From an uncultured virus (IMG/VR IMGVR_UViG_3300025701_000008) (lineage: Duplodnaviria; Heunggongvirae; Uroviricota; Caudoviricetes), in the IMG/VR virus record IMGVR_UViG_3300025701_000008: a stretch of DNA of 64,000 nt. One strand, given 5' to 3'. Numbering within the stretch: the stretch's first letter is position 1; each line of letters starts with the position of its first letter. The notes under the pieces are model-generated. The model searched no databases. It was not told the origin of the DNA and saw only the letters and a list, made by a program, of their open reading frames with translations. Of the stretch, positions 1 to 64,000 are shown in pieces. The translations under genes and the position numbers were made by a program.

Positions 1-247
1 GTAGACAAGAGAACCCGTCTCCGTATAGTACAGTACATTCGGAGATTGCGGTATCGAGGTCTTGGTCGAATGCCTCCGCAACTCTTTCTGGGGAAACTTG
101 TGTTCCGACCTTAGCGCCGAACTCGCCGTCACTTTCCTTGATAAGGTGACCCACACCGAACGTAGGATAGTTGAGATGGTCGAGGTAAACCTCATATACA
201 ACTCCCTCATCAATCTTCAGTTGTTCAAATACTTTTTCGCGATTCAT
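1..247 (-). CDS. e: T4-type lysozyme/endolysin (GH24), runs off the window start
   Basis: Translated by hand: MNREKVFEQLKIDEGVVYEVYLDHLNYPTFGVGHL. This matches the T4 lysozyme pattern LRIDEG..IYKD..GYYTIGIGHL with the catalytic E, D and T conserved. Not in the ORF track. Confidence 0.85.
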   Translation of the reverse strand, partial: MNREKVFEQLKIDEGVVYEVYLDHLNYPTFGVGHLIKESDGEFGAKVGTQVSPERVAEAFDQDLDTAISECTVLYGDGFSCL

Positions 248-251
248 TGGT

Positions 252-551
252 TTATTTTTCTTCTTTAATGAAGACACCATCGACCATTTTTCCTTTACGG
301 TCTTTGATATCATCGTACGCCACAGCCAAACACTCCTCAAGGGTAACTCCATTTCGTTCTGCGATATTAATCAACACAACCATAATATCACCGATGTCGT
401 CTTTAATATCCTGTTGTTTACATATATTGTCTGACAATTCACCGCATTCTTGGATGAGTTTCATGAACTGGTCTTTATCATTCGCCCCGTCAATTAGGTT
501 ACGGTCGTGGTGCCATTGTACGGTCTTTCCAATTAATTCATTAATTAACAT
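252..551 (-). CDS. MazG-like nucleotide pyrophosphohydrolase
   Basis: KLIQECGEL...DDIGDIMVVL (ExxE...DxxD) and the AYDDIKDRKG tail. Probable start ATG at 551. Confidence 0.8.
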   Translation of the reverse strand: MLINELIGKTVQWHHDRNLIDGANDKDQFMKLIQECGELSDNICKQQDIKDDIGDIMVVLINIAERNGVTLEECLAVAYDDIKDRKGKMVDGVFIKEEK

Positions 552-564
552 TATATTTCCATTA

Positions 565-807
565 TTAAGTTTTGATAGTATTTGCTTTACCCGCACCTTT
601 TTTGATATTTCCTAGATGCTCCTGCCAATCCTTACCCGCAATAGTGAGAGCAGATTTGGTTCCGGAAACTAGGCCTGGTGCTGAGTCTGAGGGATAGTAG
701 CGTTCCCAACTCGGATTGTCTTTACGCCAATCGTCATATTGAGAAATCCGGAGATACACGATTTGCGTCTCTCCGGTTTCGTTGTGCTTGAAATCATACT
801 GTGGCAT
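565..807 (-). CDS. Conserved T4-like hypothetical protein (FmdB-like N-terminus without Cys)
   Basis: MPQYDFKHNETGE start, 80 aa. Confidence 0.55.
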   Translation of the reverse strand: MPQYDFKHNETGETQIVYLRISQYDDWRKDNPSWERYYPSDSAPGLVSGTKSALTIAGKDWQEHLGNIKKGAGKANTIKT

Positions 808-889
808 TATATAAACATCCTAAATTTTAATCATTCATTACGACAAGAATCTCACTCATACGTTCTTGAAGAGATGCATCACCTCCTTA

Positions 890-1015
890 TCAGTAAGTTA
901 TAAACCCTATGTGTTTCCCTGCCTTGTTCGTTGTTCGCGAACAGAGTACACGTTCTGATAGTGAATTTTGCTGTCGTTCATGTACGACATATAACTGCTT
1001 CTCTAAGTTTGACAT
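890..1015 (-). CDS. Small hypothetical protein (41 aa)
   Basis: AAGGA SD, then MSNLEKQLYVVHERQQNSLSERVLCSRTTNKAGKHIGFITY*. Read by hand. Confidence 0.4.
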   Translation of the reverse strand: MSNLEKQLYVVHERQQNSLSERVLCSRTTNKAGKHIGFITY

Positions 1016-1055
1016 ATGATATTCCTTATTTAAGTTTAAGTAAGTAAAAAACGAA

Positions 1056-1490
1056 TCATGATTTGATTAGATTAGGATAGGCCTCCTGTATGAGTTTTTT
1101 GGTGATGTAACGACACGGTGGTTTCTTTGCCACCATCTTTAGTACGTACTCGGCGTCTGTGGGGTGCACAGATTCCAGTAGTTGTACGAATTTGTTTTCA
1201 CGTTTGAATGAGGGTAGACTATCTCCCCGACCACCTTTAATAAACGTGCCGAACTCTCGATGTCGTTTCAAGAGAGTTGAAGGTACTGATTCTGGTTTGG
1301 ATTCAGTAAATGGTGGTTTACCTTCGGGTAGATTGAATACGAGTGAGTCATCGAAGGTTCCGCGTAAAATATCTAGGAACGCCCAATGCTCTGAATATTT
1401 TTTCAAAACATCTAGTCGACTATTACGGTCGGTTGCTTTCTTGTATTCTTCAAATACCTCAAACACTTCTTTTTTGATTTGATGTGCCAT
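1056..1490 (-). CDS. Conserved T4-like hypothetical protein
   Basis: LPEGKPPF...KRENKFVQLLESVHPTDA pattern typical of a conserved T4-like family. Confidence 0.65.
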   Translation of the reverse strand: MAHQIKKEVFEVFEEYKKATDRNSRLDVLKKYSEHWAFLDILRGTFDDSLVFNLPEGKPPFTESKPESVPSTLLKRHREFGTFIKGGRGDSLPSFKRENKFVQLLESVHPTDAEYVLKMVAKKPPCRYITKKLIQEAYPNLIKS

Positions 1491-1493
1491 AAT

Positions 1494-1754
1494 TTATACC
1501 TTGCTTATTGGATAACACTTATATGTTTTTTTCTGAATAATTATATACTCACCGTCTACACATTCGAGTAGAAATTTCAGTAGTGTATATTCGTACTGTT
1601 TGACAAGAAGAGTCTGATTTGCTATAGCAATCTCTTTTTCTCCTACCAATACTATATATTCATCTATTATCATCGCTATTAGTACTATCCAAAATAATGA
1701 ACATACCGATACTAATAGTAATGTGTTTCTGATTGTGTTTAACATTATAGGCAC
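1494..1754 (-). CDS. Hypothetical membrane protein
   Basis: N-terminal hydrophobic segment; late promoter directly upstream. Confidence 0.5.
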   Translation of the reverse strand: MPIMLNTIRNTLLLVSVCSLFWIVLIAMIIDEYIVLVGEKEIAIANQTLLVKQYEYTLLKFLLECVDGEYIIIQKKTYKCYPISKV

Positions 1755-1765
1755 CTCTCATATTT

Positions 1766-1773
1766 TATTTATA
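1766..1773 (-). promoter_or_regulatory. T4 late promoter (gp55-dependent)
   Basis: TATAAATA in an intergenic gap. Confidence 0.7.
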
Positions 1774-1789
1774 CACGAGAGGTATTCTA

Positions 1790-1984
1790 TTAATATCCGC
1801 CTTTATTAAACCATCCATTACCTTTGAGTTGAAAACCACCACTCTGAGTAATTACTTTAACTTGATTGGTATCTTCATCACAGACGACACACCGGAGTTC
1901 CATCTCCCGTTCGGTCTCACTCATACTCATGCGGATGTCTGTGACAACATCGCATTTCTCACACTTGTAACTATAAGTTGGCAT
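1790..1984 (-). CDS. FmdB-family zinc-ribbon protein
   Basis: MPTYSYKCEKC...CVVC...FQLKGNGWF. Confidence 0.8.
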   Translation of the reverse strand: MPTYSYKCEKCDVVTDIRMSMSETEREMELRCVVCDEDTNQVKVITQSGGFQLKGNGWFNKGGY

Positions 1985-2306
1985 TACGCGTCGCCTTATC
2001 CCATTCTTCAGGAGTCACATCATTGAGTCTACGGTCAGAGGTATTTCTAGATCGAAGAGCCTCCTTCTCATAGGAGTAATACTCACCAAGACTATCTTCG
2101 TATGCACGCCATAGTCTCTCAAATTTTACTGAGTATAATTCCCTAACACCCAACATCAGATTCATAATCTTGTCAGCGTGTTCGGCCTTCATACCAATAA
2201 AGAACTCATCGTCACCGAAATATTTGAATAGTACGTCAATATCATCTACCACTCTCCAACAGTCCATGATTTCTGTTTCTACTTCTTGCATTTTATTCAT
2301 CATCAT
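1971..2306 (-). CDS. Hypothetical protein
   Basis: Open frame; probable start at the MMMNK run, because the upstream part overlaps another ORF. Confidence 0.55.
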   Translation of the reverse strand: MMMNKMQEVETEIMDCWRVVDDIDVLFKYFGDDEFFIGMKAEHADKIMNLMLGVRELYSVKFERLWRAYEDSLGEYYSYEKEALRSRNTSDRRLNDVTPEEWDKATRNANL

Positions 2307-2460
2307 CCCTTTCATTTTTAATTTTATTACCATAATAATCATGAGTACCATTACGATAGTTTCGTTTGCGGTCTTCTAATATTTGACTAGATACGTATAC
2401 CGCGTAGATTAAAAACATAACTAGTATAATAGCACATATTGTTTGAATTATCTCAATCAC
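2293..2460 (-). CDS. Small membrane protein (55 aa, GTG start)
   Basis: AGGAG SD, then (M)IEIIQTICAIILVMFLIYAVYVSSQILEDRKR. Read by hand. Confidence 0.5.
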   Translation of the reverse strand: MIEIIQTICAIILVMFLIYAVYVSSQILEDRKRNYRNGTHDYYGNKIKNERDDDE

Positions 2461-2471
2461 AATATAATCTC

Positions 2472-2672
2472 CTAATGCTTTAGTTCAGGTAGGTTTTCTG
2501 CCACACAACTCGACACTTCATCGCGCACCATATAATCATAGTCCGAACCAGAACATTCCATAGCGATTTTACGGGCATCTTCATGAGATTCTGCTCCTAA
2601 TACGTATGTCTGACAAAAAGCATTATAGTCATTATCCCATTCTTCTACTGTAAAGTATTTAATTTCACTCAT
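2472..2672 (-). CDS. Hypothetical protein
   Basis: 66 aa ORF in a tightly packed run. Confidence 0.5.
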   Translation of the reverse strand: MSEIKYFTVEEWDNDYNAFCQTYVLGAESHEDARKIAMECSGSDYDYMVRDEVSSCVAENLPELKH

Positions 2673-2678
2673 AATAAT

Positions 2679-2870
2679 TTACTCGGTAAGTAATTGAGCA
2701 GCGGTCTTATTACCATACTGCTCTGGATTAAACTGTTGAAGTGCATATGCGCGTTCAAATTCTTCGGGGAAGTAGATGATAGCCAGACCCATGACTTCTT
2801 CATGCGTAAGTCCTACCGCGGCAGTTGTAAATTCTTCTAGTGCCAAACCAAAATTACTCATTTTACTCAT
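2679..2870 (-). CDS. Hypothetical protein
   Basis: 63 aa ORF with GAGG SD. Confidence 0.5.
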   Translation of the reverse strand: MSKMSNFGLALEEFTTAAVGLTHEEVMGLAIIYFPEEFERAYALQQFNPEQYGNKTAAQLLTE

Positions 2871-2992
2871 ATTATAATCCTCTCAAGTTGGTATTGTAAA
2901 AATCTTCATCGACACAATAGTGTCTACCCCTGTCCTTATTAACAATAGGAGCAGACATTTTATCGACATAAAACATAATTACGTAATATAAA

Positions 2993-3757
2993 TCAAATAT
3001 CATCTATTAAATCCCACATATCCACCGTTTCAATCCTACTTACTGCTATGTCAAAATATTCTTTATCTAGTTCAATCCCGATAAATTCTCTATCTAGGTT
3101 TTTACATGCTACACCTGTAGTGCCACTACCCATTGTAAAATCTAAGACCTTTTCTCCCGCGTTGGTGTAGGTCTTAATAAGGTATTCCATAAGCGCAACT
3201 GGTTTTTGTGTTGGATGTAATCCTCTATCCACCCTTGAGCTAAAATCTAACGAACGCCCTGTTGTTGGATTTTTATCTGTGTAGATCTTTCCTGAAGCAT
3301 TGCACGAACCGCGCAAAGGTATTGCCCCAAAATCGCGAGTATTCTTACCTGCCTTTATTGGTTGGTCTCGCAACGTTTTGATAGGGTAATAGTTCGGCAT
3401 TTTTCCATTGATACTAAAAACACAAACATCCTCATGGTCTTTTAGTGGTTGCCTTTTAGCTTGAACAAAATTACCTGCAAAATGCTTATTCCAAACCCAA
3501 TTGTAACAGTATCCTTTCATATTTGAACTTATTAGCTCTGTGGTGAATGGTTGTGATGCGGTCATCACTATTGCGCCATTGGGCTTAATAATACGATTCA
3601 ACTGTTCCCACATTTGCTCGAGTGGAATGACTGAATCCCATTTACAGGCTGTTGTACCATAAGGTGGATCGGTCAATATCATATCAACCGAACCGTCTGG
3701 GATGTCTCTCATCGCTTCGAGACAATCCCCATTAATTAGTGTTGTCGAGTTACTCAC
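2993..3757 (-). CDS. Amino (N4-C/N6-A) DNA methyltransferase, beta class
   Basis: TDPPY, HPTQKP, then DFTMGSGTTG (catalytic motif before the SAM-binding motif). Confidence 0.92.
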   Translation of the reverse strand: MSNSTTLINGDCLEAMRDIPDGSVDMILTDPPYGTTACKWDSVIPLEQMWEQLNRIIKPNGAIVMTASQPFTTELISSNMKGYCYNWVWNKHFAGNFVQAKRQPLKDHEDVCVFSINGKMPNYYPIKTLRDQPIKAGKNTRDFGAIPLRGSCNASGKIYTDKNPTTGRSLDFSSRVDRGLHPTQKPVALMEYLIKTYTNAGEKVLDFTMGSGTTGVACKNLDREFIGIELDKEYFDIAVSRIETVDMWDLIDDI

Positions 3758-4704
3758 TATGCTACCGCCATTTCAACCGCAAGTTCCGCAGCTTTCTTTT
3801 TCTTGACTTGGTTGGCACCAAACCACGCAGAAGTCATTCGACCATCGGCAGTACGACCCAACTGGTGGTCAGTTAAGTAGGTAACAGAGTTAAATGCCTG
3901 CCACCATGAACCACGACCGTACTCAGCGCCTGGCTGGGTTTCTAACAACTCAAACGCCTTCTTCGCATTTGGAGCAAGGTCATTGTAAGTCTTAACTTCA
4001 GCCGCAGGAGACTGTGAAGGGAATAGAGAGTTATAGTACTGAATCAGAGTATCAGTAGTGAACTGTCGTTTTGATAACAACTCTGCCATTACTTTGTATT
4101 GGTCAAACTTCTCGTGGGCAAGACCCATAGTGACTTTAACCTGTTCAGCATCGAATGCCTTACGGTGGTTAATCTTAGTTGAGTTGACCGAAGTACCCTT
4201 CAGAGCAAGAGCGAGACTGTTCATACAGGTCACTCGAACCGGAGTGAATCGAACGTCAATTGACTTACCGTACTCATGTGGGTTAGAGAATAGAAGGTAG
4301 GAATCAACTTGGTCACCGCCAAGGATGTCGAACGACTCTTTGACCTTAGCCATTGCGTAGACCATCTTACCGTCTTTCAGAGAACCAGCAGAACTCATTT
4401 CCATATCACCGGCAGAGCAGTAATCATTGAAGAATTCGAATGCCTGTTCGTTTTGAACTGGATTCCAGTTACCACCAACCTGAGTCAGTACTTTAGAGTC
4501 AGTAGAGCGGACGAGTGCCTCCATACCAGTGGCAATTTGCTCACCGTTATGGTTTACGAATGATGGGATTTTCTCAACTGTCCAGTCGACGCCTGCTTTC
4601 TGCATCATCTGGATAGGGGTTAGGTCGTTGGATACCTCGGTACCAATACCCCAAGGACATTTACCAACAGTAGCAGAAGTTTCAATTTGTAATATGTTAT
4701 TCAT
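3757..4704 (-). CDS. DUF932-family protein
   Basis: PW.G.G..., VQNEQAFEFF, AGSLKDG, FTPVRVTCMNSL, GSWWQAFNSVT. Confidence 0.8.
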   Translation of the reverse strand: MNNILQIETSATVGKCPWGIGTEVSNDLTPIQMMQKAGVDWTVEKIPSFVNHNGEQIATGMEALVRSTDSKVLTQVGGNWNPVQNEQAFEFFNDYCSAGDMEMSSAGSLKDGKMVYAMAKVKESFDILGGDQVDSYLLFSNPHEYGKSIDVRFTPVRVTCMNSLALALKGTSVNSTKINHRKAFDAEQVKVTMGLAHEKFDQYKVMAELLSKRQFTTDTLIQYYNSLFPSQSPAAEVKTYNDLAPNAKKAFELLETQPGAEYGRGSWWQAFNSVTYLTDHQLGRTADGRMTSAWFGANQVKKKKAAELAVEMAVA

Positions 4705-4714
4705 AATATAATCC

Positions 4715-4930
4715 TTAATTAAAAAGTTTTTTCATTTCAGAGAAGATTTTGTTGTAGGCATTGATTTCATAACACCAGTCATCGTAGAAGTCGTCTTGGT
4801 CTTGAAGTGACAACAAACGTTCTTTCATTTTAGACATAGAATCTAGTAAGTTGCCATTACCACCCATAACTATACGTTTAGCTTGTTCGAACGGCATATC
4901 TTCACGGTTATAATCATCAATATAAAACAT
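4715..4930 (-). CDS. Early hypothetical protein
   Basis: Has its own sigma70-like promoter; start MFYIDD follows a GAGAGAG SD. Confidence 0.55.
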   Translation of the reverse strand: MFYIDDYNREDMPFEQAKRIVMGGNGNLLDSMSKMKERLLSLQDQDDFYDDWCYEINAYNKIFSEMKKLFN

Positions 4931-4961
4931 AATATTCTCTCTCAACTCAATTTATACCGCT

Positions 4962-4991
4962 AGTGTATCACATGTTTTCATTACTTGTCAA
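4962..4991 (-). promoter_or_regulatory. sigma70-like early promoter
   Basis: TTGACA-18-TACACT. Confidence 0.55.
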
Positions 4992-5006
4992 CACTTATTT
5001 TCAAAA

Positions 5007-5270
5007 TTAATTAAACTTTTTGAACTCCATCATTTCGAGTTCGACATTATAGTGGTTGTAAGCCTTCTCATATAAGTCATATATTCTATTACGTTTTTCA
5101 CGATTCAATACTAAAGTCGCACCAATGCGTCTTGCTTTTAAGTAGGCGATACGATTTTCACAAGTACGTAGGATGTTAACCTCGAACTCTAATTGTTCAT
5201 TTTCTAATTCACCGCAATACACACGGTTTAGGAAACCGACGAAAATTTGTTCATGTCTATCAATCATCAT
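5007..5270 (-). CDS. Early hypothetical protein
   Basis: Has its own promoter; start MMIDRH follows GAGAGAG. Confidence 0.55.
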   Translation of the reverse strand: MMIDRHEQIFVGFLNRVYCGELENEQLEFEVNILRTCENRIAYLKARRIGATLVLNREKRNRIYDLYEKAYNHYNVELEMMEFKKFN

Positions 5271-5301
5271 AATGTATTCTCTCTCAATCAATTAGGTAGC
5301 T

Positions 5302-5330
5302 ATTATACTTCTTTCGAAAACAAAAGTCAA
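5302..5330 (-). promoter_or_regulatory. sigma70-like early promoter
   Basis: TTGACT-17-TATAAT. Confidence 0.7.
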
Positions 5331-5333
5331 GGC

Positions 5334-5558
5334 TTATTTCTCAAATGTAACTCTGTGGTTCCAAGGTAACTCTTGTCCGACTTGAACCTCGTACCAATAA
5401 TTTTTCTGAAGGAATTCTAACTCTTCTTCATTCATCTCTACTTCGAAGTAATGTCTAACAAGTCCATCGTATTGAACTTCTCCGCATTCTTTGTTCATAA
5501 CCTCAACAAGTATTTCGCTCCAAGAGACCATCGCTTCTTTAACACCGTAGAATTTCAT
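5334..5558 (-). CDS. Early hypothetical protein
   Basis: GAGGAGG SD; has its own promoter. Confidence 0.6.
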   Translation of the reverse strand: MKFYGVKEAMVSWSEILVEVMNKECGEVQYDGLVRHYFEVEMNEEELEFLQKNYWYEVQVGQELPWNHRVTFEK

Positions 5559-5584
5559 AACTACCTCCTCATCACTAGAACTAC

Positions 5585-5613
5585 ATTATACTTGTTTTAG
5601 AAACGAAAGTCAA
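5585..5613 (-). promoter_or_regulatory. sigma70-like early promoter
   Basis: TTGACT-17-TATAAT. Confidence 0.7.
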
Positions 5614-5667
5614 CACTATTAATAGAACAAAATAGCATAACACTATAACCAAATAGTATAAGTGTAA

Positions 5668-6090
5668 TTAGTCTTTAGGTAAATGTTTTGCGTGTATCTT
5701 ACAGCCTATAAATGCGTTGTAGAACTCATCACTGAGAAGTACATCATACTGGAACTGTAGTTTCGCTTCGTAGTAGGAGCATTCGCCCTTGGTTCGGCAC
5801 AACTTGAGCACTTCACGTTTGAAGTTATCAAAACCTTTCTCCTCAACGAGTAGTTTTACTTCAGCGCTTGAGCCATAGTACTTCATCCAATCAGATTGGA
5901 CACGAGTCTTTACTTTACGTTTGCGAGTTTTTGTGACGGGGAGTGTTTTAGGTTTCCAGAAAAACTTTTTACCGATATATTTCTTACCAGTATCAAGTTC
6001 GGTTATCATATAAACAAAACCCTGATACGGTTCAAGGAACTCATTATCAGGGTTAAATTCTTTTTCTTCGTAAGTCCAGTTCATTAGCAC
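5668..6090 (-). CDS. GIY-YIG family endonuclease
   Basis: GFVYMIT...KYIGKK...YYGSS...YYE. Located downstream of nrdB. Confidence 0.75.
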   Translation of the reverse strand: MLMNWTYEEKEFNPDNEFLEPYQGFVYMITELDTGKKYIGKKFFWKPKTLPVTKTRKRKVKTRVQSDWMKYYGSSAEVKLLVEEKGFDNFKREVLKLCRTKGECSYYEAKLQFQYDVLLSDEFYNAFIGCKIHAKHLPKD

Positions 6091-6137
6091 ACCAATTATT
6101 AATATTTGATAATATTTAGTGTGCTTTTAACTATTTA

Positions 6138-6278
6138 CTAATCTTCTTCAGATTGAAATTCTGCTTCAGCATCAGAACCGCACATAGCACAGTGACGAGG
6201 AATTTCTTCTTCATACTTTACTACTACAACAGTCTCGATGTCACAGATCGGACATTCAATTGAATATTCTGTATTCAT
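6138..6278 (-). CDS. Small zinc-ribbon/rubredoxin-like protein (46 aa)
   Basis: Translated by hand: MNTEYSIECPICDIETVVVVKYEEEIPRHCAMCGSDAEAEFQSEED. Start overlaps the nrdB stop. Confidence 0.65.
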   Translation of the reverse strand: MNTEYSIECPICDIETVVVVKYEEEIPRHCAMCGSDAEAEFQSEED

Positions 6279-7252
6279 TATGCTACCTCTCGTTCCAACT
6301 CATCCCACCCATAGTCGCTGCCTTCCATACCAACAACAGAGTATTCAGTCACACGTTTCTCAAAGAAGTTGTCATGTGATGCTCCGTTCAGTACCCAATC
6401 CAACCAAGGTAGGGGATTGTCTTTTTGATTAAATAATGGTTTCAGTCCGATTTGAAGTAAACGACGGTCAGCAATGTGACGAATATAGTCTATAACTTCT
6501 TTCTTCGTGAGACCTTGTACATCGTTACCCGCAAATGCTAGGTCGATAAATTTAGTTTCTAACGCAACTGCGTTTTCTGCCATCTTATATATCTTGGACT
6601 TTAATTCGTCATTTACAATACGCGGGTGTTCTGCGCAGAATTCACGGAATAACTTCGCATTACCTTGTACGTGTAAAGTCTCGTCACGGATAGACCACTC
6701 GACGATTGTTGCCATACCTTTCATCTTTCCGAAACGTTGGAAGTTCAATAACATTACAAAAGATGCGAATACTGACATACCCTCATTGAATACTGACTGA
6801 GCAAGGGCAGTCGCGAGTCCTGAGTTGGTCTTACATTCCCCATCTTTCATGAAATTAATCTTGTCAGCCATCTCTTTGTATTCAAGAAACATATGGAAGT
6901 CTTCGTCTGGTAGACCAAGTGTATCATTCAATAGAGCATATGCGCGTTGGTGAATAGCCTCACGTGCCGCAAAAGATGATAACATATTTCGAACTTCGTT
7001 GTTTTTAAAACGAGGAATCAACAGTTCGTGGTAGTTCTCCCCTACCTGCACGTCTGACTGCGTGAATAATCGTAGCACATGTGTGATGAATGTCTTTTCT
7101 TCTTCAGACAGTTTGGTTTTCCAGTCTTGTACATCCTCGGATAGTTCTGCTTCGTCTTCAATCCAATGTACTTCTTCATGTTTCTTTGATAAGTCTACTG
7201 CCCAAGGATACATAAAAGGTTTATATGTTTGGGAGAATTTTAATAGTGACAT
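6278..7252 (-). CDS. nrdB: Ribonucleotide reductase class I beta subunit
   Basis: EAIHQRAY (radical Tyr), EWSIRDETLH, HDNFFEKRVTEY. Confidence 0.95.
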   Translation of the reverse strand: MSLLKFSQTYKPFMYPWAVDLSKKHEEVHWIEDEAELSEDVQDWKTKLSEEEKTFITHVLRLFTQSDVQVGENYHELLIPRFKNNEVRNMLSSFAAREAIHQRAYALLNDTLGLPDEDFHMFLEYKEMADKINFMKDGECKTNSGLATALAQSVFNEGMSVFASFVMLLNFQRFGKMKGMATIVEWSIRDETLHVQGNAKLFREFCAEHPRIVNDELKSKIYKMAENAVALETKFIDLAFAGNDVQGLTKKEVIDYIRHIADRRLLQIGLKPLFNQKDNPLPWLDWVLNGASHDNFFEKRVTEYSVVGMEGSDYGWDELEREVA

Positions 7253-7253
7253 A

Positions 7254-8069
7254 CTATTCCTTAATAAGTTCTTTTAAATATGGTGCTAAAGTTTTAGCGA
7301 TAATTTTGTTACCACCTACATTAGGGTGGCCACAGGGTGTTAAGTATTTATTAGTCTTTGTTTTTGAGCGCAATATATTCAAGTACTCAAATGGTGATGG
7401 TTTTGGTTCATCAAGTAACCATTGTCCACTACATATATCTAGCAAGGTGTTGTTCAGGGAGCGACTTTCTATCCAGTTATCATCCCCTTTAGAGTTTATC
7501 ATAGTCCAATCTCGACTACCTACCACAATATCTACCATACCCAAAGCACCCTTTTTTAGTTGACGCGCTTTGATACATTCAATATTATCTAACTTATCAA
7601 GATATGGTTGATAATCATAACTGTTTATCATTCTATACGGAATATCATACATTTCGCATAGTTGTTTTATTCCGAGATATGCTAATTCGGTATGTACACG
7701 TAAAGTTGCTATGTCGTGTGGGTTAGAATTCTCAGTATTTCTATGATTTATTTTACCCCGTAGAGCATTATCACTATTAGGATTATTGACATATTGGTTT
7801 CTTATAGTGTCCCTTTCCCACTGACTGTATACTATAAGAAACATAAATTCGGATAAGTCTTCCTTGGTCTTACCTCGCACAAAGGATAATACCTCACTCG
7901 CTATTGCGAGATTGGAACGTCCCTCTTGCCCCTTATTTATAACCTCAATTCCCAATTCCTCGGACAAATAATAAGGAAAGTTTAATTCGGTGACATTCGG
8001 GGTAGGACTTGCTCGATACCCCGACACAAAACTATCACCAAAGACTACTAACCTTCGCAAGCCCGACAT
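7254..8069 (-). CDS. SGNH/GDSL hydrolase-like protein inserted between nrdA and nrdB
   Basis: VFGDSF, NKGQEGRSN, C-terminal GHPN. Confidence 0.6.
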   Translation of the reverse strand: MSGLRRLVVFGDSFVSGYRASPTPNVTELNFPYYLSEELGIEVINKGQEGRSNLAIASEVLSFVRGKTKEDLSEFMFLIVYSQWERDTIRNQYVNNPNSDNALRGKINHRNTENSNPHDIATLRVHTELAYLGIKQLCEMYDIPYRMINSYDYQPYLDKLDNIECIKARQLKKGALGMVDIVVGSRDWTMINSKGDDNWIESRSLNNTLLDICSGQWLLDEPKPSPFEYLNILRSKTKTNKYLTPCGHPNVGGNKIIAKTLAPYLKELIKE

Positions 8070-10048
8070 TCATCACTCTCCGAATTACCTTCCTCATATC
8101 CACCCTCAGACAGATTTTTCATTAGGTCTTCATACCCACCGATATATTTCCCACTTAGGTATATTTGAGGGACAGTCTTAACATCGCGACCTGTTACATC
8201 TGCCGCAGATTTCTCAATCGAGTCTAGGTCGATGTAGTCAAACGCAATACCACGCAGAGTTAACTCATCTCTAGCCATTTCACAGTATGGACAACCAGAT
8301 TTACCGTAGACCAATGAACGACTATCATCCTGGAGCGCAACTCGTTCTACTTTATCAGATACAGTTTCAGCGCGAGAAGTTGCCTCTGTCCTCAAGTAAT
8401 ATAGACCTTTCAGACCAAGTTTCCAAGCACTGAAGTGTACTTTATTTACATAACTCTTAGCAGTACCAGAAGGAAAGAACAAGTTGACCGACTGACCTTG
8501 ACAGATATACTTCTGACGGTCAGCAGCGTGCTGTACAACCCAATTCTGGTCTAATTCTTGAGCAGTTTTAAATACCGCCTTCTCACCTTCGTTCAAGAAC
8601 GGTAAGTGTTGAACAGAACCTTTATTAGTGATAATAGAAGTCCATATGGAATCGTTATTAAAACCCTTTTCAGTTAATAACTGATTAAGATACTTGTTCT
8701 TAACCAAAAACGAACCAGCGCGAGTTCTGTGTGTATACGCATTGGCCTTCAGTGGTTCAATAGAAGGACTGGTTGATAGAATCACACCAGACGATGCGTT
8801 AGGCGCAATGGCAATCAAGTGCGCGTTCCTCATACCAGTACCTTCCATGTCTGGTGCCTCTCCACGTTCCTTACCTAAACGAAGTGATTCCGCAGTAGCC
8901 TGTTTTTGGATATTTTTGAATACTACATCGTTAATCTCTTTCGCCTTGTCAGATTCCCATGCGACTCCATGTTTTTGTAACAAAGAGTGGAATCCCATCG
9001 CACCTAAACCTAACGAACGTTCCTGTGATGCGGAAAAACGAGCACGTGAGATATGGTCAGGCGCATGTTCTATGAAGTAATCAATTACATTATCTAGCAT
9101 ATTAATAAGGTCTGCCACGATATTAGTATCTTTCCAGTCATCATAGTATTCTAAGTTGAGTGACGATAAACAACATACTGCGCTACGTTCGGCAGATGTT
9201 GGTAGGTGAATTTCGTTACATAGATTAGAACCGTGTATTTTTAGACCCTTTTGTTTCATCACTTTAGGAAGACCACGGTTAGCGGCATCAATAAAGTTTA
9301 AATAAGGTTCACCTGTGCGAAACCGGACTTCAAGTATTCTTTCCCATAACTTTCGTGCGTTGACAGTATCTTTTACATGTCCATTTTTGGGGTCACGTAA
9401 GTCAAAATCACTATTATTAATAACTGCTGCCATGAACTCATCAGTAATGTTAATCGCGTTATGAATATTCAACGCCTTACGCTGAACATCACCCGTAGGG
9501 ATACGGATGTTTAAGAACTCGATAATGTCCGGATGATGTACATCTAAGTATGCCGCATATGACCCCTTACGCGTCTTACCTTGACGATAAGCAATCATGT
9601 CCGCGTCTACTGTATGTAGGAAAGGAATCGGGCCTGGAGCGATGTCTGAGACAGTGCGTACGTCTTTCCAGTGTCCACCGACACCACCACCCATCACAGA
9701 TAACCAACGTAATTCCGAGGAATGTTCAATTAACCCCTCTAAAGTGTCTGGTACATACGTGAGGAAACAAGAGATAGGCAGACCCCTAGTCTTCTTACCT
9801 TCTTGGGGTGCGTTTGATAATACCGGAGACGCGAACATAAACCATTTCTTGCTCACATACTCATATAGTCTTTCAGAAAGACCCTCATCCATATTACCTC
9901 GGTATACTGACCATGCGTTCGCTGCGCGGGCATATGCGTCTTGTGGAGAAGTTTCACCCTCTATCATATAGAAGTCTTTCAGCATACCGACGGCATAGTC
10001 GGTCAAAAGGTCGTCTCGTCCTGTTTGTATTTCAATTCCCATTTTCAA
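8048..10048 (-). CDS. nrdA: Ribonucleotide reductase class I alpha subunit with an inserted C-terminal glutaredoxin domain
   Basis: PISCF, GSNLCNEI, AIAPNASS, KGLYYLR, then YGKSGCPYC...TVPQIY...IGGY, then terminal CRACEG. Confidence 0.95.
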   Translation of the reverse strand: MKMGIEIQTGRDDLLTDYAVGMLKDFYMIEGETSPQDAYARAANAWSVYRGNMDEGLSERLYEYVSKKWFMFASPVLSNAPQEGKKTRGLPISCFLTYVPDTLEGLIEHSSELRWLSVMGGGVGGHWKDVRTVSDIAPGPIPFLHTVDADMIAYRQGKTRKGSYAAYLDVHHPDIIEFLNIRIPTGDVQRKALNIHNAINITDEFMAAVINNSDFDLRDPKNGHVKDTVNARKLWERILEVRFRTGEPYLNFIDAANRGLPKVMKQKGLKIHGSNLCNEIHLPTSAERSAVCCLSSLNLEYYDDWKDTNIVADLINMLDNVIDYFIEHAPDHISRARFSASQERSLGLGAMGFHSLLQKHGVAWESDKAKEINDVVFKNIQKQATAESLRLGKERGEAPDMEGTGMRNAHLIAIAPNASSGVILSTSPSIEPLKANAYTHRTRAGSFLVKNKYLNQLLTEKGFNNDSIWTSIITNKGSVQHLPFLNEGEKAVFKTAQELDQNWVVQHAADRQKYICQGQSVNLFFPSGTAKSYVNKVHFSAWKLGLKGLYYLRTEATSRAETVSDKVERVALQDDSRSLVYGKSGCPYCEMARDELTLRGIAFDYIDLDSIEKSAADVTGRDVKTVPQIYLSGKYIGGYEDLMKNLSEGGYEEGNSESDECRACEG

Positions 10049-10069
10049 TCCAATATTTTTATTAATATA

Positions 10070-10411
10070 TTAATTACTGTAATCATAAAAAACTTCTTCA
10101 TCTTTGAAGTCGTAATCTTCGATAACCATTTGTTTACCAGTCTCATAGAATCTTTGAGCGCAACGAATAATGTATTCTTGTTTATCTTCGTCAGATAACA
10201 TACCTTCCCACATCATGTGGTTATCAAAGGAACTGTCACGGTTTTTCACCAAGAATCTATTGGGCGAAAGTACCTCGGTAGACGTACCTTCTAATGCCAC
10301 GTAAATAAGTTTATCTTCATTACGGTCTTTTATCATCACAGACAATTCATTATCTGTTACTTCAAGTCCGAACACTACAATAGAGTAATGCTCTAGTTCA
10401 ATTATTTTCAT
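10070..10411 (-). CDS. Hypothetical protein
   Basis: 113 aa ORF. Confidence 0.55.
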   Translation of the reverse strand: MKIIELEHYSIVVFGLEVTDNELSVMIKDRNEDKLIYVALEGTSTEVLSPNRFLVKNRDSSFDNHMMWEGMLSDEDKQEYIIRCAQRFYETGKQMVIEDYDFKDEEVFYDYSN

Positions 10412-10467
10412 AGGTATTCCCTAAGTTCACGAGTCATTATATAGTAGTTTGCCACCTATGGCAAGAA

Positions 10468-10650
10468 CTATTTTATATTATCGGGAAGATATCTGCGTAG
10501 CACATTAACGGCGTCATCACGACGTTTTTTGCGGTCATGTTTTTTTCGCATAACTACTGTGCTGGAATCGTCTCCCGCACCTGCTACCGATGATGTGTTG
10601 TTGGCAATTTCTTCGTGGAAGGCTGCCATGAATTCTTTATACGTTTTCAT
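10468..10650 (-). CDS. Small probable capsid-internal protein
   Basis: N-terminus MKTYKEFM resembles the T4 capsid-targeting sequence MKTYQEFIAE; basic C-terminus. Confidence 0.55.
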   Translation of the reverse strand: MKTYKEFMAAFHEEIANNTSSVAGAGDDSSTVVMRKKHDRKKRRDDAVNVLRRYLPDNIK

Positions 10651-11237
10651 TATGAGTCTCTTTTTAGTAATACCATTTTACCTACACCTGTCCAACCATC
10701 TAACGATTCATACTCGTGTATACTACTTAGGGAGTACGGAAACCTGCTGCTGGTAATGTAGTGGTTGATAAGTTTAGTTAGTTCAGGGAACCAGATATAT
10801 TCATAGTCGTCTATGAGTATCCACTCAACTCCTGCTTGATTACATTTCTGTATATCTAAAGCAGCAGGCCCTTTACGATGGTCACCATCTACGAAGACCA
10901 TATCATACACCGACATGGCGTTTGTGTCAAGGTCTTTTGAATTTAATTTAGTAAAACTAAAACGTTCTGGAAACATATCAGATAGTTTACTTGCGCACAC
11001 TTCTGTATGAGGGTATTGGCATATGTCTATTGAATGGTATGTAACATCGTCAATTAAAGATAACACACCGAAACTACTGTGGCCCGCATTAAACCCTATT
11101 TCTAGAACCCTTTTAGCATTGGTCTTTTTATATATGGTTTTTATGGTCTCAATGGTGCGTTCAGAAAGAATTAATCTTCCTTCGGACGCACCCATTTCCG
11201 ATGTCAGTAGTCTATCGGATTGCTCTTCAAGAGTCAT
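10650..11237 (-). CDS. Class I SAM-dependent methyltransferase (Methyltransf_24-like)
   Basis: VLEIGFNAGHS, FVDGDH, LIDD. Confidence 0.8.
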   Translation of the reverse strand: MTLEEQSDRLLTSEMGASEGRLILSERTIETIKTIYKKTNAKRVLEIGFNAGHSSFGVLSLIDDVTYHSIDICQYPHTEVCASKLSDMFPERFSFTKLNSKDLDTNAMSVYDMVFVDGDHRKGPAALDIQKCNQAGVEWILIDDYEYIWFPELTKLINHYITSSRFPYSLSSIHEYESLDGWTGVGKMVLLKRDS

Positions 11238-11796
11238 TTTTCTTTAATAACGCAACAGGATTATCTCCATCGCGAGAATCATAGTGAAAAATGTCAACTA
11301 AATGATATCCAAATTCTGGTTTGGTTAGAAAGTGTGTGGTCAATTCAACTATTTGTGGAAACCAATCTTCTGAATAATCATCAATTAATATATATTCAAT
11401 TCCCGCGTCACTCGCAAGTCTCAAGTCAGATGTCAATCCACTAATACTGTGGTCGCCATCAATAAAGATGGTGTCATACTTTGTTACATTTTTCGCTGAC
11501 ATATTGCGAGAATTTGATATACGATAATCAAATCTTTCTTTAAATATCTCTTTAAGTTTATCAGCATTAATTTTAGTATACGCGTGCCGCCCTATATCGA
11601 TAGAATGATATGTAACTTCAGGTAATATATTCAACGTCATAAATGCGCTGTGGCCAGCATTAAACCCTATCTCTAATATACGAGTAGGTTGTATTATATC
11701 ATATATTTTGGTGAAAGTTTCGACGGTTCTGTCTGTAATAGACAAATGACCCTCAATATGTCCCACGATATCATTTACTAAGAAATCGGAGGTCAT
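11227..11796 (-). CDS. Class I SAM-dependent methyltransferase, tandem paralog
   Basis: ILEIGFNAGHS, FIDGDH, LIDD. Confidence 0.8.
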   Translation of the reverse strand: MTSDFLVNDIVGHIEGHLSITDRTVETFTKIYDIIQPTRILEIGFNAGHSAFMTLNILPEVTYHSIDIGRHAYTKINADKLKEIFKERFDYRISNSRNMSAKNVTKYDTIFIDGDHSISGLTSDLRLASDAGIEYILIDDYSEDWFPQIVELTTHFLTKPEFGYHLVDIFHYDSRDGDNPVALLKKNDS

Positions 11797-12383
11797 TTAA
11801 TTAATTCCATAGATGTTGCTAAAACTCGTTGGTTGGTGCGTTGGTGAACACCCTCATACACAGACATACCTAATATAGTATGGACAGGAGCACCTGTAAC
11901 TATACGAATCTTGTCGTTCTTACGAACTGGTTCGCAATGTTCTGTGATAGTTTCAACATTCATGCGATATATTCCAGGCGACATAGATCCATCTTCTAAC
12001 ACGTACCACTGAGACTGCTCAGCAAGAACATCTAAAATGTCTATACCAGTACTATTATGAATCTTGTCCAGATTCTTATCAGACAATTCACCATGTTCTT
12101 TAATAAGAGCAAGTGCTGCGCCATACCGCGCAACAGCAGATGAACCACCGGGCGCCTTCGCCATAATCTTCTTCAGATTAAACACTAGACGATGAAATGG
12201 TGTGTAATGCGTACGTGCTGCGTCGCGGTCATCCATCTTGTCCATACTGAAGTCTGGATTTTTATTACCGTCTTTATCAATAATACCAGCCTTAAAGGCA
12301 CCAGTATCCTCGAACTTCTGAACGAGCAATCGTAAAAACCTAATTGTGTATACCGTATCAGCGGCTTTCTTTAGGAGTCCCAT
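11793..12383 (-). CDS. Conserved T4-like hypothetical protein
   Basis: AFKAGIIDKDG, YTPFHRLVFNLKK, AALALIKE. Confidence 0.65.
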   Translation of the reverse strand: MGLLKKAADTVYTIRFLRLLVQKFEDTGAFKAGIIDKDGNKNPDFSMDKMDDRDAARTHYTPFHRLVFNLKKIMAKAPGGSSAVARYGAALALIKEHGELSDKNLDKIHNSTGIDILDVLAEQSQWYVLEDGSMSPGIYRMNVETITEHCEPVRKNDKIRIVTGAPVHTILGMSVYEGVHQRTNQRVLATSMELIK

Positions 12384-12739
12384 CGTATTTCCCTTAACTT
12401 TTCTATAACGTATTTATCCATATCAATACCTGTAATCTCTTCATTTTTAATAATGCGGAGAAATATTAGAAATGGTTTTAGTATTTTCCATTGTTCTAAT
12501 GGTATCTTCATGGCGAGTATTTCGACACCAGCGTCATGGCCAAAAACATTGAATATAACAATCAAGTGGTTTAATATCAAACGTTCGGCAAGGTCGTTCT
12601 GTTGGTAATATCTATTGACTAACCTCTTAACATATTTAAACCGTTTGAGGTCGTCCATGAATTCTTCCCCATCAATATTCTGAGGGTTATGATAATTTTG
12701 TGCTGCGTAAATAAGTAAATTATTTTTTGTTAACTTCAT
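12371..12739 (-). CDS. Conserved T4-like hypothetical protein
   Basis: DDLKRFKYVKRL, ERLILNHLI, LKPFLIFL. Confidence 0.65.
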   Translation of the reverse strand: MKLTKNNLLIYAAQNYHNPQNIDGEEFMDDLKRFKYVKRLVNRYYQQNDLAERLILNHLIVIFNVFGHDAGVEILAMKIPLEQWKILKPFLIFLRIIKNEEITGIDMDKYVIEKLREIRWDS

Positions 12740-13691
12740 AGTGCGGGTCATAAAATTCCGGTAGTGAGAAATCGACAGGTAATGTCGGTATCAATCTATT
12801 TAGAGATTCTAGAAGTGGCAGTTGCCAAGAGTAATCAATCATACCAAACAATTTACGTTCCAAATCTAAAGTTTTGGTTATACTAGGTCTATCACTCAAA
12901 TATACATAGGAAAATGCCCAACGTTCATTACGCATACGCATATCTAAGATACCCTCATACGCAAGTGTCTTGAGTTTATAGAACTGGTATGTATCCTCAC
13001 CTACTATTAATGTGTTGTCATAATGCATCAGTTCAGCTGCCTTGCGGGAAAGAAACGTAAGTCTATTAAAACCTTCATCTCTCTCACCATACTTGTTGAA
13101 CAGTTTATTCAATTCTGCCCGAGCATGTCCCCAATCAGATGCTGTCTGATAATCCAAATCTGGTATTTGTGTCATATACATTGAGGTTAACTGTTCAGGG
13201 TCACCATAACTTTGGGCACTAGTCGTATAGTCGTGTGGGTACTGTGGTGCGAGTGCTTGAGGAACATACATTCCATTAGTCTTGACAGTTAAAGAGTCGT
13301 ACTGGTCATCCCAGACACCTTTACGATACACTTCTAACGCTAGTTGATTATACAGTGCAATTACATCAGGTGGGTTAGGTAAATTGGCTGTGGTACGGTA
13401 CATATTTTTACCGTAGGGGGTGATAAAATCATCTCCATCCACATGTACCATATATTCGTTATCAGATTCCAAGAATAATTTGAGAACGCTATTCTTTCCA
13501 GTAGCAGCGGTACCGTCTGATTTAGTTATATGGCATTCGATTGAAAGTTTTTGACACCACTCGTAAATTCGAGTTTCATACTCTTTGTCGAGTGTATTGA
13601 TTACGACAACTACGTCAGTAGTTTTGAACGTATCAAATTGACGCGCAAGGGCCTGCTGACCCCCGCTGGTCAATATATAGAACTTGAACAT
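12720..13691 (-). CDS. GT-A fold glycosyltransferase-like protein
   Basis: GKNS...HVDGDDF (DxD) and a later GED motif typical of GT2-like enzymes. Confidence 0.55.
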   Translation of the reverse strand: MFKFYILTSGGQQALARQFDTFKTTDVVVVINTLDKEYETRIYEWCQKLSIECHITKSDGTAATGKNSVLKLFLESDNEYMVHVDGDDFITPYGKNMYRTTANLPNPPDVIALYNQLALEVYRKGVWDDQYDSLTVKTNGMYVPQALAPQYPHDYTTSAQSYGDPEQLTSMYMTQIPDLDYQTASDWGHARAELNKLFNKYGERDEGFNRLTFLSRKAAELMHYDNTLIVGEDTYQFYKLKTLAYEGILDMRMRNERWAFSYVYLSDRPSITKTLDLERKLFGMIDYSWQLPLLESLNRLIPTLPVDFSLPEFYDPHYEVNKK

Positions 13692-13714
13692 AATGTAAAC
13701 CCATATGGGAGAGA

Positions 13715-13924
13715 TTACTTGTGAGTAATCCCTGCGTCTTGTAACTCTTGTACAAGAACTGATTTTTTCTTACGACGGTCTAACTTAATACCGTGGTGCG
13801 CACCTAGGTCATCAAGCTCTTGTTTAGTCATCTTCGCCAAAGGTCTATGAGAGGGAGCCTCAGTTAAAGATACTGGAGTAGAATCTTCCTTTTTAGCAAA
13901 CAACTTACATATAAAATTAAACAT
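13715..13924 (-). CDS. Small protein with a HeH/Rho-N-like domain
   Basis: LAKMTKQELDDLG...GIKLDRRKKKSVLV. Confidence 0.5.
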   Translation of the reverse strand: MFNFICKLFAKKEDSTPVSLTEAPSHRPLAKMTKQELDDLGAHHGIKLDRRKKKSVLVQELQDAGITHK

Positions 13925-14147
13925 CATCTTCTTCCTCGATATAATCATCTTCAATTAAATCATCTTCATGGTTGAGTACAACTTCGGCAACATCATGTTT
14001 GTTACCAATACCATGAAGGGCATCATGCCATTCAGCAACCTGTTTATGTGTAAATTTCTGAGACTTCATTAACTCACCAGATTTAGAGTCAACCCAACCT
14101 TTTACAGTAGGTTCAGCATTTTTACACCAATGTGGAGCTTTAATCAT
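13917..14147 (-). CDS. Hypothetical protein
   Basis: 76 aa, acidic tail. Confidence 0.55.
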   Translation of the reverse strand: MIKAPHWCKNAEPTVKGWVDSKSGELMKSQKFTHKQVAEWHDALHGIGNKHDVAEVVLNHEDDLIEDDYIEEEDDV

Positions 14148-14151
14148 TTTA

Positions 14152-14355
14152 CTATCCTCGTTGTTCGCGTATACGCATAATAATTATTTCTTTGGTCTCG
14201 CCAGTGAGACCATTTATTTCAATACCTAATTGGGCACACATCTTTATAAGATCCCCCTTAGTCATTGAATAGTATCTACTATCAGGAAACTTGGTTCGCT
14301 TACTAATAGTTGATTCTTTTATCTTAGTTGATGTTGAAGTCAACAAGGTAAGCAT
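14152..14355 (-). CDS. Small protein with a HeH-like domain
   Basis: MTKGDLIKMCAQLGI...TKEIII. Confidence 0.5.
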   Translation of the reverse strand: MLTLLTSTSTKIKESTISKRTKFPDSRYYSMTKGDLIKMCAQLGIEINGLTGETKEIIIMRIREQRG

Positions 14356-14357
14356 TA

Positions 14358-15242
14358 TTACTTACCCTTAACCGGAGACTTGTCACCATTACTTAGATTA
14401 TCACTACCTCGTCCACTAGATTGTTTAGTGGCACGTCCTGCTTTAGTTGCCATATCATGACCTTCTTCGTCATCTGCAACCAATTCTGGTTTCTTACCCA
14501 TTTCAACATCGTGTTTCTTGGCGAACTCTTTAGACTTAGGAGATTCTTTGTCCATGATACCTTCTGGTTTAGAGGCACTATCAGGAACTTGTTTACTCTT
14601 TACTGCCTCTTCGATGTGAGACCACATCTCGATAAACGCTGCGCGAGTATCCACAGACTCAATCTTAGAAATCTCGGCAGTAGCGTCAGCAGTATGTGAG
14701 TTATGTTTGATGTCTTTAGTTAAAGATGCCTTACCAGTTTTAGGTTTCTTCTTTGGTTCAGCAACTTCGTCTTCTTCTGGTTCTGGTTCTACTGCTTCTT
14801 TCTTAGCAGGTTTCTTACCACCGTCGATTGCGTCATCAGTTGCGGCACGTTTCTTGTGAAGGAACTCATCAGACGAATCAACATCACCATCGTTGTCGAT
14901 GTCTTTGTCTTTACGATCTTTAAATTCTTTATCGTTCTCTTTATCGTTGACAGGGTCGAGTTTCTTTTTCTCTTCTAACTCAACGTCTTCTTTAACTTTC
15001 TTAGAAATTTTACCACTACGCAATGCGTCACCGATAATCTTAGACATTTGATCTCTAGAGAAACGTTTGAATGAACTGTCACTCATCATGATATCGATGA
15101 TAGCACTATCTTTCTTGCCATTTGATCTGAGTTCTTGATATCGGTCAAGTAGTTTTTTGCTTTCGTCTAATTGGTCTAGGTTTTTGTTTTCTTCGGAGAC
15201 CATTGACAAATATGCCTCCATAATTTTATTGATATTTGACAT
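14358..15242 (-). CDS. Highly charged probable internal/virion protein
   Basis: K/E/D-rich, DIDNDGDVDSSDE loop, several (L/I)xE sites. Confidence 0.55.
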   Translation of the reverse strand: MSNINKIMEAYLSMVSEENKNLDQLDESKKLLDRYQELRSNGKKDSAIIDIMMSDSSFKRFSRDQMSKIIGDALRSGKISKKVKEDVELEEKKKLDPVNDKENDKEFKDRKDKDIDNDGDVDSSDEFLHKKRAATDDAIDGGKKPAKKEAVEPEPEEDEVAEPKKKPKTGKASLTKDIKHNSHTADATAEISKIESVDTRAAFIEMWSHIEEAVKSKQVPDSASKPEGIMDKESPKSKEFAKKHDVEMGKKPELVADDEEGHDMATKAGRATKQSSGRGSDNLSNGDKSPVKGK

Positions 15243-15258
15243 TGTTACTTATCTCCGA

Positions 15259-15549
15259 TTATGAGTCAAAAAATGTTTTGACAATTATACCCGCAAAAAT
15301 AGTGGCGGTTAGTGTTAATACGTACTGCATTACCTTTACGGTTTTGCCTTGGTCGTTTACAGTTTCTTCTAGGTCATCCATACGCGCAGAAAAACGATTC
15401 ATACGCTCAGAATGCTGCTGAGAGTTTTTATCTATATTGATAAGTTTTTCTTCGGCTCGCGCCAAATCAATCATCGCATCCGACAATTTATCAATCTTAG
15501 TTTCTATTCGGGCGAGTCTCTGTTCGCCTGAGCTACTTTCATTCAGCAT
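15259..15549 (-). CDS. Coiled-coil protein with a C-terminal transmembrane helix
   Basis: RLARIETKIDKL heptads followed by a hydrophobic tail; late promoter upstream. Confidence 0.6.
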   Translation of the reverse strand: MLNESSSGEQRLARIETKIDKLSDAMIDLARAEEKLINIDKNSQQHSERMNRFSARMDDLEETVNDQGKTVKVMQYVLTLTATIFAGIIVKTFFDS

Positions 15550-15584
15550 TGATGGGTTACCATTAATTTAGTTTATTATTGTAC

Positions 15585-15592
15585 TATTTATA
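15585..15592 (-). promoter_or_regulatory. T4 late promoter
   Basis: Intergenic TATAAATA. Confidence 0.7.
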
Positions 15593-15597
15593 ACAGA

Positions 15598-15948
15598 TTA
15601 ACTGTCTACCTTTGCGCCACCACGCCATTGGTAACAAGACCAGTATCTTGCTTTCCATTTAGGGCCGGGGTTTGCGCAGTTATGTCTTGCTCTGAATGAT
15701 TTGCGTCTTGCTGGGTCATCACGTTTGATTGACATCTTAGGGTCACCAAAACGAACTACAACGACCGTACCAGATTCGTTCTTGACATAAACCTTAAACT
15801 TTTTGTTAGGGTTCTCTGAAGTACGGATAGGGTCATTGAGTTTGACTTTCTTGCCCTGATACTCAGCAGACTCAGTGACCAAATCCTCATATAGGTCATT
15901 GCATTCACAATGTTCGTCTATCTTATTAAATTGGTCAAATGATTTCAT
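15598..15948 (-). CDS. Conserved basic phage protein with a CTS-like N-terminus
   Basis: MKSFDQF; VRFGDP...RRKSFRARHNC...ARYWSC. Confidence 0.65.
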   Translation of the reverse strand: MKSFDQFNKIDEHCECNDLYEDLVTESAEYQGKKVKLNDPIRTSENPNKKFKVYVKNESGTVVVVRFGDPKMSIKRDDPARRKSFRARHNCANPGPKWKARYWSCYQWRGGAKVDS

Positions 15949-15949
15949 C

Positions 15950-16450
15950 TTATTTTCCCATAACTTTCTGTACAAGACCAACAAGCTGTTTCAGACTAGA
16001 ACCTTCCATCTTCTTCTGGTTTGCGTCATTTACTTTGTTATAAACCTGTAGGATGAAGTTAGCAGTAGTCATATCCACACCTTTCTCGTGTTGTTTATTC
16101 TTCACGATGCGACGTGCGATATCCATACCTGACTCTTTTGCTTCATCAAGTGTTTCTTCTTTAACATGAATACCCGACTTTTTCAGACGTTGTTTGGTTT
16201 CGATACTCTTCTTGGCATCTGCTTGGTCTTTCTTAGTCTTGTCATGTTTCTTCTTAATCATCGCACTCAATGATTCATCGAGTTCATCTTCTTCTTTTAG
16301 TTTCTTACCAGTGTAAGGGTCTAGTCCTTTCGCCTTTCTACCTTTCTTAACACGTTCTTCGGCATCTTTATTCAAGTTGCCGTCTTTATCAAAGAACTTT
16401 GCTAGGTGAGGTGGTAATTTACCTTCTCTTAATTCAAAAAAGTCTTTCAT
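15950..16450 (-). CDS. Probable capsid-internal protein
   Basis: MKDFFELRE start; repeated LDE sites. Confidence 0.55.
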   Translation of the reverse strand: MKDFFELREGKLPPHLAKFFDKDGNLNKDAEERVKKGRKAKGLDPYTGKKLKEEDELDESLSAMIKKKHDKTKKDQADAKKSIETKQRLKKSGIHVKEETLDEAKESGMDIARRIVKNKQHEKGVDMTTANFILQVYNKVNDANQKKMEGSSLKQLVGLVQKVMGK

Positions 16451-16458
16451 TGTCTTTC

Positions 16459-17055
16459 CTATGAAATGTAAAAGTTAAGTTCAAACGGACTCTTATCGGT
16501 GTCACGATTGTATACTTGAATATGTAATGCTTTCTTCTGAGGTTTACCGCCTTTGGTCAACTTCAATGTATGGCGTACTGTCTTACCACGTCCTGGCTTA
16601 CCAGAACCGAATGAAATCTCTTTATCGATATCATCTTCGTCTACCTCAAAACCTTTCTTCTTCGCTTGAGCAAGTGCGTGACGTACCGCAAGACTATATG
16701 ACTGCCAGTAAACGTCTTTCGCAGAGTCTTGACGAGCTTCTTCAATCTCAGCAGATTCACTTACGGCGCGCATTGAAAACTTAGCGTCCTTATTAAAAGG
16801 TTGTTTCATTAACTTGTTAACAATACCCTGCGCGTGGTTTTTGTCTTTAACCACAACTTCTTTACCGCTAATCTTTAAAGGTTTGCCGTTCTTCAGAAGA
16901 ATAAGTTTCTTACCAGCATATGATGGCTTACCTTCATCTTCTAAACCTGCGTTACGTTCTTGGTCACGAAATTTTTTCTCTGCGGGAGATAAGTAGCGCG
17001 CTTCACCAAGTTCAATACTTTGGTTATCTTCTCTTATTTCTTGAAATGTTTTCAT
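16459..17055 (-). CDS. Probable capsid-internal protein
   Basis: MKTFQEIRE start; C-terminal ALHIQVYN...FELNFY domain. Confidence 0.55.
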   Translation of the reverse strand: MKTFQEIREDNQSIELGEARYLSPAEKKFRDQERNAGLEDEGKPSYAGKKLILLKNGKPLKISGKEVVVKDKNHAQGIVNKLMKQPFNKDAKFSMRAVSESAEIEEARQDSAKDVYWQSYSLAVRHALAQAKKKGFEVDEDDIDKEISFGSGKPGRGKTVRHTLKLTKGGKPQKKALHIQVYNRDTDKSPFELNFYIS

Positions 17056-17091
17056 TTTAATTATTAATTCCTTTACATGACCTTATAACGT

Positions 17092-17120
17092 ATTATATAT
17101 TGAATATCGCTTATTGTCAA
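17092..17120 (-). promoter_or_regulatory. sigma70-like promoter
   Basis: TTGACA-17-TATAAT. Confidence 0.6.
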
Positions 17121-17126
17121 GTGTTA

Positions 17127-19103
17127 TTATGCTAAATCTTTGTCGTGGTTAAGACCACCCTTTTTCTTCTTAACAATGAACGCATTGACTCGTGCGTGTC
17201 CCCATTGTTGAGGAGTGGTACCTGGCCGGTGACCAGTCTTCCATGCCGCAACTCCACGATTATAAACTTTCTTTAGAGTCTCGGGTGATATACCAGACTT
17301 CTTCGCCTTAGCAGCGATACCATCAGGCCCTTCTTCAAGTTCCAATGTATCATAGAGCGCATATCTTTTTTCTTCAAGTCCAAGTTGTTTCATGGTTTTT
17401 GGTTTCCAATTCCCTAACATATCATGAAGTGCTCTATGGTTCATACCCGCATATGACTTGGCGATCTGCTGCGCATAATAATGTGTACTATGCTTCATTT
17501 TACCTCGACCTTCCTTTTTCTTGCGATTCAGAAGTTTCTTTAAGACTACCAACGCATCTTGGTATTGAGACTTACTAAGGGTCATAGACTTTAATTTATC
17601 AAGGAACCCCTCATCAATATCTTCTGCGACACAATTAGGAACCATCTTGTCCCCTTTCTTTTTCATACCGACTTCTTTATAACCGTCCCAACAATCTTCA
17701 TCATACATATCCTTAAATGATTTGGTATATTTAGATGGTTTAGTTTTTGCGGTCGCATCGCCAGGAGCTGGTTTATACGCAGATGAATCATCGTCTGCTT
17801 TCTTACCATGTTTTTTGAAGTGCGCGTCACGTTTTACTTTGGTAGACTTCTTTAGTCCTGCGTGATAACGTGAAGGTTGAGTTCCCTCACGGTCTTTGAT
17901 ATCTGGGTCTTGACTCTCATACTTGAGTTGTGGGTCAGGAGACTTGAATGCTTTCTTACGCATTATTGTTTTGTTAACAACTTCAAACTCGCCATTCTTC
18001 CAGTTGATGACTACAGGTAGATTCAGGTCAGACTGCATATCCTTGAGGATTGCCTCTGAGTTACCGTGTTTCTTAATCTTCTTACCCTTGTTATCTGCCA
18101 TTTTCTGAAAAAGTTTTTCTAACTCTGAGATTTTAATATCAGGTCTATTACGTTTATCATTCATGCGGTCTTTGAAGTGACGGGTGAATTCGATGTCAAC
18201 ATCAAACTTATTAAGTAGTCGGTCAGCGAACTTTTCTAGGTCATTAATCTCTTTCTGAGATACTTCTTCATCTAAAGTACCTACTAACTCGACAGCATCT
18301 AACCACTTACGCAATTTCTTACCTTCATGAGTTTCGACTATAACATAGTTACTACCTAGAACAGCAACTGTTGCTAGTTCGTCACTATCTTTTACTATGA
18401 CTTCGTCACCCACACCGAACAACTCACCGCTTACGAACTTTTCGCGGATAGGTGATACTGATTCTAGTGTCAGGTGATTACGGAATTCGGAGGTCTCTTT
18501 TAGTCCCATACCTTTACGTACATCGTTGTATAAACGACGAGCATCCGCATTGGTCATTGACTTAGGTACACCTTGAGAGAAAGACACAAAATCATTATTT
18601 ACGGCATTCTGTCTTTGTTTTGACGCTGACATTCCTTCAACACCTTCAGCATCAGGGTCTCTCTTACCGGCAGATACTATATTAATGTTTTTGAAGTTGT
18701 AGAAACCATGTCTGGCCTGTTGTCCATTATATTTATTGAACAATACGTCGAATTCTCTTATGCGGTCATCACCTACCACCATAGTTACTGAACGGTAACC
18801 TTGGTCATATAATGATACCAGCGCATCTATGGCAGTTTTTACTTTCTTGTCTACCATAACTTGACGTGCGTGTTTTGGAAACATCTTACGCACGTGTTTA
18901 ATTTTGTCTGAATAAGACAATGGATTTTTCTTAGCATCGTTTGTTTGTGATACGAATACTTTATAGTCTGCTTTACCAGACTTTTGAGAAAGGACATCCA
19001 TTACTTTACCGTGACCGATAGTCGGAGGATTCATCCGACCGAACGTGAAAAATACTTCACGCTCTTCTTCAATCAGGTATTGGGAAAAATTCTTAATTGG
19101 CAT
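17127..19103 (-). CDS. Multidomain HxGH nucleotidyltransferase (phage 'cytidyltransferase')
   Basis: FTFGRMNPPTIGH, KNPL, VVGDDR, SAGKRDPD..MSAS; several appended C-terminal domains. Confidence 0.8.
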   Translation of the reverse strand: MPIKNFSQYLIEEEREVFFTFGRMNPPTIGHGKVMDVLSQKSGKADYKVFVSQTNDAKKNPLSYSDKIKHVRKMFPKHARQVMVDKKVKTAIDALVSLYDQGYRSVTMVVGDDRIREFDVLFNKYNGQQARHGFYNFKNINIVSAGKRDPDAEGVEGMSASKQRQNAVNNDFVSFSQGVPKSMTNADARRLYNDVRKGMGLKETSEFRNHLTLESVSPIREKFVSGELFGVGDEVIVKDSDELATVAVLGSNYVIVETHEGKKLRKWLDAVELVGTLDEEVSQKEINDLEKFADRLLNKFDVDIEFTRHFKDRMNDKRNRPDIKISELEKLFQKMADNKGKKIKKHGNSEAILKDMQSDLNLPVVINWKNGEFEVVNKTIMRKKAFKSPDPQLKYESQDPDIKDREGTQPSRYHAGLKKSTKVKRDAHFKKHGKKADDDSSAYKPAPGDATAKTKPSKYTKSFKDMYDEDCWDGYKEVGMKKKGDKMVPNCVAEDIDEGFLDKLKSMTLSKSQYQDALVVLKKLLNRKKKEGRGKMKHSTHYYAQQIAKSYAGMNHRALHDMLGNWKPKTMKQLGLEEKRYALYDTLELEEGPDGIAAKAKKSGISPETLKKVYNRGVAAWKTGHRPGTTPQQWGHARVNAFIVKKKKGGLNHDKDLA

Positions 19104-19551
19104 CTTTTTTCGCACCGCCCCCACGTTTCTTTTCTAACTCTGCTTTACGCACTTGGGGTAAAGACTTCTTAGCGATACGCGCAATACGATTCTGTATAGC
19201 AGGTCTCTCTAATCTCTTTTCTATATCCTTTTTACGAGCATTAGATAACTCGGATTTAGGGATATCCTTAGTTAGTTTTTTTATGATTTGATTGCGTGCT
19301 TGTTTACGTGCGCGGATTTTTAGTTTGTCCATACTCGCAACTTTACGCGATGCTCGTTTACGACCCATTGCGATACGTGACTTCATACGTTTCATACGTT
19401 GAGAAAGTTTACGTCGCTGGGTAATGTCAAGTGCCTCATCTTGAGTCTCGACAGATTCTTTTTTTCTTTTTTGAGCGTTATATGCCAACTGTTCATCACC
19501 ACCATTGGCGTAATCAACATTAACAAATTGCTTAAATGACATAGGTGCCAT
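19093..19551 (-). CDS. Very basic conserved T4-like protein
   Basis: MSFKQFV start; R/K-rich body after DEALD. Confidence 0.6.
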   Translation of the reverse strand: MAPMSFKQFVNVDYANGGDEQLAYNAQKRKKESVETQDEALDITQRRKLSQRMKRMKSRIAMGRKRASRKVASMDKLKIRARKQARNQIIKKLTKDIPKSELSNARKKDIEKRLERPAIQNRIARIAKKSLPQVRKAELEKKRGGGAKKDAN

Positions 19552-19582
19552 TTGATTTTCCTCTATTTGGTTCAACCCATTT

Positions 19583-20803
19583 TTATCTACGGTTGGATTC
19601 CCAACCCTTTAATATATCTGGCGAAAAGTTGTTGTATGAAAATTCCATACGGTCAACGAGTTTCACCGCATCACCACCAAGTTTATCAATTGCGACATAT
19701 CCTTCCTCACCAGTAACTTTATAGCCATTAGGAGTTTTCACAAATGTGTCGATTGATTTAAGTTTATCAAGACTATTTATAAGTTTTAATTTCGCCAGTA
19801 CAATAACTTTCTGCAGTTCAAACATTTTAACAAGAGAATCGCGGTTATCTTGAGAAAAGAATACCAATAAATCATCCCGTTTTAATCGTTGTGCGGACTT
19901 ACCCTTTTCAGTTTTTCGTTTATCAATCTCTTTCTGAAACTTTTCTTCAATAAAAGAAATAAGTTTGTCCACATGTGATTTAGTATCGGTAATAACCTCA
20001 CCTTTACGTACATAAGTGTTATTAAACTGTTCAATCATCTGAGCCAATTTGGGATTACTCTCTAATGACCGGAGCGTATTACCAGATATCTGATTGAACA
20101 GTTTACCTGCCTGGGTCAACAGTGTGTTTACCGCAGTAGTTTCACGCACAGTCATTGTGGCATTAGTCAAGTTTCTGAGCATTGCGTCTTGAGACCAGAC
20201 ATTCTTACTACTATTTATAGTCTTCATATCAACGCCATATGACGCCTTCATGGTTTCAAAAGTACTACCAGTATATGTGGTATGCCACACGATACCAATC
20301 TTAGCAGCGCGTATTTCTTTGGATTGGTCTACTGGTACGGCATATGCGATAGTATTTGGTTGAAAGACTACATAGTCCTGTCCATCTATTTTCTTAGTTT
20401 TAAGATCGCCACGACCAAAAAGAAAGTCACCTTGAATAACACCTTTAATACCAAGAGCTGGCAAATATTTAAGAGCGTCTTTAAGTTTTTCCGCCAAGTC
20501 ACCGCTCGTATCTTCTTCAACATCTTCATTCGTTTTGTACACCTTTGGATTCTTATTAAAAATCCCTTTCTTCGCAACAAAGAACTTTCCATCCGATGGA
20601 TCAGTTCCACAAAAAATGGCAGGCGCACCGTCCCACTTCACAGATACTTTACCTTTGGCTTTACCCGCCAACATATCTCGCAATGAACGTAATGCGAATA
20701 TCGCCTGACGAGTACCGTCAACACCACCGTAGATAACTTTATCTTCGATATGTGTCATATGGGTGTTCTTCTGTTCAGTTATGAACGTTGAAAAGTCTAT
20801 CAT
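19583..20803 (-). CDS. Conserved T4-like protein with ATP-dependent ligase/nucleotidyltransferase-like motifs
   Basis: KNTHMTHIED; SVKWDG, IQGDFL, EEGYV, AVKLV. Confidence 0.6.
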   Translation of the reverse strand: MIDFSTFITEQKNTHMTHIEDKVIYGGVDGTRQAIFALRSLRDMLAGKAKGKVSVKWDGAPAIFCGTDPSDGKFFVAKKGIFNKNPKVYKTNEDVEEDTSGDLAEKLKDALKYLPALGIKGVIQGDFLFGRGDLKTKKIDGQDYVVFQPNTIAYAVPVDQSKEIRAAKIGIVWHTTYTGSTFETMKASYGVDMKTINSSKNVWSQDAMLRNLTNATMTVRETTAVNTLLTQAGKLFNQISGNTLRSLESNPKLAQMIEQFNNTYVRKGEVITDTKSHVDKLISFIEEKFQKEIDKRKTEKGKSAQRLKRDDLLVFFSQDNRDSLVKMFELQKVIVLAKLKLINSLDKLKSIDTFVKTPNGYKVTGEEGYVAIDKLGGDAVKLVDRMEFSYNNFSPDILKGWESNRR

Positions 20804-20811
20804 TATTATTC

Positions 20812-21963
20812 CTAAAGTAATTTCTTTCCGGTGGCGGGTTTACTCTTATAGTCGCACATAATGTGAGATGGGTAGAGTCCACCTTGTTTATTCCGTATAT
20901 TTATTTTAAAATCGAAGTATTGATTACCAAACACTATATCGATACGTTTACCGTTACCATTCTTACCACCGTACTGTATCTCGACATCTCCGGTAATAGT
21001 AGCATACTTCGGATTATTTGCTGCTGACATTTCCCAAAAGTACACCTTGCCGCCTTCCATTCCATGTACCATCCAATATTGGGAACCTATACAGGTCTGT
21101 AAAAACTTCTTTAACTTTTCACCGTTTAGTTTTGCCTTTACTGTTGGAAATTTTCGTCTTCCATAACTATTAAACACATCACAGAATATAGCAGATTCCA
21201 TACCTAAAGTCTCTAATATGGCCTTACCCATATCAGTTGTTATCTCACCCTGTCGTATCTGTGATTGCGGAAATATTAAACTAATTCCGGCATTCATAAA
21301 TGTCAAAGTGCTTGAGAACTTCAATGAAAGGTAACTATAACTACCATCAGCATGTTTTAGAGTAATATCCGTTAACTTTGCGCCATGGTCTTTATGGTTA
21401 AGTGGGGCAATATGTAACTGAGAACCCGCCATTTTAATAGGACGACTTTGGTTCTGAGCACCCTCTGGAATAACTCCGACCACCGGAGATTTATTTTTCT
21501 TAGCACAGGCATTAAGTATATATTGGACTTCTTTTGAATACGTCTTGTTACTTACAACACCAGCTAACTGTTCGTCCAATACTGCGACGAAGTCATGTTC
21601 GAATTTGATACCTTTGTTTACTCTGGTACCACCTGCAGGTTGACCACCAAACTCCTCAGTCTTTTCCAGTTTATTCAGTAAAAGTTCTTTTCTTGTTGTA
21701 GAGCCCTGAAGTGTACCACCAATAGAAACCTTTCTTTTAGAAACTGGTAGTAGTTTAAGAGAGAGAATCTTACCCGCAATATCTACGGGGTCACCTACCA
21801 TAAACTTTTTACCATTTATGATGACACAATCCGCAAGAAAAATACCCTCATCAGTGACGAAAGTATTAGATTTTCCATCCATTTGGAAAACTTTCTGAAC
21901 AAGAACTTCAGAACGATATTCTTTGTTTTCTCTTGTTATTTCGTTGTACGATAGATTTGCCAT
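20812..21963 (-). CDS. Hypothetical protein, PD-(D/E)XK restriction-endonuclease-like
   Basis: GIKFEHD...KLTDITL...YLSLK arrangement. Confidence 0.4.
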   Translation of the reverse strand: MANLSYNEITRENKEYRSEVLVQKVFQMDGKSNTFVTDEGIFLADCVIINGKKFMVGDPVDIAGKILSLKLLPVSKRKVSIGGTLQGSTTRKELLLNKLEKTEEFGGQPAGGTRVNKGIKFEHDFVAVLDEQLAGVVSNKTYSKEVQYILNACAKKNKSPVVGVIPEGAQNQSRPIKMAGSQLHIAPLNHKDHGAKLTDITLKHADGSYSYLSLKFSSTLTFMNAGISLIFPQSQIRQGEITTDMGKAILETLGMESAIFCDVFNSYGRRKFPTVKAKLNGEKLKKFLQTCIGSQYWMVHGMEGGKVYFWEMSAANNPKYATITGDVEIQYGGKNGNGKRIDIVFGNQYFDFKINIRNKQGGLYPSHIMCDYKSKPATGKKLL

Positions 21964-22008
21964 TTAAGTTCCTTCTGCTCTACCGGTAAAGTAGAGTACA
22001 TTAGTTAC

Positions 22009-22016
22009 TATTTATA
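22009..22016 (-). promoter_or_regulatory. T4 late promoter
   Basis: TATAAATA at the head of the run that starts at 21963. Confidence 0.7.
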
Positions 22017-22731
22017 TGTCTAGATAATTTGTAGGGTTTTCTTCATTATATTGAGCAATACAGTCAATTAGAGGACGAACCCAATTATCACGGTGTTCGA
22101 CAAAGACTTGTGGTTCATGGTTATCTACGGAGATAATAGTGACCAGTTGAGTGATAGGCATACCCGTACGTTCTTCCCACATAATTGCGTATGCGGACTC
22201 TTGCATGAAGTAGTTTTTAATCCAATCAAGACGTTTAGGTTTCATAGAGGTTTTGTAATCGATGATGGATAACTTACCGTCGAAGACGCCAACGCAATCC
22301 ACACGACCTGCTACACCTAGGTGGGTAGAGTATAGGGGAGCTTCTTGAGCATGGACAAGAGTCAGTCGCTCGTCAAGAATAGGTTTGATTCTCAGAAAAG
22401 AATCGATTAAATCAGGAGTACGTCTAGTCAACTTCTGCTCACCAGTATCGATGTCAATTGCCATGTACTTATCCCAATTAGGGTCATTGTTCACATACTG
22501 TTCACATATCTCGTGAACCGCAGTACCACGCGTAGATGCGCGATATGAGACACGATTAGCCTCTTTCTCACCAACACGTTTTCTCCACTTAGCAATAGAG
22601 TCACGGGATAGAATAGAGAGTACAGTAGTGATAGATGGGAGGTTTACACCTTCGGGGGTTTCGTATTGACGACCAAACTCTGTGGTTACAGCGGTCATCT
22701 CTTTTAGTTCTATAGGGGAATGTTTAAACAT
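22012..22731 (-). CDS. Cas4-like/PD-(D/E)XK exonuclease
   Basis: PSITTVL, RGTAVH, AGRVDC...IIDYKTS, QESAYA. Confidence 0.85.
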   Translation of the reverse strand: MFKHSPIELKEMTAVTTEFGRQYETPEGVNLPSITTVLSILSRDSIAKWRKRVGEKEANRVSYRASTRGTAVHEICEQYVNNDPNWDKYMAIDIDTGEQKLTRRTPDLIDSFLRIKPILDERLTLVHAQEAPLYSTHLGVAGRVDCVGVFDGKLSIIDYKTSMKPKRLDWIKNYFMQESAYAIMWEERTGMPITQLVTIISVDNHEPQVFVEHRDNWVRPLIDCIAQYNEENPTNYLDI

Positions 22732-22758
22732 AATATATCCAAGTCAATTTATACAGCT

Positions 22759-22787
22759 ATTATAACAGACTTGTGGGGTATTGTCAA
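22759..22787 (-). promoter_or_regulatory. sigma70-like promoter
   Basis: TTGACA-17-TATAAT with a TG extension. Confidence 0.7.
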
Positions 22788-22808
22788 GGGCTTATTTTGA
22801 AAATAAAG

Positions 22809-22953
22809 TCCCCGACGGGCATAGAACTGGGGATGTACTTTTATGTGTTAGACCAATTAAACCGTCGCGGCATTATTATTTTTATGCGCATGGTTGAGAG
22901 ACTCAACGGTTAGACATGTCGTCTTAACAGTACTGTTCTATACCCGTTAGGGA
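22809..22953 (-). ncRNA. Putative structured ncRNA (~145 nt) downstream of tRNA-Asp
   Basis: 19-bp closing stem with two G-U pairs on the minus strand, nested inner stems, no ORF in the track. Confidence 0.55.
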
Positions 22954-22975
22954 TATTATACCCGTAAGGGATGTT

Positions 22976-23052
22976 TGGCGGAGCGGACGGGACTCGAACC
23001 CGCGACCCCCGGCGTGACAGGCCGGTATTCTAACCAACTGAACTACCGCTCC
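22976..23052 (-). tRNA. tRNA-Asp(GTC)
   Basis: GGAGCGG acceptor, CCGGC-CT-GTC-AC-GCCGG anticodon arm, GTTCGAG, encoded CCA. Confidence 0.95.
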
Positions 23053-23083
23053 AAATTACTATACTATATATACGTCCGGTAAC

Positions 23084-24433
23084 TTAACAGCCAGGATTAT
23101 TTTCTACGCACTGTCCACTAGGTAGAGCATCCGGCACATATCTCTGTAAATTATCATCGTATAGAGATTTCTCAATAAATGTTACCAATTGAGTAACTTC
23201 ATCGGGAGTCAAGTTTAGAGGTCTAAATCTATAATCCAGTCTATCTAAAGGCATATCCGCTTGAGCGACACCTGCGTTCTTATACTCCACAACTTCCCGC
23301 ACACTCGTAAACGATGAGCCATGACCCATAAACTTAGAATCTGTCAGATTGTATAGTGGTGGAATTTTGAATTGATAGGCGTCAAACTCGTCTTGAGTAA
23401 ACCCACCGCGACCTTTACGAACCGCATCGTTAATGGCATCTGCGTTTGTTATATTATCATTCACATCTAAGTCACTGAAACCGACCGCCATGAACATCTG
23501 TTCCTTAGTAGCATATTGCGGTGAACTAAGAGCAGGCCCTGAGTGACAACTGGAACATCCACCTTTATCACCAAAAAACACTTGAGCACCCTTTAGTTCA
23601 GTCTCAGATAACGCGTCCTCATCACCACGTAACCATTTCTGGAATGGTGCTTCATTGGACAAGATAGTACGTTCAAACGCGGCAATAGATTGTGCGGCAG
23701 TGGTAAGTAAGTCATCACCACCTATTTCCATAACAAGTTCTTGATATTCAGGTAATGTGTCAAGTGGGGAACCCTCACCAACATTCAGACGGTGTACACC
23801 CAGACCAGCGATTGCTTGTACTTCTAGTCCAGACCACTGTCGGGCATTATTCTCTTTAGGGGTACCTTCAGTGGATAGTACGGACTCATCAATACCTACA
23901 TTGACAATACCATCAACCGCATTACCAAACTGACCGTTCCATAACATAACCTCTTGATACGCGGTATTCATTACGGTAGGAGACGCGAGAGGTTGTAAGT
24001 CAGCGAGGGCACCTAATATATTAACACGGTTCGCACCATTACCAACACCACCTTCACCCACACCTTGAGCAATACCGGACTTGAATCCTGCGCTCGCATT
24101 GTGACAAGATGCGCAAGAAAATGTGTTCTTATGTTCTTCGGTAACACCAAGAGTCATAGCAGTTTCATGGAACAATAACTTACCCAATTTAACCTTTTCC
24201 TCGGTTATAGGATTCATTACGTCTTGGGGGATATTACTATAGTCGTCACTCATAGGAAGTACGAGGTCACTGACTATGATTAGGTCGCGCAGTTTTGCGC
24301 TCTCTATCTGTACGGGTGTTTGGGTGGGAGGATTTACAGTAGAAGGAACTTCAACTAAATTAGACGTTTCGGTACCTCCACCACAGGCGGATAGCAATAA
24401 AGATGTCACTGTCACTAACATTAATTTTTTCAT
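23084..24433 (-). CDS. Di-haem cytochrome c peroxidase/MauG-family lipoprotein
   Basis: Lipobox LLSAC, LGKLLF, CASCH and CSSCH haem motifs, IAAFERT, FKIPPLYN. Confidence 0.88.
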   Translation of the reverse strand: MKKLMLVTVTSLLLSACGGGTETSNLVEVPSTVNPPTQTPVQIESAKLRDLIIVSDLVLPMSDDYSNIPQDVMNPITEEKVKLGKLLFHETAMTLGVTEEHKNTFSCASCHNASAGFKSGIAQGVGEGGVGNGANRVNILGALADLQPLASPTVMNTAYQEVMLWNGQFGNAVDGIVNVGIDESVLSTEGTPKENNARQWSGLEVQAIAGLGVHRLNVGEGSPLDTLPEYQELVMEIGGDDLLTTAAQSIAAFERTILSNEAPFQKWLRGDEDALSETELKGAQVFFGDKGGCSSCHSGPALSSPQYATKEQMFMAVGFSDLDVNDNITNADAINDAVRKGRGGFTQDEFDAYQFKIPPLYNLTDSKFMGHGSSFTSVREVVEYKNAGVAQADMPLDRLDYRFRPLNLTPDEVTQLVTFIEKSLYDDNLQRYVPDALPSGQCVENNPGC

Positions 24434-24457
24434 AATATACTCAATAATATAAACAAA

Positions 24458-24547
24458 TGGCGGAGAGTAGAGGATTCGAACCTCTGGTACATTTCTGTAC
24501 GTCTGATTTCAAGTCAGGTGCATTAAACCAAGCTCTGCCAACTCTCC
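24458..24547 (-). tRNA. tRNA-Ser(TGA)
   Basis: 90 nt with a long variable arm, CTGA-CT-TGA-AA-TCAG, CCA. Confidence 0.93.
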
Positions 24548-24557
24548 ATTTGTGGCT

Positions 24558-24586
24558 ATAATAACATAATGTATTGTTACTGTCAA
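24558..24586 (-). promoter_or_regulatory. sigma70-like promoter for tRNA-Ser/peroxidase/tRNA-Asp
   Basis: TTGACA-17-TATTAT with TG. Confidence 0.6.
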
Positions 24587-24595
24587 GTTTTTTTT

Positions 24596-24625
24596 AAAAT
24601 AAAATGAGGGGCCCGAAGACCCCTC
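24596..24625 (-). terminator. Rho-independent terminator
   Basis: GAGGGGTC-TTCG-GGCCCCTC followed by a T-rich tract (cUUCGg loop). Confidence 0.8.
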
Positions 24626-24632
24626 GTCATAA

Positions 24633-24809
24633 CTAAGCATACAATTCAAGGTCTTCCACAGTATCGAAGTATGATTCTATTGAAATCACACTTGGATCCA
24701 TTTCTAAATCTTGAGTGAAGGTGTAAGCCGAATGCGGTGATATGAAAGTCCTCACATTCGGTTCAGCCGAGCTACCATCACGAACATATCTTACGATAAT
24801 AATTTCCAT
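24633..24809 (-). CDS. Small late hypothetical protein
   Basis: AAGGA SD, start MEIIIV. Confidence 0.5.
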   Translation of the reverse strand: MEIIIVRYVRDGSSAEPNVRTFISPHSAYTFTQDLEMDPSVISIESYFDTVEDLELYA

Positions 24810-24896
24810 CGTATTTTCCTTGTTTGATGAGCGGAAGTGTATGCAATTCAAATCAAGGGTGGGCTAATGAAGATATTTAAGAATAATGTACCATAG

Positions 24897-24904
24897 TATT
24901 TATA
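24897..24904 (-). promoter_or_regulatory. T4 late promoter
   Basis: Intergenic TATAAATA. Confidence 0.65.
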
Positions 24905-24923
24905 CTTTTTTTCTAACTACCGC

Positions 24924-25310
24924 TCAACTTTCTAAATCGTGAGTGTGTAGTGCAAGTAACGCATAATGTAACACTTTCATAAGGTCTTTACGATAATCTG
25001 CCACACTACCTTTATTCCCATACCGCGCACTATACTTATCCACGTTACCAAGGAAGAACCCCATACCACGACCTCGGTCTATGATGACCTCACTCGACTG
25101 AAACCCCGATGTTGAGTAGTGAGCATCATAAGTAGAATCGATATATGCCTTTAATTCAGAAATCAAATTATCTTCATTAAACTTATATTTTATATTTAAA
25201 CGATTATTATCAATCTCATTAAAATCGTTGTCATCATTAATTCTTTGTTGAATCTCCATATCCGTGTATTCGTCATAGAGTTTATTTGATACTTCGTGGT
25301 CTTTAAACAT
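24924..25310 (-). CDS. DUF3310-like protein
   Basis: AHY...GFFLGNVDKYSARYGNK...DLMKVLHY. Confidence 0.7.
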   Translation of the reverse strand: MFKDHEVSNKLYDEYTDMEIQQRINDDNDFNEIDNNRLNIKYKFNEDNLISELKAYIDSTYDAHYSTSGFQSSEVIIDRGRGMGFFLGNVDKYSARYGNKGSVADYRKDLMKVLHYALLALHTHDLES

Positions 25311-25573
25311 TATATTATCTCTTTTAAAAGGCCTGAGCCTAACATTACCATCATAACCGCATTCAAAATAATGAGTGAACGGTCTTTCCATATTATAGAA
25401 ACCCACATCCATAATCCAGTACCGATGAATCCTACCGCAAGGTCATAGAATCTAAACTCCACCCCCGCCTGTCGAAACATCACTGATACTATGACAAAAG
25501 CAGTCGCAGCCCATTTAACATACCAGTCCAATGGTTTAGATTCAAGCTTCTTTTCTTTATCGTGGAATTTCAT
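25310..25573 (-). CDS. Small membrane protein
   Basis: DWYVKW, three hydrophobic segments, WKDRSLIILN. Confidence 0.65.
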   Translation of the reverse strand: MKFHDKEKKLESKPLDWYVKWAATAFVIVSVMFRQAGVEFRFYDLAVGFIGTGLWMWVSIIWKDRSLIILNAVMMVMLGSGLLKEII

Positions 25574-25599
25574 AATATAGTCTCAATTAATTAGTGCGT

Positions 25600-25628
25600 A
25601 TTATACAACACAATAATCATCATGTCAA
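25600..25628 (-). promoter_or_regulatory. sigma70-like promoter
   Basis: TTGACA-17-TATAAT. Confidence 0.7.
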
Positions 25629-25647
25629 GAGGAAAGTTTAAATAAGG

Positions 25648-25723
25648 TGGTACTCCGTACGAGATTCGAACTCGTGTACCTGCCGTGAAAGGGCAGTGTC
25701 CTAGGCCTCTAGACGAACGGAGC
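25648..25723 (-). tRNA. tRNA-Glu(TTC)
   Basis: CTGCC-CT-TTC-AC-GGCAG, GTTCGAA, CCA. Confidence 0.93.
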
Positions 25724-25728
25724 ATTAA

Positions 25729-25980
25729 TTAGTTTTTTATATCTTCAATCAAAATGGTAATCTCACCCATATCACTGGTCACATATATTACGTAATCGTA
25801 TGCGTCGATATATAACGACTCTTGATGATTATCAGTCAGTTCATACGCTGCTCGGTCAATTGCTGAATTAGCATTACCGTATACTGACATTATCGCACCA
25901 GATGGATCGTGCAGTATATATACCTTTCCTACAGCGGGTTCTTCGTGGTCAAATAAACTACCTGTAGGCGACAAATTCAC
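25729..25980 (-). CDS. Hypothetical protein
   Basis: 83 aa, GGAGG SD. Confidence 0.5.
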   Translation of the reverse strand: MNLSPTGSLFDHEEPAVGKVYILHDPSGAIMSVYGNANSAIDRAAYELTDNHQESLYIDAYDYVIYVTSDMGEITILIEDIKN

Positions 25981-25982
25981 AG

Positions 25983-26519
25983 TTATCTACCCTCCTTATA
26001 GAACAAATGGTCGCCTATGCGTCCTATGAATACCATACTACTGTTCCAATACGGGTCAACATAGTTTGTATGATAGTGTGTAGCACCTTCAGTGATACCT
26101 CGGTACTTATCATCATATATCATGAACGTAGCGATAGTCTGAGAGCGATGCCATGCGTCACTTTCGGTTGGAGTGTCAGGTTTTCCATCGCAGTACCAAG
26201 AGAATTGACATTGGTCACGCACCGGATAACCATCCCACAAACGAGACTGTTTAACTACACCACATACGGTGTTAGGATATCTAGAAGATGCTACTCGATT
26301 TAAAACCACGTCTGCTACCGCATATTGTCCTACCATACTTTCCGAACGTGATTCGTGGTAGATGTTCAGAGCAAGACAATGCGTTTGCTCGTCCATTGAA
26401 ATGAAATTCCCATAGGAAGCATCACGTGTCGTCGCAAATACAATCGCGGATGTAAAAATTAAAATCGTTAATAATATTACTCTCATTACAAATACCTCAT
26501 CGGTTGGCCAGTATGTCAA
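25983..26519 (-). CDS. SleB/Hydrolase_2 cell-wall hydrolase
   Basis: CLALNIYHESR, AVADVVLNRV, CQFSW, GATHYH, IGDHLFY. Confidence 0.9.
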   Translation of the reverse strand: MTYWPTDEVFVMRVILLTILIFTSAIVFATTRDASYGNFISMDEQTHCLALNIYHESRSESMVGQYAVADVVLNRVASSRYPNTVCGVVKQSRLWDGYPVRDQCQFSWYCDGKPDTPTESDAWHRSQTIATFMIYDDKYRGITEGATHYHTNYVDPYWNSSMVFIGRIGDHLFYKEGR

Positions 26520-26757
26520 ATCTATTATATATGTCGAGCATTTTCCATAACGGATTGATTACATCAGTTTCACATGTACTCACATCATCTTCGTTATATT
26601 GCAATATGTCTATCATATCCTGAAAATACTCTGAACTTAGACCAGTAAAACTTGACCGTATTGTTACTGTATCAAAGGTAATGTCTAAAACTATACCTCG
26701 GTCAATCATTTCTTCTAGTTCATTATATATTGCTATGGTGTCACCTATAGTGAACAT
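26497..26757 (-). CDS. Hypothetical protein
   Basis: 86 aa ORF. Confidence 0.45.
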   Translation of the reverse strand: MFTIGDTIAIYNELEEMIDRGIVLDITFDTVTIRSSFTGLSSEYFQDMIDILQYNEDDVSTCETDVINPLWKMLDIYNRFDILANR

Positions 26758-26762
26758 CTATC

Positions 26763-26981
26763 TTAGTCCTTATTCGGATGTTTTATTATTAGTTCGTATC
26801 TACCATACTTATAATTTTTTATACTCTTATAACTATCGACGACAAAAATCATAATATACAACGATGCGGGAATAAAACCTAACATAGTTAACATGTCCGC
26901 TGAACCATATACTATCCTCTGGTGGACAGCTAAGAGTATAACACAGATTGATACGACTGTCAAGATAAATCTAATTAACAT
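26763..26981 (-). CDS. Small membrane protein
   Basis: Two hydrophobic segments. Confidence 0.5.
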   Translation of the reverse strand: MLIRFILTVVSICVILLAVHQRIVYGSADMLTMLGFIPASLYIMIFVVDSYKSIKNYKYGRYELIIKHPNKD

Positions 26982-27259
26982 AATACCTCCACGCGACCAT
27001 CGAATTCTGTAATAGACATTTCAAAAGGAACAATCATTTCTATACCGACTCTTCGCTCATCAAATGATTTTGAGCCACTGTCAGACGAACTCACAAGGAT
27101 TTTGTAACCGGCACACATATAGTGACCTAATTCATTAAGCATTTCACCTTTCTCGAGTACACGCCCGATGAGCGAAGAATCAGGACGGTCTGGCATAGGT
27201 TGGAAGTCATATGCTCGGATAGTGTCGCCTACTGAGGCAGTGTTTTCATATTTCAACAT
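26975..27259 (-). CDS. Early hypothetical protein
   Basis: MLKYENTASVGDTIRAYDF after GAGAGAG; has its own promoter. Confidence 0.6.
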   Translation of the reverse strand: MLKYENTASVGDTIRAYDFQPMPDRPDSSLIGRVLEKGEMLNELGHYMCAGYKILVSSSDSGSKSFDERRVGIEMIVPFEMSITEFDGRVEVLC

Positions 27260-27315
27260 AATATAATCTCTCTCTTTTAAAATAATTAGTGGGGTCTCCC
27301 CCAACTCACAAAGCT

Positions 27316-27343
27316 ATTATACATGTTTTAAAAAGAATGTCAA
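27316..27343 (-). promoter_or_regulatory. sigma70-like early promoter
   Basis: TTGACA-16-TATAAT. Confidence 0.6.
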
Positions 27344-27365
27344 GGGCAAAAGCAAAAAAAAAGAT

Positions 27366-27397
27366 AAAAAAAATCCCAACCATTTCTGGTTAGGATT
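27366..27397 (-). terminator. Rho-independent terminator
   Basis: AATCCTAACCA-GAAA-TGGTTGGGATT followed by a T-run. Confidence 0.75.
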
Positions 27398-27449
27398 CTG
27401 AGACTATGATAAATTTCATATAATCATCACAAACTATCAATATAATAGT

Positions 27450-28127
27450 CTAGGAAGTTTTTCGTTTCTTCTGCTGATGGATCCAACTCTTGGCCAATCT
27501 ACTTTCAGGTGGTCTCTTAGTAAACTTGACAGCATCACGGTATGCGCGTAATGTCTCTTGTTTGTAGTCCTTACCTTCAGAGTTATCAACTACCAAGAAG
27601 TTTTTCTTACCAAACATCTGCTGGAACTTACCGATATTTGCTTGTACTAAATTCCAGTACTTAGTTGCTTCTTTCGCGCCAATTGTACGTTCACGCGCGG
27701 CATCACGCTTAATTGCGGTGTCTACGTCGGTATTAACAAAAATCATCGCAACGTCATAACCTAATGAACGTAACTTAATAGCATGTTTAGCAATCTTATT
27801 TGGGTCTTTACCAGTACCATCTATAACTAGACCAAGACGACCTTGAATATATAGTCTCTGTTTGACCGAAGTGAGTTCCATCGCTTTACCACGGATTTTT
27901 TGACCCTCATCAGAAAAGATGTTATCGGGATTCATTTCCATGCCGACCTTTTTCATTGCCGCTTCGAACGCGTCATCTGAATTGACAACTCTGTAACCTA
28001 ACGAAGTAAGTCCAGTTTTTCCTACGATAAATGATTTACCTGAACCAGGCCCACCCGCAAGAAAGATTGCCTTGAAGATGCCAGGGTCATTAACCCCTTC
28101 GTTTAAGTATGTCTTAAAACTTTTCAT
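27450..28127 (-). CDS. Zeta-toxin/PNK-like P-loop kinase with a CTS-like N-terminus
   Basis: MKSFKTYLNE; AGGPGSGKS, VNSDD, VIDGT, RxxxRxR lid. Confidence 0.8.
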   Translation of the reverse strand: MKSFKTYLNEGVNDPGIFKAIFLAGGPGSGKSFIVGKTGLTSLGYRVVNSDDAFEAAMKKVGMEMNPDNIFSDEGQKIRGKAMELTSVKQRLYIQGRLGLVIDGTGKDPNKIAKHAIKLRSLGYDVAMIFVNTDVDTAIKRDAARERTIGAKEATKYWNLVQANIGKFQQMFGKKNFLVVDNSEGKDYKQETLRAYRDAVKFTKRPPESRLAKSWIHQQKKRKTS

Positions 28128-28174
28128 TGTACGGTTTTCCGTTTTCCATGTTTGAGATGTATGTTATTATTTAT

Positions 28175-28182
28175 TATTTATA
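28175..28182 (-). promoter_or_regulatory. T4 late promoter
   Basis: TATAAATA upstream of the kinase. Confidence 0.7.
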
Positions 28183-28208
28183 CAAATTAGAGCATTGGGC
28201 TAATATGA

Positions 28209-28997
28209 TTACTCGATGTTTTTAAACGCATCTAACATTATTTCGGTAAAAATAACCTGTGAACGTTCGCCAGGATGACTGTGTGGTTTGACATCATCTA
28301 TTTTAAGCATTATATCAGACAACGTTAGAGTCCGACCCATTCCGATACGACTAGTAGATTTTAAACTACCTACAGTATCCATCACCCACTTCTTATAAGA
28401 CTCTGTAGGGGCAACTTGTTTATTACGGTATGCTTCAGAATCGTGTTTAGTCCCCATATCTTTTAATGTTGCGAGAATATTAGTCCAACAACTATGGTGG
28501 AATACTCCCTGTACTAATTTAATACCGAGACTATCACAGAGAAGTTCCATTGTCTGCATACGAGTAAGACCGTGTATGATGTCAGTACGAGAATCGTAAC
28601 CATGATTATATAGAATATCATACGCATTCCGTTTAATCTTATCACTTATAAGTTGGGTTCGCGCCGGAGAGAACTGTGTCATATCTTGATTACGGTTAAT
28701 ACCCATCGACGATTCTCTATCGTATCCCATATGTTCTACGACTTCAGCGCGCTGCCAGGCAGACCACAATATAGCCATATGCGTAGGTCTTTCATTTTCA
28801 GGATTATGTAGGTAACTAATAACATCGCGGAAGATTTTGTCGTTGGACGCACCACACGATGCTAGGTTGACATATTCCATGCCCAGTTCTTTTGATAACA
28901 AGCTTGTCCACGTGAGTTCCCAATGAGCTGGGGGGTTTTCATAACACCCCTTCAACTCATCGCCCCAGACAAAACTACAACCGGATGTAAGTAACAT
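28209..28997 (-). CDS. SGNH-like hypothetical protein
   Basis: SGCSF, NLASCGASN, WS...R.E, C-terminal HP. Confidence 0.55.
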   Translation of the reverse strand: MLLTSGCSFVWGDELKGCYENPPAHWELTWTSLLSKELGMEYVNLASCGASNDKIFRDVISYLHNPENERPTHMAILWSAWQRAEVVEHMGYDRESSMGINRNQDMTQFSPARTQLISDKIKRNAYDILYNHGYDSRTDIIHGLTRMQTMELLCDSLGIKLVQGVFHHSCWTNILATLKDMGTKHDSEAYRNKQVAPTESYKKWVMDTVGSLKSTSRIGMGRTLTLSDIMLKIDDVKPHSHPGERSQVIFTEIMLDAFKNIE

Positions 28998-29236
28998 TAG
29001 ATAAACAATTCCTCATATAATTCATAGACCTCGTTAGTTTCTGAACGGGCCTCATCTAAATTTCTCTTATGGTATATATTAGAAATTTTACGGAAGTGTT
29101 TCTTGTCAATTTCGTACTTCTCAGCGGTAACATCGACAATATCTTTCATTAATTCACGTTCCGCATCAATTCGCAACATGCTATCGGACATTTCTCTTAC
29201 CGCTGCCGCGACTTTTTCTTTATCTGCTAAAATCAT
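28997..29236 (-). CDS. dsbA: T4 DsbA-like dsDNA-binding protein
   Basis: ELMKDI...FRKISNIYHK...ETNEVYELY resembles T4 DsbA. Confidence 0.7.
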   Translation of the reverse strand: MILADKEKVAAAVREMSDSMLRIDAERELMKDIVDVTAEKYEIDKKHFRKISNIYHKRNLDEARSETNEVYELYEELFI

Positions 29237-29505
29237 TATAGTATAATCCCACTGGTTGCTTTAGTATATGCCTTAGAAAAATCTTCATTCGTTTCAGTAA
29301 TAAAGACATACTGTTGGAATGAAACCGAACGGGTGTTCTCGTCACTTGTCATACAAATACCACGAGCGAAACCAACTCCTTGTTCACCATGAATCAACAT
29401 GCGCGGGTCTTTTAGTGTGACCACACCGTTAGGATTCAGGGATTCAAACTTACCTACATATTCACCACTTACCGTGACTACTGTTACCACATCATTCAAT
29501 TTCAT
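29236..29505 (-). CDS. Conserved small protein, Sm-like fold (inferred)
   Basis: TVSGEYVGK...TLKDPR...YTKATSGII. Confidence 0.55.
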   Translation of the reverse strand: MKLNDVVTVVTVSGEYVGKFESLNPNGVVTLKDPRMLIHGEQGVGFARGICMTSDENTRSVSFQQYVFITETNEDFSKAYTKATSGIIL

Positions 29506-30185
29506 TATTCACTCTCTATTTCATCAATTAACATATCACGCATTGCTCTCGCTTGCGCATCTTCAGGGTTATTCACACTACCACCATTAACAAACTTATA
29601 TGCTAAGGTGATACGTTGATTATTGCCGTTATAGGCAGCGTGCCAACAGTGTAAATCTTCTTCTTCTCCAGCACCAAAGTAATAGTGACGGCATTGCCAT
29701 CCAGGCACATCTTGGATACGAACTATTTCGTCAGTCTTCTTATCATAGTACTCAAAGTACCCATCGCCGTTTTCAGACCAAGTAAATAAGATCTGATATG
29801 CGTTCGCATCATAGTTAGTATGCCATCCAACAAAACCGCCTGGCGGGTAATAGGAGAGTAATGCGGACGTGTGTGCTCCAATCTCCGCAGCGAAGTCATA
29901 CTTGACCTTCTGCATAAAGTCTCCCCATACTTCCGGTTCTTCACGTACCATCTTAGAGATAGGTTGCGCAAAGTAACGGTCTGGAGGCCCTACTAATTCA
30001 GGGTATCTAGATAGACACTCTTCTAAGTAATCACGGGAACAGAAGTATTCTCCTTTGTGTACATCTTCTGGGTCACGATACGTCCAATATTTTTCATTGT
30101 TGTAAGACGGTTTTGATAACATCTCATCAGAGAAACTATTGAGAATATCTAACATGCCTTTATTACGAATTGTTATTTCACTCAT
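29505..30185 (-). CDS. 2OG-Fe(II) oxygenase-like protein (HxN variant)
   Basis: YPPGGFVGWHTN...WHAA...RITL. Confidence 0.6.
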   Translation of the reverse strand: MSEITIRNKGMLDILNSFSDEMLSKPSYNNEKYWTYRDPEDVHKGEYFCSRDYLEECLSRYPELVGPPDRYFAQPISKMVREEPEVWGDFMQKVKYDFAAEIGAHTSALLSYYPPGGFVGWHTNYDANAYQILFTWSENGDGYFEYYDKKTDEIVRIQDVPGWQCRHYYFGAGEEEDLHCWHAAYNGNNQRITLAYKFVNGGSVNNPEDAQARAMRDMLIDEIESE

Positions 30186-30367
30186 GACGATTTTTTCTCC
30201 AGAGAGAAGCGTCCTTCATCTAGCGATTTAAAAACGACAGTATCACCAACATTTAATGATAATGCGTCCATGAGTTCGTCAGAAAATTCCATTGCGAGTT
30301 CACCATCACCAACATCGATAACAGGAACTACCCAACTATTTTCCTCGGTCTTTTTGAAATCTTTCAT
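30182..30367 (-). CDS. AbrB/MazE-like small protein
   Basis: FSDELMDALSLNVGDTVVF. Confidence 0.55.
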   Translation of the reverse strand: MKDFKKTEENSWVVPVIDVGDGELAMEFSDELMDALSLNVGDTVVFKSLDEGRFSLEKKSS

Positions 30368-30521
30368 TAGCTAGTTTTATCTCCTCTAGACTTAGTACTT
30401 TATAATGTAGTAGATGGTCTAATGTACTTTGAATACCTCGGTAAAAACCTTTATATCTACCGATATAAAACGATACCACAATGACCAATAATACTAATGC
30501 TGTATGTAAATATGGATTCAT
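30336..30521 (-). CDS. Small membrane protein
   Basis: N-terminal TM segment followed by YIGRYKG. Confidence 0.5.
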   Translation of the reverse strand: MNPYLHTALVLLVIVVSFYIGRYKGFYRGIQSTLDHLLHYKVLSLEEIKLANERFQKDRGK

Positions 30522-30533
30522 TTAATGAATTCC

Positions 30534-31928
30534 TTATAGTTTAAAACCATTGAACCTCTCTTGGGAGATTCTTTGACCAGATGCGCTGTTATCAAACGCA
30601 GGCCCCGTGTCCACTTCTTTATTTAGAGGTGAATCATTTTGGTCTACATCGTATAATCGCATCTTCGACCTATCTACACCAACAACAAAACGTTGGTTTG
30701 TGCCAGGGTCATTATAACGATTTTTTAACTGTTTAACCATCATCTGGTTATTTGCCTTTAGTTCATCATTAGCAATTAATGCGAACATGAAGTCTGCGGT
30801 TGCGGGTAGTCCAAAAGATTCGGACGTGTCTTCCAACCCAACATCATCATTATTGTAACCACCACGAGTCGTTTGCGTCGCCGACACGACAGGCACGTCG
30901 AATTCGACCGCAAGTCCACGTAGTTCTTCAGCAATAGACTTAATATAACTATATGAGTTAATCGCACCACCCATTCCTTTCATACGAGCACTAGAACATA
31001 TATTAAGATAATCGATAAAGATAACATCTGGTTTAAAGTTCTTTTTAAGTTTAAGTTCATTCAATAACGCACGGAAGTGATTCGCATGAGCAGCACCAGT
31101 AGGATACTCTTTAATAATCAACTTACCATTTGTTTTATTCGCAATGTTCTCGACCTTCTGAGTAAACATCTCTTTGTTAAGATGTTCTAGTTGGTCGATA
31201 GGTACGTTCAACAAGTTCGCGTCAATACGTTCTGCGATACGTTCTTCGGCCATCTCCATAGTAATATACAGTACATTCTTACCTTGAGAAAGAGCAGCAG
31301 CACCCATATGACACATAAACAATGACTTACCTACACCGGTACCCGCGAGGGCAATGTTTAGAGTCTTCTTAGGTAAACCACCTTTGGTAATCTTATTGAA
31401 GTATTCTAGGTCAAACTCGAGACGTTCTTCTTCTAAGTGATAAAAATCAAAACGTTCATTAGCGTTATCAATATAGTCGTGACCAATGTTAGTATCGAAA
31501 GACACCGACAATGCCTTAGATAATACGTCGGGAATAGCATTTTTATTCAGGTCTTTATGTTTACCGTCGATAATAGAAATAGACTCCATTACCGCATTAA
31601 ACACCGCACGGTCTTGACACCACTTCTCGGTACGCTCGACTAACCACTCCAGATTCTCCTCAGCATACTGGAAAATATCTGGTAGAATATCCATAGCGTG
31701 ACGGTACTGTTCATCAGTGAGACGGTCAGCACTGTCCAGTTCAATCTTGAAAGCTTCCTTAGACGGAAGGCGATTGAACTTAGCAATGAATTGAGTAAAC
31801 TCTTTGAAGAGTGCCTGATAGACACCCTCAAAGTATTCTGGGTTAATAAATGCGGCGACCTTACGTGTGTAAGAATCGTTAGTCAGTAGATTCCTTAGAA
31901 TCGTCTGTTGTAGATTGATTTCCATCAT
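30534..31928 (-). CDS. 41: Replicative helicase gp41
   Basis: AGTGVGKS, EMAEERIAERIDAN, IDYLNIC, SESFGLPATAD. Confidence 0.95.
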   Translation of the reverse strand: MMEINLQQTILRNLLTNDSYTRKVAAFINPEYFEGVYQALFKEFTQFIAKFNRLPSKEAFKIELDSADRLTDEQYRHAMDILPDIFQYAEENLEWLVERTEKWCQDRAVFNAVMESISIIDGKHKDLNKNAIPDVLSKALSVSFDTNIGHDYIDNANERFDFYHLEEERLEFDLEYFNKITKGGLPKKTLNIALAGTGVGKSLFMCHMGAAALSQGKNVLYITMEMAEERIAERIDANLLNVPIDQLEHLNKEMFTQKVENIANKTNGKLIIKEYPTGAAHANHFRALLNELKLKKNFKPDVIFIDYLNICSSARMKGMGGAINSYSYIKSIAEELRGLAVEFDVPVVSATQTTRGGYNNDDVGLEDTSESFGLPATADFMFALIANDELKANNQMMVKQLKNRYNDPGTNQRFVVGVDRSKMRLYDVDQNDSPLNKEVDTGPAFDNSASGQRISQERFNGFKL

Positions 31929-32244
31929 TTAGTTCCTTACCCCCTATCCAACCTTCTTTCATCGCAACAACAATAATATCTTCTAATACATCAGAAACAA
32001 AGTTCTGTAAATCTACATTGTCCGTATTAAATGTTTCTGCGTCGTTCGTCTCAACTATGTCAAAGCTGAATCGTATCTGCTCTTCAATACCATCAAGTTG
32101 TACGTTTCCGTAACGGACTGTGGTTCCATGAAAAGGAGCACGAAGTAAACGAACTTTCCAGACTTGGGTACCGTCCTCCGCGAACATCGGCATTATTTCA
32201 TAATCGACGTGTTCGGAAGGTTTATCTAAATCAAGTTCTTTCAT
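31879..32244 (-). CDS. gp40-like protein (by synteny)
   Basis: Acidic 121 aa ORF between uvsX and g41, the position of T4 gene 40. Confidence 0.5.
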   Translation of the reverse strand: MKELDLDKPSEHVDYEIMPMFAEDGTQVWKVRLLRAPFHGTTVRYGNVQLDGIEEQIRFSFDIVETNDAETFNTDNVDLQNFVSDVLEDIIVVAMKEGWIGGKELNDGNQSTTDDSKESTD

Positions 32245-32246
32245 TA

Positions 32247-33299
32247 TTAAACTGCCTCTTGTATTATTTCATCTAAATCAATAGGGCTATTATACCCTAT
32301 TTTATACGTCTTGGCAAGGAATTCTTTAAAATCAGTTGTTTCGAAAATAGGTTCCCAGAAGTCAGCACTTAGAGTTTCTTTTAATCTAAGTTTACCGTCC
32401 ATCACTTCACCAGTTTCTTTATCTACGCGCTGATACCAACCATTAGATGGTTTGATAACATAACCACCAGCGATAGCAACATCAAGTAATCCAGAGTATT
32501 TCTGAATACCACCGTCCCAAGTAACGCCGATAGGGATCTTAGATTTCTCTTTAACATAACGAGACTTCTCAACGTTAATTACAAAGTTATAACCTACAAT
32601 CTCTTGACCTTGTTTCTCTTGTTGACGACCAAGGATCCAAATGTTATCAGCTGAGTAATAGATACCAGTACCACCAGATACAACCGCTTTAGGGAATAAA
32701 CCAATCTCTTGATAAGTATGGTTAATCGCTAACATAGGAATGTTCTTCATAGCAAGGTACGGTGTAGACATACGGAATAAACCTTTCAATGCTTTCGCAC
32801 GAGACATATCCGCCACACCTTTCTCATTCAACGCATCGTCTAACTCTTTCTTAGAAGCCAAGTTACCGATAGAGTCAATAACGATAATAACATCATCATC
32901 TCGGTCTAGTTCTTCAAGTTGACTAATCAAGTCAAACTTTAAGTCTTCCACGTGTTTAATAGGTGTATGTAATACTCGAGAGGTATCAATACCAAACTGT
33001 TCGAAGTAAGATTGCGGAGAACCAAACTCTGAATCATAGAACAACATTACCGCATCAGGTTTGGCATTAAGATATGCGCCCGCCATTAATAGAGCAAATG
33101 AAGTCTTGAAGTGTTTAGATGGGCCCGCGAGGACAGTAAGTCCAGCAGTGACTCCACCATCAACAGAACCCGACAGAGCGACGTTCACCATAGGTACATC
33201 CGTCGGTACCATATCTTTACTATTAAAGAACTTACTAGTACTGAGAATATCCGTCTCTTTAATCTTCGAGTTCTTCTTCAGTTTATTCATTATACTCAT
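32247..33299 (-). CDS. uvsX: RecA-like recombinase UvsX
   Basis: AGPSKHFKT, YDSEFG, DSIGNLASKKE, DMSRAK. Confidence 0.95.
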   Translation of the reverse strand: MSIMNKLKKNSKIKETDILSTSKFFNSKDMVPTDVPMVNVALSGSVDGGVTAGLTVLAGPSKHFKTSFALLMAGAYLNAKPDAVMLFYDSEFGSPQSYFEQFGIDTSRVLHTPIKHVEDLKFDLISQLEELDRDDDVIIVIDSIGNLASKKELDDALNEKGVADMSRAKALKGLFRMSTPYLAMKNIPMLAINHTYQEIGLFPKAVVSGGTGIYYSADNIWILGRQQEKQGQEIVGYNFVINVEKSRYVKEKSKIPIGVTWDGGIQKYSGLLDVAIAGGYVIKPSNGWYQRVDKETGEVMDGKLRLKETLSADFWEPIFETTDFKEFLAKTYKIGYNSPIDLDEIIQEAV

Positions 33300-34219
33300 T
33301 ATTGTTTGCCTTCTCCAAAATTAGCGAATGTGATGTTGTTAACCTTTTCACGGTCATCAAGGTCATATTGTACCCGATAACGTGTGTTTATGTCAAGAAC
33401 TTTTTCAAGTAAATCAAAGGCAATAGTTTCGCCAGTATCTTCATTGGTTACTGTAGAGAAGTTCAACAGCGCATTTGTATCTTTAGGTAGACACGCACCA
33501 CCAAACCCACGTTTACCATCAAACCCAGGCACACGAGTATGACCCATACCTACACGCGGGTCTAGACCAGCTGCGCGAGTTACAATGTTATACGAACAAC
33601 CATACGAGTTTACCAAATCATACAACTGATTAAAGAATGTCACTTTTGTAGCAAGAAACGAATTAATAGTGTATTTAACAAATGACGCTTCGAACGCGGT
33701 CATACGATGATAGTCGTTAGACTCACAACCACTGAAGATATCATAGATTTCAATCAGTTCTTGAGTTGCCTGTGGAGAACCACCCATGACGTGGAACTTG
33801 GCAGTAACAAAGTCTGCCTTAGCGTTTTTCTCGGTTAAAAACTCTGGGTTATATGCGAATCGGTCTACTTGGCGTCTATCCATAGAGTTATAAAGACGTT
33901 CAATCACATCAGGGGTGACAGTCGACTTGATAACAACAATCGCATTAGTATGAACCAATGCCTTCAAAGTAGCATCTTCTACGATAGTGGAATCGACCGA
34001 ACCATTATCATGCGATGGTGTAGGTGCGCAAATAAACACACAGTGTGGGTCATAGTTGCTCAACTCATCGATAGACGTATTATATTTTGGGTCGATAAGT
34101 TTGAAATCAACCATAGGGTGAGTAAAAGCATACTCGACCGCCTGACCAACAAACCCGTGACCGACGATTGCCATACGAAAAGGATTCGCAGGACTTAGTG
34201 GAGCATTTTTATCTGACAT
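33299..34219 (-). CDS. UDP-glucose/GDP-mannose dehydrogenase (short form)
   Basis: GHGFVG, IKSTV, YNPEFL, KYTINSFLA, GFGGACLPKD. Confidence 0.88.
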   Translation of the reverse strand: MSDKNAPLSPANPFRMAIVGHGFVGQAVEYAFTHPMVDFKLIDPKYNTSIDELSNYDPHCVFICAPTPSHDNGSVDSTIVEDATLKALVHTNAIVVIKSTVTPDVIERLYNSMDRRQVDRFAYNPEFLTEKNAKADFVTAKFHVMGGSPQATQELIEIYDIFSGCESNDYHRMTAFEASFVKYTINSFLATKVTFFNQLYDLVNSYGCSYNIVTRAAGLDPRVGMGHTRVPGFDGKRGFGGACLPKDTNALLNFSTVTNEDTGETIAFDLLEKVLDINTRYRVQYDLDDREKVNNITFANFGEGKQ

Positions 34220-35166
34220 TATTTAATCCCATTATAAGTTTTGTACCATTCATAAAAACGTGTTATACCTTCAGCGATACTCACTTTTGGGCGATAACCC
34301 AATTGACTGAGTTTCTTGGTATTTGACCAAGTCTCCAAAGTATCTGCTGGATGTTTAGGTGCGAGGTCTTTCTTAGCCTTCTTACCTACATTCTTCTCGA
34401 TTTCATCGATGAAATCCATTAAAGCAACCTGTTGACCTCGACCAATATTAAAAATCTCACCAGATTTAATCTTGGTGTTATTCATAACAATTTCGATACC
34501 ATCCAAGATATCTTCAACAAAGGTAAAGTCTCGCTTCATGTCCCCATAATTATACACGGTAATCTCTTTCCCGTCAAGGATTTTATTCGTAAAGTCGAAT
34601 AACGCCATATCAGGACGACCCCACGGGCCATATACTGTGAAGAATCTTAGACCAACCGTGTTGAGTCCGGACGATTGGAACTGACACTCATTAGTCCATT
34701 TTGACCAACCGTATGGGTTTAATTGTTTACCAGTCTCTTGACCTTCAGTCCAAGGAACTTTTGACCCAGCATACACACAAGACGTTGACGCGTATATAAT
34801 ACGTGTGTCAGGTAAGTATTTTTTACACACATCAATAACATTCTGAGTCGCGTCAATGTTATTACGGTGATACTGTTTCTCTTTACCCATTGAGTCACGT
34901 ACACCCGCGTGAGCAGCGAGATGGATAATAATATCCGGTGCGAAGTCGCGCAATAGTGCTTCTGTTTTGATTTCGTCAGCGAGGTCACATCCCCAAATAT
35001 CCAGACCGAAATGTTTCATGCGGTCTACTTTTAGTTGGGGGTCATAGAGGTGGTTGTTGAAATTATCAATACCCTTAACTTCTATACCACGTTTCATTAA
35101 TCGCGCGGAAAGTTGAGAACCAATAAATCCTGCCGCTCCTGTAACTAGTACTTTTTTCATATTCAT
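34219..35166 (-). CDS. NAD-dependent epimerase (UDP-glucuronate 4-epimerase-like)
   Basis: TGAAGFIG, HLAAHAGVR, YGWSK, RFFTVYGPWGRPDMA. Confidence 0.88.
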   Translation of the reverse strand: MNMKKVLVTGAAGFIGSQLSARLMKRGIEVKGIDNFNNHLYDPQLKVDRMKHFGLDIWGCDLADEIKTEALLRDFAPDIIIHLAAHAGVRDSMGKEKQYHRNNIDATQNVIDVCKKYLPDTRIIYASTSCVYAGSKVPWTEGQETGKQLNPYGWSKWTNECQFQSSGLNTVGLRFFTVYGPWGRPDMALFDFTNKILDGKEITVYNYGDMKRDFTFVEDILDGIEIVMNNTKIKSGEIFNIGRGQQVALMDFIDEIEKNVGKKAKKDLAPKHPADTLETWSNTKKLSQLGYRPKVSIAEGITRFYEWYKTYNGIK

Positions 35167-36134
35167 TATCCGTTTTTATAAATGTATTCTAATGCTTTAT
35201 CTGCTTCAACGTGCATGGGCCTACTCTCATACCAATTACCCGTATCACGGTCAAACTCTCGACAGAGTTCTTCTATTTGCCGTGCGGTAAGTGGATATCC
35301 TTTCGAATATGCGGTTCCCGCAGTAGCAACCATTATCTGGTACATCTTGGCATACCAACCAGTATCACTGATTGTCTGGTATTCTACAGCAAGACGTTTT
35401 GGAAAGAAAGGGCAATCCCTATATCCATTCCATCTGTAGTCGGTGTTATTTAGAGAGTTTTTACGGTGTTGTATCACCACCTGTTGCATCTCTAAAGGTA
35501 AGTTGTCAAAAAAAGAATTACCCGTCTTTTCGTGGTAAGGATGTTTAGCAATCATCTCCGACACATTCATGGCAACACCTTTATTCTCGAAAAAGAATGA
35601 CCACGCGTTTGGGTACTGAGCAGGCACATAATACATACGTGCCAAGTCTTTAGTCTGAGGGTCACCAATTTCACCAAGTTCGGTATTGAGTGCGTACCAG
35701 AACGCTTTGATGCGGTCGTGTTCTACCTGTTCGTCTAATCTAAAAACGATACGAAACTTTGGATAACTCTCGGTATCTTTAGGATGTGTAGGCGCTCGAG
35801 AACTGGCGGTATTGTAAACAACATAATCATACTGACCGAAGTCTTCCCGTAATGCGTCTTCTAATGCCTCTAAAGATGTTGTAGGATAATTATGGTCATC
35901 CACATCAACGCAACACCAACCACCCCAATATGAAGTATTTCGATTAGCGCGCGTCGTACCGTCCTCGAAAACAGCAGGAGTAATAAGAGGAGAAGAATTA
36001 TTTCCACCTTTTTGACCTTCTTGATTGCTTAGACCGCATAACAATTCCACAAACTTATCCCACGTTGGAAGTGAGACTCGTCTATGGGTCTTGTTATCGA
36101 ACTGATTTTTAAATATAGTTAATTCGTAATTCAT
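35166..36134 (-). CDS. Archaeo-eukaryotic primase (prim-pol)-like protein
   Basis: VDVDD, YNTAS, KFRIVF, DPQTKDLARMYYVP, plus a helical C-terminal domain. Confidence 0.65.
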   Translation of the reverse strand: MNYELTIFKNQFDNKTHRRVSLPTWDKFVELLCGLSNQEGQKGGNNSSPLITPAVFEDGTTRANRNTSYWGGWCCVDVDDHNYPTTSLEALEDALREDFGQYDYVVYNTASSRAPTHPKDTESYPKFRIVFRLDEQVEHDRIKAFWYALNTELGEIGDPQTKDLARMYYVPAQYPNAWSFFFENKGVAMNVSEMIAKHPYHEKTGNSFFDNLPLEMQQVVIQHRKNSLNNTDYRWNGYRDCPFFPKRLAVEYQTISDTGWYAKMYQIMVATAGTAYSKGYPLTARQIEELCREFDRDTGNWYESRPMHVEADKALEYIYKNG

Positions 36135-36140
36135 GTGACC

Positions 36141-36169
36141 ATTATACCATAATATAGAGTGCCTGTCAA
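36141..36169 (-). promoter_or_regulatory. sigma70-like promoter
   Basis: TTGACA-17-TATAAT with TG. Confidence 0.7.
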
Positions 36170-36540
36170 CCGAAGAAATCCTCCAGTGAAGCTACGGGTT
36201 CTGCGTTCATATATTCTCTAAAACCATTTTCAGATAGACCCCTAATAAAAAAAGTATGCCAGTTAGTAGAATTATCTTTATTCAATCTATACCAATGAAG
36301 AATATTTCTATCCTCTCTATACTTTTTCATAGAGTGATTATCGGTGTTCCAAGCATTTTTTATAGACCACGGTACACCATCTACAATATAATCTACACCT
36401 TCGGGTCTATTCTTATCACGACCAACAAAGACGATATTATCACTCAATCCCGTGTTTATATAATCTTCTAAATATCTACCAATATTCTGTTGACATCTTC
36501 GTATATTTTTATATGTTTCTATCTCGTCCTTGGTAAACAT
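36166..36540 (-). CDS. Small PD-(D/E)XK nuclease, SinI/Eco47II restriction-enzyme-like
   Basis: NIGRYLEDYI...GVDY...SIKNAWNTDNHS (KNxxN[T/S]xN motif); AT-rich relative to neighbours. Confidence 0.5.
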   Translation of the reverse strand: MFTKDEIETYKNIRRCQQNIGRYLEDYINTGLSDNIVFVGRDKNRPEGVDYIVDGVPWSIKNAWNTDNHSMKKYREDRNILHWYRLNKDNSTNWHTFFIRGLSENGFREYMNAEPVASLEDFFG

Positions 36541-36553
36541 TTGTTCTATAATG

Positions 36554-39049
36554 TTATCCAAAGAAGTCCTCCAGTGACGACGGAGGTTCCGCGTCCCAAC
36601 CAACCGCATCAAGAATGGGAGTAAGTGGGTCTAGGAAACTTTTAGTAAACATCAGGTCATAATCGATATGAGTATGTAGACGCAACTCTTTTGGCATATT
36701 AAGTGGGTATGATATAACATTCTGACCCAAGTAATTAGGAACTTTCAGATAAACGAACTTAATCTTCTCGCCCGTCTGGACTTCCTGATACTTCTGTGTC
36801 AGGCCGTGAGTCTTCAATGCGGCATTGTAACACAACGCACCGCGCACATGAATCGGAGTACCTTTCTTGAAGATAGTCTTGCGGTCTACCCATTTGTTCA
36901 GGGCAGATATACCACGAGGGAATGAAATATCTTCGGGCGGTAAGGTTCTGAAATGGGACTTAAAGTCAGAAATGTACCGTTGTGTGTCCGATTCGGTACC
37001 TTCTACGATAACCCGAAAGATTTCCTTGAACTTGTCACGCACGACCGAAGGTGTCGAAGACTTGATTGCCTCGATACCCATCATCTTGAGTTTAGGTTCT
37101 GCGTATTGGACACCCTCGTTGTTATGTACATTCAGGATGTAACGTTTCTTAGCCATCCAGATACCACGGTCAGCGATAACCTCACGTCCCATCTCCATAC
37201 GATTACTATATGCGCCAGTAATCTTCGCCATCTCTGCGTAAGATGTTTCCAGAACTTTCTCAAAGTGTTCGGAACAAATCTTGTCTAGGAATTTAACAGG
37301 GTCTTTAGGAGCAAACTTATCAACCAAGGCACCCATACGAATATAAACAGAGTCGGTATCAATTGCCACAACGTAGTCTTCATCTGTTTTAAGGAGGTTT
37401 TGCATTTCATTGTTAACGGCTCTCTCTGCCCATTTGATTGCGAGTTGTCCCGCAATAGTAATTGATTCCGCAACACGCTGATCGAAATATCTGAAGTAGC
37501 GATTCCCAAGGGCCCCATAAAGTGAATTCATAAGAATCTTGATGGCGGCCTGTTTATTGTTCAGTGAGGTAATCTTATACTGGAGCGCCTTAGATGGATT
37601 ATGCTGATACTCTTGTTGAAGTTCCAACATCTCTTTCTTGACTACCCGACGTTCCGAATAGTATTGTTCGATGATTGAAGGAACAACACCTTTTCGGTCG
37701 TGCGAGAATCTAACACCAGTAGGCGCAATAGAATGACTGAGTGTAGAATAATCGAAGTCATCACCATACATAGTACCGTCTAGTATTTTATCCACAGACA
37801 TATTTGGAACAATACCATCCAACACCGTCTCGGGTGACATATTGTATTGAACAATGATGTTAGGATATAGAGAGTTCAAATCGAAAGAGGTTACCCATTC
37901 GTGCGAACCGACTTGAGGTTCTTTCACGTAACCACCCGCAAACGCGGACTTAGGTTTGTCGGTTTTAGGTGGAACGACAATCTGTTTCGCGTTCAGCATA
38001 CGATAGATGATGCTGTCCCAGATATTAGTAGTACCTAGGGTATCACCGTAGTTGGCGCCTGCCTTATATGCCATAGTCAGGATAAGAGAGATGAGGTCGA
38101 GTTTCTCGTCCAACGCATGAACGAGTTCAACATCCTTAATGTTATAGTCAATGAACTTCTGGTAATCTTCTTTGTAGAGATTAAACAGGGTGCCGTGTTC
38201 TTCGTAGTTGATTTTACGCTCACCAAGTTCGACAGTCGCGATGTGGTCGAGACGATACGATTCTTGTTGGGTATATGTGAACTTCTTGTAAACATCCAAG
38301 TAATCGAGATGCTCAATACCTTCAAGGATATATTCCTGAACCTTCTTACCAAAGTATTCCCGATTGCGCTCGCGGATGATACCCCAAGGTGATAGTTTAG
38401 ACAGTAGAGTCTCGTCACCAAATAGATTACGCGTACGGTTGATGATATACGGAATATCAAATCCCATAGTGTTCCAGCCAGTAATTACGTCGGGAGTATG
38501 GCGACTCCAGTGGTCAATAAACTTACGCAACAAATCCATCTCGTTATCGCATTTGATAAACAAGACATCTTTACGTGTGACCACATAGTCATTCAGACCC
38601 CACACCCAATAGATACCGTCGTTCTTGCGTAACGTAATAGAGATGACAGGATGTTCGGCCTTACTAGGTTCAGGGAATCCCGCGTCAGACGCAACCTCAA
38701 TATCGAAGTTAGTGACTTCCACCGAAGAACGGTCGAAGTCGATATCGGTCGGGAATTTTTTAGCGATGTACTGATACACCATGTTATTCATACCGTACAC
38801 ATTGACGTTAGAAACGTCACGATACAGTTTATCAAACTCGGTCGCCTCAGACATAGAGTCGAAAGTCACGGGCGCGACATTCTGACCGTCTAGGGTTTTC
38901 CAAGGTGAGGTTTTGTCACTATTGACAAATAGAGTGGGTTTAAACGCAATCTTTTTCTTGACGCGTTCGCCATTTTTGTATCCGCGATACAGCAAGTTAT
39001 TGCCGCGACGGACAACTGAGGTATAGAATTCTTTAGTATTTTTTATCAT
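36554..39049 (-). CDS. 43: Family B DNA polymerase gp43
   Basis: FDIEV, SFDLNSLYP, KILMNSLYGALGN, IDTDS, KKRY. Confidence 0.97.
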   Translation of the reverse strand: MIKNTKEFYTSVVRRGNNLLYRGYKNGERVKKKIAFKPTLFVNSDKTSPWKTLDGQNVAPVTFDSMSEATEFDKLYRDVSNVNVYGMNNMVYQYIAKKFPTDIDFDRSSVEVTNFDIEVASDAGFPEPSKAEHPVISITLRKNDGIYWVWGLNDYVVTRKDVLFIKCDNEMDLLRKFIDHWSRHTPDVITGWNTMGFDIPYIINRTRNLFGDETLLSKLSPWGIIRERNREYFGKKVQEYILEGIEHLDYLDVYKKFTYTQQESYRLDHIATVELGERKINYEEHGTLFNLYKEDYQKFIDYNIKDVELVHALDEKLDLISLILTMAYKAGANYGDTLGTTNIWDSIIYRMLNAKQIVVPPKTDKPKSAFAGGYVKEPQVGSHEWVTSFDLNSLYPNIIVQYNMSPETVLDGIVPNMSVDKILDGTMYGDDFDYSTLSHSIAPTGVRFSHDRKGVVPSIIEQYYSERRVVKKEMLELQQEYQHNPSKALQYKITSLNNKQAAIKILMNSLYGALGNRYFRYFDQRVAESITIAGQLAIKWAERAVNNEMQNLLKTDEDYVVAIDTDSVYIRMGALVDKFAPKDPVKFLDKICSEHFEKVLETSYAEMAKITGAYSNRMEMGREVIADRGIWMAKKRYILNVHNNEGVQYAEPKLKMMGIEAIKSSTPSVVRDKFKEIFRVIVEGTESDTQRYISDFKSHFRTLPPEDISFPRGISALNKWVDRKTIFKKGTPIHVRGALCYNAALKTHGLTQKYQEVQTGEKIKFVYLKVPNYLGQNVISYPLNMPKELRLHTHIDYDLMFTKSFLDPLTPILDAVGWDAEPPSSLEDFFG

Positions 39050-39055
39050 GTGGCC

Positions 39056-39084
39056 ATTATAGATTAATATGTACGTTATGTCAA
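39056..39084 (-). promoter_or_regulatory. sigma70-like promoter of g43
   Basis: TTGACA-17-TATAAT. Confidence 0.7.
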
Positions 39085-39087
39085 GAG

Positions 39088-39120
39088 AAAAAATCGGAAA
39101 GGATTAATATCACCTTCCCG
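39088..39120 (-). terminator. Terminator closing the C5-MTase/CmoA operon
   Basis: CGGGAAGG...CCTTTCCG followed by ATTTTTT. Confidence 0.6.
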
Positions 39121-39142
39121 TGACGTTTATAAAATAGTACTA

Positions 39143-39856
39143 TTACTTTAGGGCAATAGCACCCACAAATAGGTGGTTCATCCAGAACGGTTGAATCTTA
39201 GTCGAATCAAAACCAACTGAGGTCAGTAGACTGATAAGGTCATTCCAAGTCATCGGTTTCAACATAGTTCGGAGAGTCTTTTCTTTCTCCATAATATCTT
39301 CATAGGTAAAGTGCTGTGCCTTATACTCATAGAACGTGGAGGTCATCATGTCTTGAATACGTGAGTTCTCCGCATAGGTCTTCTCGGCAAAGATAAACGC
39401 ACCACCTTCGTTGAGACCATCATAGATGTTCTGTAGTACTTTCTTTCTCCATAAAGGTTGCATAAACTGTAACGTAAAGATAGATGTCACAAGGGAACAA
39501 TTCTCGAAGTTGTGGTGGATGATGTTTTTGTTTTGAAAACAGACGTGGTGACCATCTTCGTTAAGTCTTGTCTGTCGCTCAGTCATTTCGTTTTGAAATA
39601 CTGGAGCATACTCAACACCACAGTAATGTGCGTTAGGAGCAGTAGTATGATTCTGTTCAATCATTGCTTCGATAGTCTTACCTGTACTACATCCAATGTC
39701 AACAACCTTGGTGTCGTTCTCTACAAAGTAACGTGATAGGTTTACCACGTCATCATGGAGCGTGGAGTAGTGACGAATCGAAGCATCGATGTGATTATCG
39801 AAACCTTCTTCGCGGTGACCAAACGTAAAGTCTTTATACTTCTCTCTATCTTTCAT
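39143..39856 (-). CDS. cmoA: CmoA-like carboxy-S-adenosylmethionine synthase
   Basis: FDNHI..SI.HY, DIGCSTG, FTLQF, LNEGGAFIFAEK; follows the CmoA pattern DLGCSLG/FTLQF/GGALVLSEK. Confidence 0.75.
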   Translation of the reverse strand: MKDREKYKDFTFGHREEGFDNHIDASIRHYSTLHDDVVNLSRYFVENDTKVVDIGCSTGKTIEAMIEQNHTTAPNAHYCGVEYAPVFQNEMTERQTRLNEDGHHVCFQNKNIIHHNFENCSLVTSIFTLQFMQPLWRKKVLQNIYDGLNEGGAFIFAEKTYAENSRIQDMMTSTFYEYKAQHFTYEDIMEKEKTLRTMLKPMTWNDLISLLTSVGFDSTKIQPFWMNHLFVGAIALK

Positions 39857-40994
39857 TATACACCTTCAATACGTTCTCATAGACAGACTCAGCGACTGCT
39901 TTCATCATTAGTGGAGGAACCATACGACCAACACGTTCTGCCTTCTGGTTCCACTTACCCGTGAGTTTAAAATCATCAGGAAGTGACATTATACGCTTTA
40001 ATTCGCCTAGTGTCAACTTTCTCGATTCACTCCAGTGAAATGCGCCGGCAGTAGTGTCACCATTACCCATTGCGGTAAGAGTAGGGGCAGGGACTTCGAG
40101 AGATACACGTTTAAGGTTAAAATGGTGACCTTTAGGGTGATAATCCATACCGGTCAATACTTTCTTAGGAAAGGTCTCCATCTTAGAACCAGTCTGTTTC
40201 CAGTAGGCGGTTCTTTCAAACTTCTCGGTCAAATATTTTACTTCTTCCTCGTCATACTCCAGACCAACTAAAGCATCCTTGAGTGGTATCGCAGTTTTTG
40301 TTGGTTCTGGGAACAAGTGATTCATAGTTAAGATATTTAAACCGACAGCATCGGCAACATCTTGTCGCACGGCAATAAATATTACACGCGAACGAGTCTG
40401 CGAGACACCATAATAACGAGAGTCCATAACTTCAGAAACAACTTCATATCCAATGTTCTCAAACTCATTCAGGATACGGTTGTAATATTCTTTTGCCTCA
40501 CCAATAGTAAGACCTTTAACGTTCTCCGCAATAATAACCTTAGGCTGAATCTCGTTGGCGACACGCAAGAACTCAAAGAACAGGTCTTCGATATTTTCTA
40601 CAATTTTACCGTCAGAGTATTTTTTGGTCTGTCCCCACCCATCAGAATGTTTACCATCTGAAGAATGTGAAAGTTTACCAGCAACCGAAAAGGCAGAACA
40701 AGGAGGTGACCCATCGAGGATATCCAACTCACCTTTCTTGAGACCGACAAGGTCTAGAAAGTCTTGACCCGACAATTCTTTGATATCGTTGGGGATTATA
40801 GGTGTGGTAGGATAGTTATCTTTATATGTGTTACGTGCTTCTTCTACAAACTCGTTGATTGCGAGGATATCTCCACCAGCAAGACGATAACCAGTGGATG
40901 AACCGCCGCCACCTGCGAAGGTGGAGACGACATTAAATTTTTTCTTAGATGCCTCTAAATAAACATCTTCCAACATATATGGGGTGTAAGTCAT
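39846..40994 (-). CDS. DNA cytosine-C5 methyltransferase family, probable carboxymethyltransferase
   Basis: FAGGGG, GSPPC, ENV, QTRSR; motif X reads GRMVPP rather than GNAVP. Confidence 0.88.
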   Translation of the reverse strand: MTYTPYMLEDVYLEASKKKFNVVSTFAGGGGSSTGYRLAGGDILAINEFVEEARNTYKDNYPTTPIIPNDIKELSGQDFLDLVGLKKGELDILDGSPPCSAFSVAGKLSHSSDGKHSDGWGQTKKYSDGKIVENIEDLFFEFLRVANEIQPKVIIAENVKGLTIGEAKEYYNRILNEFENIGYEVVSEVMDSRYYGVSQTRSRVIFIAVRQDVADAVGLNILTMNHLFPEPTKTAIPLKDALVGLEYDEEEVKYLTEKFERTAYWKQTGSKMETFPKKVLTGMDYHPKGHHFNLKRVSLEVPAPTLTAMGNGDTTAGAFHWSESRKLTLGELKRIMSLPDDFKLTGKWNQKAERVGRMVPPLMMKAVAESVYENVLKVYNER

Positions 40995-41020
40995 AAATTA
41001 CCTCTATTAATATAACACGT

Positions 41021-41049
41021 AGTATAACACTATTTAGCGTGCCTGTCAA
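41021..41049 (-). promoter_or_regulatory. sigma70-like promoter of the C5-MTase/CmoA operon
   Basis: TTGACA-17-TATACT with TG. Confidence 0.65.
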
Positions 41050-41058
41050 GAGGATTTT

Positions 41059-41859
41059 TTAATCAATTACTTTAAAGAAATGATGACGTGTCCAAGGTTC
41101 ATTTTGATATCTGTCCGAATAACCGTGGTGGTCTTGCGTGACACAAAGTCGTTTTGAAATCACTTGAGTGGTAGGGTTAGGTATTCCAGTCCGGTGTCTG
41201 TCTGATTTATTAAAAGGTATTCCGATATCACGACCAACATATAGCGTATCACATTGATTCCAAGGATGTATGGCAGTATCATTTACCCCGTAGAAATCTA
41301 TATCAGGTTGTTCTAGATGACGTGTCGTGTATGTACGAAACAATCTTTGTAGCACACAGTAAGGCCCGCAATTGATAGGGAAGTTTTTTACAGTTAACAT
41401 ATAGTACGCCCAATGAGCAAAACTTTTATCCATAGAGTACATACCCATAAAAAGTCCTATATTCGCATACATAGTGTCCTTGGCAAAGTGTGTGGCCATC
41501 TTGAATGCGTCGAAGCGTTCTTCTATCATCCAAGTATCATGTTCAATAATCCAGAACTTCTCATCACTCTCTGCTTGCTGTCTCATCAATTCCCAATGAG
41601 AACACATACCCGCCTTTTCTGTAGGTGAATGGTCGTCCTTACCGTTACCTGAATTCAGGTCGACAGTCATCAAACTACGCGCCCAGTCATATTTGTCTAC
41701 ATGTTCTTGAAACGTATCAGACTCTGGAGTAATAGCATCAAATATTTCTATACCATCAATATATCCTTCGTCGATAGCACGTTGAAAAGAGTGTCGCGAT
41801 AGAGCAGCATACTCCTCCGACTTTTCATTACCTTTTATGACTATTTGTTTTACTTTCAT
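41059..41859 (-). CDS. GT25-like glycosyltransferase
   Basis: FDAI, EKAGMCSHWELM, IIEHD (compare GC..SH..W...LEDD). Confidence 0.6.
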   Translation of the reverse strand: MKVKQIVIKGNEKSEEYAALSRHSFQRAIDEGYIDGIEIFDAITPESDTFQEHVDKYDWARSLMTVDLNSGNGKDDHSPTEKAGMCSHWELMRQQAESDEKFWIIEHDTWMIEERFDAFKMATHFAKDTMYANIGLFMGMYSMDKSFAHWAYYMLTVKNFPINCGPYCVLQRLFRTYTTRHLEQPDIDFYGVNDTAIHPWNQCDTLYVGRDIGIPFNKSDRHRTGIPNPTTQVISKRLCVTQDHHGYSDRYQNEPWTRHHFFKVID

Positions 41860-42566
41860 ATTACCTGTATTCTATCCTGTGAGATGTGCCCATTATGGGT
41901 GCTTGGTACGTAACCGCGTTGAATATATTCCCAAGCTATACTATATCGATATCCGTTACTTTTGTTTTCATAACAACTATGAACCAAGTTGGGATGAAAG
42001 AATATGGCAAAACACTCTTCTAGTTCTATATCCAATATACCAGAGTGTGCGTCGTTAACGCTCATCCAGTTAAATATTCCATTATGACTTGATTTATGAT
42101 GACCATGATTTTCTAGGTGTGACCTTGGTATTACTCGGAGACAACCCCTTTCTTTAGTAGCACCTTGGACGAAAATGTCGCAACTTATTAACTTACTCGG
42201 ATCAGCTTTAATATAATGGTTATCTTGATGCCAACCCACCGAGAATCCAGTATAAGGTATCATCGGAAAGAACTTACTAATATACGTGTCTATTTCAGAT
42301 ATGTCAAGAAGTTCTTTAGCGATATCGACAAGTTTTCTATTCTGTCCAAGTCTCCGAAATATAGGATTAGACTTCATAGCACCATCTAGTTTACAGGGGT
42401 TATTGGGACTATTCATCACCCAACCATCACCGTTACTTAGTCGCTCCTCTCCTATATCCTTTAAGCGTCCACACTCAGCAATCAATTCAGCCTTAAACTC
42501 AAAATCAATCGGTTGACGTATAACGACATAACCTTCTGTGTTAAATTTACTTATATCGGTATTCAT
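41856..42566 (-). CDS. PhyH-family 2OG-Fe(II) dioxygenase
   Basis: EGYVVI, WHQD, GCLRVIPRSH, LVHSC..N...R. Confidence 0.85.
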   Translation of the reverse strand: MNTDISKFNTEGYVVIRQPIDFEFKAELIAECGRLKDIGEERLSNGDGWVMNSPNNPCKLDGAMKSNPIFRRLGQNRKLVDIAKELLDISEIDTYISKFFPMIPYTGFSVGWHQDNHYIKADPSKLISCDIFVQGATKERGCLRVIPRSHLENHGHHKSSHNGIFNWMSVNDAHSGILDIELEECFAIFFHPNLVHSCYENKSNGYRYSIAWEYIQRGYVPSTHNGHISQDRIQVI

Positions 42567-42580
42567 AACTGATATGCTCT

Positions 42581-42609
42581 ATTATAACCGAATTTATTGA
42601 ACTTGTCAA
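42581..42609 (-). promoter_or_regulatory. sigma70-like promoter
   Basis: TTGACA-17-TATAAT. Confidence 0.7.
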
Positions 42610-42611
42610 GG

Positions 42612-43451
42612 TCACAATTTATTTTCAACTGGATATCCTCGTAGGTATGAATAGTTTAATACGTAGTCCGGCCAGGAATCCTTGGGACTGTTAACCAACT
42701 TGTGATGGTCTTCTTTACTGAGAAAATCTGCTTGTTCTAATCGAACATGTACAAATTTAGTATCAGCATTCTTGTAATCTCGGTGTCTTATATTTAGATT
42801 ACCATCAATCATACTAAGTTGCGTTATGAGTTGAGAGTTCCATTCTGCTCCCATCAAGTGAACATCCACATCATGTAAATATATCATCATATGTATATAA
42901 GGTTGGTCACATGTAAAGAACTCATTTAGATTATAACGTGAGACGAATTTAATATACTTCCTCACATCCATCCATTTTTCTCTTGCCTGTAGTCTCGCAT
43001 GTTTTGAAAACATCACAACACCAGTATTAAGTATTCTAGGTAGTCCGTCCTTTCGGGTCGGTATGGTTACCCCAAATCTTTCTCTCACCGCAGTATTCCA
43101 TTTATACCACATATCGTGTTCATGTTCATTCAAGTCACCCACAAACCCTTCAGACACAATACCTATATCCCCATGAAAGTAATCAAAGATATTTTCATTT
43201 AGGTTTTCTATCGGGAATACATCGGTATCTACAAAAAGTATATCTTCATAGTCATCGAAGGAGGTGTCATATATTAATTTAAGTATTCCGAAATGCGGGG
43301 TGAAATTACCAACATTATATTGAAGAAATCTTGGGTTATCATCAAATTGGTATTGAACCCCAATACGTTGAGCATAATTACGCATAGCATCAACTCCAGC
43401 CTGACATGACTCCAGTATTTCCCCATCCCAATAACTGTATATTAGGTTCAT
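42612..43451 (-). CDS. GT-A glycosyltransferase (GT8/GT34-like)
   Basis: YAQRIG, LFVDTDV, NTGVV, DQ, WN, FVH. Confidence 0.7.
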   Translation of the reverse strand: MNLIYSYWDGEILESCQAGVDAMRNYAQRIGVQYQFDDNPRFLQYNVGNFTPHFGILKLIYDTSFDDYEDILFVDTDVFPIENLNENIFDYFHGDIGIVSEGFVGDLNEHEHDMWYKWNTAVRERFGVTIPTRKDGLPRILNTGVVMFSKHARLQAREKWMDVRKYIKFVSRYNLNEFFTCDQPYIHMMIYLHDVDVHLMGAEWNSQLITQLSMIDGNLNIRHRDYKNADTKFVHVRLEQADFLSKEDHHKLVNSPKDSWPDYVLNYSYLRGYPVENKL

Positions 43452-43464
43452 AATATATCCTCAT

Positions 43465-43490
43465 AAAAAAAAGGGGACATTACTGTCCCC
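43465..43490 (-). terminator. Rho-independent terminator after hsp20
   Basis: GGGGACA-GTAA-TGTCCCC followed by T8. Confidence 0.8.
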
Positions 43491-43582
43491 CCTTATTTAG
43501 TTATGCTAGAACTGTGAGACAATATATAATGGTTAATCCACTACATAATGTCGCGCACAATAAACCGATATTGTCTATACGA

Positions 43583-44038
43583 CTAGGTCTCGATGTACTC
43601 TTGGGCATTGTTTATTTCCTCGTTAGAATTGATTTTTATCTTACGAGGCTTCTGACTATCAGGTATTACGACTTCCAGTTTTACGGCAAGTAACCCATTC
43701 CTGAAATCAGCTCCAGTGACTTCAACATACTCCGACAGGCGAAACTGTCTCTCAAACTTCTTAGTTGAGATTCCTTTATGAATGTATTTCCTTCCACGGT
43801 CTTCATGCTGTCCCCGAACGGTCAAGGTTCTATTCTTTAGTTCGATATCAAGTTCTTCTTCGCTGAATCCAGCGATAGCCAACTCGATTAGATAGTGGTC
43901 TCCTCCAGTCTTAATAATGTTATGCGGAGGAAAACTATCGCCCGAGTTCCGAGAGACGCGGTCTAAATCATCAAACATAGAATCGAATCCTACGAATGCT
44001 GATCTTGGAAATAGTGATTTTGCTGCTGTGTTTGTCAT
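43583..44038 (-). CDS. Small heat-shock protein Hsp20 (IbpA-like)
   Basis: VGFD, FPPHNI, IELAIAGF, YIHKGIS, NGLL; AAGGAG SD. Confidence 0.92.
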   Translation of the reverse strand: MTNTAAKSLFPRSAFVGFDSMFDDLDRVSRNSGDSFPPHNIIKTGGDHYLIELAIAGFSEEELDIELKNRTLTVRGQHEDRGRKYIHKGISTKKFERQFRLSEYVEVTGADFRNGLLAVKLEVVIPDSQKPRKIKINSNEEINNAQEYIET

Positions 44039-44043
44039 GTATG

Positions 44044-44100
44044 ACTCCTTAATTAAAAGCAAGTAAAATTAGGGCACCCGAACAATTCGGCGTACCCCTG
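44044..44100 (-). promoter_or_regulatory. Structured 5' leader of hsp20, ROSE-like RNA thermometer
   Basis: GC-rich first hairpin, then ACUUGCUU pairs with the SD AAGGAGU leaving one bulged G. Confidence 0.55.
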
Positions 44101-44106
44101 CGGTGC

Positions 44107-44114
44107 TATTTATA
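44107..44114 (-). promoter_or_regulatory. T4 late promoter of hsp20
   Basis: TATAAATA. Confidence 0.7.
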
Positions 44115-44126
44115 CAAATAACAACC

Positions 44127-44666
44127 TTAGTAGTATTTCGACGGACAAGGGTCACCTTCAACTCCGAAGGAGAAAGAGACTCGTGATTCTCGTGGAAATA
44201 CTTGATGATGTGTACCTCGCGGGAGATACACATACATACCCGGCTCAAAGTCAAAAGGTTCGTTATTATTGATACCCTCAACCTTTAACCCGACAGTGCT
44301 GATTACCTGAACGAGAAAAACGTCCATAGAATCTTTATGCCATGGGTATGACCCACTCGCACGACCAAATCCACTAAACGCGATGTTAGTTATTTTATTG
44401 GCATGTAGAGTGAATACTTCTTGCATCTCTTCATAAATATTTTTAGCAAACTCTGGCGCACTGCCACGAGAATGGAATGAATTTAATCCGATACGCATTT
44501 TGTCTGAATTTCTATCATATAACTCATTTGGATGACTATCCATCATCTTCATGAATTCATTCCAATTGTAGGTAGACTCCATATCAAAAGGGAGTACACC
44601 TACAAAAGGAATTTTATTTTTTATATTGTCATCACGGTTTTCAAAAATATCATAATAATTGGACAT
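44127..44666 (-). CDS. Cupin/JmjC-like oxygenase
   Basis: WHKD..DVFLVQ, PGMYVYLPRGTHH, RVSFSF. Confidence 0.75.
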   Translation of the reverse strand: MSNYYDIFENRDDNIKNKIPFVGVLPFDMESTYNWNEFMKMMDSHPNELYDRNSDKMRIGLNSFHSRGSAPEFAKNIYEEMQEVFTLHANKITNIAFSGFGRASGSYPWHKDSMDVFLVQVISTVGLKVEGINNNEPFDFEPGMYVYLPRGTHHQVFPRESRVSFSFGVEGDPCPSKYY

Positions 44667-44672
44667 AATGTA

Positions 44673-45083
44673 TTAATTGTTTCCTATGTTATACTTAGGT
44701 TGTAAGTTCCAGTTTGTCTTATCCTTATGAGATATGATTTTAATCTGTCTCATAGGTGCACATTCTCTTGAAACTTCTTTATTTAAGATGTCAACCAAAC
44801 CCCAATCTTGAAGTAAAGTTGCTATAGTATTACGTCTTTCGACATCACCTTTATCTAGATTAGATTTTTTACCATCTAATAAAAATAATTCTTTAAAGTG
44901 AACTATAAAATACCGACCTTGTTTATGTAAGATGTGACATGACTGGAATAACGTGTTATCGCGACGTGATGCGACACCTATTCTTGTCAAAGTCTCTCTC
45001 ACTTTAAGGAAGTCATCCGGTTCAGCCAGAGTGATTTCTAGCATCATCTCTGAGTTCCATTGTACGAGATTATTCTCTTCCAC
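44673..45083 (-). CDS. regA: Translational repressor RegA
   Basis: DDFLKVRETLTRIG, QSCHILHKQG, IVHFKE. Confidence 0.95.
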   Translation of the reverse strand: MEENNLVQWNSEMMLEITLAEPDDFLKVRETLTRIGVASRRDNTLFQSCHILHKQGRYFIVHFKELFLLDGKKSNLDKGDVERRNTIATLLQDWGLVDILNKEVSRECAPMRQIKIISHKDKTNWNLQPKYNIGNN

Positions 45084-45468
45084 CCTTATATACCTTCTTT
45101 TTTATTATTGCGATTTCGTCCTGAGATAAAAGCGACATTATTTGTTTGGTTTTAGAATTGCTGTATGAAAAATATTCTTTCACTGCTTGAAAGTTATCAC
45201 TAGTAGATGACTTGTCCCACTTGGAAAAACGTTTCTTCTTTCGAATTATATTTATAAGAAAATCATTTTGCATTTTACTTTCAATGTGATGTAATCTGTT
45301 CATCTCATTGGCTATAATAACAGTATCTGGAAAATACGACAGAGAACGATTAATCATATAACTATTGTAGTATTTAGTATTATCACAGTTTTCATCTATA
45401 AGATTAATCTTACTATGGTTTATGCTATTTAAGAAATCAAAAGGTGATAATTTTTTAGATTTGGTCAT
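45070..45468 (-). CDS. 62: Clamp-loader small subunit gp62
   Basis: YMINRSLS..DT...ANEMN, RKKKRFSKW; synteny. Confidence 0.9.
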   Translation of the reverse strand: MTKSKKLSPFDFLNSINHSKINLIDENCDNTKYYNSYMINRSLSYFPDTVIIANEMNRLHHIESKMQNDFLINIIRKKKRFSKWDKSSTSDNFQAVKEYFSYSNSKTKQIMSLLSQDEIAIIKKKVYKGGRE

Positions 45469-46120
45469 CTATTTTACACCACCCATTTAAATAATCTTTT
45501 TTATATAGTTCTTTAATACGGTCGCGCTGAGTATCACTCAAAGCACTATTGTACATTTTCAATGTTGTCTTATTATCATGAATTTCCAATTCGTCGCCCG
45601 TAAAACCTAGATTACATGATTGGTTAATGAAGGGCAGTAACCTATCTAATTCATTGATATATACTACCATGTCATAGTCTTCGGGTTTACCCATGTACCA
45701 CGACTGAGTATAAAAATGATTATTCTTTACTTGGCCGGTTTCGATACTTGTTATTACCTCATCAATTTCATGGGAAAGTGTCGGGAGTTCATCTATTCTA
45801 CCCTGCCTAATATGACTGGCATGATTAGCAACTATGTATTCACACGCAGAAAGAAACCGGTCGATTGGGTCGCGTCGAACAGCAATTCGGTAACTATTTT
45901 TTCGAAAAGGTATATCGAACTGGTCACCGTGAGTGCGAACTTTTGTCAATCTATCAACTCGGCCGATATGAAAATCAACACCGCGATATAACCGCTGTAG
46001 TTCCTTTAGAGTAGACATACCATTCTTCGGGCAAAGTCTTACATCAATATTATTAGGAAAATAAAGTACATTGTCAGCAGGCGACATCTCATATAGTTTG
46101 GTACCGATATCATCTATCAT
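45455..46120 (-). CDS. Sulfotransferase family 2-like protein inserted between g44 and g62
   Basis: PKNGMST (5'-PSB) and RDPIDRFLS (3'-PB), HFYTQ. Confidence 0.7.
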   Translation of the reverse strand: MIDDIGTKLYEMSPADNVLYFPNNIDVRLCPKNGMSTLKELQRLYRGVDFHIGRVDRLTKVRTHGDQFDIPFRKNSYRIAVRRDPIDRFLSACEYIVANHASHIRQGRIDELPTLSHEIDEVITSIETGQVKNNHFYTQSWYMGKPEDYDMVVYINELDRLLPFINQSCNLGFTGDELEIHDNKTTLKMYNSALSDTQRDRIKELYKKDYLNGWCKIDDQI

Positions 46121-47064
46121 TATGGTTTAATCTCGACATTGGCCATGACCTCGGTCAGGCACGCTACTAAATTAAGTTCGTGGTCTTGTACGAACGCGTT
46201 CTTATACTGGTAATCACCTAGTATTAATACCAACTGAGGTATACTATTGGGTGCGACATATTCATACATTCTATCATACACACCCCTGAAAATAGCAGCA
46301 GGCTCTATATCTATATTGTTTACGACCCAAGAACGCATCGATTTAAAGTTTTTTTGTTTAATGGCGCTGAATAATGCGGTATAGGGGTCTGCTACATCGC
46401 TATCAAGACCTAAAGGAACGTGGAGTGTACCAGAGAGACTACCCTTTTGACATTCATTTAGAACGCGTCTCCAGTCAGGAGCGTGCTTCATAATAATTGA
46501 TGCGACGTGGGGTGGGTCGAATTTAACACCTTCATCAGTAAGGATGTTTTGTAAACGAGTCATAAACTGACCGCATAAACCGACCATGACTTGTTTACTG
46601 AAATTGAATTGATATTTTGAACATCGAGAATGTAACGGTTCAATAATGCGATTCTCAAAGTTACAAGTCATGATAAAACGACAGTTATTCGAAAACTCTT
46701 CGATAAACCCACGGAGAGCAGGTTGAGTCGATTGTGGATTTAGATAGTCTGCCTCATCTAGGATTACAACCTTGTAACCACCTGACAAAGACACAGACGA
46801 TGCGAACTGTTTAATCTTACCGCGTAAAGTGTCGATGTTACCTTCTTCAGACCCGTTGATGACAATATAGTCTAGTCCAAGTTCTTCACATATCGCACGT
46901 GCGACAGTCGTCTTACCAGTACCCGCAGTACCAGTGAACATCATGTTGGGAATCTCGCCCCCATCCACGATTGTCTGGAAGGTGGTTTTCAGTTCTGTAG
47001 GAAGGATTGTTTCTGAAACTTTTGATGGGCGATACTTCTCAACCCAAAGGAATTCTTTGCTCAT
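46120..47064 (-). CDS. 44: Clamp-loader large subunit gp44
   Basis: LWVEKYRP, GTGKTT, DEAD, PLHSRC. Confidence 0.95.
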   Translation of the reverse strand: MSKEFLWVEKYRPSKVSETILPTELKTTFQTIVDGGEIPNMMFTGTAGTGKTTVARAICEELGLDYIVINGSEEGNIDTLRGKIKQFASSVSLSGGYKVVILDEADYLNPQSTQPALRGFIEEFSNNCRFIMTCNFENRIIEPLHSRCSKYQFNFSKQVMVGLCGQFMTRLQNILTDEGVKFDPPHVASIIMKHAPDWRRVLNECQKGSLSGTLHVPLGLDSDVADPYTALFSAIKQKNFKSMRSWVVNNIDIEPAAIFRGVYDRMYEYVAPNSIPQLVLILGDYQYKNAFVQDHELNLVACLTEVMANVEIKP

Positions 47065-47107
47065 GTATTACTCCATAATAAAATAAATGTATCTTTCAAC
47101 GAGAGCT

Positions 47108-47136
47108 ATTATACTACAATAACTCCCTCATGTAAA
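47108..47136 (-). promoter_or_regulatory. sigma70-like promoter
   Basis: TTTACA-17-TATAAT. Confidence 0.55.
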
Positions 47137-47142
47137 TAGGTA

Positions 47143-48231
47143 TTAATCAGTTAAGTCAAATAAATTTAAAGATTCCCATGGCCATATTGTGTAACCAAAA
47201 TGTCCCCATCTTGCGGTATCTTTTAAGTTTATGGAAAAGAGGTCGAAACGGTCAATGATTCCTTTAGGGGTCAGGTCAACAGTATCCAGAACCAATTTGA
47301 CAAGGTCTTCGCGCACTTGTCCGTCCGCATAGATGTATATACTAGTGGGTTCTTTCACACCAATAGCATAACTCAACTGAACGGTACAGTTACTCACACC
47401 AAAAGAATGAACAATATTCTTTGCGATGTAACGTGCCATATACGCGCCAGAACGGTCAACCTTGGTACAGTCTTTACCACTAAACGCACCACCACCGTGT
47501 GGACAGTACCCACCATAGGTGTCTACAATAATCTTTCGACCAGTAACACCAGCATCACCATCAGGCCCACCAATAATAAACTGACCCGTAGGATTAATTA
47601 AGAACTCAGTATTTTCATCAATCCAATCACTTAGAGGAATTGAAATAATTGCCTTAATGTTATCGCGTACGGTCTCGATATCTACGTATCTTGAGTGTTG
47701 CGCACTACAAACAATTTTAGACACACGTATAGGTTTACCTTCATCAGAATACTCAACAGAGACTTGCGCCTTGGCGTCAGGGCCATACTGTGTATATTTA
47801 ATTACAGTGTCTATTATCTTTTTACTGAGACTAATTGCGAGAGGCATATAGGTATCGGTCTCTGTACACGCATAACCAAACATTAGTCCTTGGTCACCCG
47901 CACCGAAGTCATCAGTACCTAGAGCGATGTCAGCGGATTGTCCGTGTAGTTCGTTGTAAACTTTTAAGTTTCTCCAATGGAAACCGTCTTGCTCGTAACC
48001 AATCTCACATACAACGTCTCTGACAATCTGTTCAATACGTTCCTTGTCAAACTTGTCACTTTTATATTCGCCAGCAAGGGTTACCATGTTGGTTGTTACG
48101 AGGGTTTCTACCGCAGCGCGGTGAGAGGGATTTTTGTCTATAAGGTAGGTTGCGACAGCATCAGATATGATGTCAGCAATTTTATCGGGGTGACCACTAC
48201 TAACGCTTTCACTAGTAAAAGTGTAACTCAT
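47143..48231 (-). CDS. metK: S-adenosylmethionine synthetase
   Basis: FTSESV..GHPDK, GAGDQG, TGRKIIVDTYGG, GGGAFSGKD..KVDRS. Confidence 0.95.
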   Translation of the reverse strand: MSYTFTSESVSSGHPDKIADIISDAVATYLIDKNPSHRAAVETLVTTNMVTLAGEYKSDKFDKERIEQIVRDVVCEIGYEQDGFHWRNLKVYNELHGQSADIALGTDDFGAGDQGLMFGYACTETDTYMPLAISLSKKIIDTVIKYTQYGPDAKAQVSVEYSDEGKPIRVSKIVCSAQHSRYVDIETVRDNIKAIISIPLSDWIDENTEFLINPTGQFIIGGPDGDAGVTGRKIIVDTYGGYCPHGGGAFSGKDCTKVDRSGAYMARYIAKNIVHSFGVSNCTVQLSYAIGVKEPTSIYIYADGQVREDLVKLVLDTVDLTPKGIIDRFDLFSINLKDTARWGHFGYTIWPWESLNLFDLTD

Positions 48232-48254
48232 AATAAATTCTCATAATAAAAAAA

Positions 48255-48330
48255 TGGAGCTCGGGACAGGAATCGAACCTGCGACATCGTCATTACAAGT
48301 GACGCGCTCTACCTACTGAGCTACCCGAGC
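48255..48330 (-). tRNA. tRNA-Thr(TGT)
   Basis: CGTCA-CT-TGT-AA-TGACG, GTTCGAT, CCA. Confidence 0.93.
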
Positions 48331-48332
48331 GT

Positions 48333-48563
48333 TTACTTATTTAACTTACGCTTTTCTGAATAAGACCGTACTATATATATTCGTGTAAAAGCGACAACAG
48401 AGAACCAACAAGTGATTATGTTGGAAATCCAGAATGGGTCTGTTATCCCCCATCTTTCAACTATAACATATAGGAAAAATATGTTAAGGGGGTAATTAAT
48501 CATCGCCCCCGTTAACACATGTATAGATGTTTCCTTAGCTATATATGAGTTTAGTTTAAACAC
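48333..48563 (-). CDS. Small membrane protein
   Basis: Two TM segments, R.Y..R tail. Confidence 0.55.
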   Translation of the reverse strand: MFKLNSYIAKETSIHVLTGAMINYPLNIFFLYVIVERWGITDPFWISNIITCWFSVVAFTRIYIVRSYSEKRKLNK

Positions 48564-49101
48564 AATATGGGTCGGTAGGGTTTAACAAGATATCCATCGT
48601 ATTTTCAGGCGAAGACATAATATATGGGTCGATAGGACAATCATACATAATACCCTCTTCAGGACAAAATTGTACAATCTCCATATTATCAACTACCATA
48701 GAGTATCGCCAAGTACGATATCCGAACCCTAAGTTTCGCTTAGACACCATCATTCCAAGTACTTCAGCAAAGTCTCCATTACCGTCAGGTAACATCTTAA
48801 CATTCTTAATACCTAACTGTTGCGCCCATTGGTACATGGCGAACGCATCGTTAACAGAAGTACAGTATACTTCATCAATACCGGCATCAATAAAATCTTG
48901 ATACATACTCTCAAAACCGGGCAGTTGTTCGTTAGTACATGTCGGAGTAAATGCGCCTGGCAATCCAAAGATTACAACACGTTTACCACCAATCAAATCA
49001 GACGTAGTTTTACGAACCCATTTAAATGGATTATCTCCGCCTATAGACTCATCACGTTCTCGTAAATGAAACATCACATCTGGTAACATCATACCTTGCA
49101 T
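48556..49101 (-). CDS. Peroxiredoxin (Prx5/redoxin family)
   Basis: PGAFTPTC, SVNDAF, LPDGNG, RTWRYS. Confidence 0.92.
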   Translation of the reverse strand: MQGMMLPDVMFHLRERDESIGGDNPFKWVRKTTSDLIGGKRVVIFGLPGAFTPTCTNEQLPGFESMYQDFIDAGIDEVYCTSVNDAFAMYQWAQQLGIKNVKMLPDGNGDFAEVLGMMVSKRNLGFGYRTWRYSMVVDNMEIVQFCPEEGIMYDCPIDPYIMSSPENTMDILLNPTDPYCV

Positions 49102-49199
49102 TATATACTCCTAATAGGGTGGTGGTGTGGAATAATAATAATATATTATTCAATCAAATCATATGCGGGTAAAGTAATATTTACCACACCACCAAAAAC

Positions 49200-49877
49200 T
49201 TAAATAAAATTAACTTCTGGAAAATTTTTATATGGCGGAGAAAACTTTACATTACGAGGAAGCATCCTAAACCATATATTAATAGCCCACTTTTCACCTT
49301 CTTCTACAGGAAGTGCGGTGTGTAAACTGTTATGAATTGGGCGACGGACATCAGTATCGGTATTATTAAATACTACCATTCGCCCACGTTGTGTGTGTAC
49401 GGTGATACCTAAATTTGGGAATTTTGTATTACCACCTTTAGGTACTTTATTCAGATAAACTAGAGCAGTTACCAGTCTCTGACCACCATACATACACGCC
49501 TTCTGGCCGCTAGTAGTTGACATTTCAAATGCGTCATGATGGGGGTTATACTTTCCACCCACATTATAATGTATTACTTGCATTTGTTCAGCGTTATTAA
49601 GAGGTATTCCAACATATCGAGAAATCCTTTCTCCAATTTCCTTAATAACATCATCATCATACTCTAACCAACTATGAGACGCGGAACGAATATCAGTATC
49701 AAGTCTAGATTTACCACCATCACCCAATACTGTAGCATCTATCATATTAGACTTCGCAAGATTTATAATATAATCTGCCTCATCTTGACTAATGATATCG
49801 TCTTTAACATGTATTAAAGGGTCAGACCACATAGTGATACCATCATCGTAAGACCCTTTAACATCTGTTATCTTCAT
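49200..49877 (-). CDS. Prolyl-4-hydroxylase-like 2OG-Fe(II) oxygenase
   Basis: PHHD, GGQRLVTALVYLN, GGNT.FP, LHTALPV..GEKW. Confidence 0.88.
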   Translation of the reverse strand: MKITDVKGSYDDGITMWSDPLIHVKDDIISQDEADYIINLAKSNMIDATVLGDGGKSRLDTDIRSASHSWLEYDDDVIKEIGERISRYVGIPLNNAEQMQVIHYNVGGKYNPHHDAFEMSTTSGQKACMYGGQRLVTALVYLNKVPKGGNTKFPNLGITVHTQRGRMVVFNNTDTDVRRPIHNSLHTALPVEEGEKWAINIWFRMLPRNVKFSPPYKNFPEVNFI

Positions 49878-49879
49878 TA

Positions 49880-50110
49880 TTACTTCTTAGTACTCTTAGT
49901 GTCTTTCGCTGCCTCAGCGGCAGTAGCAACTTGTTGTGCGATACGTTCATACAACGCGACTACTTGAACACCTTGGTCACGTAGTTGACCAATAGTTGTT
50001 AGTTCTTCACCTTTAAACGCACCTCGTGATACGATAGTATCGATAACTGCGATAGATGAGCGTGCTACTCGGTTTGCTAAATCATTTAATTGTGCTTGTT
50101 CTGGGGACAT
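49880..50110 (-). CDS. Hypothetical protein
   Basis: IDTIVSRGAFKGEELTTIGQLRD. Confidence 0.6.
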   Translation of the reverse strand: MSPEQAQLNDLANRVARSSIAVIDTIVSRGAFKGEELTTIGQLRDQGVQVVALYERIAQQVATAAEAAKDTKSTKK

Positions 50111-50111
50111 C

Positions 50112-50786
50112 TTAGGCTCCTGTTGATGTTTTTTCTAGTGCGATAAAGTATTCTGTTTCCGATTGGATAGATTTTAAATTAGAGATAAGTTTATTACTTA
50201 CCGAAACTTCATAATCCTCACCAATCAATTTTAAGTTGTTGACACCCAACACGTAGTTGAAGTCAGCACCTTCGGGGTACGTACCATCCACAGTGATTGA
50301 GAATGAGTTAGAAGTAGCATTGGTACTATCTGCTACAGCAATCTCAATCGCACCACCTGAAGGACGAATGTTAATTTCGTCGTGTCCAAGTGCGGATGCG
50401 GCACGTTTAATCTTACCTAACGTTTCATTAGTAAGTAAGAACTGAACATCAGTCGAAGGCATTACAATATCCTTCTTAGGTGATGTCAGCATTTCAGGGT
50501 CAGAATAAAAGTATCGTACGGATGATAGACCACTACCGTCACGCACAGATACGTTATTCACGCCAAAATCAATCGTAGGATTATCCACGAGACCAATTAC
50601 CGACAAAAACTCTGATAAGTCATAGATACCAAAGGTCGTAGGGAACGACTCTTCAATAACTGCCTTAGCGACTAGATTCTTCGCGATTGACATAGTCTTC
50701 AGGGTATTGCCTTGAGATACTACAATGTTTGGATTAATACTTGCGAAGTTACGCAAGATGTCGATTGTTCTACTAGATAATTCCAT
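50112..50786 (-). CDS. 45: Sliding clamp gp45
   Basis: MELSSRT..ILRNFASIN, FGIYDLSEFL, YFIALE. Confidence 0.93.
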   Translation of the reverse strand: MELSSRTIDILRNFASINPNIVVSQGNTLKTMSIAKNLVAKAVIEESFPTTFGIYDLSEFLSVIGLVDNPTIDFGVNNVSVRDGSGLSSVRYFYSDPEMLTSPKKDIVMPSTDVQFLLTNETLGKIKRAASALGHDEINIRPSGGAIEIAVADSTNATSNSFSITVDGTYPEGADFNYVLGVNNLKLIGEDYEVSVSNKLISNLKSIQSETEYFIALEKTSTGA

Positions 50787-50813
50787 ATTTATTTCCTCGT
50801 TCAAGATGTAGCC

Positions 50814-50842
50814 ATTATATAATAAATGGGCGTTAGTGTCAA
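50814..50842 (-). promoter_or_regulatory. sigma70-like promoter
   Basis: TTGACA-17-TATAAT. Confidence 0.65.
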
Positions 50843-52563
50843 GTAATTTCTTTCATTTTGCTGAAGTTTTTATCTTTATAGAATGTTAACTTTCTCTCAA
50901 AGTGAGCATCCTCAAGTTCAGCCTTGTGCGATATAACAAACACGTTAGTGTCTTCCTTTAGAGTTTCGATAATCTTCATCAGGTTATCCACACCCTCACC
51001 GTCAAGTGACGAGTCAAACGTCTCATCTAATATCAACAGATTAGTCGATACCGAGTTCTTCATCTTCGCAATTTGACGCCAAGTGAATAACAGTGACAAG
51101 TCAATACGTTGTTTCTCACCCTCAGAGAATGAATCGTAAGAAAATGCGTCACGGTACCGCGAGCGTATAGTCTCATTGAAACTTTCATCCAACTCAAAGT
51201 GAACAAAGAAGTCAAGAATTTGTAAATACTTATTAGTAAGTTCGTTAATGACCGGAACATACTGTTTAATAATTTTAGTCTTAATACCACTATCACGTAA
51301 TAATTCGCCTGCTATACGGTTATACGCGGACTTCTCATTGAGTTTAAACTTACTGGTAGTTAAGTCATAACTCTCTAAGTCGAGTTTCTCTAAGTCTCTA
51401 TTAGCCTGTCCCATATCACCATCACTATCCGCCATATCAATCATATCATCACGAAGACGGTCAATATTACGATTGAGTCTTTCAATTGTCTGTTGATTGT
51501 TATGTAACGTATTCTGGTCGTCAAGGCACGACTTCATTTGAGCTTCTAACTCGTTGATTTCTGTTTGATATTCAGAAAGTTTCTCTTGTGCCTTGTCCAT
51601 AGCATGTTTCAATTCTTTTGCTTTTGTGGTCGCAGCATCCTTTTTAGTAACGCGTAAATCTTCGGCAATATCTTGGTCACATGTGGGACAGTGTTCATTC
51701 TCATCAAAGAATTTGGCATCCCTAACAACTGATTTTACTTGAGCGTTAAACTGCGCGTAATACTTATCCAACTGTTCCTTATTACCACGCACAGAGGATA
51801 ACTTAACGTTAACACTCGGTAACAACTCATTTACCGTTGCGGATAAGGTAGAATTATTAGTATTAATACCCCTGATTTCTTCTTGTAACTCAGCGATATG
51901 ACTTTCTTTCTCTTTACGATGCGCAGTATTGATAGCAGTCAAGTCACGGATATACTTTTTCTGAGAGGCAATCTTAGATTTAACCATGTCTATCTGGTGG
52001 TTATTAGTTTCAATCTCAGCCTTCAGGTGTGATGTTTTCTCCTTCAATATACTATTCATTTTAGAGAATATATTAATATCCAAAAGGTCTTCAATAACAT
52101 CGCGTCGTGAGGTTGAGTTTAACTGCATAAATGGAATAAACGAAGACGACCCTAGTACCACAATCTGGTGGAAACTTTTATGAGACATCTGTAAAACATT
52201 CTTCTCAAGAATTTCTTGATATTCTTTAGCATGAGAACTTTGGTTTATCATAGTACCATCTTTCCAGATTTCAAACCTAGTAGGTTTAATACCACGGACA
52301 ATACGATAGTTTATACCATTTACAGTAAAGTTTACTTCAGTAACACAATCTTTATTGTTAATAGTGTTTATTAACTGTTTCTTAGTAATCTTTCGATGCG
52401 GTTTACCAAACAATGCGAATGACAACGCATCAAGCATTGTCGACTTACCCGCACCATTCTGACCAACAATAAGGTTGGTCGGAGCCGCTAAGAAATCAAT
52501 CTCATTGAAATAGTTACCTGTAGAAAGGAAATTCTTCCATTTTAAGGTCTGAAATTTAATCAT
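50839..52563 (-). CDS. 46: Recombination ATPase gp46 (Rad50-like)
   Basis: GQNGAGKS, CPTC hook, FSEGEK, LILDE. Confidence 0.95.
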   Translation of the reverse strand: MIKFQTLKWKNFLSTGNYFNEIDFLAAPTNLIVGQNGAGKSTMLDALSFALFGKPHRKITKKQLINTINNKDCVTEVNFTVNGINYRIVRGIKPTRFEIWKDGTMINQSSHAKEYQEILEKNVLQMSHKSFHQIVVLGSSSFIPFMQLNSTSRRDVIEDLLDINIFSKMNSILKEKTSHLKAEIETNNHQIDMVKSKIASQKKYIRDLTAINTAHRKEKESHIAELQEEIRGINTNNSTLSATVNELLPSVNVKLSSVRGNKEQLDKYYAQFNAQVKSVVRDAKFFDENEHCPTCDQDIAEDLRVTKKDAATTKAKELKHAMDKAQEKLSEYQTEINELEAQMKSCLDDQNTLHNNQQTIERLNRNIDRLRDDMIDMADSDGDMGQANRDLEKLDLESYDLTTSKFKLNEKSAYNRIAGELLRDSGIKTKIIKQYVPVINELTNKYLQILDFFVHFELDESFNETIRSRYRDAFSYDSFSEGEKQRIDLSLLFTWRQIAKMKNSVSTNLLILDETFDSSLDGEGVDNLMKIIETLKEDTNVFVISHKAELEDAHFERKLTFYKDKNFSKMKEIT

Positions 52564-53618
52564 GCTATTTCTACCGATTGCGCTTCAATCATTAAATCTG
52601 ATACTAGATGTTTTATACGGTCTTTGTCCAAATCAGTGTCCACTTCTTGAATATAATTGTATATTAAAGTTTCCGTGTCGTCAACCTGTAAATCGGCATC
52701 ACTGACATTTTCACCACGGAACTCACGAAAATCCTCCGCTATCTTCAACTCATATATTTTCTGGTTGTTGATGCGTTCAATATATCTTTCGAATTTCATC
52801 ATATCTGAACGGTTAGTTACGACTACTTTGACAAACTTATTGTCAAGGTAAGATAAATCTTCGAAGTGACTTATTGTGTCCTCATTATAATGTATTTTAT
52901 GGTATATTGTCAAGGGGTTTTGTACAGGAGTTAATTCCCCTGTTTCAGTATCAAGTATATGGAAGTACTTCGGGTCATGAGCATCATTCCAGAAGAACTC
53001 CATCTGCGCACCCAAGTAATGGATATGGCCATTGTTAGACTTGGTGTGGAAGTGACCAGATAATACTAAATCAAACCTTTCTAGTGGAGCAGGGTTCATA
53101 CCCTCTTTACACATAAGACCCTTATCCATCTCAAATCCCGCCAACTCAAAATGACCACCACAAATCTTAGACTTAGTGTTTGCGAGAAACTTCAGTATGT
53201 CTTTTTCGTTTTCAGGATTAATCCAAGGAACTAGAGCAATAGTATTATCACCATACTTCATATCAGTAGGTTCTTCTACTATATTGACCTCATTCATATA
53301 ATGACCCATCAACTCTTTCAATGAATTAAGTCGATTGGTGTTTTTGAAATAAGTATCATGATTGCCCGGAATAATATCCATAGTGATACCAAGTTCACGC
53401 AATCTATCGAGGAATACTCGACGGTTGTGGTTTAATGCCTTGAGGTTGATGGTCTTACGGTTGTCATAATAATCTCCTAGATGTAAAATCTGAGAGATGC
53501 CATGTTCTTGTAAGTATGGGAAAAATACATCGGTGTAGAATCTTTCTTGATATTCAATAAAAATATCAGAAGAATTACGTACACCGCAATGTGTATCATT
53601 TAAGATGGCTATCAGCAT
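52560..53618 (-). CDS. 47: Recombination nuclease gp47 (Mre11-like)
   Basis: DTH, GD, GNHD, SGHFH. Confidence 0.95.
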   Translation of the reverse strand: MLIAILNDTHCGVRNSSDIFIEYQERFYTDVFFPYLQEHGISQILHLGDYYDNRKTINLKALNHNRRVFLDRLRELGITMDIIPGNHDTYFKNTNRLNSLKELMGHYMNEVNIVEEPTDMKYGDNTIALVPWINPENEKDILKFLANTKSKICGGHFELAGFEMDKGLMCKEGMNPAPLERFDLVLSGHFHTKSNNGHIHYLGAQMEFFWNDAHDPKYFHILDTETGELTPVQNPLTIYHKIHYNEDTISHFEDLSYLDNKFVKVVVTNRSDMMKFERYIERINNQKIYELKIAEDFREFRGENVSDADLQVDDTETLIYNYIQEVDTDLDKDRIKHLVSDLMIEAQSVEIA

Positions 53619-53652
53619 AATATAATACTCGAGTTAATTATTCAGTGTGGGT

Positions 53653-53681
53653 ATTATACTATACTATGAGTGTTATGTCAA
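53653..53681 (-). promoter_or_regulatory. sigma70-like promoter
   Basis: TTGACA-17-TATAAT. Confidence 0.7.
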
Positions 53682-53684
53682 GTA

Positions 53685-54275
53685 TTATTCTATATAATCG
53701 GACAAATCTGAATCAACGTTTACCGCACGGCGTTTGCGCATTTTCTTTTCTTCCTGTACATATACTTTGAATTCATTATCTGCGGCTTTCACTGTGTCAA
53801 TACGTAGACGTAGAGTATCAACTACACTATTAACATCACCTGAATTAGCACCTCCATTTTCTTCCTCAAAGAATTGAGAAATATCTGCCTCAGAGATGAA
53901 TTTCATTTTGATGTCTTGTTGCTTTTTCTCTTTCTGAATACGTCGTAAGAAGGCATACCATGATATCTGTGTGAAGTACGCAAATGCGTTGGGATTACCT
54001 GAACGAGTCGCGGCGTCAATATCATAATTCTCAATTGCTTTAAGACAATTCTCGACCGCGTCCATCACCATCTCTTCACGATAGGTATAACGAACAAAAT
54101 TTGCCTTATGCGATAGACCTTCTGATATGCGCAAGAAACATTCTGCAATATAATTGGTAACTATAGGGAGAGGGTCACCATCTTTTTTCGCCTGCTGTAA
54201 GTCTGAACAGTAGTCTACGACTGATTGCGAAAATTCTCTGTTGTTAACGTAATGTGGTTTATCTTTTGGTTTCAT
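53685..54275 (-). CDS. 55: Late sigma factor gp55
   Basis: HYVNN, NFVRYTYREEM..D, NAFAYFTQI..AFLRRI.KEK. Confidence 0.95.
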   Translation of the reverse strand: MKPKDKPHYVNNREFSQSVVDYCSDLQQAKKDGDPLPIVTNYIAECFLRISEGLSHKANFVRYTYREEMVMDAVENCLKAIENYDIDAATRSGNPNAFAYFTQISWYAFLRRIQKEKKQQDIKMKFISEADISQFFEEENGGANSGDVNSVVDTLRLRIDTVKAADNEFKVYVQEEKKMRKRRAVNVDSDLSDYIE

Positions 54276-54301
54276 TATGTAAGCCTTTTTGATTAGTAGC
54301 C

Positions 54302-54330
54302 ATTATATAACAATATAGGTGCTGAGTCAA
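54302..54330 (-). promoter_or_regulatory. sigma70-like promoter of g55
   Basis: TTGACT-17-TATAAT. Confidence 0.65.
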
Positions 54331-54770
54331 GTAATAGTTTGGTCTTTTAGTGAGACAAGGGGGTCTTTCATGGCCACTCGTTTGCGGAGGTCACTGGTTG
54401 AAAATCTATGGTCTCTTTTATTAAAATATATCTCAATACCACGGGCAGCACAAGTAGCACGACCTGTAAAAGTTTTGTCTTGGTATTCTTTTCCGATGAT
54501 TCTAACATCGATATCAACCATCTTTAGAATGTCTTCCAAGTCCTTTTCGGTCTGGTACGGGATTATCTCATCCACATACTTAACTGCAGATAATTGGGTG
54601 TATCTTTCAACCAAGGTCTGAACAGGAGAGTTTTTTTCTGAGCGGTCTGTAGAAGGGTCTATCTGAAGTGCGCATATAAGGTAATCGCACTGAGTCTTCG
54701 CTTCACGTAACATTGATATGTGACCCGCATGTAATAAATCAAAGGTTGAGGCGGTAAAACCAACTTTCAT
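54327..54770 (-). CDS. Glycerol-3-phosphate cytidylyltransferase (TagD-like)
   Basis: FDLLHAGH, ER..QL.AVKYVD, RDHRFSTS. Confidence 0.85.
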   Translation of the reverse strand: MKVGFTASTFDLLHAGHISMLREAKTQCDYLICALQIDPSTDRSEKNSPVQTLVERYTQLSAVKYVDEIIPYQTEKDLEDILKMVDIDVRIIGKEYQDKTFTGRATCAARGIEIYFNKRDHRFSTSDLRKRVAMKDPLVSLKDQTIT

Positions 54771-54800
54771 AAAATAATCCTAATATAATAAAAATAAAAC

Positions 54801-54829
54801 TTGACAAACGTATGTTTATAATGTATAAT
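54801..54829 (+). promoter_or_regulatory. Consensus sigma70 promoter on the non-coding strand
   Basis: TTGACA-17-TATAAT preceded by an A-rich UP-like tract; no credible plus-strand gene downstream. Confidence 0.6.
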
Positions 54830-54861
54830 CTAGCTTGTCGACGCAGGGGTAATATAAGCAA

Positions 54862-55281
54862 TTAATGAACAATAAATCCACTCACATCAGAGTCTATTAG
54901 AGAGTAGGATTCACATTCATTAATAAAATCATCTGTTGTAATTTCATCATCAGCAATATTATTCCATTCTTCTATCTGTTTTGCCATCTCTGATAAAGCC
55001 AACTTGTATTGACCTATCATGTCCACCGTAGGTACAGCAACAGACATAATTTTATCACTCATTAACAACATTACATTTAGAGGACTATCCTGATATACCA
55101 TGAAGTTCCTGAAAGTAAAGTATTTACTACCATCACTATGAGTCTGTTCGATTAATGTGAGAGCATTGTTAAAGGTGATTGTGCGGTCGTCTTCGTCTAA
55201 TATTTCGCAGATAAGTTCTTCACCAGTAACTAATTTTAACTGTTTAAGAGAACGTTCCTTCGATGCTGTCGTCATTATCAT
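54862..55281 (-). CDS. Conserved T4-like protein downstream of uvsW
   Basis: QLKLVTGEELIC motif; acidic tail. Confidence 0.6.
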   Translation of the reverse strand: MIMTTASKERSLKQLKLVTGEELICEILDEDDRTITFNNALTLIEQTHSDGSKYFTFRNFMVYQDSPLNVMLLMSDKIMSVAVPTVDMIGQYKLALSEMAKQIEEWNNIADDEITTDDFINECESYSLIDSDVSGFIVH

Positions 55282-56773
55282 TTCCTTTAATTGGTTTCAA
55301 GTCTATAGGATATATCTTATAAGAGAACCCTTCCTTAGTATATATCTTTATTCTTTCAGCGCTATGTTTTAAAGTAAAGTTCTTATGACTATCCACATGC
55401 ATATCATCAGCGATATCAAAAAGCTTAGTAGTCCTACCATCGTCAGATTGACGTAGACCCCTGCCAATAGACTGGAGGACTTTAACTTGGGATTTGGATG
55501 GAGTCGCGAATATGATATTATGCAAATTGCGGATGTTGATGCCAGTGCTGAAAGTCCCAAGAGAAGCAACAATAATAGAATCATTTTGTTTTTCTACAAT
55601 ACCTCGTATTTGTTCACGATTCGAGGCATCGACCTCCCCTGATACATAAAATACCTTACGGTTTTCATCTACTAGGTTTCGAATCATCTCATATAATACC
55701 TTTCCATGTTTCTCGACAAATTGAAACATTACTAGGGTATTCCCTTTTTGGTCGATTGCAAGCTTACTTATAAACTTATTACGTGGTTCATATCGGACAA
55801 TATAGTCCAGTTCATCCTGATAATTATATTCTCTCACCATATTACATACATCATTATGATAACGCATTAATAGAATTGAGATGTCAAGTTCAGCAAGTTG
55901 TTTACTCTTTTGTAATGCCACAGTACTAGTCACCGTAAAGGTCGGGCCGAATAAACCTTCTAACACCAATTTGTTAGTTTCCGTACCATCCAGTGTCCCC
56001 GTTAACCCAAAACGATATCTGGCGTTAGTACACTTATCCATCATTGTGGTTAATGACTTTGCTTTGAAAAGATGTACTTCATCCCCAAAGACAGTTTCGA
56101 ATTGTTCAAACCATTCATGACCAAACTTATATATTGACTGCCATGTTGATATGATAATACGTTTATCAGTGACTTTCTCTTTACCAGAGTATATGCGGTG
56201 GCAGTACTTGTCAACATCATATCCATAATCTTCAAAGTCTTTATACATCTGTTCTACCAAAGATGTGGTAGGGACAATTACTAATATATTACCATCAGTG
56301 GCCTCTAGGGCGTAACGCATCAAGTTATAAATGATAAACGACTTACCACTACCTGTAGGGGATAATAGAATAGAACGGTAGTTTTCTATACCATGAGCGA
56401 TTGCTTTGTATTGATAATCTCTAGGCTCATATGGACTACCTAGTGATGACAGAAATTTAACTAACGTTGGGTGGTCAACATCGTCTTTTGCGCTTGGTAT
56501 TCCATAAACTTCATGTTCAAGTATTTCTAACTTATAGAATCTATCCGCACAGAAACGACGTAAGTGACTATACAGCCCAACGTTCATTTGTTTGGTCACT
56601 GAGTTAAAAAGTTTTACTTTACCGTCCCAAACTTTACGTTTAAAGGCGGGCATAAATTTGTGGCCAGGCACGAAGAAAGAGAAATACTCTCTTAATTCGT
56701 TTTCCTGTGCGGGATGAGCCTCGACCATGAAATGGGAGTGATCCTTCATCCTAATTCTTATTTTATTATCCAC
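55244..56773 (-). CDS. uvsW: SF2 helicase UvsW
   Basis: SPTGSGKS, DEVH, TGT, FSTGINI, QSIGRGLR. Confidence 0.95.
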   Translation of the reverse strand: MDNKIRIRMKDHSHFMVEAHPAQENELREYFSFFVPGHKFMPAFKRKVWDGKVKLFNSVTKQMNVGLYSHLRRFCADRFYKLEILEHEVYGIPSAKDDVDHPTLVKFLSSLGSPYEPRDYQYKAIAHGIENYRSILLSPTGSGKSFIIYNLMRYALEATDGNILVIVPTTSLVEQMYKDFEDYGYDVDKYCHRIYSGKEKVTDKRIIISTWQSIYKFGHEWFEQFETVFGDEVHLFKAKSLTTMMDKCTNARYRFGLTGTLDGTETNKLVLEGLFGPTFTVTSTVALQKSKQLAELDISILLMRYHNDVCNMVREYNYQDELDYIVRYEPRNKFISKLAIDQKGNTLVMFQFVEKHGKVLYEMIRNLVDENRKVFYVSGEVDASNREQIRGIVEKQNDSIIVASLGTFSTGINIRNLHNIIFATPSKSQVKVLQSIGRGLRQSDDGRTTKLFDIADDMHVDSHKNFTLKHSAERIKIYTKEGFSYKIYPIDLKPIKGNDNDDSIEGTFS

Positions 56774-57212
56774 CGGCCTCGAACTTTCTCCACTCTATAA
56801 TATTTTTTATTGTTTGATGACGCCATTTTAACGTATCCACGATGCTACTTAGGGTTTCTGTAAGTGTCTTATGATACGCAATCAGTTCTTCGGACTTTTG
56901 AATTTCGGGGTCTGAATCATAATATAGATCCATATCACCTTTTAGTACTTTTAGACCATTGAATGGGTCTAAGTCCCATCCAGTGGCACGTAGTTCTTGT
57001 TCATCCATCTTTCCGTTATAGTACAACCACTTTTGTTTAAGTAATGTTTTTTGGTTATTTTCACTACGTTTAAGTTGTAACTTGGCGAGTGCGTGATATT
57101 GTAAGTACTTCGCGTGAAGTGATGGGGTTTGACGGGATACCTCATCCAATTGATGTTGAGGTATAGCGCAGTCTTCTTCCCATTCTTTTAGAATGTTTTC
57201 TAGATTAATCAT
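56766..57212 (-). CDS. uvsY: Recombination mediator UvsY
   Basis: LHAKYL, YYNG, IKNIIEWRKFEAG. Confidence 0.9.
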   Translation of the reverse strand: MINLENILKEWEEDCAIPQHQLDEVSRQTPSLHAKYLQYHALAKLQLKRSENNQKTLLKQKWLYYNGKMDEQELRATGWDLDPFNGLKVLKGDMDLYYDSDPEIQKSEELIAYHKTLTETLSSIVDTLKWRHQTIKNIIEWRKFEAGG

Positions 57213-57248
57213 TATATAGTGCCTTGTAGTGGGTAATACGGTATTATA

Positions 57249-57896
57249 TCACGGGTTGGTGATATAGTCAATACAATCTTCCCAATATTGCTCATCATGT
57301 CCTAGTACATAGGATAGTGTCATTCTATAGCAATTGGTTCTTGCTGCGTGATACACCACATCTCCGGAGCCATATGCGCCAAAGTGTCCTGCCTTCAAGT
57401 TCCAACCTTTTTCGTCTTGTATAGTAATCACTTCCTGTGTCACGGGGTCTATATACTTAAACCAACCATCACCATCTTGCGACCAAGTGAATATAAGATT
57501 ATGTTGTGATGCGTTGGCGTTATTGTGCCAACCGATAAACCCATCAGGTGGGTATAATGTTGATAATGCGCTACTACCCAAACCAAGTTCTGTTTTTAAC
57601 GCCTTATCTAATTCTTGCCAAGTTTTTTTATATTCAGAAGGATGAGGGCCGTTATAGTGGTCTGGTTTAATAGGATAACATACCGAGTTTTCAGCAGCAC
57701 CATTATGTCTTTCACCTAAATCAATTATACGATTCATTTCATCTTCACCAGTAAAATGATCGGCCATACCGACTTGATGATAATTCATCATTTCATTTGT
57801 CTGTTCTGGTTGATATAATTCTCTATAGGTGTATCTAAAATCCTCGAGTATTTCAAGTACTCTTGTATTCTTTATATCAAATTTTTGTAAACTCAT
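57249..57896 (-). CDS. 2OG-Fe(II) oxygenase-like protein (HxN variant), paralog of 29505..30185
   Basis: YPPDGFIGWHNN...YHAA...RMTL. Confidence 0.6.
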   Translation of the reverse strand: MSLQKFDIKNTRVLEILEDFRYTYRELYQPEQTNEMMNYHQVGMADHFTGEDEMNRIIDLGERHNGAAENSVCYPIKPDHYNGPHPSEYKKTWQELDKALKTELGLGSSALSTLYPPDGFIGWHNNANASQHNLIFTWSQDGDGWFKYIDPVTQEVITIQDEKGWNLKAGHFGAYGSGDVVYHAARTNCYRMTLSYVLGHDEQYWEDCIDYITNP

Positions 57897-58363
57897 AAAA
57901 TCTCAAAATCACTAAATCTAAATGTCGCATCAAATGTTATAAAAGAAGTATCTCCCGTAGTGGAGGTAAATTCTATACCACTAACTTGTGTGGGGACACA
58001 GTTCTTGTACCTGATACGCGTATTCTCATTATTATGGCTTGATAATATAATCAAGGTAATATCGTTATATAGTGTGGAATTATCTGACTCTAATACAGTT
58101 CTTTCCAACCATCCCTGCATCTCTTTATATGCTGTCATATCTTCATCAACAATCAAGTTTATTGATAATTCTGAATATGTGATTTTAGAACCAGTTAGTG
58201 GGATTGCGTTAACTTTAGGTATAGGAAAGTCCAGTGCGTCAACACTTGCGCCTGGATGCTGTACTGATTGTGCAAAGAACTCTAAGTTAGCATAGTTATC
58301 TTTATCGATGATAACTCTAAACCCACTGGGCTGTAAGAAGTTCTTATTGTTTGTAATTGCCAT
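57893..58363 (-). CDS. 3: Tail tube terminator gp3
   Basis: NFLQPSGF, FFAQSV..PG, FxVDED-like LIVDEDM..Y.E...W. Confidence 0.8.
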   Translation of the reverse strand: MAITNNKNFLQPSGFRVIIDKDNYANLEFFAQSVQHPGASVDALDFPIPKVNAIPLTGSKITYSELSINLIVDEDMTAYKEMQGWLERTVLESDNSTLYNDITLIILSSHNNENTRIRYKNCVPTQVSGIEFTSTTGDTSFITFDATFRFSDFEIL

Positions 58364-58383
58364 GATATCTCCGTGTGTCATCG

Positions 58384-58391
58384 TATTTATA
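58384..58391 (-). promoter_or_regulatory. T4 late promoter (second copy at 58434-58441)
   Basis: Two TATAAATA boxes 50 bp apart upstream of g3. Confidence 0.7.
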
Positions 58392-58461
58392 CGAGAAATA
58401 ATTACCATCCTTGGTCGACGTTCTCCTTGTATGTATTTATATTAGTGTTAATTACACCCAT

Positions 58462-58489
58462 AAAAAAAAGGGAGACTCGAAAGTCTCCC
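58462..58489 (-). terminator. Terminator after g23
   Basis: GGGAGACT-TTCG-AGTCTCCC followed by T8. Confidence 0.85.
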
Positions 58490-58546
58490 CTTAAAATGAT
58501 CGTTAAAACGATTCTTTTTGTATTACCTTTTCAGGTAACAACACCC

Positions 58547-59857
58547 TTATGCAAGGATATTGTCAACGCGGAAAATTCTGTAATATTGGTTAGTACCGGC
58601 AGCAGCAAGACCAGATGCTGGAGTAGATCCAACGAATGGGTTAGACGCCATACCGTAACGAGTTTTAAACCCGATACGTGGTTGGAAGTCATTCTCGCCA
58701 ACAGCTTTAACCATTTGTAATGGAACATATGGGCAATAGAAAACACCAGCGTCATATGCGTTAGTACCTTTATAACCTACAGTGATGTAGTCTGCTTGAG
58801 CATACGGGTCGATATATACTTTCAAACGACCGTTTAATGTACCGGCAAAAGTGTTACCTGTATCATCAACTTGTAAACCAGTAGACATTGCTGGAGAGTA
58901 ATCAAGCATACCAGAAGCGGCAAGAGCAGTCGCTACGTCAGAAGAACAGATAACAACGTTACCTTTACCACGACGAGTTTCTTTTGCGATTACGTTCGCT
59001 TCACGGTCTAATTGTACTACTAGACCTTTGAATTTCTCAGCAGACCAACGACCATCAGCATCAGATGATAAGTCGAAGACACCAGCGTTGGCAACGTTAG
59101 ACTGTTGCGCACCAAGTTTCGCTTGAGAGTTGATTGTACGAACTACTTCACGGTTAATTTCCGCAAGGATTTCAGTAGAAAGGATGTTCGCCAATTCAGT
59201 TTCAGCGTCAAGACCGTGGATTGCTTTTAAGTCTTGTGCCAATTCCAACGAGTACTCAGCTTTAAGAGCGCGTGACTGTGCAGTTACAGTCGCTTTCTCA
59301 ATTGTGAAACCCATTTCTGCGAAATCTCCACCAGTGTTACCTAGTGATTCAGCAACAGAAGTTGCCATTGGCTTACCAGTTAGGTCAGTATCACGACCTG
59401 TACCAGTTGCGCCGTCAAAACCAGACATACCAGAACCGTCAGAAGACTTAGTAGAACCGTCGCCAGAGAAACCAGTATCCGCTTCACCGAAGAATGCTTC
59501 AGGATTAGCAGTATCACCGCCTTCGTAACGTGATTTCATCGCGAAGATAAGACCAGTTGGGCCAGACATTGGTTGTACACCACAAACGTCATATGCCATC
59601 AAGTTAGGCATCGCACGACGTACTAAAGAGATAAGAACCGGATCCCATGTACCGACAGAACCAGTGTTGTTACCCGCAGTTTCTGTTAGTGAACCGAAAC
59701 CAGCGTTCTGTGCGCGTTCTTCAGAAAGAGCACGTTCTTGGTTTTCTAGTACTGCAGCAGTTACTGCTTTACGTTGGTGATCCATAATTTGACCAGCAGA
59801 TTCTTCGTTAAGAACTGGTGACCATTTTTCGATAAGAGTATCGTATGATTGTTGCAT
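58547..59857 (-). CDS. 23: Major capsid protein gp23
   Basis: LVRRAMPNL.AYD.CGVQPM.GPTG, ELAQDLKAIHGLDAE, GFKTRYG. Confidence 0.98.
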   Translation of the reverse strand: MQQSYDTLIEKWSPVLNEESAGQIMDHQRKAVTAAVLENQERALSEERAQNAGFGSLTETAGNNTGSVGTWDPVLISLVRRAMPNLMAYDVCGVQPMSGPTGLIFAMKSRYEGGDTANPEAFFGEADTGFSGDGSTKSSDGSGMSGFDGATGTGRDTDLTGKPMATSVAESLGNTGGDFAEMGFTIEKATVTAQSRALKAEYSLELAQDLKAIHGLDAETELANILSTEILAEINREVVRTINSQAKLGAQQSNVANAGVFDLSSDADGRWSAEKFKGLVVQLDREANVIAKETRRGKGNVVICSSDVATALAASGMLDYSPAMSTGLQVDDTGNTFAGTLNGRLKVYIDPYAQADYITVGYKGTNAYDAGVFYCPYVPLQMVKAVGENDFQPRIGFKTRYGMASNPFVGSTPASGLAAAGTNQYYRIFRVDNILA

Positions 59858-59874
59858 GATAGTATTCCTTAAAA

Positions 59875-60924
59875 TTATTTTTTAGAAGTTTTACGTAGAG
59901 CGTCCAAGTAACCTTCCATCATAGATGAAACTTCTACTTCGATTTCGGCGTCGTCAGACAATACTGACTCATCGATTTGCTCTGGGATTTCTTTAGAGAA
60001 GTAAGATGCTTTGATTGTAGCGATCTTTTTAACGAAGGTTTCTTCGCAATCAAAGTCTACATTCTCAACAAGTGATTTTAATTTCTCTGCTTGAGTGTCT
60101 GCGAGTCCACGAGATGCTTCAGCGATAATAGTATTACGCTTATAAGTTTCAAGTTCTTCCGCAAGTGCGATAGCGTCACCAGTAGTAGAGTTAAGTTTTT
60201 CTTCTAACTCATCAACCTGTGATGCCAATTCGTCAACTAGGTCAACCTTGGTTTCAGGAACTTCAACATAAGATTCTACGAATAGGTCTTTCATTGACGA
60301 CATAAAGTTTTCTGCGATTTCAGTACGGAGACCGTTCTGGATTGCTAACTGATTGTCTTCCATCCAAGTTTCAACTACATAGTTTAGGTAAGAATCTACT
60401 TTTCCAACTAAGTCCGTCTTAATAGACGAGACTGCTTCGGATAGTTCTTCTTGATATTGTTCTTCGAGACGAGTAACTTCTTCACTAAGCTTGGTATTAA
60501 CCGCTGCTTCGAAAATAATTGCTGTTTTCTCTTTGAACTCTTCTGATAGAGTTGCCTCACCATCGACGATAGCAGATAACTCAGCACGAGTATCAGTAAA
60601 GTCTTCGGCGATATCTTCTAGGTCAACACCTTCACATACCTTGGCATATGCTGCTTGCAAATCACCTTTCTTCATTTTTGAAGCGGCTTTATACATTGCG
60701 TTCAACATTCCTGCTTTGGTTTTTGGTAGAGAGGCTTTGCTTGTTGCGTCTGCCGCTTTATCCACAGATGCAATTGACTCTGGCTCAGAAACTTCCTGAC
60801 CGTCTGTCGATGCGCCTTTAGACACAGGAGCTTTTGCTTCTCCGAGAGTTTCCTCCACGATTTCGTTAGTATCAACATCAATATCGCGGATTTCAACTTC
60901 GACTTCTTTGTTAAGATTAGTCAT
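59875..60924 (-). CDS. 22: Prohead scaffold gp22
   Basis: LSEEFKEK...IFEAAV, YLNYVVE.W; synteny. Confidence 0.92.
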   Translation of the reverse strand: MTNLNKEVEVEIRDIDVDTNEIVEETLGEAKAPVSKGASTDGQEVSEPESIASVDKAADATSKASLPKTKAGMLNAMYKAASKMKKGDLQAAYAKVCEGVDLEDIAEDFTDTRAELSAIVDGEATLSEEFKEKTAIIFEAAVNTKLSEEVTRLEEQYQEELSEAVSSIKTDLVGKVDSYLNYVVETWMEDNQLAIQNGLRTEIAENFMSSMKDLFVESYVEVPETKVDLVDELASQVDELEEKLNSTTGDAIALAEELETYKRNTIIAEASRGLADTQAEKLKSLVENVDFDCEETFVKKIATIKASYFSKEIPEQIDESVLSDDAEIEVEVSSMMEGYLDALRKTSKK

Positions 60925-60934
60925 AGATGACTCC

Positions 60935-61594
60935 TTATAGTTTAGATTTGATTAACGAGAGGAAATTCTTAAACTCACGAATCTGCACTTCTGGACGAAT
61001 TGCAGCGGGTGCTTGTTTGATTTCAGTCTCTATCTTTTCAATTGCTTGAGGTGTAAGAATACCATTATCCCAGACCCAGTCTACACCTTCCATGATACCG
61101 TTAACAAAGGCATCAGGTGCGGAGGGGTCTTGTACTATATCAATAGTACTAAGAATAAAGTCATCTTTGACGTAGTTCACGCCATTTCTTGTCTCAAGAC
61201 TTCCCATACCACGAGTTGACACTCCTAGTTGAACACCACCCTCAAGTAGACCTTTTACAATCTTACCCATTGGAGTATCCAATATTTGTGCCCTTCCAAT
61301 CACATTATTACCTTCAATTTTTAATTCGGTAATAAGGTGTGAAACTTTATCCAAGTTAACAGTTGGGCCTTCCGGATGATTTAACTCACCGACTGCTCTC
61401 TTTTTGCTAACTTGTTCTGTAACGTACTTGTTTACAGCGTTTTCCATAATTGCTTTAGGGTAAACACGTCCGTTTCTATTCTTTTGGTCAGCTTGTGCGA
61501 ACACACCTTCAATAACATAGTTCTTCTCGCCATTATCTTTGGCTTCAACAATGCATTCTAAGTTAGTTTCTGTAAATTCGCTAATTAGCTTCAT
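60935..61594 (-). CDS. 21: Prohead protease gp21
   Basis: NRNGRVY, GELNHP, GVSTRGMGS, DPSAPDA. Confidence 0.95.
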   Translation of the reverse strand: MKLISEFTETNLECIVEAKDNGEKNYVIEGVFAQADQKNRNGRVYPKAIMENAVNKYVTEQVSKKRAVGELNHPEGPTVNLDKVSHLITELKIEGNNVIGRAQILDTPMGKIVKGLLEGGVQLGVSTRGMGSLETRNGVNYVKDDFILSTIDIVQDPSAPDAFVNGIMEGVDWVWDNGILTPQAIEKIETEIKQAPAAIRPEVQIREFKNFLSLIKSKL

Positions 61595-61785
61595 TTTATT
61601 TTTCCTAAGTCCTTTAAGACTTGTTTCGCAGTTAACTCTGCCTCTTTTTGTGTACTGAAAGAATCTACACGGTCGCCATCAATTTCAAGTTCGAAACCTT
61701 TCGAGCTTTTAGTGATAACTACAGGATAACCCCCCATCTTCTTATTGAAGACTTTATTTTCTCTTAGTTGGTTAAATTTTTTCAT
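61591..61785 (-). CDS. gp68-like prohead core protein (by synteny)
   Basis: MKKFNQLRE start after GAGGA; directly upstream of g21. Confidence 0.55.
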   Translation of the reverse strand: MKKFNQLRENKVFNKKMGGYPVVITKSSKGFELEIDGDRVDSFSTQKEAELTAKQVLKDLGKIK

Positions 61786-61802
61786 TACATCCTCTTTTGT
61801 AT

Positions 61803-61810
61803 TATTTATA
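61803..61810 (-). promoter_or_regulatory. T4 late promoter
   Basis: TATAAATA upstream of g68-21-22-23. Confidence 0.75.
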
Positions 61811-61822
61811 CAAAAAGTATTT

Positions 61823-62464
61823 TTAGGAATACAATCTCTTAGTACTACCCCATTGTTGTTCGGCATATATCTTTCCATTACCCTTATATGGTGTGGAACG
61901 AACTGAATAATGACGAGGTATCGTGTAATGAGATGGCCAGATAGTCAACTTATGTTTCTCCTTATCAGGTACAAATTGTGAAAGAAATTCATTACCTGTG
62001 GATTGCCATGGTTTTAAACTAAGTTGTTCTGGAGTTAATTCATGTAGTGTATCTATCAATAATTTAACGAATGTATTTCCCGCGTTACATGCCTGAACTG
62101 GTGATATCCAGTTAGGTGCTATATGTGGGTCACGGTCATTCTCGAATATACTATATGCGTAATCAGGGGGACTTGTGAATACCTCATCCATGTTATGATA
62201 ACATATTGCGTCTGCTGGTGGTAGAAACCCACCGTCTTCATACAATAGTTCATAACGTATAAGGTCTGCCACACCCGCCCATACTTTATTGGTATAATAA
62301 TAATCAATGAGATGCTGATTATGCCACTTACGTGCTTTCAACATCTCATCAGTAAATATACTATATTCCCAATCCGGATGTTTGTCTTTCCAACTAGGCA
62401 TCCATTGAGTAGGTGGTTCATATGGGCCTATCCATATATGAACCATCTTTTTCCTAATATTCAT
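61823..62464 (-). CDS. GT32-like (Gly_transf_sug) glycosyltransferase inserted in the head module
   Basis: IRKKMVHIWIG, SW...HPDWEY, ADLIRYELLY..GG, STG. Confidence 0.75.
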   Translation of the reverse strand: MNIRKKMVHIWIGPYEPPTQWMPSWKDKHPDWEYSIFTDEMLKARKWHNQHLIDYYYTNKVWAGVADLIRYELLYEDGGFLPPADAICYHNMDEVFTSPPDYAYSIFENDRDPHIAPNWISPVQACNAGNTFVKLLIDTLHELTPEQLSLKPWQSTGNEFLSQFVPDKEKHKLTIWPSHYTIPRHYSVRSTPYKGNGKIYAEQQWGSTKRLYS

Positions 62465-62712
62465 TATTCAGAATCTTCGTCTTCTTCATAGTCGTCGTCG
62501 ATATCTGTGTCATATGGTTCTTCACCATTAAAAATCTGTCCAGCTACCGCAATTTTCTCAGCGTCTAATGTAGATTGTACTTTATCACCGAGCATATCAT
62601 CAAATAACGACTTGGCAGAAGTAAAATCTCCTACCTCTAACGCATTGACAAAGTCTAATGCAGGATCTGCTTGTTCATTATTTTCATTTACTAAATTTGT
62701 TTCTTCAATCAT
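62464..62712 (-). CDS. gp67-like acidic prohead core protein (by synteny)
   Basis: Acidic 82 aa ORF immediately after g20. Confidence 0.6.
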   Translation of the reverse strand: MIEETNLVNENNEQADPALDFVNALEVGDFTSAKSLFDDMLGDKVQSTLDAEKIAVAGQIFNGEEPYDTDIDDDYEEDEDSE

Positions 62713-62713
62713 T

Positions 62714-64000
62714 TTATATCTCCAAATCGTCTTCGTCGTCAGAATTAGCATTTTCAGCCTCAACTTCTTTACGCATATTTTCTATGTCTTCATCATCAAA
62801 CATCATTACATTTTTCATTACCCACTCGCGTGAGAAATATTCACCTACATATTGAGAAATCTGATCCATAGTCTGTAGACGTTCTCGTAACAACTCAGCG
62901 TCTTTTAATTCAGAGAAGTGATTATCTCGATTAAAGTCAATCTGAATTTGGTTCTTCCAACTTTCCCAATCTTGTTCAGTACATACACCCGTCAATATTA
63001 ATTGTTTCTTGAGGATACCTATAAACAACTGAGAAAACTTTTTACGTAATCTGTCAATAAACTTCTGGAACTTTATTTCGTCTCGGCCAATCTCGGTAGA
63101 CCTACCTAAACTAAATTGACTCTCTTGTTCTAGTCTATTTAGAGGAACATTAAGTGAGCGATATAACTTCTTCTGGAAGTATATGATGTCGTCAATCTGT
63201 CCTAGGTTTTCACCGCCAGGTAGTGTACTAATCTCAGTACCACGACCACCTTCACGACGAGGTAACCAGAAATCTTCGAGCATAGACATGTGTTTTTTGT
63301 CGTCTTTAATTTCACCAGTATTTGCGTCATATACAACTTTATTGCGATACCTAGACATAATGTCTTTGATATGTTGTTCTGCTTTACCTTTAGGTAAGTT
63401 ACCCACGTCAATATAGAATATGCGACGTTCAGGCGCACGAGACATACGATAGATAACTAACGAGTCTTCCATCATACGTAATTGGTTTACAGGTTTAATT
63501 GCTTTTTGTAAGTAAGATAACACACGTGTCTTCGAGGAATCTAATAGTCCTGAAGTAACATATGAGATAGAATCTGGGGTAAGTCTAATACCGTTGTTAG
63601 CACCAGCTCGTTCTTGAAATATGTAGAAATCTTTAGTCTTATCTACGACCTTGGCACCGGTTTTAGGGTCTTTCTTATACTCCACCTCTTTTACCTTGCG
63701 AACCTTTGTCGCATCAATAGGGCGGATTTCTTGAATACCTGACTTGAGGTTTGATTCATTAACTACTAAATGATGATATAGTCGACCGTCAATATACCAT
63801 GCTTTAAATATGTCATGTCCATATTCTTCAAAGTTCAGCATTGCTTTGATATTATCAAATTCTTCACTAATGGTTTTCTTTATTTTATCTGGAGCATCAA
63901 CCTTATCTAGATTTAATGATAAAGACGACTCCAGTTCACTAGCGACAATACTTTCATTAATAATATCTTCAATTGCTGCGTCAACTTCTGGATGCTCAGC
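62714..64000 (-). CDS. 20: Portal protein gp20 (5' part lies beyond the window)
   Basis: WYIDGR, IYRMSRAPERRIFYIDVGNLP, EDFWLPRREGGRGTEI; frame stays open to the window end. Confidence 0.97.
   Translation of the reverse strand, partial: AEHPEVDAAIEDIINESIVASELESSLSLNLDKVDAPDKIKKTISEEFDNIKAMLNFEEYGHDIFKAWYIDGRLYHHLVVNESNLKSGIQEIRPIDATKVRKVKEVEYKKDPKTGAKVVDKTKDFYIFQERAGANNGIRLTPDSISYVTSGLLDSSKTRVLSYLQKAIKPVNQLRMMEDSLVIYRMSRAPERRIFYIDVGNLPKGKAEQHIKDIMSRYRNKVVYDANTGEIKDDKKHMSMLEDFWLPRREGGRGTEISTLPGGENLGQIDDIIYFQKKLYRSLNVPLNRLEQESQFSLGRSTEIGRDEIKFQKFIDRLRKKFSQLFIGILKKQLILTGVCTEQDWESWKNQIQIDFNRDNHFSELKDAELLRERLQTMDQISQYVGEYFSREWVMKNVMMFDDEDIENMRKEVEAENANSDDEDDLEI

Follow-up and report, generated by a model that had tools for sequence, protein, structure and literature searches.

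A probable CmoX–CmoA cytosine carboxymethylation cassette, apparently stripped of its CmoY ligase, in an uncultured aquatic T4-like phage

Introduction

What base does a phage make when it encodes, side by side, a DNA cytosine C5 methyltransferase homologue with an arginine in motif X and a homologue of the carboxy-SAM synthase CmoA, and is that base the one that finally resides in the virion? The question is raised by a two-gene unit in a 64-kb stretch of DNA (hereafter the window), which belongs to a genome that probably exceeds 140 kb and whose carrier is known from metagenome contigs. The original prediction read the unit as a self-contained operon, with its own promoter and terminator, that installs 5-carboxymethylcytosine (5cxmC) in phage DNA, and it cautioned that the catalytic arginine of CmoA might be shifted and that similar phage pairs might already have been reported.

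The caution about novelty was justified because the system is already published: the CmoA–CmoX–CmoY enzymes of Synechococcus phage S-B43, with CmoX as PDB 8YF3, are described by Yang et al. (Nat Commun 2025, December 2025; PMC12783734). The present cassette is a further member of that known system and not new chemistry, and the loss of cmoY is its one special feature. On the homologies below the locus is very probably a CmoX–CmoA cytosine carboxymethylation cassette of an uncultured aquatic T4-like phage.

Results

Layout of the locus

The features to which the text refers are as follows, with the evidence in brackets.

47143..48231, minus strand: metK, S-adenosylmethionine synthetase, accessory (three S-AdoMet synthetase domains, 9.5e-52 to 9.5e-31)
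41021..41049, minus strand: cmoX promoter, sigma-70-like early type, TTGACA-17-TATACT with TG before the -10 (11/12 in promoter scan)
39846..40994, minus strand: cmoX, DNA cytosine C5-carboxymethyltransferase homologue, 382 aa (PF00145, PDB 8YF3)
40698..40709, minus strand: codons of the SPPC catalytic motif, S96-C99, with Cys99 corresponding to SpCmoX Cys98 (motif position, DNA read)
39988..40016, minus strand: embedded promoter, perfect TTGACA-17-TATAAT, within cmoX codons 327-336 (12/12 in scan)
39924..39926, minus strand: Arg357 codon CGT in motif X GRMVPP, equivalent to SpCmoX R350 (DNA read, alignment)
39143..39856, minus strand: cmoA, carboxy-SAM synthase homologue, 237 aa (TIGR00740, phrog_4752, 4GEK)
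39281-39283, minus strand: CmoA Glu192 codon, at the column of E. coli Arg199 (alignment)
39269..39271, minus strand: CmoA Arg196 codon, candidate carboxylate-binding arginine (alignment)
39088..39120, minus strand: hairpin and T-run after cmoA, 8-bp stem, 10-nt loop (RNAfold)
39081..39101, minus strand: cmoY 3' remnant, LSDFFS-stop (identical to the CmoY C-terminus of relatives)
39056..39084, minus strand: promoter of the DNA polymerase gene, perfect, at the downstream edge of the cassette (12/12 in scan)
36554-39049: family B DNA polymerase (Pfam scan)

Both genes lie on the minus strand and overlap by 11 bp in the ORF list, as predicted, and the Pfam scan puts the DNA polymerase gene and metK where the prediction had them; metK is a probable source of SAM for the cassette. 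The 1,962-bp unit has no megablast match in the phage collection, and its homologues were found at the protein level; the nearest record (G001), which covers about 20% of its genome in a 38.9-kb fragment, is 100% identical over the unit. The host is probably not a cyanobacterium, unlike that of S-B43, because the nearest relatives of the window capsid protein are those of Phage C48C1 (73.8%) and Methylophilales phage Melnitz (61.6%).

The transferase

CmoX proved to be the complete C5 DNA methylase that had been claimed, with a PF00145 match of 2.6e-54 that spans positions 1-322 of the 324 in the profile, and carrying FAGGGG at residue 26, SPPC at 96, ENV at 157, QTRSR at 199 and GRMVPP at 356. 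The motif X region reads ERVGRMVPP, and direct reading of the DNA gives its arginine, Arg357, as CGT at 39926-39924. Against the crystal structure of the S-B43 enzyme SpCmoX (PDB 8YF3) the match is E 1.5e-152 (511 bits; residues 4-377 aligned, ERVGRMVPPLMMKA identical), with 238 of the 382 residues identical in the alignment, and identity to the S-B43 and S-CRM01 proteins is 62-64% (64% by tblastn and 62%, respectively). The counterparts of S96-C99 and Arg357 in SpCmoX are S95-C98 and R350, so that the window protein has both features, SPPC and an arginine at the R350 position, by which the published census is reported to have recognized thousands of phage CmoX genes (PMC12783734). SPPC is present in all 83 sequences compared (80 related IMG/VR loci, the window, S-B43 and S-CRM01), and every one of the 81 that cover the R350 column has arginine there.

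That a basic residue in place of the motif X asparagine favours carboxy-SAM was part of the original prediction, and the Discussion of PMC12783734 bears this out by naming a precedent: M.MpeI N374K, reported to make 5cxmC from carboxy-SAM at CpG. The likeness lies in the switch of cofactor to carboxy-SAM by a basic residue at this position; the differences are that M.MpeI N374K is an engineered bacterial enzyme, that the residue is Lys and not Arg, and that the target is CG. The reported target of SpCmoX is GC, where modification confers resistance to HhaI (PMC12783734), and by analogy with S-B43 the target of the window enzyme is probably GpC as well; that specificity is not assured, since the target-recognition domain (residues 209-324) is only 47% identical to that of SpCmoX (54/116). 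The observed/expected ratio in the window is 0.79 for GpC and 1.06 for CpG, values that carry no weight either way.

The carboxy-SAM synthase

The predicted likeness to CmoA holds, with a TIGR00740 match of 1.2e-30, though at 107 bits it falls under the curated equivalog cut-off of 193.3, and the NF011995 match reaches 73.7 bits against a cut-off of 285. The protein matches phrog_4752 at 2.2e-58 and E. coli CmoA (4GEK) at 5e-18 with 26% identity; it is 51% identical to SpCmoA (E 3e-66; also 51% by tblastn), which is reported to make carboxy-SAM with a kcat of 2.33 per s (PMC12783734), and 53% identical to the S-CRM01 protein. On these matches it is better assigned to the phage CmoA clade than to the bacterial equivalog. 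The E. coli CmoA/CmoB system (CmoA structures 4GEK, 4IWN and 1IM8) resembles the cassette in its CmoA and its carboxy-SAM cofactor and differs in its acceptor, tRNA ho5U as opposed to DNA cytosine; in keeping with the prediction, a Pfam scan of 71 window ORFs matched no CmoB-type family.

In E. coli CmoA, Arg199 is salt-bridged to the carboxylate of the cofactor (Byrne et al. 2013, PMC3663124). Its column is indeed occupied by a glutamate in the window protein, Glu192, as had been suspected by eye, and Arg196, four residues on, aligns to E. coli Glu203. The shifted arginine is less of a worry because the active S-B43 enzyme shows the same Glu/Arg arrangement (E188/R192); Arg196 may reach the place of Arg199 from one helix turn later. 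Six of the 11 listed SAM-binding residues of E. coli CmoA are identical in the window protein (Y39, D62, G64, S66, I118, F137), the other five (A70, D89, N90, D117, N132) differ from E. coli in SpCmoA too, and every aligned difference from E. coli CmoA is common to the window protein and active SpCmoA.

Loss of the ligase

In S-B43 the third enzyme, CmoY, is described as an ATP-dependent amide ligase of the Asn-synthase type (PMC12783734). A CmoY profile run against the six-frame translation of the 64-kb window gave a best E value of 0.18, compared with 1.5e-171 for a control locus (L010); within the same 64 kb there is no SGGxDS motif and no CmoY by tblastn, nor was CmoY found in the G001 fragment. 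What stands between cmoA and the DNA polymerase gene is a stub of six codons and a stop, LSDFFS-stop, identical to the C-terminus of CmoY in loci L007-L012 and L033; other relatives show the same arrangement, their CmoY genes ending in D/N-L-S-D/E-F-x-S/T-stop. The stop codon of the remnant shares bases with the -35 element of the DNA polymerase promoter.

Comparison with relatives whose polymerase DNA is 97% identical, and which carry three extra genes at this place, cmoY among them, accounts for the stub. By blastn against one of them (L008), 2.6 kb holding the three genes is missing between a block of 89% identity, which begins exactly at the cmoX promoter, and one of 97.3% identity, which resumes at 39102. 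The same junction is present in two further IMG/VR contigs from different samples. An 18-nt filler at 39120-39103, which separates the tail of cmoA from the stub, has no source in the related loci at up to 4 mismatches that would place it here; the best candidate, with 3 mismatches, lies in an unrelated place. The alignments indicate that this lineage lost CmoY by a 2.6-kb deletion that also took two neighbouring genes.

Promoters and the hairpin

The claim of a self-contained unit held in part. The promoter proposed at 41021-41049 is there, and of the 80 sequences, window and related loci, that extend far enough upstream, 43 have a promoter scoring 11-12/12 no more than 150 nt ahead of cmoX. 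A second, perfect promoter inside cmoX, 130 nt ahead of the cmoA ATG, means that the unit is not simply self-contained; it is one of four perfect 12/12 sites that the promoter scan found in 36000-44500, all on the coding strand. This embedded site is 12/12 in 46 of the 81 sequences that cover it and drops to 6-7/12 in S-B43 and S-CRM01, where cmoA precedes cmoX. Codons L327, T328, R334 and I335 within it are invariant in 32 distinct genes, against a background of 23/260 degenerate codons (8.8%) that are invariant. It is proposed that the embedded promoter drives cmoA separately, and such codon-level conservation within cmoX suggests that the supply of carboxy-SAM is regulated apart from the transferase.

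The terminator claimed at 39088-39120 fared less well. An 8-bp hairpin with a T-run exists there, but the fold is weak: RNAfold of 39080-39130 (51 nt) gives a minimum free energy of -11.4 kcal/mol for the 8-bp stem with 4 outer pairs, z is -1.77, and 8 of 200 shuffles fold as well. Its 10-nt loop kept it off the list of a terminator scan. It makes a weak terminator, and the final codons of the deleted cmoY supply its 3' arm and T-run, so that the structure is a junction left by the deletion of the cmoY block. Composite terminator/promoter motifs of T4-like phages, called PeSL, were reportedly described by Arbiol et al. in 2010. The block boundaries seen here, at hairpin and early-promoter junctions, resemble the PeSL motifs of T4-like phages as treated by Comeau et al. 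(2014, PMC4122927), and the likeness is one of resemblance only.

Neighbouring genes

Two genes upstream of cmoX, at 41856-42566, is a PhyH-type Fe(II)/2-oxoglutarate dioxygenase gene with a perfect promoter of its own. A 266-aa upstream protein has no Pfam, NCBIfam or PHROG match, and its sole lead is a protein-atlas cluster of glycosyltransferase family 25 (score 0.97, the family being on 28% of members); relatives of a 279-aa protein show a weak match to glycosyltransferase family 8 (E 0.0026, below cut-off). In loci with cmoX at another site, such as L030 and L031, the 266-aa gene is still found next to hsp20 or the polymerase gene. Both genes are treated as neighbours and not as parts of the cassette.

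Discussion

The prediction that the phage installs 5cxmC is supported by the match of both window proteins, as close homologues, to the mechanism proven for SpCmoX and SpCmoA. By that mechanism CmoA would convert SAM, to which the phage MetK plausibly contributes, and host prephenate to carboxy-SAM, and CmoX would flip out a cytosine, attack C6 with Cys99 and move the carboxymethyl group from carboxy-SAM to C5, with Arg357 holding the cofactor carboxylate where ordinary C5 methyltransferases have Asn. The resulting 5cxmC would block restriction enzymes. Expression would proceed from two early promoters of sigma-70-like type, the first ahead of cmoX and the other in its 3' end for cmoA, and the carboxymethyl group would probably remain uncapped in the virion because the CmoY ligase is deleted. 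We infer the activity of the window copy, its target motif and its final base from S-B43, the phage in which this chemistry was demonstrated.

The cassette shares with S-B43 the two enzymes, the SPPC motif and carboxylate-binding arginine, the Glu/Arg arrangement of CmoA, and a T4-like carrier. The gene order in S-B43 is cmoA-cmoY-cmoX, whereas in the window cmoX comes first and overlaps cmoA by those 11 bp; cmoY is present in S-B43 and reduced to its last 6 codons here; and the embedded cmoA promoter is a feature of the window. S-CRM01 (HQ615693) is closer in content: it also has the pair among its replication genes, some 2 kb away from that for DNA polymerase, and no Asn_synthase-type ligase in its complete genome (one such match is found in S-B43). 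It differs in that cmoA precedes cmoX and the embedded-promoter site scores only 7/12.

Because the 64 kb holds a stub of cmoY and no CmoY, the likely end product is bare 5cxmC, and we lean, by a narrow preference, toward uncapped 5cxmC as the final base of virion DNA, bearing in mind that the window is part of a genome. Uncapped 5cxmC is not known as the final virion base of any natural phage. It is less likely, but deserves serious weight, that 5cxmC is an intermediate modified further by an enzyme outside the 64 kb, for example a second ligase, or by the product of a nearby gene, PhyH for instance. A ligase or other tailoring enzyme may lie beyond the window, S-B43 virions were reported to contain only the glycine amide and no 5cxmC (PMC12783734), and CmoY occurs within the fetched flanks of 44 of the 80 related loci. 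Against further modification, the stub marks loss of the ligase at its usual site, 13 of the 80 loci have at least 4 kb on both sides and no CmoY, and S-CRM01 manages without an Asn_synthase match.

The PhyH dioxygenase could in principle tailor 5cxmC, by alpha-carbon hydroxylation or oxidative decarboxylation, to a cytosine derivative undescribed in DNA, and its homologues were found only in loci without CmoY (7 loci and the window). Those loci, however, come from just two lineages that share one gene order, and oxygenase-type matches occur at two more places in the window (49200-49877, a 2OG-Fe(II) oxygenase; 44127-44666, a partial JmjC-type cupin); the adjacency of PhyH is therefore weak evidence, and such a role seems very improbable.

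Uncapped 5cxmC presupposes that the transferase uses carboxy-SAM, and it can hardly be that it is instead an ordinary SAM-dependent 5mC methylase, with CmoA serving tRNA cmo5U through a host CmoB or depleting SAM. Both proteins do match generic methyltransferase families, CmoA scores under its equivalog cut-off, and SAM depletion is raised as a possible side effect in the Discussion of PMC12783734. However, an ordinary methylase would not be expected to share the motif X arginine of 81/81 relatives, nor the motif X of SpCmoX, which at 62-64% identity is reported to accept only carboxy-SAM, to bind its carboxylate through R350 and to be dead on both cofactors as the R350N mutant (PMC12783734); a CmoA match accompanies the transferase in 72 of the 80 related loci, cmoA following cmoX in nearly all of them. 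That the cassette is a decaying, functionless remnant of the cmoY deletion, as its scar and the accidental junction once taken for a terminator might suggest, is highly unlikely given two intact ORFs with all catalytic motifs kept, two intact promoters, the same variant in two further contigs, and the recurrence of ligase-less cmoX-cmoA pairs in other lineages and in cultured S-CRM01.

Since the chemistry is already established, the locus chiefly adds one instance to a large published CmoX census, and its value is modest and lies in natural variation. Polymerase DNA that is 97% identical, with the ligase block present in some relatives and absent here, offers a ready-made comparison of capped and uncapped carboxymethylcytosine, useful for studying restriction escape, recognition by modification-dependent nucleases, and transcription. 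Bare 5cxmC in virion DNA could practicably be sought in cultured S-CRM01, which likewise has cmoA and cmoX but no ligase. The S-CRM01 pair is annotated only as methyltransferases.

The cassette and its probable chemistry

The following features of the window are referred to below.

47143-48231: metK (Pfam-scanned ORF)
41049-41021, minus strand: cmoX promoter, scoring 11/12 with a TG ahead of the -10
39846-40994, minus strand: cmoX, ORF of 382 aa
40016-39988, minus strand: perfect promoter TTGACA-17-TATAAT embedded in cmoX, 130 nt upstream of the cmoA start
39143-39856, minus strand: cmoA, ORF of 237 aa with CmoA-model matches
39088-39120, minus strand: hairpin and T-run (RNAfold)
36554-39049: family B DNA polymerase

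As the original prediction had it, the two ORFs overlap (by 11 bp), and the first encodes a C5 cytosine methylase that Pfam finds complete (PF00145 at 2.6e-54, covering 1-322 of the 324 profile positions); its motif X reads GRMVPP, with Arg encoded by CGT at 39926-39924 on the minus strand. A sequence search of solved structures with CmoX recovered PDB 8YF3 (E 1.5e-152, 511 bits, residues 4-377 aligned), the CmoX of Synechococcus phage S-B43 (Yang et al., Nat Commun 2025, PMC12783734); the stretch ERVGRMVPPLMMKA is the same in both. In that study, S-B43 CmoA (SpCmoA) converts SAM and prephenate to carboxy-SAM, and SpCmoX uses it to carboxymethylate C5 of cytosines in GC sites, its R350 touching the carboxylate of the cofactor; the wild-type enzyme uses carboxy-SAM only, and R350N uses neither cofactor.

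In the window CmoX, SPPC occupies residues 96-99 and Arg357 is equivalent to R350. CmoX relatives are encoded by 214 IMG/VR loci, the best 80 of which were taken for counts. Together with the window, S-B43 and the Synechococcus phage S-CRM01, these 80 of 214 retain SPPC in 83/83 sequences and Arg in the R357 column in all 81 that cover it. Because SPPC and Arg357 occur in a homologue of a characterised CmoX, the original reading, a C5 methyltransferase with a motif X Arg that works with CmoA to yield 5-carboxymethylcytosine (5cxmC), appears correct. It is very likely that CmoA would make carboxy-SAM and that CmoX would then transfer its carboxymethyl group to cytosine C5, with Arg357 gripping the carboxylate. 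By analogy with S-B43, we infer that the target is GpC, although the target-recognition regions of the two CmoX proteins are 47% identical. At a GC content of 39.2%, 15.4% of window cytosines sit in GpC, which is mildly depleted (observed/expected 0.79); CpG is not (1.06).

The precedent for a basic residue at motif X corresponds to M.MpeI N374K, named in the Discussion of PMC12783734. Caution over novelty was also warranted, since the CmoX-CmoA system is already published there, together with a census of IMG/VR, UniProtKB and MGnify listing 5,615 CmoX, 4,257 CmoA and 2,251 ligase sequences; our literature search on CmoX found no further relevant paper. The new details here are minor: a ligase deletion scar, an embedded promoter and a reversed gene order, cmoX preceding cmoA in the window whereas cmoA lies upstream of cmoX in S-B43 and S-CRM01. 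The metK and polymerase (g43) genes lie where predicted, and, in line with the stated absence of CmoB, none of the 71 Pfam-scanned window ORFs matches a CmoB-type family.

The shifted arginine of CmoA

The cmoA product matches TIGR00740 (1.2e-30), which bears out its likeness to CmoA, but at 107 bits it falls below the curated cut-off of 193.3. A CmoA homologue was detected in 72 of the best 80 of 214 loci. In E. coli CmoA, Arg199 salt-bridges the cofactor carboxylate (Byrne et al. 2013, PMC3663124). When the window, SpCmoA, S-CRM01 and E. coli proteins were aligned and residues mapped by script, R199 fell on window Glu192 and E. coli E203 on Arg196, four residues further on. The Glu at this column had been foreseen, with the concern that the catalytic Arg might be shifted. 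The alignment bears out the swap, which does not amount to a defect: SpCmoA carries the same pair (E188, R192) and is the more active enzyme, with a reported kcat of 2.33 versus 0.23 per s for E. coli CmoA (PMC12783734), so the swap characterises a phage clade whose enzyme works. Arg196 may reach the spot of Arg199 from one helix turn later. Of 11 further cofactor-binding residues named by Byrne et al., six are identical in the window protein, and at the other five SpCmoA departs from E. coli too.

Two types of CmoA, ~90-96% and 56-61% identical to that of the window, follow ~90%-identical CmoX proteins among the best 80 of 214 loci. In the related loci L013-L017, L019, L024 and L074, the CmoX is ~90-92% identical to that of the window but the CmoA behind it just 56-58%, and thus cmoA has been exchanged without its partner gene.

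Loss of the ligase

No CmoY amide ligase was found in the window by tblastn with SpCmoY, by a seven-protein CmoY profile against the six-frame translation (best E 0.18; 1.5e-171 for a control locus outside the profile) or as an SGGxDS motif in any frame. The closest relatives among the best 80 of 214 loci (L007-L012, L033; polymerase 99% identical in protein, 97.3% in DNA) hold three additional genes between cmoA and the polymerase gene, encoding a 296-aa protein without a family match, a 286-aa GT8-like protein paralogous to the 279-aa one of the window, and a 289-aa CmoY (Asn_synthase, 5.8e-17). Against L008, blastn aligns window 41049-39121 at 89% and 39102-36556 at 97.3% identity, and L008 7875-10490 has no window counterpart.

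The junction reads ILSDFFS-stop in one frame (39101-39081), and the last six codons of L008 CmoY are identical. More distant CmoY proteins end in DLSEFMS, DLSEFLS, DLSDFIT or NLSEFMS, their stop codon overlapping the TTGACA of the next promoter in every case; because divergent ligases conserve these end codons as coding sequence, the window copy is a remnant. The window lineage has evidently lost the three-gene block, cmoY included, through deletion. The junction recurs in two IMG/VR contigs that come from separate samples, which speaks against an assembly error. Within the lost block, L008 7895-9642 covers the 296-aa and GT8-like genes; the hypermodified base might be a substrate of the glycosyltransferase-like product encoded next to the ligase.

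Pairs of cmoX and cmoA without a ligase are not rare. Among the best 80 of 214 loci, CmoY lies within the fetched flanks of 44 (on the upstream side of cmoX in 29, on the downstream side in 15), is missing from 13 despite at least 4 kb on each side, and is missing from 23 with short flanks. The complete genome of cultured S-CRM01, which has cmoA-cmoX, gives no Asn_synthase match; S-B43 gives one. We lean slightly toward bare 5cxmC as the end product, a reading favoured by the scar of the deletion and by the relatives that lack a ligase. Against it, the genome extends beyond the 64-kb window, and in S-B43, where CmoY attaches glycine, only the amide is reported from virions (PMC12783734).

Upstream of cmoX, the GT8-like and GT25-like genes are separated by an inserted PhyH-type Fe(II)/2OG dioxygenase gene (41856-42566, minus strand; PF05721, 5.7e-21), which has a perfect promoter of its own (42581-42609) and is lacking in L007-L012. 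PhyH homologues are confined to CmoY-less loci (seven of the best 80 of 214, plus the window) and form two lineages.

Transcription of the pair

The predicted promoter ahead of cmoX stands, but the proposed single two-gene unit is complicated by the second, perfect promoter inside cmoX. This site scores 12/12 in 46 of 81 covering sequences (best 80 of 214 loci, window, S-B43, S-CRM01), including all with CmoX identity of at least 85.9%, and just 6-7/12 in S-B43 and S-CRM01, which have the cmoA-then-cmoX order. In 32 distinct cmoX genes (protein identity at least 85%, mean DNA identity 80.6%), 23 of 260 codons for invariant degenerate amino acids are invariant (8.8%), versus each of the four degenerate codons in the hexamers (L327 TTG, T328 ACA, R334 CGT, I335 ATA); four further codons of the same 11-codon stretch, K326 and spacer E331, L332 and K333, are invariant too. 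Set against this background, the hexamer codons point to selection on the promoter DNA itself. Probably, then, cmoA has its own early promoter, making the pair two nested transcription units and not a simple operon.

The terminator proposed after cmoA does fold as a hairpin with a T-run (51-nt stretch, -11.4 kcal/mol, an 8-bp stem and four outer pairs) but is weak (z -1.77; 8/200 shuffles fold equally well), and its 10-nt loop kept it off the consensus terminator scan. Its 3' arm and T-run derive from the cmoY remnant codons, and its 5' arm lies within an 18-nt filler for which no source was found in related loci.

Genome setting

The window belongs to a T4-like phage (gp23, gp20, gp43, UvsX, UvsW, UvsY, RegA, clamp, clamp loader, ribonucleotide reductase). 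Its capsid protein is nearer to those of Phage C48C1 (73.8%), Methylophilales phage Melnitz (61.6%) and Pelagibacter phage HTVC008M (59.5%) than to those of cyanophages (about 57%), so the host is probably not a cyanobacterium. The nearest record, a 38.9-kb IMG/VR fragment, is 100% identical across the cmoX-cmoA unit.

Identity to L008 changes stepwise, from 78% upstream of hsp20 to 73% in the 266-aa GT25-like gene, 89% in the cassette and 97% in the polymerase gene, with breaks that coincide with promoters; the position of cmoY also varies among the best 80 of 214 loci. Arbiol and colleagues reportedly described promoter/terminator-mediated module shuffling in T4-like phages in 2010. The mosaicism resembles such shuffling as known from these phages (PMC4122927). 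In L018, L020, L021, L038, L043 and L079 the -35 TTGACA of the polymerase promoter lies in the loop between the paired GGGGG and CCCCC arms of a hairpin, with T's after it, a composite motif upstream of the polymerase gene that is reminiscent of PeSLs.

Several other window genes merit mention. An N6/N4-type DNA methyltransferase (2993-3757, minus strand; PF01555, 1e-32) adjoins a DUF932 protein (3757-4704), and the phage may carry a further type of DNA modification. A tandem pair of Methyltransf_24 paralogues, of 195 and 189 aa, lies at 10650-11796 (minus strand), and L027 and L038 have such a gene immediately 3' of cmoA. Sugar-nucleotide enzymes (UDP-glucose dehydrogenase-like, NAD epimerase/dehydratase) and a sulfotransferase-like gene (33299-35166 and 45455-46120, minus strand) sit amid replication genes and, with the GT8-like and GT25-like genes, suggest a glycan-modifying set. 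The ribonucleotide reductase large subunit (8048-10048, minus strand) has a C-terminal glutaredoxin domain (PF00462, residues 580-636), a peroxiredoxin is encoded at 48556-49101, and a homologue of di-haem cytochrome c peroxidase (449 aa; 23084-24433, minus strand; PF03150, 4.4e-21) is unusual phage cargo.
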